Source of the DNA: an uncultured Elusimicrobiaceae bacterium | Lineage (GTDB): Bacteria; Elusimicrobiota; Elusimicrobia; Elusimicrobiales; UBA9959 | Assembly (NCBI GenBank): GCA_964435105.1 | Contig: CAYSYJ010000002.1 | Coordinates: 1-39,373 of the forward strand | Length of the DNA: 39,373 bases | Direction: 5' to 3' | Shown: in pieces, positions 1-39,373 of the stretch | Layout: the number at the start of each line of letters is the position of its first letter | Position numbering within the stretch: position 1 is the first letter of the stretch | Notes under the pieces: model-generated | What the model was told of the DNA's origin: nothing | What the model saw: the letters and a program-made list of their open reading frames with translations, nothing else | Database searches by the model: none | Position numbers and translations under genes: made by a program

Positions 1-1503
1 GAATGCTCGCCGTACTATTACAAGGCCCGCGCCCGCAACGGCTCCGGTATCTACAGCGCCTTCGGCGCCACCACGCTCTTCATCACCCAGGCCAGCACGC
101 CTCTCGCGCCCGGCGGCCTGAACGCCGAGGCCCTGGACGGCGCCCGCATCAGGCTGGACTGGGAGCCCTCGCCCACGCCCTCGGTGTCCCGTTACAGCGT
201 CTACTACGACAATGCCGGCGGGAGCGTGGACTATGCCGTGCCGCTGGCCGTGTTCTCCTCCACCGTCACCAGCTGGACCACGCCGGCCCTGACCCCCGGC
301 GCCACCTATAAGTTCGCCGTGCGCGCCGGCGGCGGCTGCGGCGCCGAGGAGAAGAACGAATACGTGGCGGCATCGGCGCAGGCCGTGGGCCTGCTCAGCG
401 GCGTGCGGGCGGCTATCAAGGTTCCCCAGGCAGGCAAGCACGTGAAAGGCAACAGCGTGACCATAGTGGCCGAACTCACCCTCGGCCTGCCCTCGCAGGT
501 GTCGCAGGTGCGTTTCCAGTACAGCCCGGTCGGCGCCGGCGCCTGGACAGACGTGCCCGCCGCCAACCCCAACCACCCGAACCCCGACCTGGCCTGGCCC
601 TACTTCGTACACCTCGACGCCGACGCCCTGGGGGCCGGGACCTACGACCTGCGCGCCGTGGCCACCGACATCTACTCGGTGTCCGACCCCGCGGCCCCCA
701 CGATCGCCTTCGTGGTGGACCCGGTCAATTTCGAGATCAGCGAGAGCGTCTCCGGCGGCGAGCAGCGCAAGGAGCAGCGGGTCGTCAACACCGTGACCAG
801 CACCCTGCAGGCGGCCGACGATTCCACCGCCCTGGTCAGCAAGGTGGTCATCCCGGCCGGAGCCGTCACCGATTCCACCGCGGCGGTGACGCTGGTGACC
901 AACCCGGCCACCGTCCCGGCCCCGCCATCCGGCGCCGAGGCCCTGAACCTGGCGGTGAAGGTGAACCTCTCCAACGGCCAGAGCCAGCTGGCCTCCGGCA
1001 AGACCGCCGCGCTCAGCTTCACCTACAGGGACGACGACAATAACGGCCTGGTGGACGGCACCCTCTCCCAGGTGGAGCGCCTGCGCGTCTATACCGCGCC
1101 CGACGGCGGCGGCAGCTGGACCCTGCTGGCCACCACGGTGGACCGCGCCAACAAGACCATCACCGCCGCGACGCCGCATTTCAGCTACTTCTCCGTTTTC
1201 GCCGCCCCGGCCGCCGGCCTCAATTCCGCGAGGGTCTACCCGGTGCCCTGGCAGCCGGGCAGCGGCGGGCGCTTCGACGCGGCCGGCGTGACCTTCTCGG
1301 GCCTGCCGCAGACGGCGCGCATCAGGATCTACACGCTGGTAGGCGAGCTGGTGCGCCAGCTCGAGGTGGTGGCCGCCGACGCCGGCCAGAAGGTCTGGGA
1401 CGGCCGCAACTCCGAGGGCAGCAAGGCCGCCAGCGGCATCTACCTGGCGCTGATCAAGTCGGGTTCGGACGAGCGGACCCTTAAAGTGGCGGTGGAGAGA
1501 TGA
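1..1503 (+). CDS. 5'-truncated secreted/cell-surface protein with FN3/Ig-like repeats and a C-terminal FlgD-Ig / T9SS-type sorting domain
   Basis: Frame 1 is open from base 1 (ECSPYYYKARARNGSGIYSAF...RLDWEPSPTPSVSRYSVYYD, FN3-like), so the GTG at 184 in the track is internal. The C-terminus ARIRIYTLVGELVRQLEV...KVWDGRNSEGSKAASGIYLALIKSG looks like the beta-sandwich sorting domain of T9SS-type cargo. The stop overlaps the next start (ATGA at 1500-1503). Confidence 0.7.
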   Translation, partial: ECSPYYYKARARNGSGIYSAFGATTLFITQASTPLAPGGLNAEALDGARIRLDWEPSPTPSVSRYSVYYDNAGGSVDYAVPLAVFSSTVTSWTTPALTPGATYKFAVRAGGGCGAEEKNEYVAASAQAVGLLSGVRAAIKVPQAGKHVKGNSVTIVAELTLGLPSQVSQVRFQYSPVGAGAWTDVPAANPNHPNPDLAWPYFVHLDADALGAGTYDLRAVATDIYSVSDPAAPTIAFVVDPVNFEISESVSGGEQRKEQRVVNTVTSTLQAADDSTALVSKVVIPAGAVTDSTAAVTLVTNPATVPAPPSGAEALNLAVKVNLSNGQSQLASGKTAALSFTYRDDDNNGLVDGTLSQVERLRVYTAPDGGGSWTLLATTVDRANKTITAATPHFSYFSVFAAPAAGLNSARVYPVPWQPGSGGRFDAAGVTFSGLPQTARIRIYTLVGELVRQLEVVAADAGQKVWDGRNSEGSKAASGIYLALIKSGSDERTLKVAVER

Positions 1504-2507
1504 GAACGCTTTACGCCATCCTCGCTCTCTGCCTGGCCCTGGGCCAGGGCGCCTCCCTGCGCGCGGCCGACAACGGCACCACCTCCGGGACCTTCCTGCG
1601 CCTGCCCGCCAGCGCCGCCGGCACCGGCATGGCCGAGGCCGGCTCCGCCGTGGTGGCGGGCTCGCCGGCCATCTTCGCCAATCCCGCCGGCCTCTCCTCC
1701 GTGAAGGGCGGCTTCGCCTCCTTCTCGCACGCCGCCTGGGCGGACTCGCTCTCCTTCAACACCCTCAGCGCCGCCGCGCGCACCCCCTGGGGCGGCGTGG
1801 CCGGCCTGGGCCTGCGCTACCTCTCCTACGGCGACATAGCCTCGGTGGATAATACCGGCGCCGCGGCCGGGTCGCTCTCCCCGCGCGACATGGCGCTGGA
1901 GGCAGGCTGGGCCGACGACTTCGGCCATGGCCTGTCGGCCGGCTTCTCGGTGAAGCATATCAGCTCGCGCATCAAGCGCTCGGCCTCGGCCTACGCGGCC
2001 GACTTCGGCCTAACCCAGCGCGCCGGCCGCGTGGTGCTGGGCGCGGCCGTGCAGAACCTCGGCACCGGCCTCAAGTTCGGCGACACCGCCTACCCGCTGC
2101 CGCTCAATATCAAGGCCGGCCTGGGCGTGCCCGCCGGGCGCGACCTGCTCTACGTCTTCGACCTCAATATCACCCGCGGCGCCAGCCCCTGGCTGGCCCT
2201 GGGCGGCAAGTACACCTATTTCCTCCACGACGAGCTCGCGCTGGTGCTGCGCGGCGGCTACAATACCGCCTCGGTGGACACCGGCGGCATCAACGGCTTC
2301 GCGCTGGGCTTCGGCGTGTCGCTGCCCGATTTCGCCTTCGACTACGCCCTGCGCACCATGGGCGAGCTCGGCCCCACCCACCACCTGGGCGTCAGCTTCA
2401 AATGGGACGTGGTCTACCGCGAGACGGTGGACAATTACGGCCCGCCTCCGGCCCGCCGCAACGCCGTGCGCTCCCCGCGGACCTACCGCCAGCCCCGCTA
2501 CCGCTGA
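1500..2507 (+). CDS. PorV/PorQ-family outer-membrane beta-barrel protein
   Basis: Signal peptide MRTLYAILALCLALGQGASLRA, then GTFLRLPASAAGTGMAEAGSAVVAGSPAIFANPAGLS, the hallmark N-terminal motif of the PorV/PorQ family. Alternating beta-strand pattern. Translationally coupled to the upstream cargo gene. Confidence 0.7.
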   Translation: MRTLYAILALCLALGQGASLRAADNGTTSGTFLRLPASAAGTGMAEAGSAVVAGSPAIFANPAGLSSVKGGFASFSHAAWADSLSFNTLSAAARTPWGGVAGLGLRYLSYGDIASVDNTGAAAGSLSPRDMALEAGWADDFGHGLSAGFSVKHISSRIKRSASAYAADFGLTQRAGRVVLGAAVQNLGTGLKFGDTAYPLPLNIKAGLGVPAGRDLLYVFDLNITRGASPWLALGGKYTYFLHDELALVLRGGYNTASVDTGGINGFALGFGVSLPDFAFDYALRTMGELGPTHHLGVSFKWDVVYRETVDNYGPPPARRNAVRSPRTYRQPRYR

Positions 2508-2541
2508 ACCGCCGCCCCGGAATTTTGTTAAGATAGCGGGG

Positions 2542-3315
2542 ATGGGTTCAGAATCCTTTTTATTGCCCGCCGCCGGCCTGTTCGGCGGCATAGTGATGCT
2601 ACTGATCGGCCTGGCCAAGCGTTACAAGGCCAGCCGCCTGGCCGGCTACCGCCGCACCGCCACCGGCCAATTGCGCCCCGGCGAGAAGCAGCTGGTGAGC
2701 GGCCCCGCCGCCCGCCTGGCCGACCTGACGGCCCCGATCTCCAAGAAAAACTGCGTCTTCTACCGCGAGGACGTGGAGCGCCTGGTGGTAAGGACCGGCC
2801 GCAAGCACGCCTCCACGCAGTGGGTCAAGGAAGGCACCAACGCCGTGGGCGGCTTCCGCCTCGACGACGGCAGCGGCGGGGTGCTGGTCTTCCCCAGCCC
2901 CGGCTGCCTGGATTTTTCCCGCGAAGCCCTGACCGAGGACAGCGACATCGTGGCCACCGAGGGCTCCCTGCGCCGCACCGAACAGGCCCTGTTCGACGGC
3001 GACCAGGTGACCGTCATCGGCGTGCCGGTGACGCTGGCTAGGGTGATGGAGAGCGTGCGCGCCGGCGCGCAGCTGAACCTGCCCACCGACCTGCTGGGCG
3101 CCCTGGTAAAGCTCGAGAAGGAAGGCGGCGCCGACACGCCCTGCTTCTTCGGCCAGTCCATCGGCACGCTGGCCGACCTGGGCTACGGGGAATACTCCGC
3201 CGAGACCTCCTCTTCGGCCAAATTCTACCTGCAGGCCGGCGGGCTGCTGGCCGGCCTGGGCGCGGCGATGCTTATCTATCTGCTGGTTCAGTCGACGCCT
3301 TCTTCGGAGTTTTAA
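2542..3315 (+). CDS. Membrane protein with N- and C-terminal TM helices (possibly GIDE-like)
   Basis: TM helices LLPAAGLFGGIVMLLIGL and LQAGGLLAGLGAAMLIYLLV flank a soluble core (APISKKNCVFYREDVERLV). The topology resembles bacterial GIDE-domain proteins. The function call is tentative. Confidence 0.5.
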   Translation: MGSESFLLPAAGLFGGIVMLLIGLAKRYKASRLAGYRRTATGQLRPGEKQLVSGPAARLADLTAPISKKNCVFYREDVERLVVRTGRKHASTQWVKEGTNAVGGFRLDDGSGGVLVFPSPGCLDFSREALTEDSDIVATEGSLRRTEQALFDGDQVTVIGVPVTLARVMESVRAGAQLNLPTDLLGALVKLEKEGGADTPCFFGQSIGTLADLGYGEYSAETSSSAKFYLQAGGLLAGLGAAMLIYLLVQSTPSSEF

Positions 3316-3327
3316 AAGGGGGAACTT

Positions 3328-3906
3328 ATGAACGTTAAAGATACCATGGAAGCGCGGCGCTCCTACCGGGCCCTGGGCCCGGCGGAGATCTCCGACGAGA
3401 CTATAAAGGAACTGGCGCGCGCGGCGCAGCTCGCGCCGTCCTGCTTCAACAACCAGCCGTGGCGCTTCGTTTTCGCTCGCTCGCCGCAGGCGCTGGCCAA
3501 GGTGCACGCCTGCCTGAGCAAGGGCAATGAGTGGGCGCGCAATGGCTCCTGCGTCGTGGCCGCTTTCGCCCGCAAGGACTACGACTGCGTCATCAAGGAG
3601 CGGGAATACTACCTCTTCGACCTGGGCCAGGCGGCCTTCGCCCTGCAGCTGCGCGCTACGGAGCTGGGCCTGGTGGCCCACCCCATCGCCGGCTTCGACA
3701 ATGAGAAGGTGCGCCAGGAGCTGGGCATCCCCGAGGGCAATATGGTGCTGGCGCTTATCGTGCTGGGCAAGAAGAGCGCCGACAAGAGCGGCCTCAACGA
3801 GTACCAGGCCGCCGGCGAGGACGAGCGCCCCGAGCGCCTGTCCCTCGAAACCTTTTACGCCGTGGACGCTTACGACGCGCGCATGGCGGCCAAACCCAAG
3901 CGTTAG
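3328..3906 (+). CDS. Nitroreductase-family oxidoreductase
   Basis: RRSYRALGP...[26 protein letters not shown] is the classic nitroreductase N-terminal motif. A GGGGGA RBS lies upstream of the ATG. Confidence 0.85.
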
Positions 3907-3914
3907 GAGGACAG

Positions 3915-4265
3915 ATGTCAGACGAACCCGTGATCACCAAGTCGGGGCTGCAGTATCTCGATATAGAGGTCGGGCAGGGCGCCACGGCCGTGGCCGGCAA
4001 GGAAGTGACGGTGCATTATACCGGCACCCTGCGCGGCGGCAAGAAATTCGACAGCTCGGTGGACAGGGACGAGCCTTTCAGCTTCAAGCTGGGCGCGGGC
4101 TATGTCATAAAGGGCTGGGACGAGGGCGTGGCCGGCATGCGCATAGGCGGCAAGCGCCGGCTCATCATCCCGCCGGAGCTGGGCTACGGCTCGCGCGGCG
4201 CGGGCGAAGTAATACCTCCCGGCGCCACGCTGTTCTTCGAGGTGGAGCTGCTGGCGGTGGAGTAG
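3915..4265 (+). CDS. FKBP-type peptidyl-prolyl cis-trans isomerase
   Basis: [62 protein letters not shown]...[13 protein letters not shown] matches the FKBP_C domain almost residue for residue. RBS AGGAGG. Confidence 0.9.
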
Positions 4266-4285
4266 GCCCGCCGCGGCGGCAAAAG

Positions 4286-4313
4286 AAAAACCCCGGGTGA
4301 GCCCGGGGTTTTT
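4286..4313. terminator. Bidirectional intrinsic terminator between convergent genes
   Basis: aaaaaccccggg-tgag-cccggggttttt: a perfect 12-bp stem with an A-tract on one side and a T-tract on the other. Confidence 0.75.
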
Positions 4314-4330
4314 CATTTGGGGGGGATCTT

Positions 4331-6274
4331 TCAGTAGGGCTTGGCCAGCAGGTCCGGGCGCAGCACCGTGACTTTGCCGTTCTTCTGGTAGCGCACCACC
4401 GTCACGGGGATGTCCAGCGGGTCGCGCAGGCCGCCCTCCCTGTCTACCTGGTCGAAGGTCATCTCCATGCCCGCCGGCAGCGGGCCGCCGGCCTTCCACT
4501 TGCGGTACTCTTTCGCCAGCCACTCCGGCAGCTTGAGCGGGCAGGGGAACAAATAATTGCCCGGCGCCAGGTAGAGGGCGCCCATGCCCGGGTCCACGGT
4601 GAAATCCACGTAGTCGGTATCGGGCGTGAGGCCCATCCAGAGCTGGCCGGCCGGGAAATCCGGCGTGGTAAAGAAGACGCCGTGCAGGTCCTGGTAATAG
4701 TCGGCGCGATGCGATTCCGGCACGATGTAAGGGCGGGGGCCCGCTTTCAGTACGCCGCTCTGCACTATGAGGTCCACCACCGGCTTGCCGTCCGCCTGCG
4801 CGTTGGAGGTCCAGTGGCGCATTATGCCCGTCTCGGCCGGCCGCACCCGGCGCACCTGGGCCGGCGCGCCCTGGTAATAATATTTGTCCTGCCCGTCCAT
4901 GCCGCCGTCGGTAAAACCGACCTGCGTGAGCTTGCCGGCCAGGGCGGCCAGCCGCGCGGCCTGCCGCGAGGTGTAGGCCACGGCCTCCGGCGCCGCCGCG
5001 GCGCGCGTCCCGGCGGACTTTATCTGCTGCAGCGGGGAACCGTCGAACTTGGCGGCCACGGCGTCCAGCGCTGCCTCGGCCAGCGCCGGGTCTTTGCCGT
5101 AAATTTTCAGCAGGCGGGCGGCGAGGTCGCGCGAATAGGCGTTGCGCGGCAGCCAGTACTCGCGCAGGATCTTGTCGGCGTTGCCCTGCGCGTGCGGCGA
5201 GGAGAGCAGCTCCGTCTCCACGCTCTGGTTGGCCTGGTCGCGCAGGCTCTCCAGGCGGTGATAGTAGGCCTTCAGCACCGGGTTGCCGCCGCGGCCCAGC
5301 GCGCCCCAGTCCGAGACCAGGTTCTCGAGCAGGCGCTCGGTGAAATAGCCCAGCTCCTTGGAGAAGGCCCAGCGCGGGGCCTGCTTCTCGATACTCTCCG
5401 TCAGGAAGATTATGGCCTCGACTTTGGCGGCTTCATCCGCGGAGGCCTGGCCGAACTCGTAGGAGGCGCCGGTGGGGCGCCAGGCTTCGGTGCGCTTCAC
5501 CTCGTCGGAGTCGTTGAAAGGGCTGCCGGAATCGAAAGGCCCCGGCCGCCATTCGAAAGGCTCGGGATAATAGACCTTCTCCAGCCGGGCTATGCGGTAG
5601 CTGTGCTGCTTGAGATAGCTCTTCTTGTGGAAAACAAGACCGCCGCCCAGGTAATAGGCGCCGTGGTCGCCGTCGTTGAGCACCAGCACGTCGCCGGGCT
5701 TGAGGGCGCCCGCGGGGACTTTCTTGAAATACATGGCCAGCAGCTGGTCCGCCTCGTGATTGCCCACGTGGCGCAGGCGGGCCGGGTCCATGAGCCCGGC
5801 CGCGGTAAAGGCCGCGTTGAAACAGTTGGGCCCGCCGAAGTTGGGGTCGCGGTTGAAAAGCTCGCGCACATTGGCCGGCAGGAAGGCGTTGACCGAGAAG
5901 AGCCTGGCCCCGGGATTGGCGGCGGCGAATTCGACCTCGGCCCTGGCCGAGGGCTGCAGCGGCGCCGGGGCCGCGGAGGGCGGCGCGCCGAAGGCCGCCC
6001 GCAGGCGGCCGGTCAAAGTTTGAAAGTTGTCGCCGGGGCGCAGGGCCGCCAGCAGCTGCCTGCCGCAGCCGATATGGGGCACGGCCACCTCCACGCCGTC
6101 CACCGCGTAGACGGCGTAACAGGCGGCGGCTCTTTGCGCGGGCGGCAGGGCCGGCGCCGGCGGGGCGGCGGGCTCGGCCTGCAGCAGCGCGGGGGCGCGC
6201 AGGGCGGGCAGTTCGAAAGCGGGCAGGGCGTAAGGGACCAGCAGCAGCGCTGGCAGCAAGGCGGCCTTTAACAT
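4331..6274 (-). CDS. Secreted hypothetical protein with an NlpC/P60- or papain-like Cys/His motif and a large unknown C-terminal region
   Basis: Long ORF with normal composition. I prefer the internal ATG at 6274, which gives the signal peptide MLKAALLPALLLVPYALPA. Candidate nucleophile GGPNCFNAAF and downstream GDVLVLNDGDHGAYYLGGGLVFHKKS. Function is not established. Confidence 0.6.
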   Translation of the reverse strand: MLKAALLPALLLVPYALPAFELPALRAPALLQAEPAAPPAPALPPAQRAAACYAVYAVDGVEVAVPHIGCGRQLLAALRPGDNFQTLTGRLRAAFGAPPSAAPAPLQPSARAEVEFAAANPGARLFSVNAFLPANVRELFNRDPNFGGPNCFNAAFTAAGLMDPARLRHVGNHEADQLLAMYFKKVPAGALKPGDVLVLNDGDHGAYYLGGGLVFHKKSYLKQHSYRIARLEKVYYPEPFEWRPGPFDSGSPFNDSDEVKRTEAWRPTGASYEFGQASADEAAKVEAIIFLTESIEKQAPRWAFSKELGYFTERLLENLVSDWGALGRGGNPVLKAYYHRLESLRDQANQSVETELLSSPHAQGNADKILREYWLPRNAYSRDLAARLLKIYGKDPALAEAALDAVAAKFDGSPLQQIKSAGTRAAAAPEAVAYTSRQAARLAALAGKLTQVGFTDGGMDGQDKYYYQGAPAQVRRVRPAETGIMRHWTSNAQADGKPVVDLIVQSGVLKAGPRPYIVPESHRADYYQDLHGVFFTTPDFPAGQLWMGLTPDTDYVDFTVDPGMGALYLAPGNYLFPCPLKLPEWLAKEYRKWKAGGPLPAGMEMTFDQVDREGGLRDPLDIPVTVVRYQKNGKVTVLRPDLLAKPY

Positions 6275-6360
6275 AGATATAGTATAGACCCGCGGCGCCG
6301 CGGGCATAAGGGCCATTGGTTCGCCGATCTTGCGGGCCCAAAGGCCCAGCGGCGGGCCGG

Positions 6361-6389
6361 TTCAAAACCGCCGCCTAATAGGGTAGAAT
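6361..6389 (+). promoter_or_regulatory. Sigma70-type promoter TTCAAA-N17-TAGAAT for zupT
   Basis: TTCAAA at 6361-6366 and TAGAAT at 6384-6389. The ATG at 6399 lies only 9 nt downstream and has no SD, which implies a very short or absent leader. Confidence 0.4.
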
Positions 6390-6398
6390 CTAACGGAT

Positions 6399-7295
6399 AT
6401 GGGGAATGTCTGGTACGCCCTCGGGCTCACCCTGTTCGCCGGCATGGCCACCGGCGTGGGCAGCCTCATCGCCTTCGCGGCCAAAAAGACCAACCACCGC
6501 TTTCTCTCCGTCTCCACCGGCTTTTCGGCCGGCGTCATGCTGTACGTCTCTTTCGTGGAGATCTTCCATAAGGGCACGGCGGCGCTCACGGCCGCCTACG
6601 GCGAACCCTGGGGCCACTGGGCCAACGCGGCGGGTTTCTTCGGCGGCATGCTATTCATCGGCCTCATCGACAACCTGGTCCCTTCCTCCGAGAACCCGCA
6701 CGAGACGCACAGCGAGGCCGAGGAGGCGCCCCTGCACGACCCGCGCGCCCATGTGCCGACGGCCGCCGAATGCCGCGCCGCCACCGCCGAGGGCGTGCCC
6801 GGCGCCCACGAGCATATCCGCAAAGGCAAGCTGCTGCGCATGGGGCTGTTCACGGCGCTCGCCATCACCATCCACAACCTGCCCGAGGGCCTGGCCACCT
6901 TCCTGGCCGCCTTGAGCGAGCCGGGCCTGGGCGTTGCCATAGCCGTGGCCGTGGCCCTGCACAATATCCCCGAGGGCGTGAGCGTGAGCGTGCCCATCTT
7001 CTACGCCACCGGCGACAGGCGCAAGGCCTTCCTCTACTCCTTCCTGAGCGGCCTGGCCGAGCCCGTCGGGGCCGGCCTGGCCTACCTGCTGATCCTCTTT
7101 TTCCTGCCGGCCGGTTCGCCGGTGCCGCCGCAGGTCACCGGCCTGATGTTCGCCGGCGTGGCCGGCGTCATGGTCTATATCAGCCTCGACGAGCTGCTGC
7201 CTACCAGCCGGGCCTATGGCCGCGGCCACGACAGCCTGCTGGGGCTGGCCGGCGGCATGCTGGTGATGTCGCTGAGCCTGCTGCTGATGAAATAG
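6399..7295 (+). CDS. zupT: ZIP-family zinc transporter ZupT
   Basis: [56 protein letters not shown] and ISLDELLP are colinear with E. coli ZupT. A longer His/Glu-rich cytoplasmic loop is present ([23 protein letters not shown]). Confidence 0.88.
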
Positions 7296-7303
7296 GAGCG
7301 TTT

Positions 7304-7966
7304 ATGCCGATCATGGAACTGGACGCCGCCCAGGCCCGCGCGCTGGGCTCCCTCGCCGAGAAATCCATCACCACCCGGGAGCAGTACCCGCTCACCTTCA
7401 ATTCCCTGCTCGCCGCCTGCAACCAGAAGAGCAGCCGCGAGCCGGTGATGACGCTGGACCAGGATTCGCTGGGCCGCGCCGTGCAGGGCCTGATCGAAAA
7501 AGGCCTGGTTGAGCGCCAGCAGGCCCCCGGCGAACGCGTGCCCAAGTTCCGCCACGATATAGGCAAGTTGCTGGGCTCCGACGATGCCCGCGTGATCGCG
7601 GTGGCCACCCTGCTGCTGCTGCGCGGACCGCAGACGCCCGGCGAGCTCAAGACCCGCTCCGAGCGGCTCTGCCAGTTCGCCTCCACCGCCGAGGTGGAAG
7701 GCCTGCTGCAGGAGCTTTGCGCGGCGCCCGAACCTTTCGTTGCCCGCCTGCCGCGCCAGCACGGCCAGAAAGAGACCCGCTATACCCACCTGTTCTCTCC
7801 TATCGAGGCGAAACCTCCTATTGAGGCTTCGCCTCGATATGAGGAGGCCGCGGCGCCGGCACAGGCCGCGCTCCCGGCCCCCGGCCCGGACCGTCTCGCC
7901 GCCCTCGAGGCCCGCGTGGCCGCGCTCGAGGCCGCCCTGAAAGCCCTGGGGGAAAAAGCCGCCTAG
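7304..7966 (+). CDS. yceH: YceH-family (DUF480) protein
   Basis: LDAAQARALGSLAEKSITTREQYPLTFNSLLAACNQKSSREPVM...LLLRGPQTPGELKTRSERL...RYTHLFS is colinear with E. coli YceH. The real start is the ATG at 7304 (RBS AGGAG). The track ORF beginning at 6770 is an upstream read-through of the same frame across zupT. Confidence 0.8.
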   Translation: MPIMELDAAQARALGSLAEKSITTREQYPLTFNSLLAACNQKSSREPVMTLDQDSLGRAVQGLIEKGLVERQQAPGERVPKFRHDIGKLLGSDDARVIAVATLLLLRGPQTPGELKTRSERLCQFASTAEVEGLLQELCAAPEPFVARLPRQHGQKETRYTHLFSPIEAKPPIEASPRYEEAAAPAQAALPAPGPDRLAALEARVAALEAALKALGEKAA

Positions 7967-7988
7967 GAGGCGCGCGAGTAAGGCCGCT

Positions 7989-8747
7989 ATGAAAAAACTC
8001 CTGCTGCTCCTTACCCTGCTGGCCGGCGCTTTTGGCGCCGCCGCCGCCGGGCGCGTGATAGAGCGCGAGACCGTCTGCCCCGTCTGCGGCAAGGCCTTTT
8101 ACGCCGAGCTGGAGCTCAACGCCTCTTCCGACGGCGCCCTGCGCCTGGACCTGCGCCACGGCGAGGAACCGCCTGCCCGCCTGCCCGACTGCCCCGTCTG
8201 CGGCTTCATCGTTTACCAGGCAGGCTTCAGGCAGGCCGAGGCCGCCGCGGCCCGGGCCTTCGTGTACGGCCCCGACTACCGCAAGGCCCTCAAGCGCGGC
8301 AGCTACCACCGCGCCGGCCTGCTCTACGCCAGACTCGGCAAGCCGCCCTTCTCCACCGCCAGCCAGTTCCTTAAGGCCTCCTGGCAGGAAGAGGCCGACC
8401 CGGCCCTGGAGGCCGAGAACCAGGCGCTGGCCCTGCGCTGGTACACCGAGGCCATAGACAAGGATACCGAGCGGGACGAGGAATGGGAGAAGGCCAATTT
8501 GCTGCGCGGCGAGCTGCTGCGCCGCCTGGGCCGCTTCGACGAGGCCGCCGACCATTTCAGCGCCATCAAGCAGGACCCTGCCTTCCGCAATAAGCTGCTT
8601 TCGCAGATCATCGCCTACCAGCGGGGCCTCTGCGCCATCAAGGACGGCGACCCGCATTTCCTCTCCGAAATCGGCTCGCCGGTAAAGAAGCGCAACGCCT
8701 GGCTGCGCCGCCTGCGCGCCCGCCTCTCCGGCATGTTCGACAAATAA
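7989..8747 (+). CDS. Secreted hypothetical protein with a CxxC...CxxC zinc-ribbon-like motif and a helical (TPR-like) C-terminus
   Basis: Signal peptide MKKLLLLLTLLAGAFGAAAAG. CPVCGKAF...CPVCGF pair. Helical repeat-like remainder. Confidence 0.55.
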   Translation: MKKLLLLLTLLAGAFGAAAAGRVIERETVCPVCGKAFYAELELNASSDGALRLDLRHGEEPPARLPDCPVCGFIVYQAGFRQAEAAAARAFVYGPDYRKALKRGSYHRAGLLYARLGKPPFSTASQFLKASWQEEADPALEAENQALALRWYTEAIDKDTERDEEWEKANLLRGELLRRLGRFDEAADHFSAIKQDPAFRNKLLSQIIAYQRGLCAIKDGDPHFLSEIGSPVKKRNAWLRRLRARLSGMFDK

Positions 8748-8771
8748 AAGGCCCGCCCCCGGCGGGGGCGG
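8746..8771 (-). terminator. Intrinsic terminator serving the minus-strand TonB-dependent receptor gene
   Basis: ccgccccc-ggc-gggggcgg hairpin. On the minus strand it is followed by gccTTTTATTTG. Confidence 0.5.
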
Positions 8772-8783
8772 TAAGCCCGGGAA

Positions 8784-10760
8784 CTAGAAGAGCAGCTTAA
8801 GCGAAGCCGTGAAGACCCTGCCCGGCGACAGACTGTCGTCGTCTTCGGTGTAGACCTCGTTGAAAATATTGTCGCAGGCCAGGGAGGCGTTGAGCCGCTC
8901 CGAGAACCGGCGCGACACGGAAGCCGAAGTGAGCGAGTAGCCCGGCAGCGACGTCGCGTTGGTGTCGCTGGTATACTGCCTGGATTTGTGCAGCCAGGTC
9001 AGCCCGGCCCTGGTCCTTTCCCAGCTATAAGAGGCTCCGGCCGAATAGATCTGCCCGGGCGCGAAGGTGAGCCGCTTGCCCTTTATGTCCGTGGCGTCCG
9101 AAACGCCTTCTTTTACCTCCGAGCGCGACAGCGCCCAGGAAGCGTTCAGGGTCAGGGCGCCGGCCGCGTATTTTACCGGCAGTTCGAAGCCGCGTATCTC
9201 CACCCTGGCCATGTTCCTGTACTTATAGAAAGGGCTGGCGGTCAGCGTGTAATAGATTAGGTCTTTCGCCCGGGTATAATAGACCGACGGGTCGGCGTAA
9301 AGGCCCGGCAGGGGGTTCCACTTCAGGCCGGTCTCGGCCGTGTCGGCCGTTTCCGGGTCCAGGTCCGGGTTGGCGATCTGGTACCTGGTGCCGCGCTTCA
9401 GGCTGAGGGTCATATTCTCCAGCGGCGGCGCGCGGAAGCCGCGGGACCACGAGGCGTACTGCGACAGCCCGTCGGAATACTTCCAGCCGGCGGCGAGCCT
9501 GGGCGAGAATTTCTCCCAGCGCTTGTCCGGCAGCGGCCCGTTGCTGGCGCTGAAGTTTGCGTGCGAGGTGTTCTGCGTGAACGCGTCGTAGAGGCTCACC
9601 CTGTCGTAGCGCAGGCCGGCCGCCAGCGTAAGCCTGTCTTCCAAAAACTTCCGCTCCAACTGCAGGTAAGGCGCCACTGCGCCGGTTTTGCCCCTGTCAT
9701 AGGAGAAAGGCGCCGCCGACGGCGAGCCGCTGCTGTCGCGCCCGTCCAGAACGCCAAAGCGCAGGTCCACGCCGCCGCTGGCCAGCAGGCCGCCGGCGCC
9801 GCCGCGAGATACGGAAACCATGGCGCCCAGGTCCTTGCGGACTATGTCGGCGTAGGCGGCGGTGCCGCCCTTCTGCGAGACGTTCTCGTCGTCGGTCCTT
9901 AAGAAATAGGGCGCTATATGCCAGGACCAGTCGCCCCGCCCGGCCTTCCACGAGGCCTGCAGGCGGTTGGTGACCTTCTCCCGGTACTGGTCCACGGTCT
10001 CGTTGGAGCCCGCGCCGTTGCGGCCCTTGAAGTAGTCGTACTTCAGCTCCAGGGCGCCCATTTCCTTAAAGGCGTAAACCGCCTTGGCCCCGGCGGACTT
10101 CTCTCTTGCGTCGCTCTTGATCGTATAGGCGTTGCGCAGGCTCTTCGGCGCCGTTATGTAGCCGTCGCTGGAGAGCGTGCCGGCTTCGGCCGAAACTGAC
10201 AGCCGTCCCAGGCCGCCGCCGGCGCGGACGCGGGTCTTGAGGGTATTGTAAGTGCCGTATCCGGTTTCCAGGTCCAGGCCTTTGCGGGGTTTCCGGGTGA
10301 TGATATTGACGGCGCCGGCCATGGCGTTGGACCCGTACAGGGAGGAGCCGGGGCCTTTGAAGATCTCCACCCTTTCTATATCCAGGTCCTTCAGTGCGTT
10401 CCACTGCACGCCGCCGGTGGCGGCCGAATTCAGCGGCACGCCGTCCACCATTACCAGGGTCATGGCCTGCCCGGTCTCGCCGCCGGGCATGCCGCGCATG
10501 GCCAGGTTGGAACCGTGCGCGTAGAGGCCGGCGCCCCGGTTGCTGTTGAGGCCGGGCACCAGCGCCTGCAGCTTTTCGTCCAGCGTGACGCCGGCGGCCT
10601 GCTCCACCTGTCCCGGCAGCAGCGCTTCCACCGCGCCGGGGACCTCCCCAAGGCCGCGCGGGGAGCGGGAGGGGGTCTCCACCGTTATGCTGACTTCCGC
10701 CGCGCCGAGCGGCGCGGCCAGCAGCAGGGCGGCCAGGGCGGTCTTGAAGGTATCGTTCAT
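8784..10760 (-). CDS. TonB-dependent outer-membrane receptor
   Basis: Plug motifs (NLAMRGMPGGETGQAMTLVMVDGVPLN, ERVEIFKGPGSSLYGSNAMAGAVNIITR), a long beta-barrel, and a C-terminal ...TASLKLLF ending in Phe. The ATG at 10760 gives the signal peptide MNDTFKTALAALLLAAPLGAA. The GTG at 10790 would lie upstream of the predicted TSS. Confidence 0.85.
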   Translation of the reverse strand: MNDTFKTALAALLLAAPLGAAEVSITVETPSRSPRGLGEVPGAVEALLPGQVEQAAGVTLDEKLQALVPGLNSNRGAGLYAHGSNLAMRGMPGGETGQAMTLVMVDGVPLNSAATGGVQWNALKDLDIERVEIFKGPGSSLYGSNAMAGAVNIITRKPRKGLDLETGYGTYNTLKTRVRAGGGLGRLSVSAEAGTLSSDGYITAPKSLRNAYTIKSDAREKSAGAKAVYAFKEMGALELKYDYFKGRNGAGSNETVDQYREKVTNRLQASWKAGRGDWSWHIAPYFLRTDDENVSQKGGTAAYADIVRKDLGAMVSVSRGGAGGLLASGGVDLRFGVLDGRDSSGSPSAAPFSYDRGKTGAVAPYLQLERKFLEDRLTLAAGLRYDRVSLYDAFTQNTSHANFSASNGPLPDKRWEKFSPRLAAGWKYSDGLSQYASWSRGFRAPPLENMTLSLKRGTRYQIANPDLDPETADTAETGLKWNPLPGLYADPSVYYTRAKDLIYYTLTASPFYKYRNMARVEIRGFELPVKYAAGALTLNASWALSRSEVKEGVSDATDIKGKRLTFAPGQIYSAGASYSWERTRAGLTWLHKSRQYTSDTNATSLPGYSLTSASVSRRFSERLNASLACDNIFNEVYTEDDDSLSPGRVFTASLKLLF

Positions 10761-10793
10761 GAGTATGTCCCGGGGGCGGTTTGTGTTCACACT

Positions 10794-10822
10794 ATTCTAT
10801 AAATAAGTATGAATACGAGCAA
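10794..10822 (-). promoter_or_regulatory. Promoter TTGCTC-N17-TAGAAT with a TCATAC half-site in the spacer (receptor gene)
   Basis: The minus strand reads TTGCTC gtat TCATAC ttattta TAGAAT. Confidence 0.5.
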
Positions 10823-10852
10823 ACCGCGCCATTTTTACGTCGGACGCGGAAT

Positions 10853-10881
10853 TTGCAAGCGTTCATACTAACTTGTAGAAT
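10853..10881 (+). promoter_or_regulatory. Promoter TTGCAA-N17-TAGAAT with a TCATAC half-site in the spacer (nikR-like gene)
   Basis: The plus strand reads TTGCAA gcgt TCATAC taacttg TAGAAT. The geometry is the same as the divergent promoter. The ATG at 10891 is 9 nt downstream. Confidence 0.5.
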
Positions 10882-10890
10882 GTTGTGAAT

Positions 10891-11292
10891 ATGAAAATGG
10901 ACCGCTTCACCCTCTGCCTGGAAAAAGGCCTGCTGGCCAGGCTCGACGAGATCGCCGCCGAGCGCGGCTACCCCAGCCGCTCGCAGGCCATGGCCGATTT
11001 TATCCGCCGCGCCATAATCAGGAAGGATTGGAAGGCCGGGCGCGACTGCGCCGGCACCGTTTCCGTGCATTATGACCCCGCCGACGGGCGCCCGGGCCGC
11101 GCCGTGGAGGCCGCGCTGGCCCGCCGGCGGAGCAATGTGGTCGCCGCCCAGCTGGCGCTGCTGCCCAACGGCCGCGTGCTGCTGACCGCCACCGTTACCG
11201 GCCGGCCCGCGGACCTGCAGCGCCTGGCCGACGAACTGCGCGCCGTGAAAGGCGTCACCCACGGCGCTTTCTCGCCGGTGGCGCCGCTGTGA
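10891..11292 (+). CDS. nikR: NikR-family (ribbon-helix-helix + ACT-like) transcriptional regulator, atypical
   Basis: N-terminal RHH: DRFTLCLEKGLLARLDEIAAERGYPSRSQAMADFIRRAI. A C-terminal ACT-like domain ends in AVKGVTHGAF. The canonical Ni-binding His/Cys ligands appear absent. The start could instead be the GTG at 10885. Confidence 0.7.
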   Translation: MKMDRFTLCLEKGLLARLDEIAAERGYPSRSQAMADFIRRAIIRKDWKAGRDCAGTVSVHYDPADGRPGRAVEAALARRRSNVVAAQLALLPNGRVLLTATVTGRPADLQRLADELRAVKGVTHGAFSPVAPL

Positions 11293-12929
11293 CGGGTTCC
11301 TTCACGGCCAAGGCCCTGCTCTGGCGCAAGGCGGCCGTGATAGGCAGCCTCTGGGCCGCCTCGGAGATAGTCCTCGGCAGCTTCCTCAAGAACGCCCATA
11401 TCCCTTTCGCCGGCCTGCTGCTTACCGGCATAGGCGTCGCCGTGCTGGTGGCGGGGCACCGGCTCTGGCCGGAGCGCGGCCTGCTGTGGCGCGCCGGGCT
11501 CGTTTGCGCGGCCATGAAATCCATTTCCCCCAGCGCCGTGCTGCTGAGCCCCATGGTGGCCATTTTCGCCGAGGGCGTCTGCGCCGAACTCGGCGTGCTC
11601 CTGCTCGGCGGCAACCCGGCCGGCTACGCGCTGGCCGGCGGGCTGGCCATGAACTGGGGCCTGCTGCATAAAATAGGGAAACTGTACCTCGTCTACGGCC
11701 CGGAGTCGCTGGCCGTTTACGCCCGCGGGCTGGAGAAGCTGCGCGCCTGGCTGGGCAGCCCCGGCGGCGTGTGGGAGCCGCTGGCCGCCCTGCTGGCCCT
11801 CTATTTCCTGGCCGGCGTCCTGGCGGCTTTCATAGGCCTGCGCGCGGCCGCCCCCGGCGAGACCGTGCCGCTGAAAGACGCCCTCGGGCATGTTTTCAAG
11901 CCCAGGACCGGAGAACCCGCCGGTTATTATTCCGGCTTCTTCCTTCTGCTGCACCTCGCGGCGGTGACGGGCCTGATGGTATCCGGCAAGGCGCCGCTGG
12001 CCGCCGCGGCCGGGCTCTCCGCTCTTTACGGCCTGGCCTGCGCGGCTTTCTACGGGCGCCCGGCGGCCCTGCTCGGCAGGAAAGGGCTGTGGCTGGGCCT
12101 GGCCTTAGCCTCCGTGCTGGCCGGCTGGCTGCTGGGCGACTGGGCCTCCGGCCTGCGCATGGCGGCCCGGGCTTTCGCGCTCACTCTGGGCTTCGCCGCC
12201 ATAGCGCAGGAATTGCTGAACCCCGCCGTGCGCCGCGCCCTGGAAAGGGCGCTCGGGCGGGCCTTTTTCGACACGCTGGAATACGCCTTCGCCTCGCTGC
12301 CGCTGGTGCTGGCCTCGCTGCCCGCCGGGCGCGACATGCTGCTGCGGCCCGCGGCCTCGCTGCGCACGGTGATAGCGCGCGCGCCATGCCTGCTGGAGCA
12401 TCCCCGCCGCAGGGCCGGCGTGATCACCGGCGGGCGCGGGGCGGGCAAGAGCACGCTGGCCGCGGCCATGGCCGCCGCGCTGGAGCGGCGCGGCCTGAAG
12501 CCGGCCGGCATAGTGGCCTTGGGGCTGTGGGATAAGGACGAGCGCGCCGGTTTCGACCTGGCTGACCTCTTTAGCGGCTCGCGGACTCCGCTGGCGCGGC
12601 GCGGCCCGGGCGGCGCGGTGCGGGCCGGCCCTTTCCGCTTCGAGGCGGCGGGGCTCGCCGCCGGCGCGGCCGCTTTCGCGCCGGAAAAGGTCTCCGCCGC
12701 CGGAGCCGTTTTTATAGACGAGCTGGGCCCGCTGGAACTGGAAGGCGGCGGCTGGGCCGCGCAGCTGGGCGGCCTGCTGGGCACCGACGGCCCGCCGCTG
12801 GTGCTGGTGGTGAGGGAAGAACTGCTGGAGAAGGTGCTGGCCCGCTGGCGGCTGAAACCTTCCGCCGTCTGGCGCGTGCCCGGCGCCGATCCTGAAAAAG
12901 CCCTGGACGACCTGCTCTCCGCGGCCTAA
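11289..12929 (+). CDS. Fusion protein: polytopic membrane domain + C-terminal P-loop NTPase (DUF2478/THEP1-like)
   Basis: About 370 aa of hydrophobic helices, then GVITGGRGAGKSTLAAAMAAALERRGLKPAGIV (Walker A) and AVFIDELGPLELEGGGW (Walker B-like). The GTG start overlaps the nikR stop (GTGA at 11289-11292). Confidence 0.6.
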   Translation: MTGSFTAKALLWRKAAVIGSLWAASEIVLGSFLKNAHIPFAGLLLTGIGVAVLVAGHRLWPERGLLWRAGLVCAAMKSISPSAVLLSPMVAIFAEGVCAELGVLLLGGNPAGYALAGGLAMNWGLLHKIGKLYLVYGPESLAVYARGLEKLRAWLGSPGGVWEPLAALLALYFLAGVLAAFIGLRAAAPGETVPLKDALGHVFKPRTGEPAGYYSGFFLLLHLAAVTGLMVSGKAPLAAAAGLSALYGLACAAFYGRPAALLGRKGLWLGLALASVLAGWLLGDWASGLRMAARAFALTLGFAAIAQELLNPAVRRALERALGRAFFDTLEYAFASLPLVLASLPAGRDMLLRPAASLRTVIARAPCLLEHPRRRAGVITGGRGAGKSTLAAAMAAALERRGLKPAGIVALGLWDKDERAGFDLADLFSGSRTPLARRGPGGAVRAGPFRFEAAGLAAGAAAFAPEKVSAAGAVFIDELGPLELEGGGWAAQLGGLLGTDGPPLVLVVREELLEKVLARWRLKPSAVWRVPGADPEKALDDLLSAA

Positions 12930-13696
12930 CCGCGCGGCGGCTCCCAGACTATAAGCGCCTTGCGGGCGCGCGTGACCTGCTTTATCACGCCGCCGCGGGC
13001 CGAGCGCGTGAGCAGAGGCCCCAGCCACTTATAGTCCGGGCGCACACTGTTGGCCTTCATCGCAATCTCTATTTCCTTCATCGTCTCCGCTGGCGTCATG
13101 GCCTTGGTCCAGCCGTCGCGGATATACTTGAGCCGGAACTTGCGCTTCAGCGCCCGGAGCACGGGCAGCACCAGGTCGGCGCCGTGCGGCGCCTTATAGG
13201 CCAGGCCGTGATGCCTGTAGACTTTCTCCAGTAAGGCGTTGCGCCTCACGCCGGCCCAGCCGATATACACGCATTGGGCGGCGGCTCTTTCCATTTTCAG
13301 GACTTCGGCCTTATTGTGCACGGCCATGGTCATGCTGGCCAGGGCTGTGTCGAACTTGCCGGCGGTGGCCCGCCCCGGCAGCCGATGCCACTTGGAATGA
13401 ACGGCGCGCGCGTTCTTTATGCCGCGCGCCCGCGCCTGGGCCCTGAAAACCTTCAGCATCTCGGCCGAGCCGTCCACGCCGGTCACGGCGCGGCAGCGGG
13501 CCGCCAGCGGCAGGGCGTAGTTGCCGGTGCCGCAGCCTATGTCCAGCAGCCGCCGCCCCGCGAACACGGCGCCCAGGCCCTCGGCGAGCTTTATGATGCG
13601 CCGGGACTTGGTGATCATCTCGCGCTCGAAAGGCTGCGGGTAATTGGCGGCGCGGGCGTTCCAGTAGAATTTTTCGTTGGCGGGGGTGGCCTTCAT
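12926..13696 (-). CDS. Class I SAM-dependent methyltransferase
   Basis: Motif I RLLDIGCGTGNYALPLA and post-I VTGVDGSAEML. Confidence 0.85.
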   Translation of the reverse strand: MKATPANEKFYWNARAANYPQPFEREMITKSRRIIKLAEGLGAVFAGRRLLDIGCGTGNYALPLAARCRAVTGVDGSAEMLKVFRAQARARGIKNARAVHSKWHRLPGRATAGKFDTALASMTMAVHNKAEVLKMERAAAQCVYIGWAGVRRNALLEKVYRHHGLAYKAPHGADLVLPVLRALKRKFRLKYIRDGWTKAMTPAETMKEIEIAMKANSVRPDYKWLGPLLTRSARGGVIKQVTRARKALIVWEPPRG

Positions 13697-13824
13697 ATAT
13701 AAGGATTATATTAAAAGCGCCGGGTTGACTTGCCCCTCCCTATCTGACAGAATGAGGGCAGGGGGAGAAAGATAAAAAAAGAGCGGCGCCATAAGCGGTA
13801 TCCGCCTTTGCCGCGCCCCACCTC

Positions 13825-13853
13825 TTGACATTGTCTAAATTTAGATGTAGTAT
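13825..13853 (+). promoter_or_regulatory. Promoter TTGACA-N17-TAGTAT with an embedded 12-bp perfect palindrome TCTAAATTTAGA (Fur-family autoregulatory operator candidate)
   Basis: TTGACA at 13825-13830, palindrome at 13834-13845, TAGTAT at 13848-13853. The ATG at 13860 is 6 nt downstream with no SD. Confidence 0.55.
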
Positions 13854-13859
13854 AAATGT

Positions 13860-14258
13860 ATGGACAAGAACGCGCAGCTGCTTAAGAACGGGGGCATCCG
13901 CCCCACCCTGCCGCGCCTCGCGGTGGCGGCCAAGTTCTTCGGCAATTTCAACCATCCATCGGCCGAGGAAGTCTGGGCCCTGGTGAAGGCCGCCTACCCC
14001 GGCGTGTCGCGCGCCACCGTTTACAATACGCTCGAGCTGTTCGCCGCCAAAGGCCTGGCCCGGCGCCGCGCGCTCAAGGGCGGCCGCGCCGTGTACGACC
14101 CGGTGACCGAGCGGCACCACCATTTCGTGGACGGCCGCACCGGGCGCATCTACGACATCCCGTGGGAGGCCGTGCGCCTGCCCGCGCATATCGCTTTGCC
14201 GGATTTCGAGGTGGAAGACTACCACCTGGTGATCCTCGGCAGGAAAAAGGGAAAGTAA
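13860..14258 (+). CDS. fur: Fur-family metalloregulator
   Basis: RPTLPRLAVA...HPSAEEVWALV...VSRATVYNTLELFAAKGL...ERHHHFVDGRTGRIYDI is typical Fur/PerR architecture. No Cys residues, so it lacks the structural CxxC zinc site. Confidence 0.85.
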   Translation: MDKNAQLLKNGGIRPTLPRLAVAAKFFGNFNHPSAEEVWALVKAAYPGVSRATVYNTLELFAAKGLARRRALKGGRAVYDPVTERHHHFVDGRTGRIYDIPWEAVRLPAHIALPDFEVEDYHLVILGRKKGK

Positions 14259-14283
14259 TTTAAAGTTACAGGAGGAGATCAAC

Positions 14284-14781
14284 ATGATACCTAACAAGAA
14301 AATGGAAGCCCTGCTCAACAAGCAGATGAACGCGGAGTTCTACAACTCGCACCTTTACCAGGCCATGGCCGGCTGGTTCGAAGGGCAGAACCTGCCCGGT
14401 TTCGCCAGTTGGATGGAGATCCAGGCGGGCGAGGAGCGCGGCCACGCCATGAAGTTCTATAACCACCTCAAGGAGCGCCGCGGCAATATCGTCGTCGGCC
14501 CCGTGCCCGCCGCCCCCACCAAGTACAAGGGCGCCACGGACGCCATCCAGGCCGCCTTCGACCACGAGGTCCACGTGAGCGAGGAGATCAACAAGATGAT
14601 GGAGACCGCCCTGGCCGAGAAGGACTACGCGGCCGTGGAAATGCTGCGCTGGTTCGTCACCGAGCAGGTGGAAGAGGAAGCCAGCGTGGACGCCATCCTG
14701 CAGCAGCTCAAGATGGTGGGCGAGTCTAAGGGCTCGCTGATGTACATCGACCGCCACGTGGGCAAGCGCAAGGCCGACTAA
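14284..14781 (+). CDS. ftnA: Bacterial non-haem ferritin
   Basis: LLNKQMNAEFYNSHLYQAMAGWF...QAGEERGHAMKFYNHL...AFDHEVHVSEEINKM carries the ferroxidase-centre ligands E/ExxH/E. RBS AGGAGG. Confidence 0.9.
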   Translation: MIPNKKMEALLNKQMNAEFYNSHLYQAMAGWFEGQNLPGFASWMEIQAGEERGHAMKFYNHLKERRGNIVVGPVPAAPTKYKGATDAIQAAFDHEVHVSEEINKMMETALAEKDYAAVEMLRWFVTEQVEEEASVDAILQQLKMVGESKGSLMYIDRHVGKRKAD

Positions 14782-14839
14782 AAGCCGCCGGGCAGGCCGC
14801 CCCGGTTTGACCGGGGCGGCCCATTTTGCTAGCATGTAG

Positions 14840-14859
14840 TTATTGGCATATGCCAATAA
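14840..14859. promoter_or_regulatory. Perfect 20-bp palindrome TTATTGGCATATGCCAATAA (operator candidate) 5 nt upstream of the DUF134 gene
   Basis: The sequence equals its own reverse complement. It is AT-rich in a GC-rich context and sits between a TTGCTA (14826-14831) and the ATG at 14864. Confidence 0.5.
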
Positions 14860-14863
14860 CCGC

Positions 14864-15184
14864 ATGCCCAGACCCTGTAAAAAAAGAAATATCACGGCGC
14901 GGCCGCGGGCTTATTACTTCAAGCCCCGGGCCGTGCCGCTTTGCGAGCTGGAGGAAGTAGTCCTCCGGCTCGACGAACTGCAGGCGCTCGAGCACGCCGA
15001 CCTGGCCCGCAGGGACCAGCGCGCGGCCGCGGCCGCCATGAAGGTCTCCCGGCAGACCTTCGGCAATATACTCGCTTCCGCCCGGCGGAAGCTGGCCGAC
15101 GCCGTCGTCCGCGGCAAGGCCCTTAAAATAGAGGGCGGCCCGGAAGAACTGCGCCGCCCGCATTGCGGAGGAGCCCACAAATGA
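14864..15184 (+). CDS. DUF134-family DNA-binding protein
   Basis: MPRPCKKRNI...YFKPRAVPLCELEEVVLRLDELQALEHADL...MKVSRQTFGNILASARRKLADAVVRGKALKIEGG is the canonical DUF134 sequence. I prefer the ATG at 14864 to the track start at 14843, which lies inside the palindrome. Confidence 0.8.
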   Translation: MPRPCKKRNITARPRAYYFKPRAVPLCELEEVVLRLDELQALEHADLARRDQRAAAAAMKVSRQTFGNILASARRKLADAVVRGKALKIEGGPEELRRPHCGGAHK

Positions 15185-15546
15185 ACATCTGCGTACCCGT
15201 GGAGAACAGCGACGGCCTGAAGTCCAAGGTTTACGGCCATTTCGGCAGCGCCCCTTTCTTCGCCATCTGCGGCGTTGAGAGCGGTAAAGTGGAACTGATC
15301 GACAACGCCAACCAGCATCACGAGCACGGCCAGTGCAACCCGCTGGGCGCCATAGCCGGCAAGGCCGTGAGCGCCATCCTGGTGGGCGGCATAGGCGCAC
15401 GCGCCCTGCAGCGCCTCAACGAGGGCGGCATCAAGGCCTACCGCGCGCCCCAGGGGCCGCTGTCGCAGGCGCTGGACATGTTCAAGAAGAAGGAGCTGCC
15501 AGAGATCCTGCCCACCGACGCCTGCGGCGGGCATGGCTGTCATTAA
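15181..15546 (+). CDS. NifB/NifX-family (dinitrogenase FeMo-cofactor biosynthesis-like) domain protein
   Basis: MNICVPVENSDGLKSKVYGHFGSAPFFAI...AILVGGIGARALQRLNEGGIKAY. ATGA overlap with the DUF134 stop. Confidence 0.8.
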   Translation: MNICVPVENSDGLKSKVYGHFGSAPFFAICGVESGKVELIDNANQHHEHGQCNPLGAIAGKAVSAILVGGIGARALQRLNEGGIKAYRAPQGPLSQALDMFKKKELPEILPTDACGGHGCH

Positions 15547-15937
15547 GCATAAGCGCCACGGCGCCTGCGTGGCCTGCGGGGAAAATAACCCCGCGGGCCT
15601 GCGCCTGCGCCTGCGCTTTGCGCGCCGGCCCGACGGCTCCGTGCGCGCCGCCACTTACTGCCGCGGCGAGCTGACCGGTTACGACGGCCTGCTGCACGGC
15701 GGGGTGGCGGCCCTGATGCTCGACAGCGCCATGGTCAACTGCCTGTTCGGGCACGGGGTGACCGCCTATACGGCCGAACTCAAGGTAAAATATAAGGCGC
15801 CGGTGAAGATAGGCCGCGCGGCCGAACTGCGCGCCCGGCTCGACAAGGACCATGACCCGCTTTACCTGACCAGCGGCGAGCTGGTACAGGACGGCGAGAT
15901 TAAAGTCTCGACCGAGGCCAAGTTCATGAGGGAGTAA
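15533..15937 (+). CDS. Hotdog-fold (PaaI-type) thioesterase
   Basis: CVACGENNPAGLRLRL...GYDGLLHGGVAALMLDSAM. Overlaps both neighbouring genes. Confidence 0.7.
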   Translation: MAVIKHKRHGACVACGENNPAGLRLRLRFARRPDGSVRAATYCRGELTGYDGLLHGGVAALMLDSAMVNCLFGHGVTAYTAELKVKYKAPVKIGRAAELRARLDKDHDPLYLTSGELVQDGEIKVSTEAKFMRE

Positions 15938-16299
15938 TGGAAGACAGGAAAATGCAGCTGGAAGAAGCCGCGAAGAAGTACCAGGGGCGCCTTAACGATC
16001 CCGACGCCTCGGCCTCTGTCACCGGGCCTTGCGGCGATACCATGGAGTTCTACCTGAATTTCTCCGACGGCAAGGTGAGCGAGGTGCGCTTTCACGCCGA
16101 CGGCTGCGGCTATACCTCCGCCTGCGGGGCCGTGGCCGCTTTCTACGCCGACGGGCGCCCGCTGGAGGAGGCCCTGTTCGTTTCGCCCGGGCTCATCCTG
16201 CGCACGCTCAAGAACGTGCCGGAAGACCACCGCCACTGCGCCATCCTCGCCGCCACCACTCTGTACAAGGCCATAGCCGACCATCTTTTGAAAGACTAG
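15937..16299 (+). CDS. IscU/NifU N-terminal-like Fe-S cluster scaffold protein
   Basis: Three conserved Cys in the scaffold context: GPCGDTMEFYL, ADGCGYTSACG and HCAILAATTL. The start overlaps the upstream stop (TAATG). Confidence 0.8.
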   Translation: MEDRKMQLEEAAKKYQGRLNDPDASASVTGPCGDTMEFYLNFSDGKVSEVRFHADGCGYTSACGAVAAFYADGRPLEEALFVSPGLILRTLKNVPEDHRHCAILAATTLYKAIADHLLKD

Positions 16300-16316
16300 T
16301 TTTGTAAAATGCTCTT

Positions 16317-16589
16317 ATGAAGTTCCGGGCCATAAAAACATTGCTGTGCCTGGCCTTCGCGGCGACCGCCGCGGGGGCCTGGGACCTGCATATGCTCGGC
16401 CCCGCCCACGAGGCGGGGGAGAACTGCCAGGTCTGCGCGGTAGCTTCCGCTCCGGAACTCAATGCCGACTGCGGCAGCGCGCTGCTGTCGCGCCCCGATA
16501 ATTTCGTAGTGACCGAGGCCGCCCTCCCCGGGCTGCCTGTAGAAACCGAGTTCGCAGCGGCCTTCCTCGGCCGCGCCCCTCCCCGCTAA
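16317..16589 (+). CDS. Small secreted Cys/His-containing hypothetical protein
   Basis: Signal peptide MKFRAIKTLLCLAFAATAAGA. A CQVC motif. No family recognised. Confidence 0.45.
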   Translation: MKFRAIKTLLCLAFAATAAGAWDLHMLGPAHEAGENCQVCAVASAPELNADCGSALLSRPDNFVVTEAALPGLPVETEFAAAFLGRAPPR

Positions 16590-16647
16590 AAGGTAGCTGC
16601 TACCTGTTATTAACAACCGTTCCCTCAAAAGGTACCTGGTACCTTTT
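16588..16647. promoter_or_regulatory. Two related palindromes AAAAGGTAgCTGcTACCT and AAAAGGTAcCTGgTACCTTTT (operator pair, or a weak terminator)
   Basis: 16588-16605 and 16627-16647. Arms AGGTAGC/GCTACCT and AAAAGGTACC/GGTACCTTTT are each separated by a single T. They sit between the IscU-like operon and the OM-protein/ZnuAB operon. Confidence 0.4.
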
Positions 16648-16678
16648 GGGGCGTATAGCGTATGTATTAGGGAGATTT

Positions 16679-17830
16679 ATGGGGAAAATAATAGCTTTAG
16701 CTTTGCTTCTGGGCGCTTGCGGGCTGGCCGCGGCGCAGGAGGCGCCGCAGACTGCCGGCACGCTGCCGCAGGGCATGCGGGGCACGCCGGCCAACCTGCC
16801 GGATATCAGCGTGATAGGCGTGATAGAAGGGCATACCAGTTCGAACAAGGCCGATGACGGCCGCGATAAACTGGAGTTCAGTGAGGTGGAGACGGCCTTC
16901 CAGGGTTATATCTACCCGGAGATGAAGGCCGACGTGTTCCTGGCCCTGCACAAGCATGGCGACGAGTATGAAAGCGAGATATGCGAGGCCAAGGTGTCCT
17001 TTCTGCGGCTGGCCGACGGGCTCTCCGCGGAAGTAGGCAAGGTGAACGCCGAGTTCGGGAAAATGAACAAAGCGCATACCCATACCCGGCTGATGATAGA
17101 CCAGCCGGCCGTGCTCAATAACTTCCTCGGGACGCACGCCTTCAACCCGCAGGGCGCGGCGCTCAAGTACCTGCTGCCGCTGCCTTTCTACGCCCAGGCC
17201 CAGGTGGGCGCCTGGAACATGGCCGGTCACGAGCATCATGTGGAGGCGGACAATACCGGCGACGTGCTGGATGTGGACGGGAGCACCGTTACGGTGGTGC
17301 TGGCCCCGGAGGAGACCGAAGAGTTCTCTCCAGCGGGCAAGGTGTACACTGCGCGGCTGAACATGTCTTTCCCGCTGACCGCGGGTTCCGAGCTGGAGCT
17401 CGGCGTGAGCGGCCTCAAGGGCAAGGGCAGCCACTGGGAACATCACGAGGACAATATAAAGATGTCCGGCGCGGACTTTACGCTCAAGCTCTGGCCCGAC
17501 GCCTACCGCCGCTTCACCCTGCAGGGCGAATATATGCGCCTGGTGCGCGAAGTGCCGGTGGGGACGCTGCGGCGCGACGGCCTGTACCTGTTCGCCAATT
17601 ACCGGGCTTCCAAGTACTGGAATTTCGGGGCGAGGTTCGACTATGCCGAGAACGCCTTCCCGACCATCACCTACGAGCGCGATTATTCGCTCATCGCCAC
17701 GCGCAGCCTGACCGAGACCACCACCCTGCGGGCCCAGTACAAGCATGTAAACCTCTCCGGCGAGAAGGCGGACGAGGGCTGGCTGCAGCTGACCTTCGGC
17801 CTCGGCCCGCACAGCCACGAACTGGAATAA
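16679..17830 (+). CDS. Putative outer-membrane beta-barrel (porin-like) protein of the metal-uptake operon
   Basis: ATG at 16679 with RBS GGAG. Signal peptide MGKIIALALLLGACGLAAA. LPDISVIGVIEG followed by alternating beta-strand pattern. His-rich loops (HEHHVEAD, HWEHHED). Confidence 0.55.
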   Translation: MGKIIALALLLGACGLAAAQEAPQTAGTLPQGMRGTPANLPDISVIGVIEGHTSSNKADDGRDKLEFSEVETAFQGYIYPEMKADVFLALHKHGDEYESEICEAKVSFLRLADGLSAEVGKVNAEFGKMNKAHTHTRLMIDQPAVLNNFLGTHAFNPQGAALKYLLPLPFYAQAQVGAWNMAGHEHHVEADNTGDVLDVDGSTVTVVLAPEETEEFSPAGKVYTARLNMSFPLTAGSELELGVSGLKGKGSHWEHHEDNIKMSGADFTLKLWPDAYRRFTLQGEYMRLVREVPVGTLRRDGLYLFANYRASKYWNFGARFDYAENAFPTITYERDYSLIATRSLTETTTLRAQYKHVNLSGEKADEGWLQLTFGLGPHSHELE

Positions 17831-17839
17831 GGAGGAAAG

Positions 17840-18805
17840 ATGAGAAAAATATTATTGAGCGCCGCCGCGCTGGCCTTAACCGCCGGCGCCGTGCGGGCAG
17901 AGATAAAAGTAGTCACGGCTTCCACCGACCTTAAGTATATCTGCGAGAGGCTTGGCGGCCCCGAGGTGAAAGTGGAGAGCCTCGCCTCCGGCGACCAGGA
18001 CCTGCATATGGTGGAGCCGCGGCCGAGCATGGTCTTCAAACTCAAAAAGGCAGACATGGTGGTGCGCGTTGGCCTGGACCTGGACATGTGGTTCGACAGC
18101 CTGATAAACGCCGCTAAGAACAGGCGCCTGTTCTACGGCGCGCCTGGCTATGTGGACGCCTCGGCGGGCGTGCCCCTGCTGGAGAAGCCCGAAGGCAAGG
18201 TGGACGCCTCCATGGGCGACATACACATCTACGGCAATCCGCATTACTGGCTGGATCCGGCCAACGCGAAGATAATGGCCGCCAACATACTGGTCGGCCT
18301 CAAGCGGGTGGCGCCTGACAAGGCCGCCGTGTTCGAGGCCAACCACGCCGCGTTCATAAAGGAGCTGGACGCCCGCCTGGAGGGCTGGCGCCGCCGCGCG
18401 GCGGCCGTTAAAGGCCTGAAGGTGGTCACCTATCACGGTTCCTGGCCATACTTCGGCCGGCGTTTCGGCCTGGAGGTAATAGGCCATGTGGAGCCCAAGC
18501 CCGGCATACCGCCGACAGCCGCCCACCTGGAGGCGCTGGTGCTCAAGATGAAGGCGGAAGGCGCGCGCGTGATACTCACCGAGAGCTATTACCCGCGCAA
18601 GGGGCCGGATTTCCTGGCCGGCAAGACCGGCGCGGCGATACTTACCGCCGCCGTGAGCGCCGGCGGCACGAAAGAGGTGAAGACCTACTTCGACGTGTTC
18701 GACAAGGTGCTGGAAGCGCTGGAGAAATACTCCGGCCCCGGTTTCTTCGACGCGCTCAAGACCGCCGGCGGCTGCGATAAAGCGGCCGAGGCCTGCGGTA
18801 AGTAA
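17840..18805 (+). CDS. znuA: Metal ABC transporter substrate-binding protein (ZnuA/TroA family)
   Basis: Signal peptide, then IKVVTASTDLKYICERLGG...GDQDLHMVEPRPS...DIHIYGNPHYWLDP...VVTYHGSWPYFGRRFGL. The symbol is family-level only; metal specificity is unknown. Confidence 0.85.
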   Translation: MRKILLSAAALALTAGAVRAEIKVVTASTDLKYICERLGGPEVKVESLASGDQDLHMVEPRPSMVFKLKKADMVVRVGLDLDMWFDSLINAAKNRRLFYGAPGYVDASAGVPLLEKPEGKVDASMGDIHIYGNPHYWLDPANAKIMAANILVGLKRVAPDKAAVFEANHAAFIKELDARLEGWRRRAAAVKGLKVVTYHGSWPYFGRRFGLEVIGHVEPKPGIPPTAAHLEALVLKMKAEGARVILTESYYPRKGPDFLAGKTGAAILTAAVSAGGTKEVKTYFDVFDKVLEALEKYSGPGFFDALKTAGGCDKAAEACGK

Positions 18806-18858
18806 GTTGTAAAGACCCGGGGCGGGCGGGCCGCCCCGGGTTTCTTCCTGGAGGAACT

Positions 18859-19683
18859 ATGCTGGAGATAATGCTGCCGGCGGCCGCCGCCGCCGTGATA
18901 CTGGTGGGTATACACGCCTACCTCGGGATACATATACTCGCGCGCGGGGTGATCTTCGTGGACTTGGCCCTGGCGCAGATAGCGGCGCTCGGCGCCATCA
19001 CCGGAGTGCTGTTCGGCCTGGAACTGCATACCGCCGGTTCTTATTTCGCTTCGCTGTTCGCCACCTTCATAGGCGCCGGCGTTTTCGCCTTCAGCCGGGG
19101 CCGCCATACTACCGGCGCCGTGCAGGAGGCCGCCATCGGCATAGTTTACGTGGTGTCGGCGGCCTTGGCCGTGATGGTGCTGGACCAGTTGCCCGGCGAG
19201 GCCGAGCATCTCAAAGGCATGCTGGTGGGCAATATCCTTTTCGTTACCTGGCCGCAGGTCCTTAAGACCGCCGCCCTTTATGCCGCCGTGGGTCTGGCGC
19301 ATTATGTTTTCCGCGAAAGGTTCGGCGCCATCTCCTTCTGCCCTGCCTCGACCGCAGACTGCGGCTCCAATGCCCGGTTCTGGGATTTCCTGTTCTATGC
19401 CCTGTTCGGCTTCGTGGTTACAAGCTCGGTGGAACTGGCCGGCGTGCTGCTGGTATTCACCTTCCTCATAATACCGGCCGTGGCGGCGCGCTTCTTTGCC
19501 GCCACCCTGCGCGGCCGCCTGTGGCTGGGCTGGGGCCTGGGCGTGGTCACTAGCCTCGCCGGCATAGCCGCGTCGGCAGCTTATGACCTGCCCACCGGCC
19601 CGGCCATAGTCTGCGCTTTCGGCCTGCTGGCAGTAGGCGCCTTTGTTCTGGGCCGCGGGTGTAGCGCCGCCAAAGCGCAATAA
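18859..19683 (+). CDS. znuB: Metal ABC transporter permease (ZnuB/TroC family)
   Basis: GIHAYLGIHILARGVIFVDLALAQIAALG and about 8 TM helices. No cognate ATPase gene follows. Confidence 0.85.
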   Translation: MLEIMLPAAAAAVILVGIHAYLGIHILARGVIFVDLALAQIAALGAITGVLFGLELHTAGSYFASLFATFIGAGVFAFSRGRHTTGAVQEAAIGIVYVVSAALAVMVLDQLPGEAEHLKGMLVGNILFVTWPQVLKTAALYAAVGLAHYVFRERFGAISFCPASTADCGSNARFWDFLFYALFGFVVTSSVELAGVLLVFTFLIIPAVAARFFAATLRGRLWLGWGLGVVTSLAGIAASAAYDLPTGPAIVCAFGLLAVGAFVLGRGCSAAKAQ

Positions 19684-19741
19684 AACAGGGGTTTTAGCGC
19701 GGCCGGAAAGTTCTAGCGCCAGCCGCCCTCCTTAAAAAACA

Positions 19742-19775
19742 GAAAGGCCGCGCCAAAAGCGCGGCCTTTCTTATT
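19742..19775. terminator. Bidirectional intrinsic terminator
   Basis: gaaaggccgcgc-caaaa-gcgcggcctttc followed by ttatt, and preceded by aaaaaaca. It lies between convergent genes. Confidence 0.75.
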
Positions 19776-19788
19776 GTCGCTATGGCCT

Positions 19789-20679
19789 TTAGATGTCGCT
19801 GTTGGCCAGGCCGGCGTAGATCAGGGCGCCGCCGCGCAGGGCCGAGATAACTGCGGCGATCTGGCTGGCCGCCACGGCGGGGCAGCCATAGGAGCGTCCC
19901 TGTTTGACATTGGCCTCCTGCACGTAAGTGGCCTCATGTATGACTATGGCGCGGTCCATGGCGTTGGAATTGGTGGCGGAAAGCCCCTGCAGGCGCATGG
20001 AGCTGCCATGCTTGCCCCTGTAGGTGTCTCCGGTCAGATAGAACCCCAGCGAGGAGGCGTGGGAATCCGGCGTATTGCTGAAGATGGTGGCGTAGCCGTC
20101 ATGGTCCCGGTCCGAACCCTGGCCATGCGCCACCCTGATGGCCCTGACCTCTTCGGAGCGCAGGTCTATGATGTAGAAACGGGCCTGGCTCGAGTGCTGG
20201 GAGAAGTCTATTATCGCCATATAGTTCTTGTTGGCGATCTGGCCGGAGTTGGCGTTGAAGTACTGGCGCGCCCTGCGCAGCAGGTCCTGGGGAACCTGGG
20301 ACAGGGAAAGGGTGGCGCCGCGAGAGGGGGTTGTCCTGGAGGGGGCCGGCTCGGCCAGCTCTCCAAGCGGTTCATAGGTCTCCCCGGGAGAATAAGTCTC
20401 CGGCTGATCGTCGTCCTGGAGCTCGCCTTCCAGGCCCTGCACCGGCGGCCTGGGCGCGTCTATCTCTATGTCGCCGCCGCCCCTGAAGAGCAGCTTGAGG
20501 AGGCCTATCAGGCCGCCCTCCGCTCGGGTGGGGGTGATTTCGGCGGGGTCGCTGTTGCCGTCCGGCCGGACCGCCGCGACTCCAAAGCTTTCTCCCGCGG
20601 CGCGGTCGGATTCCGGGCCGGCAAAGGCCAGGGAAACCGCGGCGGTAAGGGCGAGGATGGTCAGTATGAGGGTTTTCAT
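19789..20679 (-). CDS. L,D-transpeptidase catalytic-domain (YkuD_2-type) protein
   Basis: Signal peptide MKTLILTILALTAAVSLAFA. MAIIDFSQHSSQARFYIIDL...VAHGQGSD...SLGFYLTGDTYRGKHGSSMRLQGL...GRSYGCPAV is typical of this family. Confidence 0.75.
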   Translation of the reverse strand: MKTLILTILALTAAVSLAFAGPESDRAAGESFGVAAVRPDGNSDPAEITPTRAEGGLIGLLKLLFRGGGDIEIDAPRPPVQGLEGELQDDDQPETYSPGETYEPLGELAEPAPSRTTPSRGATLSLSQVPQDLLRRARQYFNANSGQIANKNYMAIIDFSQHSSQARFYIIDLRSEEVRAIRVAHGQGSDRDHDGYATIFSNTPDSHASSLGFYLTGDTYRGKHGSSMRLQGLSATNSNAMDRAIVIHEATYVQEANVKQGRSYGCPAVAASQIAAVISALRGGALIYAGLANSDI

Positions 20680-20856
20680 AGCTTCTCCCGTGCTTCCGCT
20701 GCTTAAATAGGATAATGTATGAGGCTTGACGTGTCAAGGGCCGATGTGCCCGGCCGCGGCTGTGACATTAGGCGCGGCCTCCTGTGGGCGGGCCGGGACC
20801 CGCCCGCCGGCCCTGGGGGCCTTCGCTTTAGCCGGGGTGTCGCGAAATTCGCAAAA

Positions 20857-20865
20857 TGGTAAGAT
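20857..20865 (+). promoter_or_regulatory. Extended -10 element TGgTAAGAT upstream of the pilin-like gene
   Basis: TG at 20857-20858 and TAAGAT at 20860-20865. This supports the ATG at 20893 (RBS GGGGGA) rather than the start at 20866. Confidence 0.4.
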
Positions 20866-20892
20866 ATGCGCGATATGACCGAAGCGGGGGAT

Positions 20893-21342
20893 ATGAAGCG
20901 CGGAGGTTTCACGCTTATCGAACTGATGGTGGTGGTGGCGATAGTGGGCATCCTGTCCGCCATCGCGCTGCCGCGTTTCGCCTCGCTGATAAAGCGCTCG
21001 CAGGAGGGCGCCACCAAGGGCAACCTGGCCATGCTGCGCTCGGCCCTCAAGCTCTACTACGCCGACAACGAGGGCATCTATCCAGGCGACAACCTGGCTT
21101 CCCTCACAGCCAACGGCAAGTATATCAATGAGATCCCCGAAGTTTACGTGCCCGGCAGCCATGATAAGAGCCGGGTGGTAGAGAACAACGATAACTGGGG
21201 TATGGGCTCCATGCTGGTGCTGGACCGCGGCACCTGGTTTTACTGGAACTGGGACACGCCGCTGCTGCCGCGCCGCCGCGGCGACCTCTGGATCTCCTGC
21301 GGCCACCAGGACCTCGCCCTGACCCCCTGGTCTTCTTACTAG
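20893..21342 (+). CDS. Prepilin-type N-terminal cleavage/methylation domain protein (type IV pilin / T2SS pseudopilin-like)
   Basis: MKRGGFTLIELMVVVAIVGILSAIALPRF is the class III signal peptide with G/F cleavage and Glu+5. Confidence 0.88.
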   Translation: MKRGGFTLIELMVVVAIVGILSAIALPRFASLIKRSQEGATKGNLAMLRSALKLYYADNEGIYPGDNLASLTANGKYINEIPEVYVPGSHDKSRVVENNDNWGMGSMLVLDRGTWFYWNWDTPLLPRRRGDLWISCGHQDLALTPWSSY

Positions 21343-21366
21343 CGCCTGCCGGCCGCGAAGGACAAC

Positions 21367-22218
21367 ATGCCCACGCCTTTCTCCGAGACCCTGGTAAAAT
21401 TCCGCGAAGCCGCCGGCTTCGCCTCAGCCTATGCCTTCTTCCACGATAATGGCGGCCAGAAAGTGCTGGGCCTTACCTACCGCCGCTACCTGCTGATAGA
21501 GCAGGGCCGCAACCTGCCGCTGCTCGACAAGCTGCGCAAGCTTTTTTACGCCCTGCGCCTGGTGCCCCAGGGCCCCGGCGCCAATGAGCTGATGGTGGCC
21601 TGGCTGCGCAGCATGGCCGGCGAGACCGACTACCGCGACCTGGTGCAGCCGGTGGTGGCGCCCCGGGCCGAGACCAAGGGCGTTTCCCCGCTGCATAAAG
21701 CGGTGGAGCAGAGGATCGCGAGCGACAAGTACGTGATCAAACCCGACCAGTTCCAGGCGGTGTTATCCAGTTTCGAGGCCTATGTCTGCTTTCACGCCAT
21801 GGTCAGCGAGACCGGACCCTGGAAGGTGGAGGACCTGGCCCGCGCCGTAGAGGCGGAACTGCCTAAAGTGAAAGAGGCCATGGCCAGGCTCGCCGCCGCC
21901 AAGCTGATGAAACAGGTGCGCCCCGGCGTCTATAAATGCCCGGTGGCCTCCGCAACCATAGAGACGCCGCAGATGAACCTGCTCGGCCGCGAAGCCATAG
22001 AGAAGATCCGTGACTATACCCGGCGGCTCGTGGGCAGCGGCCGCAGCGAATGGTACAGCACCTGCATGGTGCGCGCCGACGGACCGGCTTTCAAGGGTTA
22101 TACCCCCGTGCTCAACCTGGCCGTGCATACGGCGGGCGCCTATGAAATAAAGCGCAAGACGCCCGGTTCCGCCATATTCCTGGTGGAAGGCCGCATCACC
22201 CGCCTGCGCGATTTCTGA
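21367..22218 (+). CDS. Hypothetical protein with an N-terminal XRE-like HTH (possibly TIGR02147/DUF4423-like)
   Basis: FREAAGFASAYAFF...LTYRRYLLIEQGRNLPLLDKLRKLFYAL. The family assignment is tentative. Confidence 0.45.
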   Translation: MPTPFSETLVKFREAAGFASAYAFFHDNGGQKVLGLTYRRYLLIEQGRNLPLLDKLRKLFYALRLVPQGPGANELMVAWLRSMAGETDYRDLVQPVVAPRAETKGVSPLHKAVEQRIASDKYVIKPDQFQAVLSSFEAYVCFHAMVSETGPWKVEDLARAVEAELPKVKEAMARLAAAKLMKQVRPGVYKCPVASATIETPQMNLLGREAIEKIRDYTRRLVGSGRSEWYSTCMVRADGPAFKGYTPVLNLAVHTAGAYEIKRKTPGSAIFLVEGRITRLRDF

Positions 22219-22227
22219 AAAACCTTA

Positions 22228-22437
22228 GTGCTCCGTTGGGGCACTAAAAACCCGGTTTTGCCCGCCCACCCGGGGCTGGACCCTTTTCCTTTTTAAAACT
22301 TACCTTGCGCCTCAGGCGTCCGCGCCGCCCTTACCGTAAACTATGGGGGACGGTAAATCAGAGCAGGAGGCAAACATATGGTAAAGACGATATTCGCGGT
22401 ACTGCTGGCGGCGGCCCCCGCCTGCGCGGCTGACTTC
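22228..22437 (+). repeat. Copy A of an about 210-bp duplicated module (upstream region + RBS + signal-peptide coding sequence)
   Basis: Shares with 23642-23851 a 56-nt identical core cccgcccacccggggctggacccttttcctttttaaaacttaccttgcgcctcagg. It also shares ttaccgtaaactat...gacggta, caggaggcaaaca, and an identical atggtaaagacgatattcgcggtactgctggcggcggcccccgcctgcgcgg. Confidence 0.85.
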
Positions 22438-22989
22438 GGCCTTAACGCAATGACAACCGCGGAAGCGGCTTCGTTGCCGCCGGCCGCGCCAGCCGTTGCC
22501 GCGCCGGCCGAAGCGCCGGCGGCAAGGAGCGCCCAATGGCGCAAAGTGGCCCTCACCGTAACACTCGACCAGGATTCGCAGGCCTATCACGGCGCCGGCG
22601 AAGGCATGACTTTCTCCCTGGCGCGGGACCCCAAGAATAGCGGGGGCCTTGCTTTCCGATTCGACTTCGCCGGCGGCGGCGCCGAGTCCGGCATCATAAA
22701 GAACGGCGTGGTGAGCGACGCGGCAGGCAACCGTATAGACCTCTCGCGGGATCCCTTCGAATACCCGGCCCTGCTTGGCGGCAAGCCGCACACCCTGCTG
22801 GGCAACTGCACCTATGACCAGGGCTTTATAGACACGCTGCAGGAAGCGCCTTATGAAAACTCCGGCCTGGCCCTGAACAGGAAGGTAAAGGCGGACGCCA
22901 CGGTGCGCATCACCGGCAGTTACGACGCCGCACGCTTTTCTCGCGCCGAGATCGCCCTTATACTCGCCGCCTATGTGGTGATGGAATGA
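22378..22989 (+). CDS. Secreted hypothetical protein (paralogue A; shared signal peptide MVKTIFAVLLAAAPACAADF)
   Basis: RBS AGGAGG. The first 20 aa are identical to the ORF at 23792, and the mature part is unrelated by eye. Confidence 0.6.
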   Translation: MVKTIFAVLLAAAPACAADFGLNAMTTAEAASLPPAAPAVAAPAEAPAARSAQWRKVALTVTLDQDSQAYHGAGEGMTFSLARDPKNSGGLAFRFDFAGGGAESGIIKNGVVSDAAGNRIDLSRDPFEYPALLGGKPHTLLGNCTYDQGFIDTLQEAPYENSGLALNRKVKADATVRITGSYDAARFSRAEIALILAAYVVME

Positions 22990-23003
22990 GGAAAGGAGGC
23001 TCG

Positions 23004-23537
23004 ATGAAAATTATTTCAGCACTTGCGGCGGCGCTGGCCCTGGCCGCGCCGGGCGCGGTTGACGGCCTGGAAGGCCTGCGGAGTATGAACGCGGCGGAAC
23101 TGGGAAATTCCGGCCCGGCCGCGGCAGGAGGGCGGGTCGTCGGACGCGTGGAGCCGGAGGCGGCGGCCCCGCCGCTGGTGCTGGGCAGTTACGGGCGCTA
23201 CGCTTCCTGGGAGCAGGCCGGGGCGGCCATGGATAAGGTAATAGCCGCGCTGCTTCCTTCCGGAGCGGTGATACTCAAAGCCTCTCTTGCCGCCGGGTAC
23301 GGCGGCTACCGGTTCGAGATCACTTTCAAATCCGAATACGGGCTGGCAACCCACCAGAGCGGCGCTGTCTTTGCCAGCGAGGCCGAGGCCCGTGAAAGCA
23401 TGCGCGGCATGAGCGCCCTGCTGGCTGACGGGCGGCGAACTATTGTGCTGGAGGAGCTTATAGACGAGGGTTTTGGCAACTTCAGTTACGCTATAGTTTC
23501 TTTGGAGGGCGTAGAGCCGCGGCCTGACTACCTTTAA
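23004..23537 (+). CDS. Secreted hypothetical protein
   Basis: ATG at 23004, downstream of GGAGG. Signal peptide MKIISALAAALALAAPGA. A terminator follows. Confidence 0.55.
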   Translation: MKIISALAAALALAAPGAVDGLEGLRSMNAAELGNSGPAAAGGRVVGRVEPEAAAPPLVLGSYGRYASWEQAGAAMDKVIAALLPSGAVILKASLAAGYGGYRFEITFKSEYGLATHQSGAVFASEAEARESMRGMSALLADGRRTIVLEELIDEGFGNFSYAIVSLEGVEPRPDYL

Positions 23538-23557
23538 AAAGAGAGTCGCCAGTTGAG

Positions 23558-23589
23558 GAGCCGGCCCGCGGGCCGGCTCTTCTTTTTTA
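23558..23589 (+). terminator. Intrinsic terminator
   Basis: gagccggcc-cgcg-ggccggctc followed by ttcttttttat. Confidence 0.8.
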
Positions 23590-23641
23590 TATGCCCGCGG
23601 TTCTTTCCCGCCTTCTGCCTTTGAACTTGCAGCTAAGCCTG

Positions 23642-23851
23642 GTGCTCCGCAGGGGCACTAAAAACGCGCTTTTACCCGCCCACCCGGGGCTGGACCCTTT
23701 TCCTTTTTAAAACTTACCTTGCGCCTCAGGTGCCCTCGCCGCGTTTACCGTAAACTATATATGACGGTAGAACAGTACAGGAGGCAAACACATGGTAAAG
23801 ACGATATTCGCGGTACTGCTGGCGGCGGCCCCCGCCTGCGCGGCGGACTTC
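23642..23851 (+). repeat. Copy B of the about 210-bp duplicated module
   Basis: See copy A. Same order and orientation, 1.4 kb downstream. Confidence 0.85.
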
Positions 23852-24685
23852 AACCTGGAGCGGGCCGGGCTGGACGCCATTAATAAGGAAATGGCCGTGC
23901 CCGCAGTGGCCGCCCCGGAATTCGCCGGTAGCCGCCTGCAGGTCTCCGAAATAAATAACCGCTGGATAGCCGCGGTCTATGTGGCCGGGCAGCGGCTGGC
24001 CCGGCTGGCCGGCAATGCCAATGGCATAGCCCCTTCCGCGGCCCCGGCCGGCCTTGCCATAGAGCTGGGCACGCAGGCCCGCCGCACCCTGGAGGGTGCG
24101 GAGAAAATGCATTATGCCGCCATGGACGGGCGCTGGCATGTGGTGAAATTCGAGGCCGAAAAGCTGGACCGCGTAGTGGACAATGTAATGGACTGGGCCG
24201 CCGCCTGCCAGGCGCATCATAATGCCGCCGCACTCAAAGCCGGCGAGCTCGCCGCCGCCGGCCGCGACCTGGCCACCGCCCTGCAGTGGCTGCGGGCCGA
24301 TTCCAGCGGGCTCAGGAACAAGGAAATACTGCCGGCGGTGATGCCGCTGTTCAAGTTCGGCCTCTCCTGCGCCTCGCCCGACAAGGCCGTGACGCTGGAA
24401 GGCATGATCACGCGCAAGGGCGGCGATATAAGGGTGACCTCCGCCGACCTTTATAAACAGCATGGCGGCGAGGGGGAAAACCTGCGCTTCTTCCCGGAAG
24501 CCGTCTATGTCCCGGGGCGCGCAGGCTTCCTCTCCTCCGACAGCGCCTTCTTCAACTATACCCTGGAAATGCCGTCTGCGGTCCTGGCCGAGCCCGGCGA
24601 GTTCGAGGCGGAACTGCTGGTTTCTTTCGGCGACGAGACCAGCCGCCGCATACCGCTGGACTGCTCGACCTCCATCATCCGCTGA
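23792..24685 (+). CDS. Secreted hypothetical protein (paralogue B)
   Basis: Same RBS and signal peptide as 22378, followed by a 277-aa unrelated mature region. Confidence 0.6.
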   Translation: MVKTIFAVLLAAAPACAADFNLERAGLDAINKEMAVPAVAAPEFAGSRLQVSEINNRWIAAVYVAGQRLARLAGNANGIAPSAAPAGLAIELGTQARRTLEGAEKMHYAAMDGRWHVVKFEAEKLDRVVDNVMDWAAACQAHHNAAALKAGELAAAGRDLATALQWLRADSSGLRNKEILPAVMPLFKFGLSCASPDKAVTLEGMITRKGGDIRVTSADLYKQHGGEGENLRFFPEAVYVPGRAGFLSSDSAFFNYTLEMPSAVLAEPGEFEAELLVSFGDETSRRIPLDCSTSIIR

Positions 24686-24700
24686 AGAAAAACTTAAGGA

Positions 24701-24740
24701 GCGAGGCCGGCGGCCTGTTAGGCGCCGGCCTCCGCTTTTT
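24701..24740 (+). terminator. Intrinsic terminator
   Basis: gaggccggcg...cgccggcctc stem followed by cgcttttt. Confidence 0.7.
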
Positions 24741-24753
24741 CTACAATGTAGGG

Positions 24754-26295
24754 GTGAAACACTTCAATATTTTCGCCCTGCTTTTACTGCTCGCGGCGCC
24801 CGCGAGGGCGGCCGTGGTGGCCGTCTACCACACCAGCGACGCCCATGGCTGGTATTCCGCCCGCCCCGCCCTCTGGGACAAAGAAAATTCCACCCGCACC
24901 ATAGGCGGCTTTCCCGCCATAGCGGCCATGCTCGCCAAAGAGACCACGCCCTACCTGTTGCTCGACGCGGGGGACACCTTCCAGGGCACGCCCGAGGGCA
25001 TCTTTACCCGCGGCCAGGCCAGCGTGACCCTGATGAACCAGCTGGGCTATGCCGCAGGCGTCCCCGGCAACCACGACTATGATTACGGCGAGCCGGTGCT
25101 TAAGGCCATGATCTCCAGCGCGACATATGCCATGCTGGGCGCCAATATCTATTACAAGGACGGCCGCCACGTCGATTACCTCAAGCCCTATAAAATATTC
25201 GAGCGCAATGGCCGCCGCATCGCCGTGCTGGGCCTGGCCGGTACCCATACCGCCACTAATACCCTGCCCGCCTATGTGAACCACCTGGAGTTCCGCCCCG
25301 AGGCGGCCACGGCCGCGGCCCTGCTGCCGGAGATAAAAAAGGAAAACCCCGACGCCGTGATCGTGCTGGCGCATTTGGGCCTGGACGAGCGGCTCTCGCT
25401 CAAGCGCATAGACATTTCCTCCTGGACCTTCGCCGTGCCGCCGCCCGGCACGCTGGAGATCGCCCGTGCCGCCGCCGGCATAGACCTGCTGCTGGGCGGG
25501 CATAACCATACCGGCCTGCTCAAAGGCTGGCGCGACCCCGTGAGCGGCACCTGGTTCGGCGAGAGCAATTACGGCCTCTCCTATATCACCCGCGCGGAGC
25601 TCACTTTCGACGACGCCACCGGCAAGCTCACGGATATAAAGGTGCGCCTGGTCGAACCCTGGACCGACCAGGTCGGGGAAGCCCCGGCCGTGCTAAAGAC
25701 CGTGGCCGGCTTCAACGCCGACGTGGAGCAGGCCATGGGCCGCACCGTGGGCGAGGCAAGAACCGATATCGGCTTCTCGGCCGAAGGTTCGGATTCGCCT
25801 ATCGGCAATTTGCTCTGCGACCTCACCCTGCAGGCGGTAAATACCGACCTCGCCTTTCACAATACCAAGGGCATACGCGCCGAACTGCGCAAAGGGCCGG
25901 TGCAGCTGCGCCATATCTACCAGGCGGTGCCTTTCGACAATACCATAGTGACCATGCGCCTTAACGGCGCGCAGATACGCAAGCTGCTCGCCGACAATTT
26001 GCGCTCCGACTGGAGCTATATACAGCTCGCCGGGGTCGAAGTGGCCTACCGCCCAGGGCCCCAGGGCCCGACGAAGCTGAGCGTCAAGCGCCATGGCCGC
26101 GAGATAAAGGACAAGGAAGTCTTTACGGTGGCCACCAACAGCTATCTCGCCGGAGGCGGCAATAACGGCGACGTGTTCGGCGGTGGGCAGGACATCAAGG
26201 ACACCATGCTCGCCGTGCGCGACCTCTTTATCCACGCTTTCGAGGCCGGCCCAGTGAGCGCGCCCGCCACCGGCCGCATCAAGCGCCTGAAATAA
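24754..26295 (+). CDS. Secreted bifunctional metallophosphatase / 5'-nucleotidase (UshA-like)
   Basis: Signal peptide. VYHTSDAHGW, LLLDAGDTFQGT, GNHDYDYG and GGHNHTG metallophosphoesterase motifs, plus a 5'-nucleotidase C-terminal domain (FHNTKGIRAEL...VPFDNTIV). GTG start. Confidence 0.9.
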   Translation: MKHFNIFALLLLLAAPARAAVVAVYHTSDAHGWYSARPALWDKENSTRTIGGFPAIAAMLAKETTPYLLLDAGDTFQGTPEGIFTRGQASVTLMNQLGYAAGVPGNHDYDYGEPVLKAMISSATYAMLGANIYYKDGRHVDYLKPYKIFERNGRRIAVLGLAGTHTATNTLPAYVNHLEFRPEAATAAALLPEIKKENPDAVIVLAHLGLDERLSLKRIDISSWTFAVPPPGTLEIARAAAGIDLLLGGHNHTGLLKGWRDPVSGTWFGESNYGLSYITRAELTFDDATGKLTDIKVRLVEPWTDQVGEAPAVLKTVAGFNADVEQAMGRTVGEARTDIGFSAEGSDSPIGNLLCDLTLQAVNTDLAFHNTKGIRAELRKGPVQLRHIYQAVPFDNTIVTMRLNGAQIRKLLADNLRSDWSYIQLAGVEVAYRPGPQGPTKLSVKRHGREIKDKEVFTVATNSYLAGGGNNGDVFGGGQDIKDTMLAVRDLFIHAFEAGPVSAPATGRIKRLK

Positions 26296-26314
26296 AGCGG
26301 CGAGCTATAACGCA

Positions 26315-26346
26315 GAACCCCGGCCGCGCGGCCGGGGTTCTTTTTT
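26315..26346 (+). terminator. Intrinsic terminator
   Basis: gaaccccggcc-gcgc-ggccggggttc followed by tttttt. Confidence 0.85.
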
Positions 26347-26349
26347 ACA

Positions 26350-26384
26350 CGACAGTACGGTGTCGGGAATGCCTGCTAGGCTAT
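26350..26384 (+). repeat. 35-bp hairpin-containing element, copy 1 (second copy inverted at 32691-32725)
   Basis: cgacaGtacgGtgtcgggAATgcctgctaGgctat versus the reverse complement of 32691-32725, cgacaCtacgCtgtcgggTTCgcctgctaTgctat (29 of 35 identical). Confidence 0.7.
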
Positions 26385-26411
26385 CTGTGGGGGCAGCGGG
26401 GAAAATAGCCC

Positions 26412-26440
26412 TTGACTGCTTGTATTCTATAGGATACACT
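26412..26440 (+). promoter_or_regulatory. Promoter TTGACT-N17-TACACT with an 18-bp near-palindrome TGTATTCTATAGGATACA (TA autoregulation operator candidate)
   Basis: TTGACT at 26412-26417, palindrome at 26421-26438 (one symmetric mismatch pair), TACACT at 26435-26440. Confidence 0.55.
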
Positions 26441-26453
26441 ATGGGGGCGGGGT

Positions 26454-26783
26454 ATGGAACCGCATGAGCGCAGGCTGGTGCATTACCTGCATAATGGCAA
26501 GAACGTTTTTTCAGGGTGGCTTAACGGCCTGCCGGACATAGAGGCCAGGGCCGCGGTGCGCATAAGGCTCGACCGAGTCGCTGCCGGGAATTTCGGGGAC
26601 TGCCGGCCGGTAGGTGAAGGGGTCTGGGAACTGCGCATTCATTACGGGCCTGGCTACCGGGTTTACTATGGGGAAGATGGCCCGGCCGTGGTCCTGCTGC
26701 TCTGCGGGGGAGATAAGCGCGGTCAGCGCAGGGATATAGCCCGGGCGCGGAGATTTTGGGCGGATTACCGGAGGCGGATATGA
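26454..26783 (+). CDS. higB: Type II toxin, RelE/ParE superfamily (HigB-like addiction module killer protein)
   Basis: FSGWLNGLPDIEARAAVRIRLDRVAAGNFGDCRPVGEGVWELRIHYGPGYRVYYGEDGPAVVLLLCGGDKRGQRRDIARA is the canonical killer-protein family sequence. Confidence 0.85.
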   Translation: MEPHERRLVHYLHNGKNVFSGWLNGLPDIEARAAVRIRLDRVAAGNFGDCRPVGEGVWELRIHYGPGYRVYYGEDGPAVVLLLCGGDKRGQRRDIARARRFWADYRRRI

Positions 26784-27145
26784 AACTTACGCGTTCCCAC
26801 GACAGTTATATGAAAGAGGTCCTCGCCAACCGCGAGGAGGCGTCCGCCTACCTAAATGCCGCCGCGGACGCTGGCGAGCTTAAATATCTCCTGGTAGCAA
26901 TACGCCGGATCGTGGGTGCCAATGGCGGCATGGGCGCCCTGGCCAAGGCCGTAGGCATGAGCCGCACTACCCTTTACAAAACCCTTTCACCCAAAGGCAA
27001 TCCCGGCATAGAGACCCTGCGCGCCATCCTGGGCGTATACGGCCTGCGGCTGGGCTTCTTCCCGGAGCCGGAGACAGGCAGCCGCCACCGCCCTTCCGGG
27101 CGGCCCAGCGCACACTCCCGCCACACACACCACCCGCACCCATAA
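26780..27145 (+). CDS. higA: HigA-family HTH antitoxin (addiction module antidote protein)
   Basis: ATGA overlap with the toxin stop. EEASAYLNAAADAGELKYLLVAIRRIVGANGGMGALAKAVGMSRTTLYKTLSPKGNPGIETLRAILGVYGLRL. An unusual Arg/His/Pro tail runs into the 38-bp direct repeat. Confidence 0.8.
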   Translation: MKLTRSHDSYMKEVLANREEASAYLNAAADAGELKYLLVAIRRIVGANGGMGALAKAVGMSRTTLYKTLSPKGNPGIETLRAILGVYGLRLGFFPEPETGSRHRPSGRPSAHSRHTHHPHP

Positions 27146-27279
27146 GGCCCAGCCTGAATATAGGGCCAAGGCCTCTTACGGGCTGATTCAAATACGACTA
27201 GAATAATAATATCGGCCCTTGTAATCCCCCGAACAGGCGGGGGAGCATCCACCGCCCGGCCTTAACCGGGTGTAACCAG

Positions 27280-27318
27280 GGGAAACGGAAGGTCTTCCGT
27301 TTCCCTGTTTTTATTTTT
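27280..27318 (+). terminator. Strong intrinsic terminator immediately upstream of the RBS of the islet's first gene
   Basis: gggaaacggaag-gt-cttccgtttccc followed by tgtttttattttt. The RBS GGGGAG and the ATG at 27331 follow directly. Confidence 0.8.
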
Positions 27319-27330
27319 AGGGGAGAACAA

Positions 27331-28077
27331 ATGATAAAGAAAATTCTGATGACTCTGGCGGCCAGTCTTTTGCTGGCCGCGGCCGGCCTGGGCGGATTCG
27401 CCTGGCATATCTATAAAAAAGACTTCGGGGTCGACTATAAAGGGTGTGCCAGACTTCACTATAACTGGAAATATTATTTCGCCGAGCTCCCTAAAGAGGA
27501 CTATGTGTTTAAGGGAAGGTTGTTTTCTTATAAATATCCCAAATTCAGGATGGATAGCGAGATGGTTCCCGTGGAGGATGAGAATGGCGGGCTTATCGAG
27601 GATAGTGGGCACGTTTTAATGGTGCGGTGGAGCCGAAAAGATCCGGACTTCATTAAAACTGAATTAGTGGGGCAGTTGGAGGATAAAGAGCCAAAACCAT
27701 TTTCCCGAAAATTTCTCGGGTGGTTGTCTCCTGAGGACTCATATGTCGAAAGCGCCAGCTCTCAAAATGACTACTCAAAGTCCTACGATGTTAAATCTGA
27801 AAAGATAAAGCTTAAGCACGGCGGAACGGCTTTGCTTATTTCTCTTCAGAGTAAAGTCCAGGATCGGCCCCATGTCCGATTCTTGGCCGGAGTTACTCCT
27901 GCTGGGCAGGTGTTTAGGGCAAAGATCAGGGTTCGTTTTAATGTTTCAGAGGGTGGCTACAGGGATCTTGTCCTGCGGCCAACTGGCACATATGGCTCAA
28001 CTATCAATCCGGAGCGAGATGCCCAAAGCGCCTATTTTCTGAAAAAGTTCATAGAAACGCTGAGTTTTGAGAAATAA
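27331..28077 (+). CDS. Membrane-anchored hypothetical protein (islet gene 1)
   Basis: N-terminal TM/signal anchor MIKKILMTLAASLLLAAAGLGGFAW. Lys-rich, low-GC codon usage. No family recognised. Confidence 0.6.
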   Translation: MIKKILMTLAASLLLAAAGLGGFAWHIYKKDFGVDYKGCARLHYNWKYYFAELPKEDYVFKGRLFSYKYPKFRMDSEMVPVEDENGGLIEDSGHVLMVRWSRKDPDFIKTELVGQLEDKEPKPFSRKFLGWLSPEDSYVESASSQNDYSKSYDVKSEKIKLKHGGTALLISLQSKVQDRPHVRFLAGVTPAGQVFRAKIRVRFNVSEGGYRDLVLRPTGTYGSTINPERDAQSAYFLKKFIETLSFEK

Positions 28078-28086
28078 GGGAGAAAT

Positions 28087-29358
28087 GTGAAAGAGCAAAT
28101 ATTGCTGATTTTTCTCCTGCAGTTCTTTTGTTCTATAGCCAAGGCTACATCTGGCGACTCGGCTTTTGAGTCTCTTGTCGCCGCAGCCGGTGGAACGGAT
28201 TTGGCTGTAACGTTTGACGGATATACTCCTTCAGGGAGAGAGGGGCTGGTAGGCCGGCCTGTGGGCGCAGCCGGGATGATTCCTGTCGGGTCGGGGGTTC
28301 CTGTCAAAATTGCCGATAGGGAGCAAGTCGTTCCTTTGCCGGTTTTTGCCGGTACCGGGGACTCCGAACTCGGCTTGAAAGCAAATGAGAGGACAGTGCT
28401 GGACACGGCTACAGAGAGGCCTGCGGTAGATAGGGCGCTGAAAAAACTCGCTTCAATCAAGTCCGGGAAAGAACTTGTTGAATTCATGGACTCTGAAGGG
28501 GTGACTCTGAAATGGAAAATATTGGGGGCCATAGGATCTGAGCCAAATTACGCGGAAACTTGTCGACCGGATGCCTGTGGCGGGGAAAAAGTGATTTTTC
28601 TAAACAGTTTTCGCGGCGGGGGACGGGACTTCAAAGATTTGTTCCTGAACCCTAATCCTACATTTCTAGCCGTTACCATCGCACATGAGTTGACTCACCT
28701 GTCTGACTTTAAGGATATAAAGGGCGTGCCCTCTCCAGGCACACAGGCGCATTTGTTCCTGGAGCTTAATGGCTGGTCGGCAGGGGTTTATGTCTATCAC
28801 CAACTATTGATATCCGGAGTGGCCCCCAAACCTAATTCGCCGGAGGAAAATCGGGACATCCAATTGATCCGCTTGGATTTGGCGATAAGGGATTATATGA
28901 ACGGAGGGAAAAGACCGGTAGTCGCTGACTTTAATAAAGTGCTTCAGTTGGGGGGATTGGGGTTTGACGAGTATGTGGGCGCTGTTACCAGGCGACCGCG
29001 AAAAGGCAGCACATCTTTGGCTGGTGTTGTCTCTCATGTGTATGGATTAAATGACTCATTTGCGGACCTGCAGAAACCTCCATCATCCGCTTCTGACATT
29101 GAAAAGGCCTCTTATAAGCAGGCGAAAAAGATAAAAAAGTCTTTGGACCTGTCTACGGCGACCTATATTAAATGGCGGAAGGCCACAGTTGACGCCCCGC
29201 CCCCTCCTCCGCCGTCACAGCCCCATAATCCGTGGCATCATCAGCCCGGCGGAGACGACGATGGCGGCGGATCCGGTGGGGGCAGTGACGGAGCCACGGG
29301 CATAGATGTCGACGACTGGCACCCAACCCCGGGAACAGGCGACGCCACCTGGGATTGA
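28087..29358 (+). CDS. Secreted hypothetical protein with an HExxH zinc-metallopeptidase motif and a Pro/Gly/Asp-rich tail (islet gene 2)
   Basis: GTG start after GGGAG. Signal peptide MKEQILLIFLLQFFCSIAKA. FLAVTIAHELTHLSDF. C-terminal APPPPPPSQPHNPWHHQPGGDDDGGGSGGGSDG. Confidence 0.6.
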   Translation: MKEQILLIFLLQFFCSIAKATSGDSAFESLVAAAGGTDLAVTFDGYTPSGREGLVGRPVGAAGMIPVGSGVPVKIADREQVVPLPVFAGTGDSELGLKANERTVLDTATERPAVDRALKKLASIKSGKELVEFMDSEGVTLKWKILGAIGSEPNYAETCRPDACGGEKVIFLNSFRGGGRDFKDLFLNPNPTFLAVTIAHELTHLSDFKDIKGVPSPGTQAHLFLELNGWSAGVYVYHQLLISGVAPKPNSPEENRDIQLIRLDLAIRDYMNGGKRPVVADFNKVLQLGGLGFDEYVGAVTRRPRKGSTSLAGVVSHVYGLNDSFADLQKPPSSASDIEKASYKQAKKIKKSLDLSTATYIKWRKATVDAPPPPPPSQPHNPWHHQPGGDDDGGGSGGGSDGATGIDVDDWHPTPGTGDATWD

Positions 29359-29403
29359 GCCCCGCCACACACACCACCTGCACCCATAAGGCCCAGCCGG
29401 GCG

Positions 29404-29427
29404 GCCGCCAAAAGACGGCGGTTTTTT
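29404..29427 (+). terminator. Weak intrinsic terminator after the islet
   Basis: gccgcc-aaaagac-ggcgg followed by tttttt. Confidence 0.4.
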
Positions 29428-29477
29428 GGGCCCTTCGCCTCTATGGCGGGGGGCCCGGTCATTCGTATCATTATCTT

Positions 29478-31157
29478 ATGATAAAGACCCTTTTTGTTAT
29501 CGCCTTCGCGGCCGCCCCTGCCGCGGCCCAACTGCAGGACATCAACGATCTCCGCCTCAATTTCGGCATGGCCACGGTAAGCGCAGATGAGTATGCCCGC
29601 CTGGACGCGGCCCTGCCCAAGGCCAGCCCCGTTCAGACCCCGCTCGGCCCCGAATACAATAACCCCAAGAAGATCGCCGACGAGCTGGCCCAGCTCATGA
29701 ACGACCACCCCAAGACCATGGAGCGGGTGGAGCACCGCGTGATACAGCTGCTCGCCCACGCCCACGCCAAGGGCATGCTGGTGCCCGCGCTAGAGATGAT
29801 GCTGCGCAACCCGCTGGTGCAGAAGTTCCTGCCGCCGCTGCCGCCGGCCAAGCGCGAGGACTACATAAAGAAATTCCCCCGCATGATAGCCGCCCAGCTG
29901 GAGAACTCCGGCCAGGTGCCCGGCAAGCCCGGCTCCGAGGGCTGGACCGAGATGAGCGACCGCCACATCAAGATCATGAAGTCGTCGCGCTATAAGGCCG
30001 TGGCCAAGTCCGTATCCCTGCTGGAGAACCCCGGCTACCTGGCCGAAGTGGAAGCCATGTGCGGCACCAAGTTCCAGGGCGGCCACAGCGTGACCCCGCT
30101 GGTAGACGGCCCCGCCTCTTTCGGCATGCGCGAAAAGCTGATGCGCGAAGCCAAGAAGAGCATAATGCTCATGACCTGGGGTTATTACGACGACGTCACC
30201 GGCAAGGCCACCCGCGACCTGCTCATCGCCAAGCGCAAGGAAGGCCTGGACGTGAAGGTGATGGTGGACGGCAATATCTCCAATTTCCTCGGCATGGAAT
30301 CGCTCAAACTGCTGGAGGCCAACGGCGTGCCTGTGGGCCGCTTCTGGGACGCCAACCGCCCCTATGACGGCATGCATTCCAAACTGCTGATAGTGGACGG
30401 CCAGTACGCCATCGCCGGCGGCATGAACATAGGCGACAAGTACTCGCATATGAACCCCTCCGCCCACAAATGGCGCGACACCGACGTGCTGTTCTCCGGG
30501 CCCGCCGCCACCGACGCTTACAATATCTTCGGCTATACCTGGAACCTCACAGCGCAGAGCCAGGGCCACCAGCTCATGTACGTGGGCGCCCCGGCCCAGA
30601 GCGCGGGCGGCGCGCAGGCGGCGCTGGTGTACCAGCGCGGCGGCCAGGAACCCGCCATCTACCTCTCCATCCTCAAGGCCATCTACGGCGCCACCTCGAG
30701 CATCAATATCGAGAACGCCTACTTCATCACCATCCCGTCGCTCAAGACCGCCCTCACCGAGGCCGTTCAGCGCGGCGTGCAGGTGACCATCCTCAGCAAT
30801 TCCGCCCAGAGCAATAACGAGCCCATACTCACCGCGCCCATGATGGAAAGCCTGGCCGAAATGGCCGCCGCCGGCGCGCAGGTGTACGTGAAGACCGGCG
30901 AGACCCTGCACAGCAAGTTCATGACCGTGGACGGCGTCTTTACCACGGTGGGCTCCTACAACTTCCACCCCAAGAGCATCCGCCACGAGCGCGAAGTGAA
31001 CCTGCACGTGCTGGACCGCCAGTTCACCCGCCAGATGGAGGCCGTCTTCCAGAACGACGTCCGCCAGGCCCAGCGCGTGTACAAGGCCGAGGACCTGGGC
31101 GTCACCGACAGCCCCCTCAACTTCCTCACCCGCCGCTACATGTTCGACCAGCTGTAA
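29478..31157 (+). CDS. Secreted phospholipase D-family protein (two HKD motifs; cardiolipin-synthase-like fold)
   Basis: The ATG at 29478 gives the signal peptide MIKTLFVIAFAAAPAAAQ. HKD motifs MHSKLLIVDGQYAIAGGMNIGD and LHSKFMTVDGVFTTVGSYNF. Confidence 0.85.
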   Translation: MIKTLFVIAFAAAPAAAQLQDINDLRLNFGMATVSADEYARLDAALPKASPVQTPLGPEYNNPKKIADELAQLMNDHPKTMERVEHRVIQLLAHAHAKGMLVPALEMMLRNPLVQKFLPPLPPAKREDYIKKFPRMIAAQLENSGQVPGKPGSEGWTEMSDRHIKIMKSSRYKAVAKSVSLLENPGYLAEVEAMCGTKFQGGHSVTPLVDGPASFGMREKLMREAKKSIMLMTWGYYDDVTGKATRDLLIAKRKEGLDVKVMVDGNISNFLGMESLKLLEANGVPVGRFWDANRPYDGMHSKLLIVDGQYAIAGGMNIGDKYSHMNPSAHKWRDTDVLFSGPAATDAYNIFGYTWNLTAQSQGHQLMYVGAPAQSAGGAQAALVYQRGGQEPAIYLSILKAIYGATSSINIENAYFITIPSLKTALTEAVQRGVQVTILSNSAQSNNEPILTAPMMESLAEMAAAGAQVYVKTGETLHSKFMTVDGVFTTVGSYNFHPKSIRHEREVNLHVLDRQFTRQMEAVFQNDVRQAQRVYKAEDLGVTDSPLNFLTRRYMFDQL

Positions 31158-31177
31158 GCCCAATCGCGGCTCGTTCC

Positions 31178-31219
31178 GGGGCCCGGTTACGCGCTGACGC
31201 GGCCGGGCCCCTGCTTTTT
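31178..31219 (+). terminator. Intrinsic terminator after the PLD gene
   Basis: ggggcccgg...ccgggcccc stem followed by tgcttttt. Confidence 0.6.
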
Positions 31220-32666
31220 ACAGCACCTCCCAGTGACCGCCCTTATCCGGGCCTGCGCGGCGCAGAACGCCCTTAAGCTTTAGTTTTGTCAGGTTCTTTT
31301 CAACCGCCGTTGTGCTGATGCCTATCGCCGCCGCAAGTTCGCTTATGGTCGAATAGTTGTCTAAACTGATCAACCGGAGTATTTTAATTTCGTTTTTTCT
31401 CGGTTTTTCTCCCAACTTTTCTCCCAACTTTTCTCCCAACTTTTCTCCCAACTTTTCACCCAACTTTTCACCCAACCTTTCACCCAACCTTTCACCCAAC
31501 CCCTCTCCCGCCAAAACTTCCCTGGTTTTAACTTCTTTAAGGGAAAACTCCGGGGCACGGTAAAAAATAGCCCTGAAAAAATTAGAGATCTCGAAAATGG
31601 GCTTTCGCAGGCCTGCTTCCTCCATCAAATTCCGCATTTTGCCTATGCCGGAGCCGATACGCTCCACATTGCCAACCCTGTGGAACAAATCGGCCAGGAG
31701 CAGGTTTCTGCGCACCGAGGCCCTGCCGAAATCTTTCGGCGCGAGCCCGGAGGGAAGGCCGCCAGGATTCTCGATTTCAACGCGGTCGTCGAATACATTA
31801 ACGTACAGGCTGGTGCCGCGCAGGCTGTAATCGCGGTGCACCACGGCGTTCACCAGCGCCTCGCGCAGGGCGGGCAGTGGCAGTTCGTAAATATCTTTGC
31901 GGTCCAGTTCCAGGATTTCGCTGCGCACGTTCAGGTGTTTCTTTATAAAGGCCATGGCCTCCGCCAATTGTTCCGGCAGGGTGCCGCGCACGTCCTTGCG
32001 GTCGTATAAATGCAGTTTGTCTGCGCCTTTGAAGGCGCATAGTATGGTTTCGCAATGCGGTATGAACCGGGCCGGGGCGGCCGCGAACATGAGCGCCCCC
32101 GCATTGACCGCCCCACCGTCCCGCCAAACCCCGAGGCTGGCCAGGATCTTTTCCAGGTTGGCCCTGCCCGGCCTGAAGGAGGCGCCTGCGGCTTTCAGAA
32201 AATCTTTAACTTTCGCCAGCGGAATATCTTTCAATTCCAGGCCCCGGCAGGGCAGGCTTTCGAACAGCAGGTCCGTGGTTTCGCGGAAAATGGCCCGCAC
32301 CTCCTGCTGCGACATTTTCTGGGTGACGGCGTCCAGGCGGCGGAAATAACCGGACGAGCAACTGTAGGGTTTTTGCGTGCCTTCGGGAATCTCCAGGGCC
32401 ACCGCGCCGGCGCAGGCGGTGATGCCGGTTACCGGCACATGGGGTTCGCAATTACGCGCGAGCGACAGGATTTCCGCTTTAAGCTGGTTCGAGAGCGCCG
32501 CCCCCGTTATGCGCCCGCTATCGGCCACGCCGAGCAGTATCACCCCGCCCCGCGCATTGGCAAAGGCCACCATGTCGCGGTCTATCTTGGGAGAATACTT
32601 CTCCTTGAATTCCACGGTAAGGCCCTCGCCTTCCGCGATAAGCAGTTTGACTGTTTGCTCGTCCAT
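31218..32666 (-). CDS. AlbA_2 (Schlafen-like divergent AAA) + HATPase_c_4 + C-terminal wHTH protein, often annotated as RecG-like or transcriptional regulator
   Basis: EGEGLTVEFKEKYSPKIDRDMVAFANARGGVILLGV (AlbA_2). LREALVNAVVHRDYS...VEIENPGGLP...RRNLLLADLFHRVGNVERIGSGI (HATPase_c_4). C-terminal wHTH ILRLISLDNYSTISELAAAIGISTTAVEKNL. An internal (LGE[RK])n repeat. Confidence 0.8.
   Translation of the reverse strand: MDEQTVKLLIAEGEGLTVEFKEKYSPKIDRDMVAFANARGGVILLGVADSGRITGAALSNQLKAEILSLARNCEPHVPVTGITACAGAVALEIPEGTQKPYSCSSGYFRRLDAVTQKMSQQEVRAIFRETTDLLFESLPCRGLELKDIPLAKVKDFLKAAGASFRPGRANLEKILASLGVWRDGGAVNAGALMFAAAPARFIPHCETILCAFKGADKLHLYDRKDVRGTLPEQLAEAMAFIKKHLNVRSEILELDRKDIYELPLPALREALVNAVVHRDYSLRGTSLYVNVFDDRVEIENPGGLPSGLAPKDFGRASVRRNLLLADLFHRVGNVERIGSGIGKMRNLMEEAGLRKPIFEISNFFRAIFYRAPEFSLKEVKTREVLAGEGLGERLGERLGEKLGEKLGEKLGEKLGEKLGEKPRKNEIKILRLISLDNYSTISELAAAIGISTTAVEKNLTKLKLKGVLRRAGPDKGGHWEVL
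31405..31500. repeat. In-frame 12-bp tandem repeat x 8 (ttttctcccaac / ttttcacccaac / ctttcacccaac) encoding (LGEK/LGER)n
   Basis: Eight contiguous 12-mers with degenerate units on both flanks. They translate to GERLGERLGEKLGEKLGEKLGEKLGEKLGEK in the linker before the wHTH. Confidence 0.9.
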
Positions 32667-32690
32667 AGCTCCCCCGCCCGGCCCATGACA

Positions 32691-32725
32691 ATAGCATAGC
32701 AGGCGAACCCGACAGCGTAGTGTCG
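32691..32725 (-). repeat. 35-bp hairpin-containing element, copy 2 (see 26350-26384)
   Basis: Reverse complement cgacactacgctgtcgggttcgcctgctatgctat, ending 25 nt upstream of the AlbA_2 gene ATG. Confidence 0.7.
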
Positions 32726-32735
32726 GGTGCGGTTC

Positions 32736-32760
32736 TCTATCGAGGCTTCGCCTCGATAGA
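32736..32760. repeat. Perfect hairpin tctatcgaggc-ttc-gcctcgataga (REP-like element and possible terminator of the TPR gene)
   Basis: 11-bp perfect stem with a 3-nt loop, 8 nt downstream of the minus-strand stop at 32768. A near-identical 22-mer is found at 7818-7839. Confidence 0.65.
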
Positions 32761-32767
32761 AGGGGGG

Positions 32768-34630
32768 TCAGTCGGGGACGGCTTTGAGGAGGGCCGCGCA
32801 GCCGCGGTCCTCGTAGCGCTTAAGGACTTTCTTGTCCTGCTCCAGCTGCTTCTGCAGGTTCCACTCCGGGTCCAGCTCCTGCTCCATGGTCACGCGGTCG
32901 GCCGCGGCCACGCCCTGTATGGCCTTCAGCTCGTCGCGGATTTCGCGGCAGGTCTCCACGCGGCCGCGCAGGTCCTCGCAGCTGAACTTGAGCTTGTCGA
33001 ACACCATGTCCGAGCTGAGCGCCTCGCCGGCCTTCTCCGCTTTCCAGATAGCCCCGCAGGCCTGCGCCCTGTCTTTGGGCACGGGCTGGGCGGCGGCGGG
33101 GGAAGCGGGGGCGGCCTGCCCGGGCGGCGTCACGGCGGGTGTCGCGGCCGGGGGCGTGGCCGAGACCGGCTTGGGCGCCGGGGGCGGCTGGGGAGTAGGC
33201 GACGGCTTTTGCGCGGCCGGCTTTGGCGCGGGTGCCGGCGCGGGCCGGGGCGCGGGCTTAGCCGGCGGCGGGGATGGCTTTTTTACAACCACCGGGCGGC
33301 CATTATAGGCGGCCAGCGCCGCTTTTGCTTCTTCCAAACCGGTCACCGCCTCGGCATATTTGGGATATTCGGCCACAACCGCGGCGTAGGCCTCTACCGC
33401 CTTGGCCGGCGACTTGGGCAGGAATTTTTTCGCCTCGGCCAGCCGCGCCTTCACCGCCTTGATCTGGTCCACGCGCTCCTGGGCGCGGGCGGCGTAGTCC
33501 GACGCGCGCACCACCGGGTTCTGGTACAGGTATTCGGCGTCGGCCAGGCGGCCGTCCTTGAGCTCCAGCTCCGCCACCTTGAAACGCGACGAGGCCAGCT
33601 TGGGGTCATTGTCCGGCGCGGCCACCATATAATCCTCGTAATGGTCTATGGCCGCCTGTATATCGCCCTGCAGCGCCTTGATATCGCCGATGGCATAATG
33701 GCTGTAGGCCGCCTCCAGCGAGCGCGGGTAAATAGTGATTATGCGCGAATAAGCGCTGATGGCCTCGGCATTGCGCGCCTGCTCCACCAGCCGGCCCGCG
33801 CGCGCGTAGCGCTGCGCGGCGCTGTTGAGGAAAAGCTGGTAGCCAGCGCCCGCCGCCGCGAGCCCGGCGAGGAACAGGAACAGAACCGTCTTGTTGATGA
33901 CGAAAGGTTTGCGCGCCGGCTTGGGAGCCGGGGCGGTTTTGATCTCTGCCGCCGGCGCGGGGGCCGGTTCGGGCAGCGGCTCCGGCGGTGCCTCCAACTT
34001 GGCCTTTTGCACCGGCTCCGGACCGGGCTCGCGCAGAAAGACCGGCAAATCCTTCAGCTCCGGCAGGGCTGGCGGCGATATCAGCTTTGGCATCGGCGCC
34101 GGTTCAGGTTCAGCCGGCTGCGGTGCCGGCTCCGGGATTGGCACGGGGGCAGGGGCGGGCTCGGGGGCTGGCGCGGGCTCTGGCTCCGGGAGCGGGGCCG
34201 GCTCAGGCGCCGGCATGGGAATAGGTTGTGGCTCCGGCTGAGGCATAGGCGCCGGTTCAGGCGCAGGCAAGGGCTCGGGTTTAAATTCTGGAAGCGGCGG
34301 CAGCGGCTCAGGCGCGGGGGCGGCCTTAAAGGCCGGTATCTCTACAGGAGGCAGGGCGGGGGCAGGCCGCGGCGCGCTTAGCGACGCCGCCTCCGCCGCC
34401 GGCAATTGCGGCTCCGGGGCCTTAACCGGCTCCGGCTGCGGCGCGGGCTCAGGCTTTGGCTCGACCTTCGGCCCCGGGAAATTCTCTTTTATCGCCTCCC
34501 TGATGCGCGCGGGCGCGCCTGCGGGGGCGTTCTCCTTAAGCCAGTTCTCGTTCTTTACCCGGTCGTCGAGCCGCGCCAGGATCTCCTGCAGGTTGCGCAG
34601 CCCGTTCTCCAGGTCTTCGTCGTAAGCCAC
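32768..34630 (-). CDS. Single-pass membrane protein with Pro-rich (PEPAP) spacers and TPR repeats
   Basis: GTG start. N-terminal coiled segment, long PEPxP low-complexity region, TM VLFLFLAGLAAAGAGYQLF. TPR-like YARAGRLVEQARNAEAISAYSRII...AAYSHYAIGDIKALQGDIQAAIDHYEDY. A second Pro-rich spacer and a Cys-containing C-terminal domain. Confidence 0.7.
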   Translation of the reverse strand: MAYDEDLENGLRNLQEILARLDDRVKNENWLKENAPAGAPARIREAIKENFPGPKVEPKPEPAPQPEPVKAPEPQLPAAEAASLSAPRPAPALPPVEIPAFKAAPAPEPLPPLPEFKPEPLPAPEPAPMPQPEPQPIPMPAPEPAPLPEPEPAPAPEPAPAPVPIPEPAPQPAEPEPAPMPKLISPPALPELKDLPVFLREPGPEPVQKAKLEAPPEPLPEPAPAPAAEIKTAPAPKPARKPFVINKTVLFLFLAGLAAAGAGYQLFLNSAAQRYARAGRLVEQARNAEAISAYSRIITIYPRSLEAAYSHYAIGDIKALQGDIQAAIDHYEDYMVAAPDNDPKLASSRFKVAELELKDGRLADAEYLYQNPVVRASDYAARAQERVDQIKAVKARLAEAKKFLPKSPAKAVEAYAAVVAEYPKYAEAVTGLEEAKAALAAYNGRPVVVKKPSPPPAKPAPRPAPAPAPKPAAQKPSPTPQPPPAPKPVSATPPAATPAVTPPGQAAPASPAAAQPVPKDRAQACGAIWKAEKAGEALSSDMVFDKLKFSCEDLRGRVETCREIRDELKAIQGVAAADRVTMEQELDPEWNLQKQLEQDKKVLKRYEDRGCAALLKAVPD

Positions 34631-34701
34631 ATACCGATTTTATCACTTTAACGGGCCAAAGGTTCCGCCCTCGCCCGAATCTTCGCCAATATAAATATAA
34701 A

Positions 34702-34730
34702 TTGCCAGCCCGAACGCGAAGATATAGAAT
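34702..34730 (+). promoter_or_regulatory. Promoter TTGCCA-N17-TAGAAT upstream of the MazG-like/DUF2075 operon
   Basis: TTGCCA at 34702-34707 and TAGAAT at 34725-34730. Alternative: TAGTAT at 34758-34763, 6 nt before the ATG, which is the same geometry as the fur promoter. Confidence 0.45.
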
Positions 34731-34769
34731 AAAAACAGGTTAGGCGGGAGCGCATACTAGTATAACAAC

Positions 34770-35123
34770 ATGTCCAACATCAAAACCTTAACAAGGGCCA
34801 TTCTCCATTTCCGCGACGCCCGCGACTGGGCGCAATTCCACAACCCCAAAGACGTAGCCATCTCCCTCACCCTGGAAGCAGCCGAACTGCTGGAGCACTT
34901 CCAGTGGAAAACCCCGGCCGAAGTGAAGGCCCACATAAAAGCCCGCAAAGAAGACATCTCCGATGAACTGGCCGATGTGCTGTACTGGGTGCTGTTGCTG
35001 GGCCATGACCTTAAAATAGACATCCCCGCCGCTCTGGCCTCGAAACTCAGGAAGAACGCCCAGAAATACCCCGTTTCCAAAGCCAAAGGCCGCATCACCA
35101 AGTACACGGAGCTGCCTGCGTGA
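34770..35123 (+). CDS. MazG-like nucleotide pyrophosphohydrolase (small all-alpha NTP-PPase)
   Basis: ILHFRDARDWAQFHNPKDVAISLTLEAAELLEHFQWK...ISDELADVLYWVLLLGHDLKIDIPAALASKLRKNAQKYP carries the EExxE/D-type metal-binding helices typical of this family. Confidence 0.8.
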   Translation: MSNIKTLTRAILHFRDARDWAQFHNPKDVAISLTLEAAELLEHFQWKTPAEVKAHIKARKEDISDELADVLYWVLLLGHDLKIDIPAALASKLRKNAQKYPVSKAKGRITKYTELPA

Positions 35124-37501
35124 TAGTCTACAGCGCCGACAAGGCCCGCTTCCGGCAGGATGTCATGTCCAATGACATCGGCGGCATTATCTTTGACACT
35201 TTCAAGGCTGTAACCGGCCACAGCACCCCGCGCAATCAAATCCTCGCCTGGGCCAACTCCCTGCAGTACATGGAGCGCGTCATAGCCGACCCCGCCATCC
35301 CCGAAGACGCCGGCGTGGCCATAGAGTACCACATCCCCCGCTCCAGCAAGCGCATAGACTTCATCCTCACCGGCGCCGACGCCGCCCAAACCGACACCGC
35401 CGTGCTCGTAGAGCTGAAGCAGTGGCAGCACGCCGACCTCACCACCAAAGACGCCGTGGTAACCACAGTCTTCAGCGGCGGCCCCCGGGAAACCGCCCAC
35501 CCCAGCTACCAGGCCTGGAGCTACAAGCGCCTCATAGAGGACTACAACGAGACCGTCCGCCACGAGAAGATACAGCTCCTGCCCTGCGCCTATCTCCACA
35601 ATTACGAGCCGGACAGCGTAATAAACAACCCTTTCTACGCCCAATACACCACAGAGGCCCCCGTCTTCCTCAAGCCCGACGCCCTCAAGCTGCAGGCTTT
35701 CATAAAGCGCCACATAAAATACGGCGACAGGAACAAGCTCCTCTACCGCATAGACCAGGGCAGGATAAAGCCGTCCAAGAGCCTGGCCGACAGCCTGGCC
35801 AGCATGATAAAGGGCAACCAGGAATTCGTAATGGTGGACGACCAGAAGATCGTCTACGAAACCGCCCTCGCCCTGGCCACCCAGGCCGGCACCGGCCAAA
35901 AGCACGTGCTTATAGTTGAAGGCGGCCCCGGCACCGGCAAAAGCGTAGTGGCCATAAACCTGCTCGTCGCCCTCACCAACAAGGAACTGGTCGCCCAATA
36001 CGTCACGCGCAACTCCGCCCCGCGCCTGGTATACGAAGCCAAGCTCGCCGGCACCCTGCGCCGCACGCATATAAGCAATATGTTCAGCGGCTCCGGCGCC
36101 TACCACGACGCCGAGCCCAACACCTACGACTGCCTTATCGTGGACGAAGCCCACCGCCTTAACGCCAAGTCCGGCTGGCTATCGAGCAAAGGCGAGAACC
36201 AGGTAAAAGAGCTCATCAACGCCGCCAAGCTCGCCGTGTTCTTCATAGACGAAGACCAGAAGGTGACGCTTAAGGACATAGGCGAAAAGGAAGAGATCCG
36301 CCGCTGGGCCAAAAAGCACGTGGCCAAGGTAACCGAGCTAAAGCTGGAATCCCAGTTCCGCTGCAATGGCTCGGACGGCTACCTGGCCTGGCTCGACAAC
36401 GCCCTGCAGATAGGCAAGACCGCCAACGACCTGCTGGACAACCGCGACTACGACTTCAGGATAATGCCCGACCCCGCCGCCCTGCACGCCCTTATCCGCC
36501 AGAAGAACGCCGGCAACAAGGCCCGCGTGGTGGCCGGCTACTGCTGGAAGTGGATCAGCCAGAACGATCCCTCGCGCAAAGACATAGTGATAGGGGATTA
36601 CCAGGCGGCCTGGAACCTAAAGGACGACGGCCAGACCTGGATAATACAGCCCGACTCGGTAAGCGAGGTGGGCTGCATACACACCTGCCAGGGCCTGGAG
36701 CTGGACTACGTGGGCGTGATAGTGGGCCCGGACCTTATAGCCCGCGACGGCGAAATTATAACCTCGCCCGCCGCCCGCGCCAGCACCGACAAGAGCCTGC
36801 AAGGCTGGCGCGCCTTGTACGACAAGGACCCAGAAGCCGCCAAGCGCCGCCTGGACCTGCTGATAAAGAACACCTACCGCACGCTAATGACCCGCGGCCA
36901 GAAGGGCTGCTACGTGTATTTCACCGACGGGGAGACGGCCGAATATTTCAAGGGCCTGCTGCAGGCCGGCCCCGCCCCCGCGCCGGCCGAGGGCCTGGCC
37001 GCAAAGCTGAAGAGGCTCTTTAACGTAGAGTCCGCCGTGCCCGACGCGCTTAAATGGAAGGACTACCTGCCCGTCTACAGCCTTGAGGCCGCCTGCGGCG
37101 GCTTTGGCCGCGGCATGGCCGTGGAGCCGCAGGGCTGGGCCAAATGCCCGCCCGGCCTTAAGCCCGACCGAAACATGTTCGTGGCCAGGGTGTGCGGCCG
37201 CTCCATGGAGCCGCGCCTGCACGACGGCGATCATTGCGTTTTCCGCGCCAACGTGGCCGGCACCCGCCAGAACAAAATAGTGCTGGTGCAGCACAGCAGC
37301 ATAGCCGACCCCGACACCGGCGGCAGCTACACCGTAAAGAAGTACACCAGCCGCAAGAAGTACGCCGCCGACGGCACCTGGCAGCACGAGGAAATAGTGC
37401 TGAAGCCGCTGAATGCCGAGTTTGAGGATATTGTTATCCCGAACGCGGAGGATGAAGAGTTCATGGTGGTGGCGGAAGTGGTTAATATACTTGATGATTA
37501 G
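35120..37501 (+). CDS. DUF2075 (Schlafen group-3-like) PD-(D/E)xK nuclease / P-loop helicase-like protein fused to a C-terminal S24 (LexA/UmuD-type) peptidase domain
   Basis: GTGA overlap with the MazG-like stop. IEYHIPRSSKRIDFILTG...VLVELKQW (nuclease core). VEGGPGTGKSVVAINLL (Walker A). CLIVDEAHRL (Walker B). QFRCNGSDGYLAWLDNAL, IHTCQGLELDYVGVIVGPDL and KNTYRTLMTRGQKGCYVYF are DUF2075 hallmarks. C-terminal LPVYSLEAACGGFG...VCGRSMEPRLHDGDHCVF...GGSYTVKKY is an S24 scissile site plus Ser/Lys dyad. Confidence 0.85.
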   Translation: MIVYSADKARFRQDVMSNDIGGIIFDTFKAVTGHSTPRNQILAWANSLQYMERVIADPAIPEDAGVAIEYHIPRSSKRIDFILTGADAAQTDTAVLVELKQWQHADLTTKDAVVTTVFSGGPRETAHPSYQAWSYKRLIEDYNETVRHEKIQLLPCAYLHNYEPDSVINNPFYAQYTTEAPVFLKPDALKLQAFIKRHIKYGDRNKLLYRIDQGRIKPSKSLADSLASMIKGNQEFVMVDDQKIVYETALALATQAGTGQKHVLIVEGGPGTGKSVVAINLLVALTNKELVAQYVTRNSAPRLVYEAKLAGTLRRTHISNMFSGSGAYHDAEPNTYDCLIVDEAHRLNAKSGWLSSKGENQVKELINAAKLAVFFIDEDQKVTLKDIGEKEEIRRWAKKHVAKVTELKLESQFRCNGSDGYLAWLDNALQIGKTANDLLDNRDYDFRIMPDPAALHALIRQKNAGNKARVVAGYCWKWISQNDPSRKDIVIGDYQAAWNLKDDGQTWIIQPDSVSEVGCIHTCQGLELDYVGVIVGPDLIARDGEIITSPAARASTDKSLQGWRALYDKDPEAAKRRLDLLIKNTYRTLMTRGQKGCYVYFTDGETAEYFKGLLQAGPAPAPAEGLAAKLKRLFNVESAVPDALKWKDYLPVYSLEAACGGFGRGMAVEPQGWAKCPPGLKPDRNMFVARVCGRSMEPRLHDGDHCVFRANVAGTRQNKIVLVQHSSIADPDTGGSYTVKKYTSRKKYAADGTWQHEEIVLKPLNAEFEDIVIPNAEDEEFMVVAEVVNILDD

Positions 37502-37556
37502 TTCGTTTTCTGGAAGGAGCCGCCAGGGATATTAGCTTATAGATTTTTATACAAAT

Positions 37557-39323
37557 ATGCCAGCTTACGATTTCAAAACCCTGTCCCCATTGGATTTCGA
37601 ATCACTAGTTCGAGATTTGCTTCAAGAGGAGTTAAAAATAACCCTTGAGTCTTTTAAGCCTGGAAGAGACTCTGGTATAGATTTTAGGTATGCGGCTTCG
37701 GTGCGCAACATGCTTGTGGTTCAAGCGAAACACTTCGTGGGAAGTGGCTTTGATAAATTGATTTCTCATTTGGTTAAAGATGAGTTGCCAAAAGTAAAGT
37801 TGCTAAATCCAGAGCGATATTTGATAGCAACTTCGGTTCCATTGAGCCCTTTGCAAAAAGAAAAGATTGTAGTGGCGATGGATAGCACGATTAAAAGTCC
37901 GACAGATATTTTTGGGTGCGATGATCTAAATAATCTGTTGGGGAAGTTTCCAAGGGTTGAGGAGCAGACTTTTAAATTGTGGTTTTCAAGTGTGGCAGTT
38001 CTGGAAAAACTATTGCATTCCAAGCTGAAGAATTTCTCTAGAGGTTCGCTGGAGGGCATACGAGAGAAGTCTAGGGTTTATGTTTCCAATAAGAGTTTCC
38101 AAGAAGCCATTGAATTGATTAAATCCCAACACTATTGTGTAATTGCGGGAGTCCCTGGAATTGGAAAGACAATTCTGGCAGAGATGTTGGGCCTATATTT
38201 TGCGAAGCAGGGCTTTGAGTTTATTCGAATTACAACAGCCAAGGAAGCCTTTGAGTTTGACTTTGAGCATAGTCCAAGATTTCTGTATTACGATGACTTT
38301 TTAGGGCAGACTTCTTCAGCTGATAAACTGGAGAAGAATGAAGACCAGGCATTGATTGAACTTATTGCGGAAATCCGCAGATCAAAAGTATCCATACTGG
38401 TGCTGACCACACGTGGATATATTTTAAATCAGGCACGTCAGGAGTATGCGAAGATTGATTATCTAGCGAGAACTGAACTTAAACCATATGTGGTCGATTT
38501 GGAGAAGTATACTCGAGAAATTAAAGCGAAGATATTGTATAACCACCTATTCTTCTCAACTATTGATAGAAAAGCTCTTCAATTAATTATCAAAACCTCA
38601 AATCTATGCAAGATTATCGACCACCCGAATTACAGTCCGCGTATAATTGAGCACATGACGCGCGCTGTCCCTTCGTGTGGCTTAACCGCAGAAGAGTATC
38701 TGCGCAGTTTCCTTGAAAGTCTTGATAATCCAACGGAAATTTGGAGATATGCTTTTGAACGGCATATCAATTCCGCCTCACGGAACCTTTTGCTGTCGCT
38801 TTTTTCCCTACCGAGTCCAAGTTCTGTGGAAAGTTTGTTCAGAGCGTTTCAATCCATGACGGAAGGGGATGCGAGATCCTTTCGGGAGTCTCTAAAAGAA
38901 CTCGATGGAACGTTTGTAAAGATTCGAGTCGAGTTGGGAAGGACACTGGTAGAATTTCACAATCCATCAGTGCGTGACTTTCTAAATACGTACCTTGCCG
39001 CAAATGTGGATTTGCTGCGGCATGTCGCTGACTGTGCCGCGTTTTGGGAACAGTTAGATTGGCTCTGCAGAAATAGGAATAACGGCGAATTGGGTAAATC
39101 CATAAGAGAGCATGTAATTGGTGCAGATGTCGGGCAGTTTTTTGAAAGAATATCGAAGGCATTGAAATATCCGAGTGCATCAATGATGCGAATTCGCTAC
39201 AACAAGTCTGACATTAAACTTAAAGATTGGAATGTTTCATTGTTGCGAAGAGTTGGAGTCTTGATAGACGTGGCAGTCTCCTACCGAATCGGCTCAGAAC
39301 GATTCCTAAGTGATATAGTGTAA
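37557..39323 (+). CDS. Mrr-type restriction-endonuclease domain fused to a STAND-like P-loop NTPase (Avs-like, short form)
   Basis: N-terminus LSPLDFESLVRDLLQEEL...KPGRDSGIDFRY...LVVQAKH (D...QxK nuclease core). Walker A CVIAGVPGIGKTILAEML. Walker B RFLYYDDFLG. Helical C-terminal region. Strongly AT-rich relative to the rest of the window. Confidence 0.75.
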   Translation: MPAYDFKTLSPLDFESLVRDLLQEELKITLESFKPGRDSGIDFRYAASVRNMLVVQAKHFVGSGFDKLISHLVKDELPKVKLLNPERYLIATSVPLSPLQKEKIVVAMDSTIKSPTDIFGCDDLNNLLGKFPRVEEQTFKLWFSSVAVLEKLLHSKLKNFSRGSLEGIREKSRVYVSNKSFQEAIELIKSQHYCVIAGVPGIGKTILAEMLGLYFAKQGFEFIRITTAKEAFEFDFEHSPRFLYYDDFLGQTSSADKLEKNEDQALIELIAEIRRSKVSILVLTTRGYILNQARQEYAKIDYLARTELKPYVVDLEKYTREIKAKILYNHLFFSTIDRKALQLIIKTSNLCKIIDHPNYSPRIIEHMTRAVPSCGLTAEEYLRSFLESLDNPTEIWRYAFERHINSASRNLLLSLFSLPSPSSVESLFRAFQSMTEGDARSFRESLKELDGTFVKIRVELGRTLVEFHNPSVRDFLNTYLAANVDLLRHVADCAAFWEQLDWLCRNRNNGELGKSIREHVIGADVGQFFERISKALKYPSASMMRIRYNKSDIKLKDWNVSLLRRVGVLIDVAVSYRIGSERFLSDIV

Positions 39324-39373
39324 ATCTTTTGCATCCCTTGGAGACTTCGCTTAAAACTTAATGGACACTTTTC

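Follow-up and report, generated by a model that had tools for sequence, protein, structure and literature searches.

A 2'-dG-II riboswitch cassette bounded by 38-bp direct repeats between a toxin-antitoxin pair and a PLD-family gene in Elusimicrobia

The locus and its flanking genes

The locus was found in a 39,373-nt stretch of DNA from an Elusimicrobia bacterium, and this whole stretch is referred to here as the window. A toxin-antitoxin pair and a 2.2-kb islet containing two further genes lie between a gene for a UshA-like 5'-nucleotidase and one for a two-domain protein of the PLD superfamily (Table 1). The 5'-nucleotidase and PLD genes are the left and right anchors of an interval that varies between relatives, which are identified below by L numbers. 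The 5'-nucleotidases of L005, L011 and L038 share 77-80 % amino acid identity with that of the window, and the PLD proteins of the same three and of L065 share 83-86 %. NCBIfam matches fell below the cut-offs for both anchor proteins (below the equivalog cut-offs for the UshA-like matches of the 5'-nucleotidase). The terminator downstream of the 5'-nucleotidase gene is the same element in L011, and the hairpin upstream of the PLD gene is near-identical in L065.

The higB and higA genes are adjacent with an overlap of 4 nt, and have the features of a type II toxin-antitoxin pair (HI1419/HI1420). The score of the antitoxin against TIGR02684, 53.5, is just under the cut-off of 53.7. A preliminary description of this DNA regarded the His-rich C-terminal tail of the antitoxin as odd. 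Instead, this tail is conserved across the HigA subfamily and is kept in most of 62 homologs.

Table 1. Features of the 5'-nucleotidase/PLD interval, numbered from the first nucleotide of the window
Feature	Coordinates	Strand	Evidence and remarks
UshA-like 5'-nucleotidase	24754..26295	+	Pfam Metallophos and 5_nucleotid_C; N-terminal signal peptide
Intrinsic terminator after the 5'-nucleotidase gene	26314..26341	+	12-bp stem and T-run
HigB/RelE-ParE family toxin (HI1419 type)	26454..26783	+	TIGR02683 122.7 bits, cut-off 62.85; Pfam Gp49
HigA-like antitoxin (HI1420 type)	26780..27145	+	PF21716 47.7 bits, cut-off 27; native His-rich C-terminal tail
Left 38-bp direct repeat	27117..27154	+	last 22 nt of higA (27117-27138) and 16-nt motif CCCATAAGGCCCAGCC (27139-27154)
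-10-like box TAGAAT	27199..27204	+	9 nt 5' of the aptamer; alignment A1
2'-dG-II purine riboswitch aptamer	27214..27284	+	RF03165 79.2 bits, gathering score 60, E = 4.7e-19
Expression platform	27279..27316	+	terminator hairpin and T-run overlapping the P1 3' strand (terminator scan)
ORF1	27331..28077	+	248 aa; N-terminal membrane anchor; orphan family
ORF2	28087..29358	+	423 aa; signal peptide; HExxH and downstream Glu; Pro/Gly-rich tail; orphan family
Right 38-bp direct repeat	29361..29398	+	non-coding duplicate of the higA 3' end (29361-29382) and native motif upstream of PLD (29383-29398)
Hairpin GGCCGCC-AAAAGAC-GGCGGTT and T-run	29403..29429	+	fold; cassette terminator and part of the conserved PLD upstream element
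Two-domain PLD-superfamily protein (ClsB-like)	29478..31157	+	PLDc_2 5e-36; signal peptide

The islet begins with a short conserved motif and a -10-like box, followed by a 2'-dG-II riboswitch aptamer, a terminator that overlaps it, ORF1 and ORF2.

The riboswitch and its expression platform

The match to RF03165 is full-length (model positions 1-71 of 71), and overlapping matches to other purine-clan models were resolved in favour of RF03165. In the cmscan alignment, every upper-case consensus nucleotide of the three-way junction between P1, P2 and P3 is matched (J1/2 UGUAA, J2/3 G.G.AUCCAC and J3/1 ..CCA), and P2 and P3 are formed in the minimum free energy (MFE) fold. Loop L2, GAACAGG, differs from the family consensus GGAUUGG at 3 positions. 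This riboswitch was absent from the preliminary description.

GGGG is common to the terminator (27279-27306 and the T-run) and the P1 3' strand, and in the ligand-free MFE fold the terminator is formed in place of P1. A terminator would thus form and ORF1 and ORF2 would be off when no ligand is present, and binding of 2'-deoxyguanosine (2'-dG) would allow the P1 helix to form, blocking the terminator and permitting transcription of both genes. The response to 2'-dG is a prediction from the sequence. The TAGAAT box is a putative promoter element, and the CTAnAnT columns that include it are kept in the six aligned cassette upstream regions (alignment A1). With an aptamer and terminator at its start, the islet is therefore predicted to be a self-contained operon with an ON switch, encoding two secreted orphan proteins. 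Further 2'-dG-II aptamers were found 5' of ORF1-ORF2 homologs in L004, L005/L006/L007/L012/L013, L009, L010 and L063; L062 has neither riboswitch nor motif.

The 2'-dG-II class is reportedly that of Weinberg et al. 2017. As of 2017, it was known from about 12 metagenomic fragments that lacked a confident taxonomic assignment (PMC5473149), and the env1 structure is from Matyjasik and Batey 2019 (PMC6847200). The genes reported downstream of this class include those for phospholipase D, endonuclease I and ComEC (PMC8872408). The riboswitch of the islet resembles this class in its full-length match above the gathering score, in the preserved junction consensus and in its terminator-based genetic ON-switch architecture, and a PLD-family gene lies downstream of the islet, as is reported for the class (PMC8872408). 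It differs in that loop L2 departs from the consensus, that it is predicted to control two orphan secreted proteins directly rather than a nuclease, that the full genomic context is available, in Elusimicrobia MAGs, and that the riboswitch and its cargo travel together as a unit that only some genomes carry.

The proteins encoded by the islet

No Pfam or NCBIfam match was found for ORF1, which has 8 homologs (alignment A4). The fold search returned weak PsbP-like matches (E = 5e-3, TM 0.36/0.48) and only 1 of 5 predictions was confident, so that a PsbP-like fold is a hint from modelling.

ORF2 has the HExxH and third-ligand Glu pattern of a gluzincin-type zinc metallopeptidase, and H200, E201, H204 and E226 are invariant in 20 homologs (alignment A3). 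Nothing significant was found in Pfam (including a permissive search), NCBIfam or a PDB profile search, and an exhaustive profile search, followed by a Pfam search with distant members, led to no family of known function. Relatives of ORF2 form only 34 representative clusters among 1.84 billion proteins. The core of the ORF2 model (residues about 100-370) has pLDDT > 90; its best Foldseek match in the PDB is weak (E = 0.4), with zinc peptidases among the faint matches only. These searches detected no relatives of known function for either protein, and the functions suggested for ORF1 and ORF2 are predictions.

The direct repeats

The two copies of the 38-mer CCCGCCACACACACCACCYGCACCCATAAGGCCCAGCC are identical at 37 of 38 positions (C at 27135, T at 29379), as had been described. 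Allowing up to 3 mismatches, the 38-mer occurs twice in the 39.4-kb window, where 0 copies are expected (100 shuffles). The preliminary description had asked whether further copies exist; none was found in the window or in the metagenome and GTDB genome collections, where even the 26-nt core has no exact match, and these searches rule out a dispersed repeat.

The assignments made earlier for the two ends were borne out. The final codons of the HigA-like antitoxin (C-terminus SRHTHHPHP) and its TAA stop (27143-27145) lie in the left copy, and the right copy starts at the third base past the TGA stop (29356-29358) of the HExxH gene. The HigA of L065 ends in HHLHP followed by the stop, the very sequence that translation of the right repeat would give. 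The 38-mer thus consists of 22 nt of the higA 3' end and a conserved 16-nt motif, and only the motif is common to cassettes and PLD genes.

A second box (GGCC..GCCTCTWW), which would have been common to the regions upstream of the riboswitch and of PLD and would have made the duplication longer, was dropped, because the sequences to the right of the two repeat copies align locally with a score equal to the mean of the shuffles. On the left side, a 22-nt stretch (27068-27089 and 29329-29349) is similar at a level matched by 34 of 2000 shuffles. This was treated as chance, because the match has a 16-nt offset and the C-terminal end of ORF2 encoded there is native to the ORF2 family.

Empty sites and haplotypes in relatives

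An empty site, with higA joined directly to the PLD gene, had been proposed as a check and was found in relatives. In L065/L066, one tail-motif-terminator junction connects PLD with a higA gene whose product is 78 % identical to that of the window, and 55 of 58 positions of this junction are identical to 29372-29429 of the window (right repeat and terminator). L011 has the same cassette-less arrangement with a more diverged HigBA, and L038 has neither HigBA, which is also absent from L005, nor the cassette.

The 5'-nucleotidase/PLD interval is polymorphic within a species. One sister population has three states, namely empty, HigBA only, and a different gene together with the cassette, and the PLD genes of L005, L011 and L038, which carry three different haplotypes, are 96.5-97.4 % identical. 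In this sister lineage, the cassette occupies the same site and is flanked by only the 13-nt core of the motif, as in L005. The gene order of L005/L006/L007/L012 is that of the window. Different modules (HigBA, g249 and solo ORF1) are all stacked immediately left of the PLD-upstream motif.

Composition and divergence of the islet

The interval between the repeats had been described as AT-richer and foreign-looking, and two measures of GC content bear this out. Windowed GC drops to 0.47-0.53 across 27250-29250, from about 0.62-0.65, and GC at four-fold degenerate sites (GC4) is 0.55 for ORF1 and 0.57 for ORF2, compared with 0.93 for the 5'-nucleotidase and 0.95 for PLD. HigBA is also lower than the flanks, at 0.75-0.81. 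Across hosts, the GC of the cassette is 0.44-0.51, close to 0.49 in each of them, and that of the flanks 0.46-0.67.

Synonymous divergence (dS) is 0.39-0.65 for the flanking genes and 2.0 for ORF1, and is saturated for ORF2. The ORF1 of the window is nearest to that of L040 (59 %), and that of L005, the closest cassette-bearing host, is 51 % identical. The history of the cassette is separate from the history of its flanks. Divergence and composition together suggest that the direction of change was gain here, rather than loss in L065 and L011.

The conserved motif

All PLD genes examined from close relatives are preceded by the motif, as are most of the riboswitch operons found, and the motif also occurs 5' of the riboswitch in unrelated contexts. 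Where a full cassette sits upstream of PLD there are two copies; cassette-less PLD loci of close relatives have one. When the cassette is outside the PLD locus, the motif is on its left side only. In the predicted fold, the copy that precedes PLD also forms the 5' arm of an extended terminator hairpin, and the motif may therefore be conserved there for reasons unrelated to recombination.

Insertion and its possible routes

The conclusion that the islet is a horizontally exchanged, two-gene, riboswitch-controlled cassette inserted between a toxin-antitoxin pair and a PLD-family gene is well supported, and we regard its status as an inserted accessory cassette under riboswitch control as very probable. 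To the left of the left repeat the homology to higA runs on, to the right of the same repeat the homology to the upstream regions of other cassettes runs on, and to the right of the right repeat the homology to the PLD upstream region continues. These continuing homologies are signs of an insertion bounded by a duplicated target. The preliminary description interpreted the repeats as a boundary duplication left by site-specific or homologous insertion. Its insertion part agrees with the empty sites and the flank homology; however, only 16 nt of the repeat are conserved motif and the remainder is the higA 3' end, and the recombination may have been either site-specific or homology-driven. The earlier statements that the window contains no integrase or transposase (none among the ORFs scanned or the precomputed Pfam matches) and that 38 bp exceeds a transposition target-site duplication (2-14 bp) both stand. 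No recombinase, tRNA or terminal inverted repeats were found in the window.

The unit would be exchanged horizontally among Elusimicrobia, and would here have entered a site like that of L065, with higA abutting the PLD upstream element, leaving the two 38-bp repeats, each made up of 22 nt of the higA 3' end and the 16-nt motif. Because the motif is present in the upstream regions of both cassettes and PLD genes, host recombination guided by it, with no cassette-encoded recombinase involved, is the most likely single route, although we hold this motif-guided, recombinase-independent route only tentatively, at somewhat less than an even chance. It could take the form of Campbell-type integration of a circular copy of the cassette or of template switching during repair. 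A simple crossover within the 16-nt motif would duplicate the motif only, as in L005, and not the extra 22 nt of higA; the 38-bp repeat would therefore require a circular intermediate on which the higA tail was already present, or else staggered repair or a template switch. Insertion of a riboswitch-controlled cassette and the motif-guided route, taken together as one explanation, are somewhat more probable than otherwise.

The position of the cassette, which is the same in two sister lineages (those of the window and L005), could also mean that it is ancestral at the 5'-nucleotidase/PLD site, that HigBA-only and empty haplotypes have lost it through direct-repeat recombination, and that the 38-bp repeat is the remnant of an old tandem duplication. 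Precise deletion can occur between direct repeats of 13-38 bp, a tandemly duplicated cassette is present in L009, and the marginal extra similarity left of the repeats (reached by 34 of 2000 shuffles) would fit such a remnant. However, that similarity is offset by 16 nt and so not collinear, the synonymous divergence of the cassette genes is saturated against a dS of 0.39-0.65 for the flanks, and the cassettes of the window and L005 are not each other's closest relatives. A GC4 of 0.55-0.57 beside 0.93-0.95 is also unlike the outcome of long residence. Moreover, a higA fragment lies within the right repeat, which requires higA to have preceded the duplication, and we consider an ancestral cassette unlikely. 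The same fragment bears on the reverse order of events, namely a resident cassette with the HigBA module inserted upstream later. Toxin-antitoxin modules are commonly mobile, the GC4 of HigBA (0.75-0.81) is also below that of the flanks and HigBA is missing from L005 and L038. This order is nevertheless disfavoured and very unlikely, as HigBA lies directly against PLD without a cassette in two other lineages (L065 and L011), and the second copy of the higA 3' end, found beside the PLD terminator where the cassette ends on the right, would be left unexplained.

That the 13-16-nt motif is instead the core of an att-like site, where riboswitch cassettes, and perhaps other modules, are moved in and out by a site-specific recombinase whose gene lies elsewhere in the genome, appears distinctly unlikely. 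The motif is confined to module boundaries, it flanks the cassette on both sides in the window and L005/L012 and occurs once at the empty sites of close relatives, and it travels with the cassette to unrelated loci. Two diverged cassette alleles are found at one site in two lineages, and HigBA, g249 and solo ORF1 all stack left of the PLD-upstream copy. On the other hand, the only recombinase near any cassette is an IS200-type Y1 transposase (L008/L009), the motif flanks the cassette on the left only outside the PLD locus, its role as a terminator arm accounts well enough for the copy upstream of PLD, the 38-bp repeat exceeds any plausible core, and L062 has neither riboswitch nor motif. A broader proposal, that CCCAWARGGCCCA is a dedicated recombination site where a recombinase with its gene elsewhere shuffles cassettes, HigBA, g249 and solo ORF1 in Elusimicrobia, is given only a slim chance; if true, it would be a cassette-exchange system whose mobile units are equipped with a metabolite sensor of their own. 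The window comes from one contig of a metagenome assembly, and a chimeric join at a short repeat could in principle mimic the arrangement. This is extremely unlikely, as an independent assembly of another run (L002, Logan ERR4450764) contains the left junction (HigB-HigA-repeat-riboswitch-ORF1-ORF2 start), a second contig of 20-50 kb has the same arrangement, L005/L006/L007/L012 agree in gene order and 38 bp is far below the k=141 inferred from the MEGAHIT-style label of the contig.

Comparison with known mobile systems

Some known types of element were rejected for the islet. A transposon or insertion sequence does not fit, as there are no terminal inverted repeats, no transposase in the islet and a duplication of 38 bp. 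An integrase-borne island or prophage remnant was rejected because the window contains no tRNA and no integrase, and no ORF2 relatives were found on the viral contigs and plasmids searched. Integron gene cassettes are promoterless, with an attC imperfect inverted repeat and with IntI and attI nearby; the islet has no inverted repeat or attC-like imperfect palindrome at its boundaries and no IntI or other integrase, and has its own promoter-like region (the -10-like box) and riboswitch leader. The Xer-dependent pdif modules of Acinetobacter plasmids are short, lack a recombinase of their own and have toxin-antitoxin cargo. Like these modules and integron cassettes, the modules here are short, without their own recombinase and stacked at one site, with toxin-antitoxin cargo. 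However, a Xer/dif module has 28-bp XerC-spacer-XerD sites on both sides, and by inspection the 38-mer lacks the partially palindromic 11-6-11 organization of a dif-like site; its copies are direct, not inverted.

The islet shares with Campbell-type integration the direct repeats of shared sequence that flank an insert, the single copy at the empty site, and the prospect that recombination between the repeats would restore that site. It differs in having no integrase and no phage or plasmid backbone, and its shared segment includes 22 nt of a host gene, unlike a simple att core. Small genomic islets at hot spots are similar in their variable cargo between conserved anchor genes, presence or absence within a species and atypical composition, and in the toxin-antitoxin and defence-type genes, which are also near this islet. 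The islet is distinguished from them by its very small size (2.2 kb), the exact 38-bp duplication at its bounds, its own riboswitch regulation and a GC content independent of the host.

Implications

The locus and its relatives place the 2'-dG-II class in Elusimicrobia, with a full operon context, and the orphan secreted protein pair is the most frequent 2'-dG-II cargo among the loci recovered here. The pair is accompanied by a 5'-nucleotidase, a PLD-family enzyme and, in one locus only (L062, where its gene follows the cassette), a nucleoside phosphorylase. The cassette is probably linked in function to its neighbours through nucleic-acid salvage. Extracellular DNA degraded by a nuclease together with the secreted 5'-nucleotidase next to the cassette should yield 2'-dG as the end product, so that the cassette would serve as an inducible supplement to a locus for DNA/nucleoside scavenging. 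This leads to the testable hypothesis that 2'-dG is an intracellular read-out of extracellular DNA breakdown that induces further secreted factors.

For genome dynamics, the islet is a clean, small case in which a regulated operon behaves like a cassette exchanged horizontally, with filled and empty sites within one species-level population, exact repeats and a cassette composition that has not drifted towards that of its hosts. The junction expected at an empty site is higA-38-mer-GGGCGGCC, and that expected for a circular or tandem form is ORF2 stop-GC-38-mer-TGAATATAGG.

On the source contig, an IS3-type transposase pair (HTH_Tnp_1 and rve) lies about 20 bp past the end of the window, about 10 kb from the islet.

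The repeat and the DNA that it encloses

The preliminary description had reported a 38 bp direct repeat around a lower-GC islet, and both features held up. The two copies differ at one position (C at 27135, T at 29379) and, with up to three mismatches allowed, are the only ones in the window, where none are expected by chance. Dispersal of the repeat elsewhere had been raised, and an exact search for the 26 nt core of the 38-mer in metagenome and GTDB genome collections returned no match. Between the copies, the GC content drops from ~0.62–0.65 outside to 0.47–0.53. GC at four-fold sites is 0.55 and 0.57 in the two enclosed genes versus 0.93 in the 5′-nucleotidase gene and 0.95 in the PLD gene, so both measures deviate strongly from the flanks.

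As was also described previously, the final codons and stop of the HigA-like antitoxin gene lie inside the left copy. However, the resulting His-rich tail, then considered odd, is kept in most of 62 HigA homologs and is therefore native, not a by-product of the repeat. The first 22 nt of the 38-mer are the 3′ end of higA, and the last 16 nt contain the motif CCCAWARGGCCCA. The right copy starts at the third base past the ORF2 stop, the native ORF2 C-terminus (…ATWD-stop) ending two bases short of it. The HigA of L065, one of the related loci from other genomes and metagenome contigs (L numbers), ends HHLHP-stop, as the right copy would encode, and the left copy encodes HHPHP-stop.

Positions of features in the window and at related loci
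Locus	Position	Feature	Remarks
Window	27117–27154	38-mer, left copy	
Window	27214–27284	2′-dG-II aptamer	full-length (Rfam)
Window	27279–27316	12 bp hairpin and T-run	overlaps P1 3′ strand of aptamer
Window	27331–28077	ORF1	N-terminal membrane anchor
Window	28087–29358	ORF2	signal peptide, variable N-terminal segment, conserved HExxH domain, Pro/Gly-rich tail
Window	29361–29398	38-mer, right copy	
Window	31218–32666 (−)	Schlafen/AlbA_2 + HATPase_c_4 + winged-HTH gene	
Window	31381–31512	12 nt tandem repeat	
Window	32768–34630 (−)	620 aa gene	
L009	1–5724	tandem riboswitch-ORF1-ORF2 blocks	also in L008
L010	3449–7373	aptamer, 554 aa FGE-sulfatase-domain protein, ORF1, ORF2	
L011	3882–3976, 4716–4809	DUF3800-V RNA (RF02964)	near PLD gene
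L040	14016–14109	DUF3800-V RNA (RF02964)	near PLD gene
L057	6890–6956	aptamer-like element	
L062	1–3223	ORF1-ORF2 pair, then PNP_UDP_1 nucleoside phosphorylase gene	

Riboswitch and enclosed genes

The islet belongs to two known classes: it is an operon under a 2′-dG-II riboswitch, and it is a small islet located at a hot spot. The aptamer scores 79.2 bits (gathering score 60) and matches every junction consensus nucleotide. The hairpin that follows shares GGGG with the P1 3′ strand, and the ligand-free minimum-energy fold has P2, P3 and the terminator and lacks P1. As modelled, this aptamer-terminator arrangement is the architecture of an ON-switch. The class was previously represented by ~12 fragments from metagenomes that lacked a taxonomic assignment (PMC5473149), and phospholipase D, endonuclease I and ComEC are among the downstream genes reported for it (PMC8872408). 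In the literature searched, no paper tied it to Elusimicrobia.

Neither ORF1 nor ORF2 has a Pfam or NCBIfam match, and a fold search with ORF1 gave weak PsbP-like matches. In the conserved domain of ORF2, HExxH is invariant and a Glu follows 22 residues downstream, a signature that suggests a zinc hydrolase. Among 1.84 billion proteins, the ORF2 family comprises only 34 representative clusters; Pfam domains were absent from all 10 distant members scanned. The ORF2 alignment, used as a profile against PDB, gave no significant match; the core of the predicted structure is confident, and a structural neighbour search with the model found none that were significant.

All four of the locus proteins carry a signal sequence or membrane anchor. 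We infer that a secreted phosphodiesterase and a 5′-nucleotidase would release deoxynucleosides from extracellular DNA, and that 2′-dG, once imported, would open the riboswitch, inducing both ORF1 and ORF2.

Polymorphism of the interval

PLD-anchored searches placed the window within Elusimicrobia, with the MAG GWA2_62_23 as the nearest genome. The interval between the UshA-like 5′-nucleotidase gene and the PLD-family gene is polymorphic. It is empty (~100 nt) in L015 and L038, holds HigBA alone in L011, a gene for a 249 aa membrane protein plus the cassette in L005, L006, L012 and L013, HigBA plus the cassette in the window, ORF1 alone in L040 and L061, and unrelated cargo in more distant relatives. 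L005, L011 and L038 have mutual identities of 96.5–97.4 % for PLD and 93–95 % for the 5′-nucleotidase gene, and the empty, HigBA-only and 249 aa-gene-plus-cassette states therefore coexist in one species-level population. DUF3800-V RNA matches in L011 and L040 were just above the gathering score.

The empty site that had been proposed earlier as a check, a single junction between higA and PLD, was found. L065 and L066, which have the closest HigA (78 % amino acid identity) and a PLD 83 % identical to that of the window, pass from higA to PLD through one junction identical at 55/58 positions to window 29372–29429 (right repeat and terminator). L011 is arranged likewise, its HigBA being more diverged.

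Motif and possible route of insertion

With one mismatch or fewer, the motif is confined to cassette/PLD junctions. Loci with a full cassette ahead of PLD have two copies, and those of close relatives that lack the cassette have a single copy immediately before PLD. The PLD copy lies within an upstream element that is conserved; in L038, an extended terminator hairpin (z = −4.6) has this copy as its 5′ arm. Cassettes at unrelated loci also have a recognisable version, 60–75 nt ahead of their riboswitch; the motif therefore travels with the cassette. The PLD-upstream hairpin, ~60–150 nt before the start codon in L014, L016, L018, L020, L025 and L038–L041, keeps its loop as CAAATG, CTAATG or CCAATG and its flanks as AAGGCCCA ... 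TGGGCCTT, then GCCTCTAT, down to ~60 % PLD identity, which exceeds what a plain terminator needs.

Insertion of the cassette at the higA/PLD site is well supported. Leftward of the left repeat the sequence remains homologous to higA, and rightward of it to the L005 cassette leader; rightward of the right repeat it remains homologous to the PLD upstream region. In these alignments, the flank homologies and the end of ORF2 fit an insertion that lies between the two copies of a duplicated 38 bp target. The overall reading in the preliminary description, a real islet inserted between duplicated 38-mers, is essentially correct; the present analysis adds the riboswitch, the placement in Elusimicrobia, a polymorphism within one species that includes empty sites, and dissection of the repeat.

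The simplest reading would be recombination guided by the motif common to the cassette leader and the PLD upstream region. This would leave motif-only repeats, as at L005, where the motif alone flanks the cassette (12/13 positions identical). The window has an additional 22 nt, and motif-guided recombination alone would therefore be insufficient. The further step may have been a circular intermediate already bearing the higA tail, or the 38 bp may have been copied again by a template switch or during staggered repair. It is also possible that a recombinase acted in trans on the motif, and the motif may be a true recombination site. No recombinase, tRNA or terminal inverted repeat was found in the window or at the islet and, consistent with the earlier statement that the window has no integrase or transposase, the nearest transposase is ~10 kb from the islet, past the window end.

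Separate history of the cassette

Between the window and L005, dS is 0.65 for the 5′-nucleotidase gene and 0.39 for PLD, versus 2.0 for ORF1 and saturation for ORF2. The nearest ORF1 is that of L040 (59 %), although PLD identity to L040 is just 66 %; ORF1 of L005 is 51 % identical, although its PLD is 86 % identical. Cassette GC is 0.44–0.51 in 11 loci (window, L004, L005, L008–L010, L040, L057 and L061–L063), with flank GC of 0.46–0.67. Together these are evidence against co-inheritance of the cassette with its flanks and, at the level of sequence comparison, argue for independent gain or replacement at the same site in the window and L005 lineages. The cassettes of the 11 loci are mutually saturated at synonymous sites, yet their GC is steady, a combination that amelioration does not explain, and nor does a single recent transfer.

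The cassette at other loci

ORF1-ORF2 homologs, each with a 2′-dG-II aptamer upstream, were found between dapA and a DUF4062 gene in an Elusimicrobia MAG (L004), as tandem copies beside an IS200-type transposase (L008/L009), and in L010 and L063. The L008/L009 blocks are 94–97 % identical and spaced ~2.5–3.0 kb apart, every copy being followed by an IS200-type Y1 transposase gene; ORF1 of the second copy is shortened to 151 aa. The FGE-sulfatase-domain gene behind the L010 aptamer adds a third, different secreted-type protein to the regulon in that lineage. In L062, neither riboswitch nor motif was detectable in the 200 nt upstream of the pair. Solo ORF1 in L057–L060 follows, by ~45–110 nt, a degenerate aptamer below the Rfam gathering score. 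This element resembles the 2′-dG-II riboswitch (nhmmer E = 4e-13), has an altered P1 5′ strand and J1/2, and may be a riboswitch that has decayed or been re-specified.

Region downstream of PLD

Downstream of PLD, 31218–39323 and the contig past the window end resemble a defence island. Its genes encode a Schlafen/AlbA_2 regulator, a MazG-like protein, a fusion of an SLFN-g3 helicase with Peptidase_S24, and a protein with Mrr_cat and nSTAND3. About 20 bp past the window end, a pair of IS3-type transposase genes begins. GC reaches 0.72 at 32750–33500, well above the window average, inside the 620 aa gene, which has no Pfam family in the precomputed annotation. The tandem repeat, at least eight copies of TTTTCTCCCAAC and variants, codes for (LGEK/LGER)n close to the C-terminal end of the Schlafen/AlbA_2 protein, and this stretch may be a length-variable linker.

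Follow-up and report, generated by a model that had tools for sequence, protein, structure and literature searches.

Two overlapping genes in the analyzed window (the whole stretch of DNA under study, 39,373 nucleotides) were found to encode a MazG-like NTP pyrophosphatase and a large protein which, as read from the sequence, combines the motif set of a RecB-type PD-(D/E)xK nuclease, a DUF2075 helicase and, with a predicted scissile site of its own, a complete S24 autoprotease. The pair constitutes a horizontally mobile two-gene operon. The interpretation favored here, held with slightly less than even confidence, is that of an AbiO/Nhi-like core carrying S24 as an OFF switch, with MazG as a partner of the core. 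The features of the locus are as follows.

32768-34630, minus strand: 620-aa Pro/Ala-rich TPR gene, between the AlbA_2 gene and the operon
34702-34730, plus strand: promoter-like site TTGCCA-17 nt-TAGAAT (consensus scan, 10/12; pattern match only)
34770-35123, plus strand: MazG-like gene, 117 aa (Pfam, PDB and PHROG matches)
35120-37501, plus strand: nuclease / SF1B helicase / S24 gene, 793 aa (Pfam, full-length homologues)
35120-35860, plus strand: putative N-terminal PD-(D/E)xK / RecB-like nuclease region, residues 1 to ~247 (invariant motifs), with candidate nuclease residues E69, D80 (35357-35359), E98 (35411-35413), K100 (35417-35419) and Q131-x3-Y135
35900-36928, plus strand: DUF2075 / Schlafen group-3 SF1B helicase core, residues 261-603 (PF09848)
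36929-37063, plus strand: low-complexity variable linker, residues 604-648 (family alignment)
37064-37498, plus strand: Peptidase S24 (LexA/UmuD/cI-type) module, residues 649-793 (PF00717, hhalign, AF2, Foldseek, PHROG)
37091-37099, plus strand: predicted scissile site Ala658-Cys659 / Gly660, the bond lying between nucleotides 37096 and 37097
37202-37204 and 37337-37339, plus strand: predicted nucleophile Ser695 and predicted general base Lys740 (codons verified)

Both reading frames were located where the first-pass annotation had placed them, and the translationally coupled operon that it proposed can be read directly in the sequence as a GTGA overlap, in which the GTG start of the 793-aa frame (35120-35122) overlaps the TGA stop of the MazG frame (35121-35123). 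The motifs quoted there were likewise all present, and nearly invariant across 77 family members. The promoter-like site lies ~40 nt 5' of the MazG start codon; its first base, 34702, is also the coordinate at which that annotation began.

The nuclease-helicase core and its known relatives

The N-terminal region had been described as a PD-(D/E)xK core, a claim that stood as regards the motif set, since residues E69, D80, E98, K100, Q131 and Y135 were invariant in 76 of 76 members, yet lacked a nuclease HMM match, as no nuclease family was matched for this region in Pfam or NCBIfam. The putative assignment is thus drawn from the invariant motifs together with the predicted secondary structure, a beta-beta-beta core followed by a helix in a full-length model of poor quality (pLDDT 63.5). 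A match to the PADLOC model PDC-S41 (60.8 bits, E 2e-17) aligned residues 5-295 with model positions 7-271 of 657, and the 793-aa protein is probably a distant relative of PDC-S41, not a clear member.

The helicase assignment of the earlier annotation was confirmed over the full length of the Pfam model, with SLFN-g3_helicase (equivalent to DUF2075, PF09848) scoring 345.2 bits against a cut-off of 24 and covering positions 1-354 of 354. Walker A (GGPGTGKS, K274) and Walker B (DEAH, D342/E343) were invariant in 77/77 sequences, as were the SF1 motor residues G271/G273 and those of the motifs Q412/R414 and Q524/G525, while R587 and R592 were retained in 75/77 and 76/77, respectively. The best Foldseek matches of the helicase, obtained with the low-confidence model, were human SLFN11, RecD2, IGHMBP2, Dna2, Dda and Pif1. 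The linker that follows showed pLDDT values below 50 at residues 615-633 of the same model, and natural variants devoid of S24 terminate inside it, matching the query only to residues 611-631.

The suggestion that the operon is an undescribed defence module held for the MazG partner and the S24 tail, which are described in no searchable paper and in no PADLOC model; the core, in contrast, appears to have the architecture of AbiO and Nhi. No named system with the same composition was matched in PADLOC-DB v2 or in the searchable literature, as the first reading had anticipated. Nhi and AbiO are experimentally shown defence proteins with a PD-(D/E)xK nuclease and a DUF2075 helicase, and PF09848 has already been classed among the Abi-type defence families. 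Like the 793-aa protein with its putative nuclease region, Nhi (S. epidermidis SERP2475; Bari et al. 2022) and the 'Nhi-like' proteins (Millman et al. 2022) are single polypeptides with an N-terminal PD-(D/E)xK domain and a DUF2075 SF1B helicase; Nhi occurs both in defence islands and on plasmids, its proposed targets being phage replication intermediates with ssDNA. However, it lacks S24, bears a poorly conserved glyoxalase-like C-terminus instead, and acts as a single gene for which a MazG partner is unreported. AbiO, a Lactococcus abortive infection protein with an anti-phage phenotype and toxicity at high copy number, also combines a restriction-endonuclease-like PD-(D/E)xK N-terminus with a Schlafen group-3-type SF1B helicase, but has neither S24 nor a pyrophosphatase partner. 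The PADLOC profiles of both matched the P-loop region only (AbiO, 40.1 bits, residues 233-416; Nhi, 38.7 bits, residues 239-416), and full-length similarity to either profile was not observed with PADLOC. Since the Nhi model covers just this segment, a different subfamily is indicated, and the 793-aa protein would share the AbiO/Nhi architecture while belonging to another sequence family. Human SLFN11 (Schlafen group 3), an antiviral nuclease that responds to ssDNA and replication stress, has the helicase family PF09848 in common with it and provided the best structural match (7zel, E 2e-8, low-confidence model), although its nuclease is an AlbA_2-type tRNase rather than a PD-(D/E)xK enzyme and S24 is absent.

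The S24 module and its predicted cleavage site

Several lines of evidence agreed with the earlier claim of an intact S24 module. Peptidase_S24 (PF00717) was matched at residues 680-788 (33.3 bits, cut-off 23.3) and the PHROG repressor family phrog_4 at residues 649-789. In hhalign alignments to LexA and UmuD reference sequences presumed to be correct, GRSME fell on the LexA Ser119 / UmuD Ser60 motif and YTVKKY on the LexA Lys156 / UmuD Lys97 motif. An AlphaFold2 model of residues 631-793 reached a pLDDT of 89.3 and a pTM of 0.84, and its top 38 PDB matches in Foldseek were LexA, lambda cI and UmuD only (E down to 4e-6). Ser695 was found in 71/71 members and Lys740 in 70/71; at the predicted scissile site, ~35 residues N-terminal of the nucleophile, Ala658 occurred in 70/71 and Gly660 in 67/71, position 659 being Ala in 48, Cys in 22 and Val in 1.

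The module shares with LexA, UmuD and lambda cI its fold, its Ser-Lys dyad and a scissile Ala/Cys-Gly bond in a segment that precedes the catalytic core; the Cys-Gly of the window is UmuD-like and the Ala-Gly of most relatives LexA-like. It differs from them in being C-terminal to a 650-residue enzyme that carries no HTH and is no regulator, in a hairpin insertion (SSIADPDTGGSY) that precedes the Lys strand, and in a scissile stretch that is modelled as helical, unlike the strand-loop-strand of LexA. Neither Pfam nor NCBIfam gave an HTH family for the 793-aa protein, and therefore it is not a repressor, in agreement with the first-pass annotation. Nearest to the module among S24 sequences were cI/Cro-type HTH-S24 proteins and a LexA-like protein encoded in an operon with MutY.

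An explanation which we regard as unlikely is that S24 is mainly structural, serving dimerisation or docking on RecA filaments so that the helicase-nuclease is brought to RecA-coated ssDNA, with cleavage incidental, slow or RecA-independent. The C-terminal domains of LexA, cI and UmuD do dimerise and bind the RecA groove, the structures 8gms, 8trg and 8gmt were among the fold matches, and Nhi dimerises as well. Moreover, in one clade (L012-L014) Asp stands in place of Gly660, as in the non-cleavable LexA G85D, although Ser and Lys are retained, and some LexA-like proteins (IrvR) are reported to cleave without RecA. Nevertheless, ~95% of the family, and 126-147 of 150 proteins with unrelated architectures, retain the Ser/Lys pair and the A-[A/C]/G site; such conservation of both dyad and scissile site would be difficult to account for if cleavage were not itself selected.

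S24 on restriction enzymes and the direction of the proposed switch

In a phmmer search of the S24 module against 1.84 billion representatives, the whole module including the scissile site was found to form the C-terminal end of a range of enzymes: Type I HsdR-like, Type ISP, MmeI/Eco57I-like, AlwI and LlaJI, and Type III Res, as well as McrC, a DruE/MrfA-like helicase and GIY-YIG-DUF2075 proteins. Restriction enzymes of Types I, ISP, II, III and IV carry the subtype on their nuclease subunits, and operons of McrB with McrC-S24 and of Mod with Res-S24 were confirmed in independent metagenomes. Ser and Lys were kept in 147/150 of these other-architecture proteins and an AA/G or AC/G scissile site in 126/150; the new C-terminus predicted after cleavage was AAA in 86, VAA, IAA or LAA in 9 and AAC in 39 of the 150. 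The presence of S24 on many ordinary restriction enzymes suggests that the DNA-damage signal is wired directly to defence nucleases in a manner not previously described.

Classical restriction subunits act constitutively and would gain nothing from RecA-dependent activation. S24 on such subunits thus favors an OFF switch over an arming one, and the arming direction proposed by the first-pass annotation was not retained as the preferred reading, given that disarming fits these enzymes at least as well. According to the favored scheme, the nuclease-helicase core would be an AbiO/Nhi-like anti-phage enzyme that loads on DNA with single-stranded regions or on replication intermediates and degrades it, whereas the S24 tail would be a portable switch borrowed from cI/LexA-type repressors. 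Accumulation of RecA-ssDNA filaments would elicit self-cleavage between residues 659 and 660, splitting the catalytic part from the S24 (dimerisation) domain and turning the enzyme off, a built-in form of restriction alleviation. In most members, cleavage would expose an ...A-A-COOH end, as in cleaved LexA, to be recognised by ClpXP, so that damaged, gapped and freshly repaired host DNA would be spared from attack during SOS. Neher and co-workers reportedly identified in 2003 the ...VAA end of LexA 1-84 as a ClpX signal, which the predicted AAA/VAA-type ends resemble by analogy. The DNA-damage-induced proteolysis of EcoKI HsdR, a restriction alleviation of Type I enzymes reportedly described by Makovets and Murray, is well established. 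The proposed logic would be alike, in that DNA damage leads to the proteolytic removal of a restriction or defence nuclease so that host DNA is spared, but the known alleviation mechanism relies on an external protease, ClpXP, and on no S24, while here the protease would be built in and coupled to RecA.

Part of the evidence may point the other way. Relatives without S24, which presumably have activity, stop a little upstream of the scissile site, so that the cleaved product could be the active form, which would favor arming; furthermore, the clade of the window would itself expose ...EAAC-COOH, an end not known to serve as a ClpX signal. The case for alleviation is also weak for McrC-S24, because McrBC poses no threat to unmodified host DNA. 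An arming switch, which we consider possible but distinctly doubtful, would have S24 hold the nuclease-helicase inactive until self-cleavage, triggered by RecA-ssDNA formed on damaged DNA or on intermediates of phage replication or recombination, frees the active enzyme and the phage DNA is destroyed or the infection aborted. The S24-less variants keep every catalytic motif as well as MazG, and a cleaved product would look like such a normal active enzyme. UmuD is activated by the same self-cleavage chemistry, AbiO is toxic at high copy number and restraint would therefore be useful, SLFN11 senses ssDNA through its DUF2075 helicase domain, which then activates the SLFN11 nuclease, and DNA damage has been reported to activate other defence systems, e.g. 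Hachiman. On the other hand, dependence on RecA would defeat the action on DNA entry of the Type I, ISP, II and III restriction subunits that bear S24, Nhi works without such restraint and without cell killing, and the host itself would come under attack from the nuclease after any ordinary DNA damage.

The pyrophosphatase partner, distribution and genomic context

The MazG-type identity claimed for the 117-aa protein was upheld by a match to MazG-like PF12643 (69.2 bits, cut-off 27), along with a PHROG pyrophosphatase match, and its closest PDB relatives were the dCTP pyrophosphatase 1 chains 6sqw and 2a3q (E 2.5e-20). Among 51 MazG orthologues, the RDWxQFH, ExxExxE and ExAD motifs and the metal-binding acidic residues E36, E39, E42, E66 and D69 were at least 90% conserved. 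By these sequence criteria, the first gene encodes a DCTPP1-like all-alpha NTP pyrophosphatase with its metal-binding motif intact. Similarity to the eukaryotic DCTPP1 / RS21-C6 amounts to ~40% identity over 110 residues, with RDWxQFH, ExxExxE and ExxD conserved, and it is from this identity only that a DCTPP1-like specificity is proposed; compared with DCTPP1, the protein of the window is a minimal 117-aa bacterial form, translationally coupled to a nuclease-helicase.

The family of the 793-aa protein was found in at least 591 species-representative genomes of many phyla, its full-length homologues being 60-84% identical. Its tree conflicts with taxonomy, and copies occurred on plasmids and in one phage record. 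Synteny of the gene pair, as had been claimed, was conserved: among the 67 loci with enough flanking sequence, MazG was adjacent in ~57 (~85%), mostly upstream but downstream in a Halomonadaceae clade. It was kept beside the S24-less variants and was the sole conserved neighbour in otherwise highly variable flanks. For these three reasons MazG is taken as a partner of the core and would not belong to the switch; most likely it would hydrolyse dCTP or phage-type 5-modified dCTP (or dNTPs generally), either starving phage DNA synthesis or leaving phage DNA unmodified and accessible to the nuclease. In the remaining ~15% of loci neither MazG nor a substitute was found, hence MazG is dispensable in some hosts; S24, in turn, was absent in at least two lineages, and on this comparative basis neither component is obligatory.

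We consider it very unlikely that the operon serves not immunity but SOS-linked DNA repair or sanitation of the nucleotide pool, with a UmuD-like regulated helicase-nuclease processing stalled forks and MazG removing damaged dNTPs. S24 is the hallmark of the SOS regulon, house-cleaning is the classical role of DCTPP1 and MazG enzymes, the related S24 protein mentioned above shares its operon with a MutY-like gene, and SLFN11 acts at stressed replication forks. Against this stand the patchy distribution at odds with taxonomy, the carriage on plasmids and in a phage record, the anti-phage nature of the closest characterised relatives, and the flanks, which were rich in defence and mobile-element genes and included no conserved DNA-repair neighbours among those examined. 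Genes near family members included PDC-S73, IS3, ParE/Phd, SIR2, retron RT, Hachiman, Dnd, Abi_2, NERD, RhuM, Fic and AbiEi, and the defence-island context put forward in the first reading was observed both in the contig of the window and at other loci. Within the window, the AlbA_2 gene did not adjoin the operon as had been stated, the 620-aa TPR gene standing between them, and the lower GC that had been noted was present over the operon as a slight drop only (0.60-0.63, vs. 0.62-0.70 across most of the window).

Operon layout and gene pairing

Both open reading frames (ORFs) lay on the forward strand of the window at the coordinates and with the GTGA overlap read by the first-pass annotation, all of which were confirmed in the sequence. 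Together with a candidate promoter, they were as follows:

34702-34730, + strand: putative sigma-70-like promoter by pattern match (TTGCCA-17 nt-TAGAAT), about 40 nt 5' of the MazG start codon
34770-35123, + strand: MazG-like ORF, 117 aa
35120-37501, + strand: nuclease-DUF2075-S24 ORF, 793 aa

The junction was read as gcGTGAtag, with the GTG start of the large ORF over the TGA stop of the MazG ORF, and a scan of the plus strand 3' of position 37501 showed no terminator-like site. The MazG-like, DUF2075 and S24 domains proposed earlier were recovered by profile searches. The 117-aa protein matched the Pfam family MazG-like (PF12643, 69.2 bits against a cut-off of 27), with weaker matches to MazG, PRA-PH and dUTPase_2, and also a PHROG "pyrophosphatase" family; its top solved relatives were structures of dCTP pyrophosphatase 1 (DCTPP1/RS21-C6; 6sqw, 2a3q), with an E value of 2.5e-20 over residues 7-116. 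The motifs RDWxQFH, E36-x2-E39-x2-E42 and E66-x-A-D69 were at least 90% conserved among orthologues from related loci (n = 51). We take the acidic motifs to be the metal-binding signature of all-alpha NTP pyrophosphatases, and the protein is, on its sequence, very likely an active enzyme. Its substrate, the least supported step of the proposed mechanism, would by homology most likely be dCTP, a 5-modified dCTP or dNTPs, and its action would starve phage DNA synthesis or leave phage DNA unmodified. PADLOC gave nothing meaningful for this protein (one 14.7-bit WYL match), and NCBIfam nothing specific for either protein. A toxin-antitoxin pair was unsupported, given that the MazG-like protein is enzymatic, its catalytic residues being conserved, and that the large gene can occur without it.

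Full-length homologues of the large protein (approximately 800 aa, same architecture, 60-84% identity) were abundant. When one genome per species was scanned, the family was present in at least 591 genomes, from Desulfobacterota (with Geobacter sulfurreducens among them), Bacteroidota, Gammaproteobacteria, Verrucomicrobiota, Elusimicrobia, Nitrospira and CPR, among others. Carriers included cultivable organisms (Geobacter sulfurreducens PCA, Halomonas, Bacteroides, Phocaeicola and Parabacteroides), which makes the family a tractable model. Synteny was counted in the best 80 loci, 67 of which had enough flank for MazG adjacency to be scored. The gene order seen in the window recurred widely: a MazG-like gene directly adjoined the large gene on the same strand in approximately 57 of the 67 loci, upstream in most and downstream in a Halomonadaceae/Granulosicoccus clade. 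When every flanking ORF of the 80 loci was clustered, MazG emerged as the sole widely conserved neighbour; no third conserved gene was found, the next commonest (RhuM-like and Fic-like) occurring in at most 11 of 80 loci at variable positions. Similarly, no consistent substitute partner was found in the roughly 15% of loci without MazG; a Mutator transposase fragment, NERD, metallo-beta-lactamase, DUF6933 and unknowns adjoined the large gene there. Some of the nearest family members were among those without MazG: one such locus (L088, encoding P0013, 76% identical to the window protein) had two DnaB_C-type ATPase genes before the large gene and Hachiman (HamA/HamB) plus NERD after it, and another, in an Elusimicrobia genome (L001), had no MazG within 6 kb.

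Forms lacking S24 occupied two or more separate positions in the tree (CPR and Smithella), and more were found on plasmids of Hymenobacter, Marivirga, Methanosphaera and Halalkalicoccus, as well as in a phage record from Microcystis. The Marivirga neighbour, annotated as "nucleotide pyrophosphohydrolase", overlapped the large gene by 4 nt. All five S24-less loci among the best 80 kept MazG. Since MazG was retained in these loci and was the sole widely conserved neighbour, the core unit is MazG plus nuclease-DUF2075, with S24 as a modular add-on.

The nuclease-helicase core and its S24 module

The large protein matched SLFN-g3_helicase (former DUF2075, PF09848) at residues 261-603, with 345 bits and the model covered in full, and Walker A and Walker B were invariant in 77/77 family members from other genomes. 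Toward the N-terminus, E69, D80, E98-x-K100 and Q131-x3-Y135 were invariant in 76/76 members; no nuclease HMM matched there, and by its motif pattern the region is a probable RecB-type PD-(D/E)xK nuclease. A phmmer search with residues 1-630 found no match in the PDB. The full-length AlphaFold2 model was poor (pLDDT 63.5, pTM 0.36), and its Foldseek matches, with human SLFN11 first and then the SF1B helicases RecD2, IGHMBP2, Dna2, Dda and Pif1, were taken solely as support for the helicase class, the model being too poor for domain-docking claims.

An N-terminal nuclease joined to DUF2075 is the architecture of the anti-phage proteins Nhi (Bari et al.) and "Nhi-like" (Millman et al.) and also of AbiO, and PF09848 is already in use as an Abi marker. 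With its probable nuclease, the large protein would share this architecture and, by analogy, probably the mode of action as well, yet it represents a separate subfamily: the PADLOC models for Nhi and AbiO matched it around the P-loop alone (38-40 bits). The PADLOC candidate PDC-S41 matched its N-terminal 295 residues (60.8 bits), and since all of these matches were partial, Nhi and AbiO were rejected as its named identity, with PDC-S41 as a distant relative rather than a clear match. Neither DUF2075 with MazG nor S24 fused to such enzymes was described in the searchable literature. The earlier proposal of an undescribed defence module stands insofar as no named system was matched, although the nuclease-DUF2075 architecture itself was already known; the operon encodes a probable nuclease-helicase of the AbiO/Nhi class, and two of its features are undescribed, namely the MazG partner and the S24 tail. 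The consistent MazG pairing suggests a defence that joins manipulation of the nucleotide pool (possibly of 5-modified dCTP) to DNA degradation, and it links bacterial DUF2075 enzymes to the ssDNA-sensing theme of Schlafen-11 in eukaryotes.

The C-terminal tail matched Peptidase_S24 at residues 680-788 (33.3 bits against a cut-off of 23.3). A LexA-type or cI-type repressor was rejected, as Pfam found no HTH in the large protein, in agreement with the first reading. Searches of the PDB with the tail were weak or spurious: single-sequence phmmer with the C-terminal 163 aa returned nanobody matches alone, and the S24 profile reached LexA only weakly (E 0.03-0.09), so that hhalign and a structure model were needed. 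With a profile of the C-terminal module and reference sequences of LexA and UmuD, hhalign (probability 89%) placed GRSME on the motif of LexA Ser119/UmuD Ser60 and YTVKKY on that of LexA Lys156/UmuD Lys97, in line with the Ser and Lys assigned previously. The AlphaFold2 model of residues 631-793 was confident (pLDDT 89.3, pTM 0.84), with the scissile stretch modelled as helical, and its 38 top PDB matches all came from LexA, the C-terminal domains of lambda repressor, or UmuD/UmuD', including fragments that contain the cleavage-site region. Judged by these profiles and this model, the S24 domain is real and complete. Its predicted functional sites, with codon positions checked, were:

between 37096 and 37097, + strand: predicted scissile bond
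37202-37204, + strand: Ser695 codon
37337-37339, + strand: Lys740 codon

Conservation among the S24-bearing relatives was high (Ser695 71/71, Lys740 70/71, Ala658 70/71, Gly660 67/71), while the P1 residue 659 was Ala in 48 and Cys in 22 of the 71. In the tree, the window protein belonged to a Cys-Gly (UmuD-like) clade with Bacteroidota and Elusimicrobia; Ala-Gly, as in LexA, was found in members from Proteobacteria, Desulfobacterota and Verrucomicrobiota. A small clade (loci L012, L013 and L014) had the scissile Gly replaced by Asp (AAD-AS) and kept Ser and Lys, a change comparable to LexA G85D, a non-cleavable mutant. At a further locus (L010) the scissile site had degenerated (VAVESS) and Lys was replaced by Glu. 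Such natural "uncleavable" variants could help to reveal the purpose of cleavage.

S24 on restriction and defence nucleases

Residues 641-793 served as the phmmer query in an exhaustive search of 1.84 billion representatives, which yielded 1,656 matches with E <= 1e-3, 121 of them with E <= 1e-30. The best 150 of the 1,656 shared 38-86% identity (mostly 41-63%) across nearly the full module, in host proteins of 98-1,878 aa. According to Pfam, the domains preceding S24 were DEAD/Helicase_C with an MrfA Zn-binding domain and REase, Eco57I/MmeI methyltransferase-endonucleases, ResIII/SNF2 helicases, Type ISP C-terminal and Type I HsdR C-terminal domains, AlwI, LlaJI and other restriction endonucleases, McrC, HsdS, PLD/DUF3427, Schlafen AlbA_2, and GIY-YIG-DUF2075. 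Operon context was confirmed for McrB with McrC-S24 (P0271, L095) and for Type III Mod with Res-S24 (P0183, L097), each in independent metagenomes. Example proteins (P0183, P0187, P0202, P0204, P0226, P0234, P0238, P0244, P0252, P0258, P0271 and P0287; loci L095-L098) covered Type III Res, McrC, Type I HsdR-like, Type ISP, MmeI/Eco57I-like, AlwI, LlaJI and DruE/MrfA-like helicase hosts. We know of no description of this S24 subtype fused to restriction or defence nucleases, and the pattern is the most novel lead of the analysis. The nearest S24 relatives that were not fused to enzymes were cI/Cro-type HTH-S24 proteins and a LexA-like protein in an operon with MutY, both of classes that respond to RecA filaments.

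The Ser/Lys dyad was kept in 147 of the best 150 matches, whose scissile motif was AA|G in 87 and AC|G in 39, with a predicted post-cleavage C-terminus of AAA in 86, AAC in 39 and VAA/IAA/LAA in 9; a mainly structural or targeting role of the module was considered improbable. Under the mechanism proposed here, the core would act as an AbiO/Nhi-like anti-phage nuclease-helicase and S24 as a switch that cleaves itself, probably in response to RecA filaments. Cleavage would most likely disarm the enzyme, a reading that we hold tentatively, at slightly less than an even chance. It is favoured because the same S24 sits on nuclease subunits of restriction enzymes that need constitutive activity, and because the documented need of such enzymes, known from restriction alleviation, is to be switched off after DNA damage; in addition, a cut after ...AA would mimic the ClpX signal exposed by cleaved LexA. 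It is weakened because natural S24-less enzymes resemble the cleaved product, the clade of the window protein would expose ...AAC, and the logic of alleviation is weak for McrC. The first-pass annotation had the opposite direction, with RecA-triggered cleavage arming the enzyme; its parts and operon stood, but arming ranks below disarming and appears rather unlikely.

Taken jointly, S24 may be a widespread, portable RecA-coupled proteolytic switch on restriction and defence nucleases, and MazG/nuclease-DUF2075 a distinct two-gene defence, a combination to which we give nearly, although not quite, equal chances of being right or wrong. Carriers of the switch would comprise Type I HsdR, Type ISP, MmeI-like, AlwI, LlaJI, Type III Res, McrC, DruE/MrfA-like helicases and DUF2075 nuclease-helicases; RecA-ssDNA filaments would be coupled directly to nuclease switching, as built-in restriction alleviation or, conversely, as SOS-triggered arming, and MazG with nuclease-DUF2075 would hit the nucleotide pool and phage DNA together. 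The means by which helicase-nuclease defence enzymes like Nhi, AbiO, Hna and Gabija spare host DNA that is damaged or replicating await explanation, and the restraint of restriction enzymes other than EcoKI after DNA damage is poorly understood. A LexA-type self-cleaving domain inside the nuclease subunit would give a one-domain answer to self versus non-self and, with S24 on Type I, ISP, II, III and IV enzymes, the result would bear on restriction-modification biology generally.

Genomic surroundings

The following features accompanied the operon in the window:

26454-26783 and 26756-27145, + strand: overlapping Gp49 (HigB-like toxin) and dnstrm_HI1420 (antitoxin-like) genes, from the source-contig annotation
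27214-27284, + strand: full-length 2'-dG-II purine riboswitch aptamer (Rfam RF03165, 79.2 bits against 60, E 4.7e-19)
31218-32666, - strand: Schlafen AlbA_2 + HATPase_c_4 (GHKL) + winged-HTH gene, with weak PADLOC matches to pAgo-associated modules
32768-34630, - strand: 620-aa protein with weak TPR matches and long low-complexity tracts rich in Pro/Ala; its gene separates the AlbA_2 gene from the operon
37557-39323, + strand: Mrr_cat + nSTAND3 gene (PADLOC candidate PDC-S73, 469 bits), the next gene after the operon

The Mrr_cat + nSTAND3 gene looks like a separate acquisition because its GC content (0.42-0.50) was much lower than that of the operon (approximately 0.60-0.63), and well below the rest of the window. 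Just past the window end, the source contig (L084) carried an IS3-type transposase and DUF6339. Elsewhere, family members adjoined DndB clusters, UvrD with Abi_2 and an integrase, or Hachiman with NERD, and the nearest neighbours in the 80 loci were very diverse, with RhuM, Fic, AbiEi, NERD, HNH and SNF2/DEAD helicases recurring. The G. sulfurreducens PCA pair, at about 1,481,424-1,484,212 of AE017180.2, was flanked on one side by ParE/Phd and a transposase, and on the other by a PLD-DEAD-DUF3427 helicase, SIR2, a PRTase with retron-type RT, HNH and Mrr. In qualitative terms, the operon and its relatives reside in defence islands, as supposed at the outset; a non-defence role in repair was held to be very improbable.

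In Geobacter-type loci (L081 12426-15551; L022 8401-11526; L082/L083), a 1,041-aa PLD + DEAD/Helicase_C + DUF3427 protein directly followed the pair, its family being present in 4/80 loci by crude flank clustering. DUF3427 is linked to modified-cytosine sensing. A 2019 paper described DUF3427 modification-dependent nucleases beside DUF2075 NTPases, exactly the arrangement of the Geobacter locus, and this adjacency offers weak circumstantial support for a modified-cytosine link.

Within the window, the Pro/Ala-rich TPR gene was not conserved beside the family elsewhere, and the linker of the AlbA_2 gene consisted of eight copies of a 12-nt tandem repeat (31405-31500, 97% matches) encoding (GEKL/GERL)n. 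The Gp49/HI1420 pair, on the border of the accessory region, probably forms a toxin-antitoxin module. In a stretch where GC drops to 0.51, the riboswitch lay approximately 0.9 kb downstream of a 5'-nucleotidase gene (24754-26295) and was followed on its 3' side by two ORFs without a Pfam match (27331-28077 and 28087-29358) and then by a PLD-like gene.
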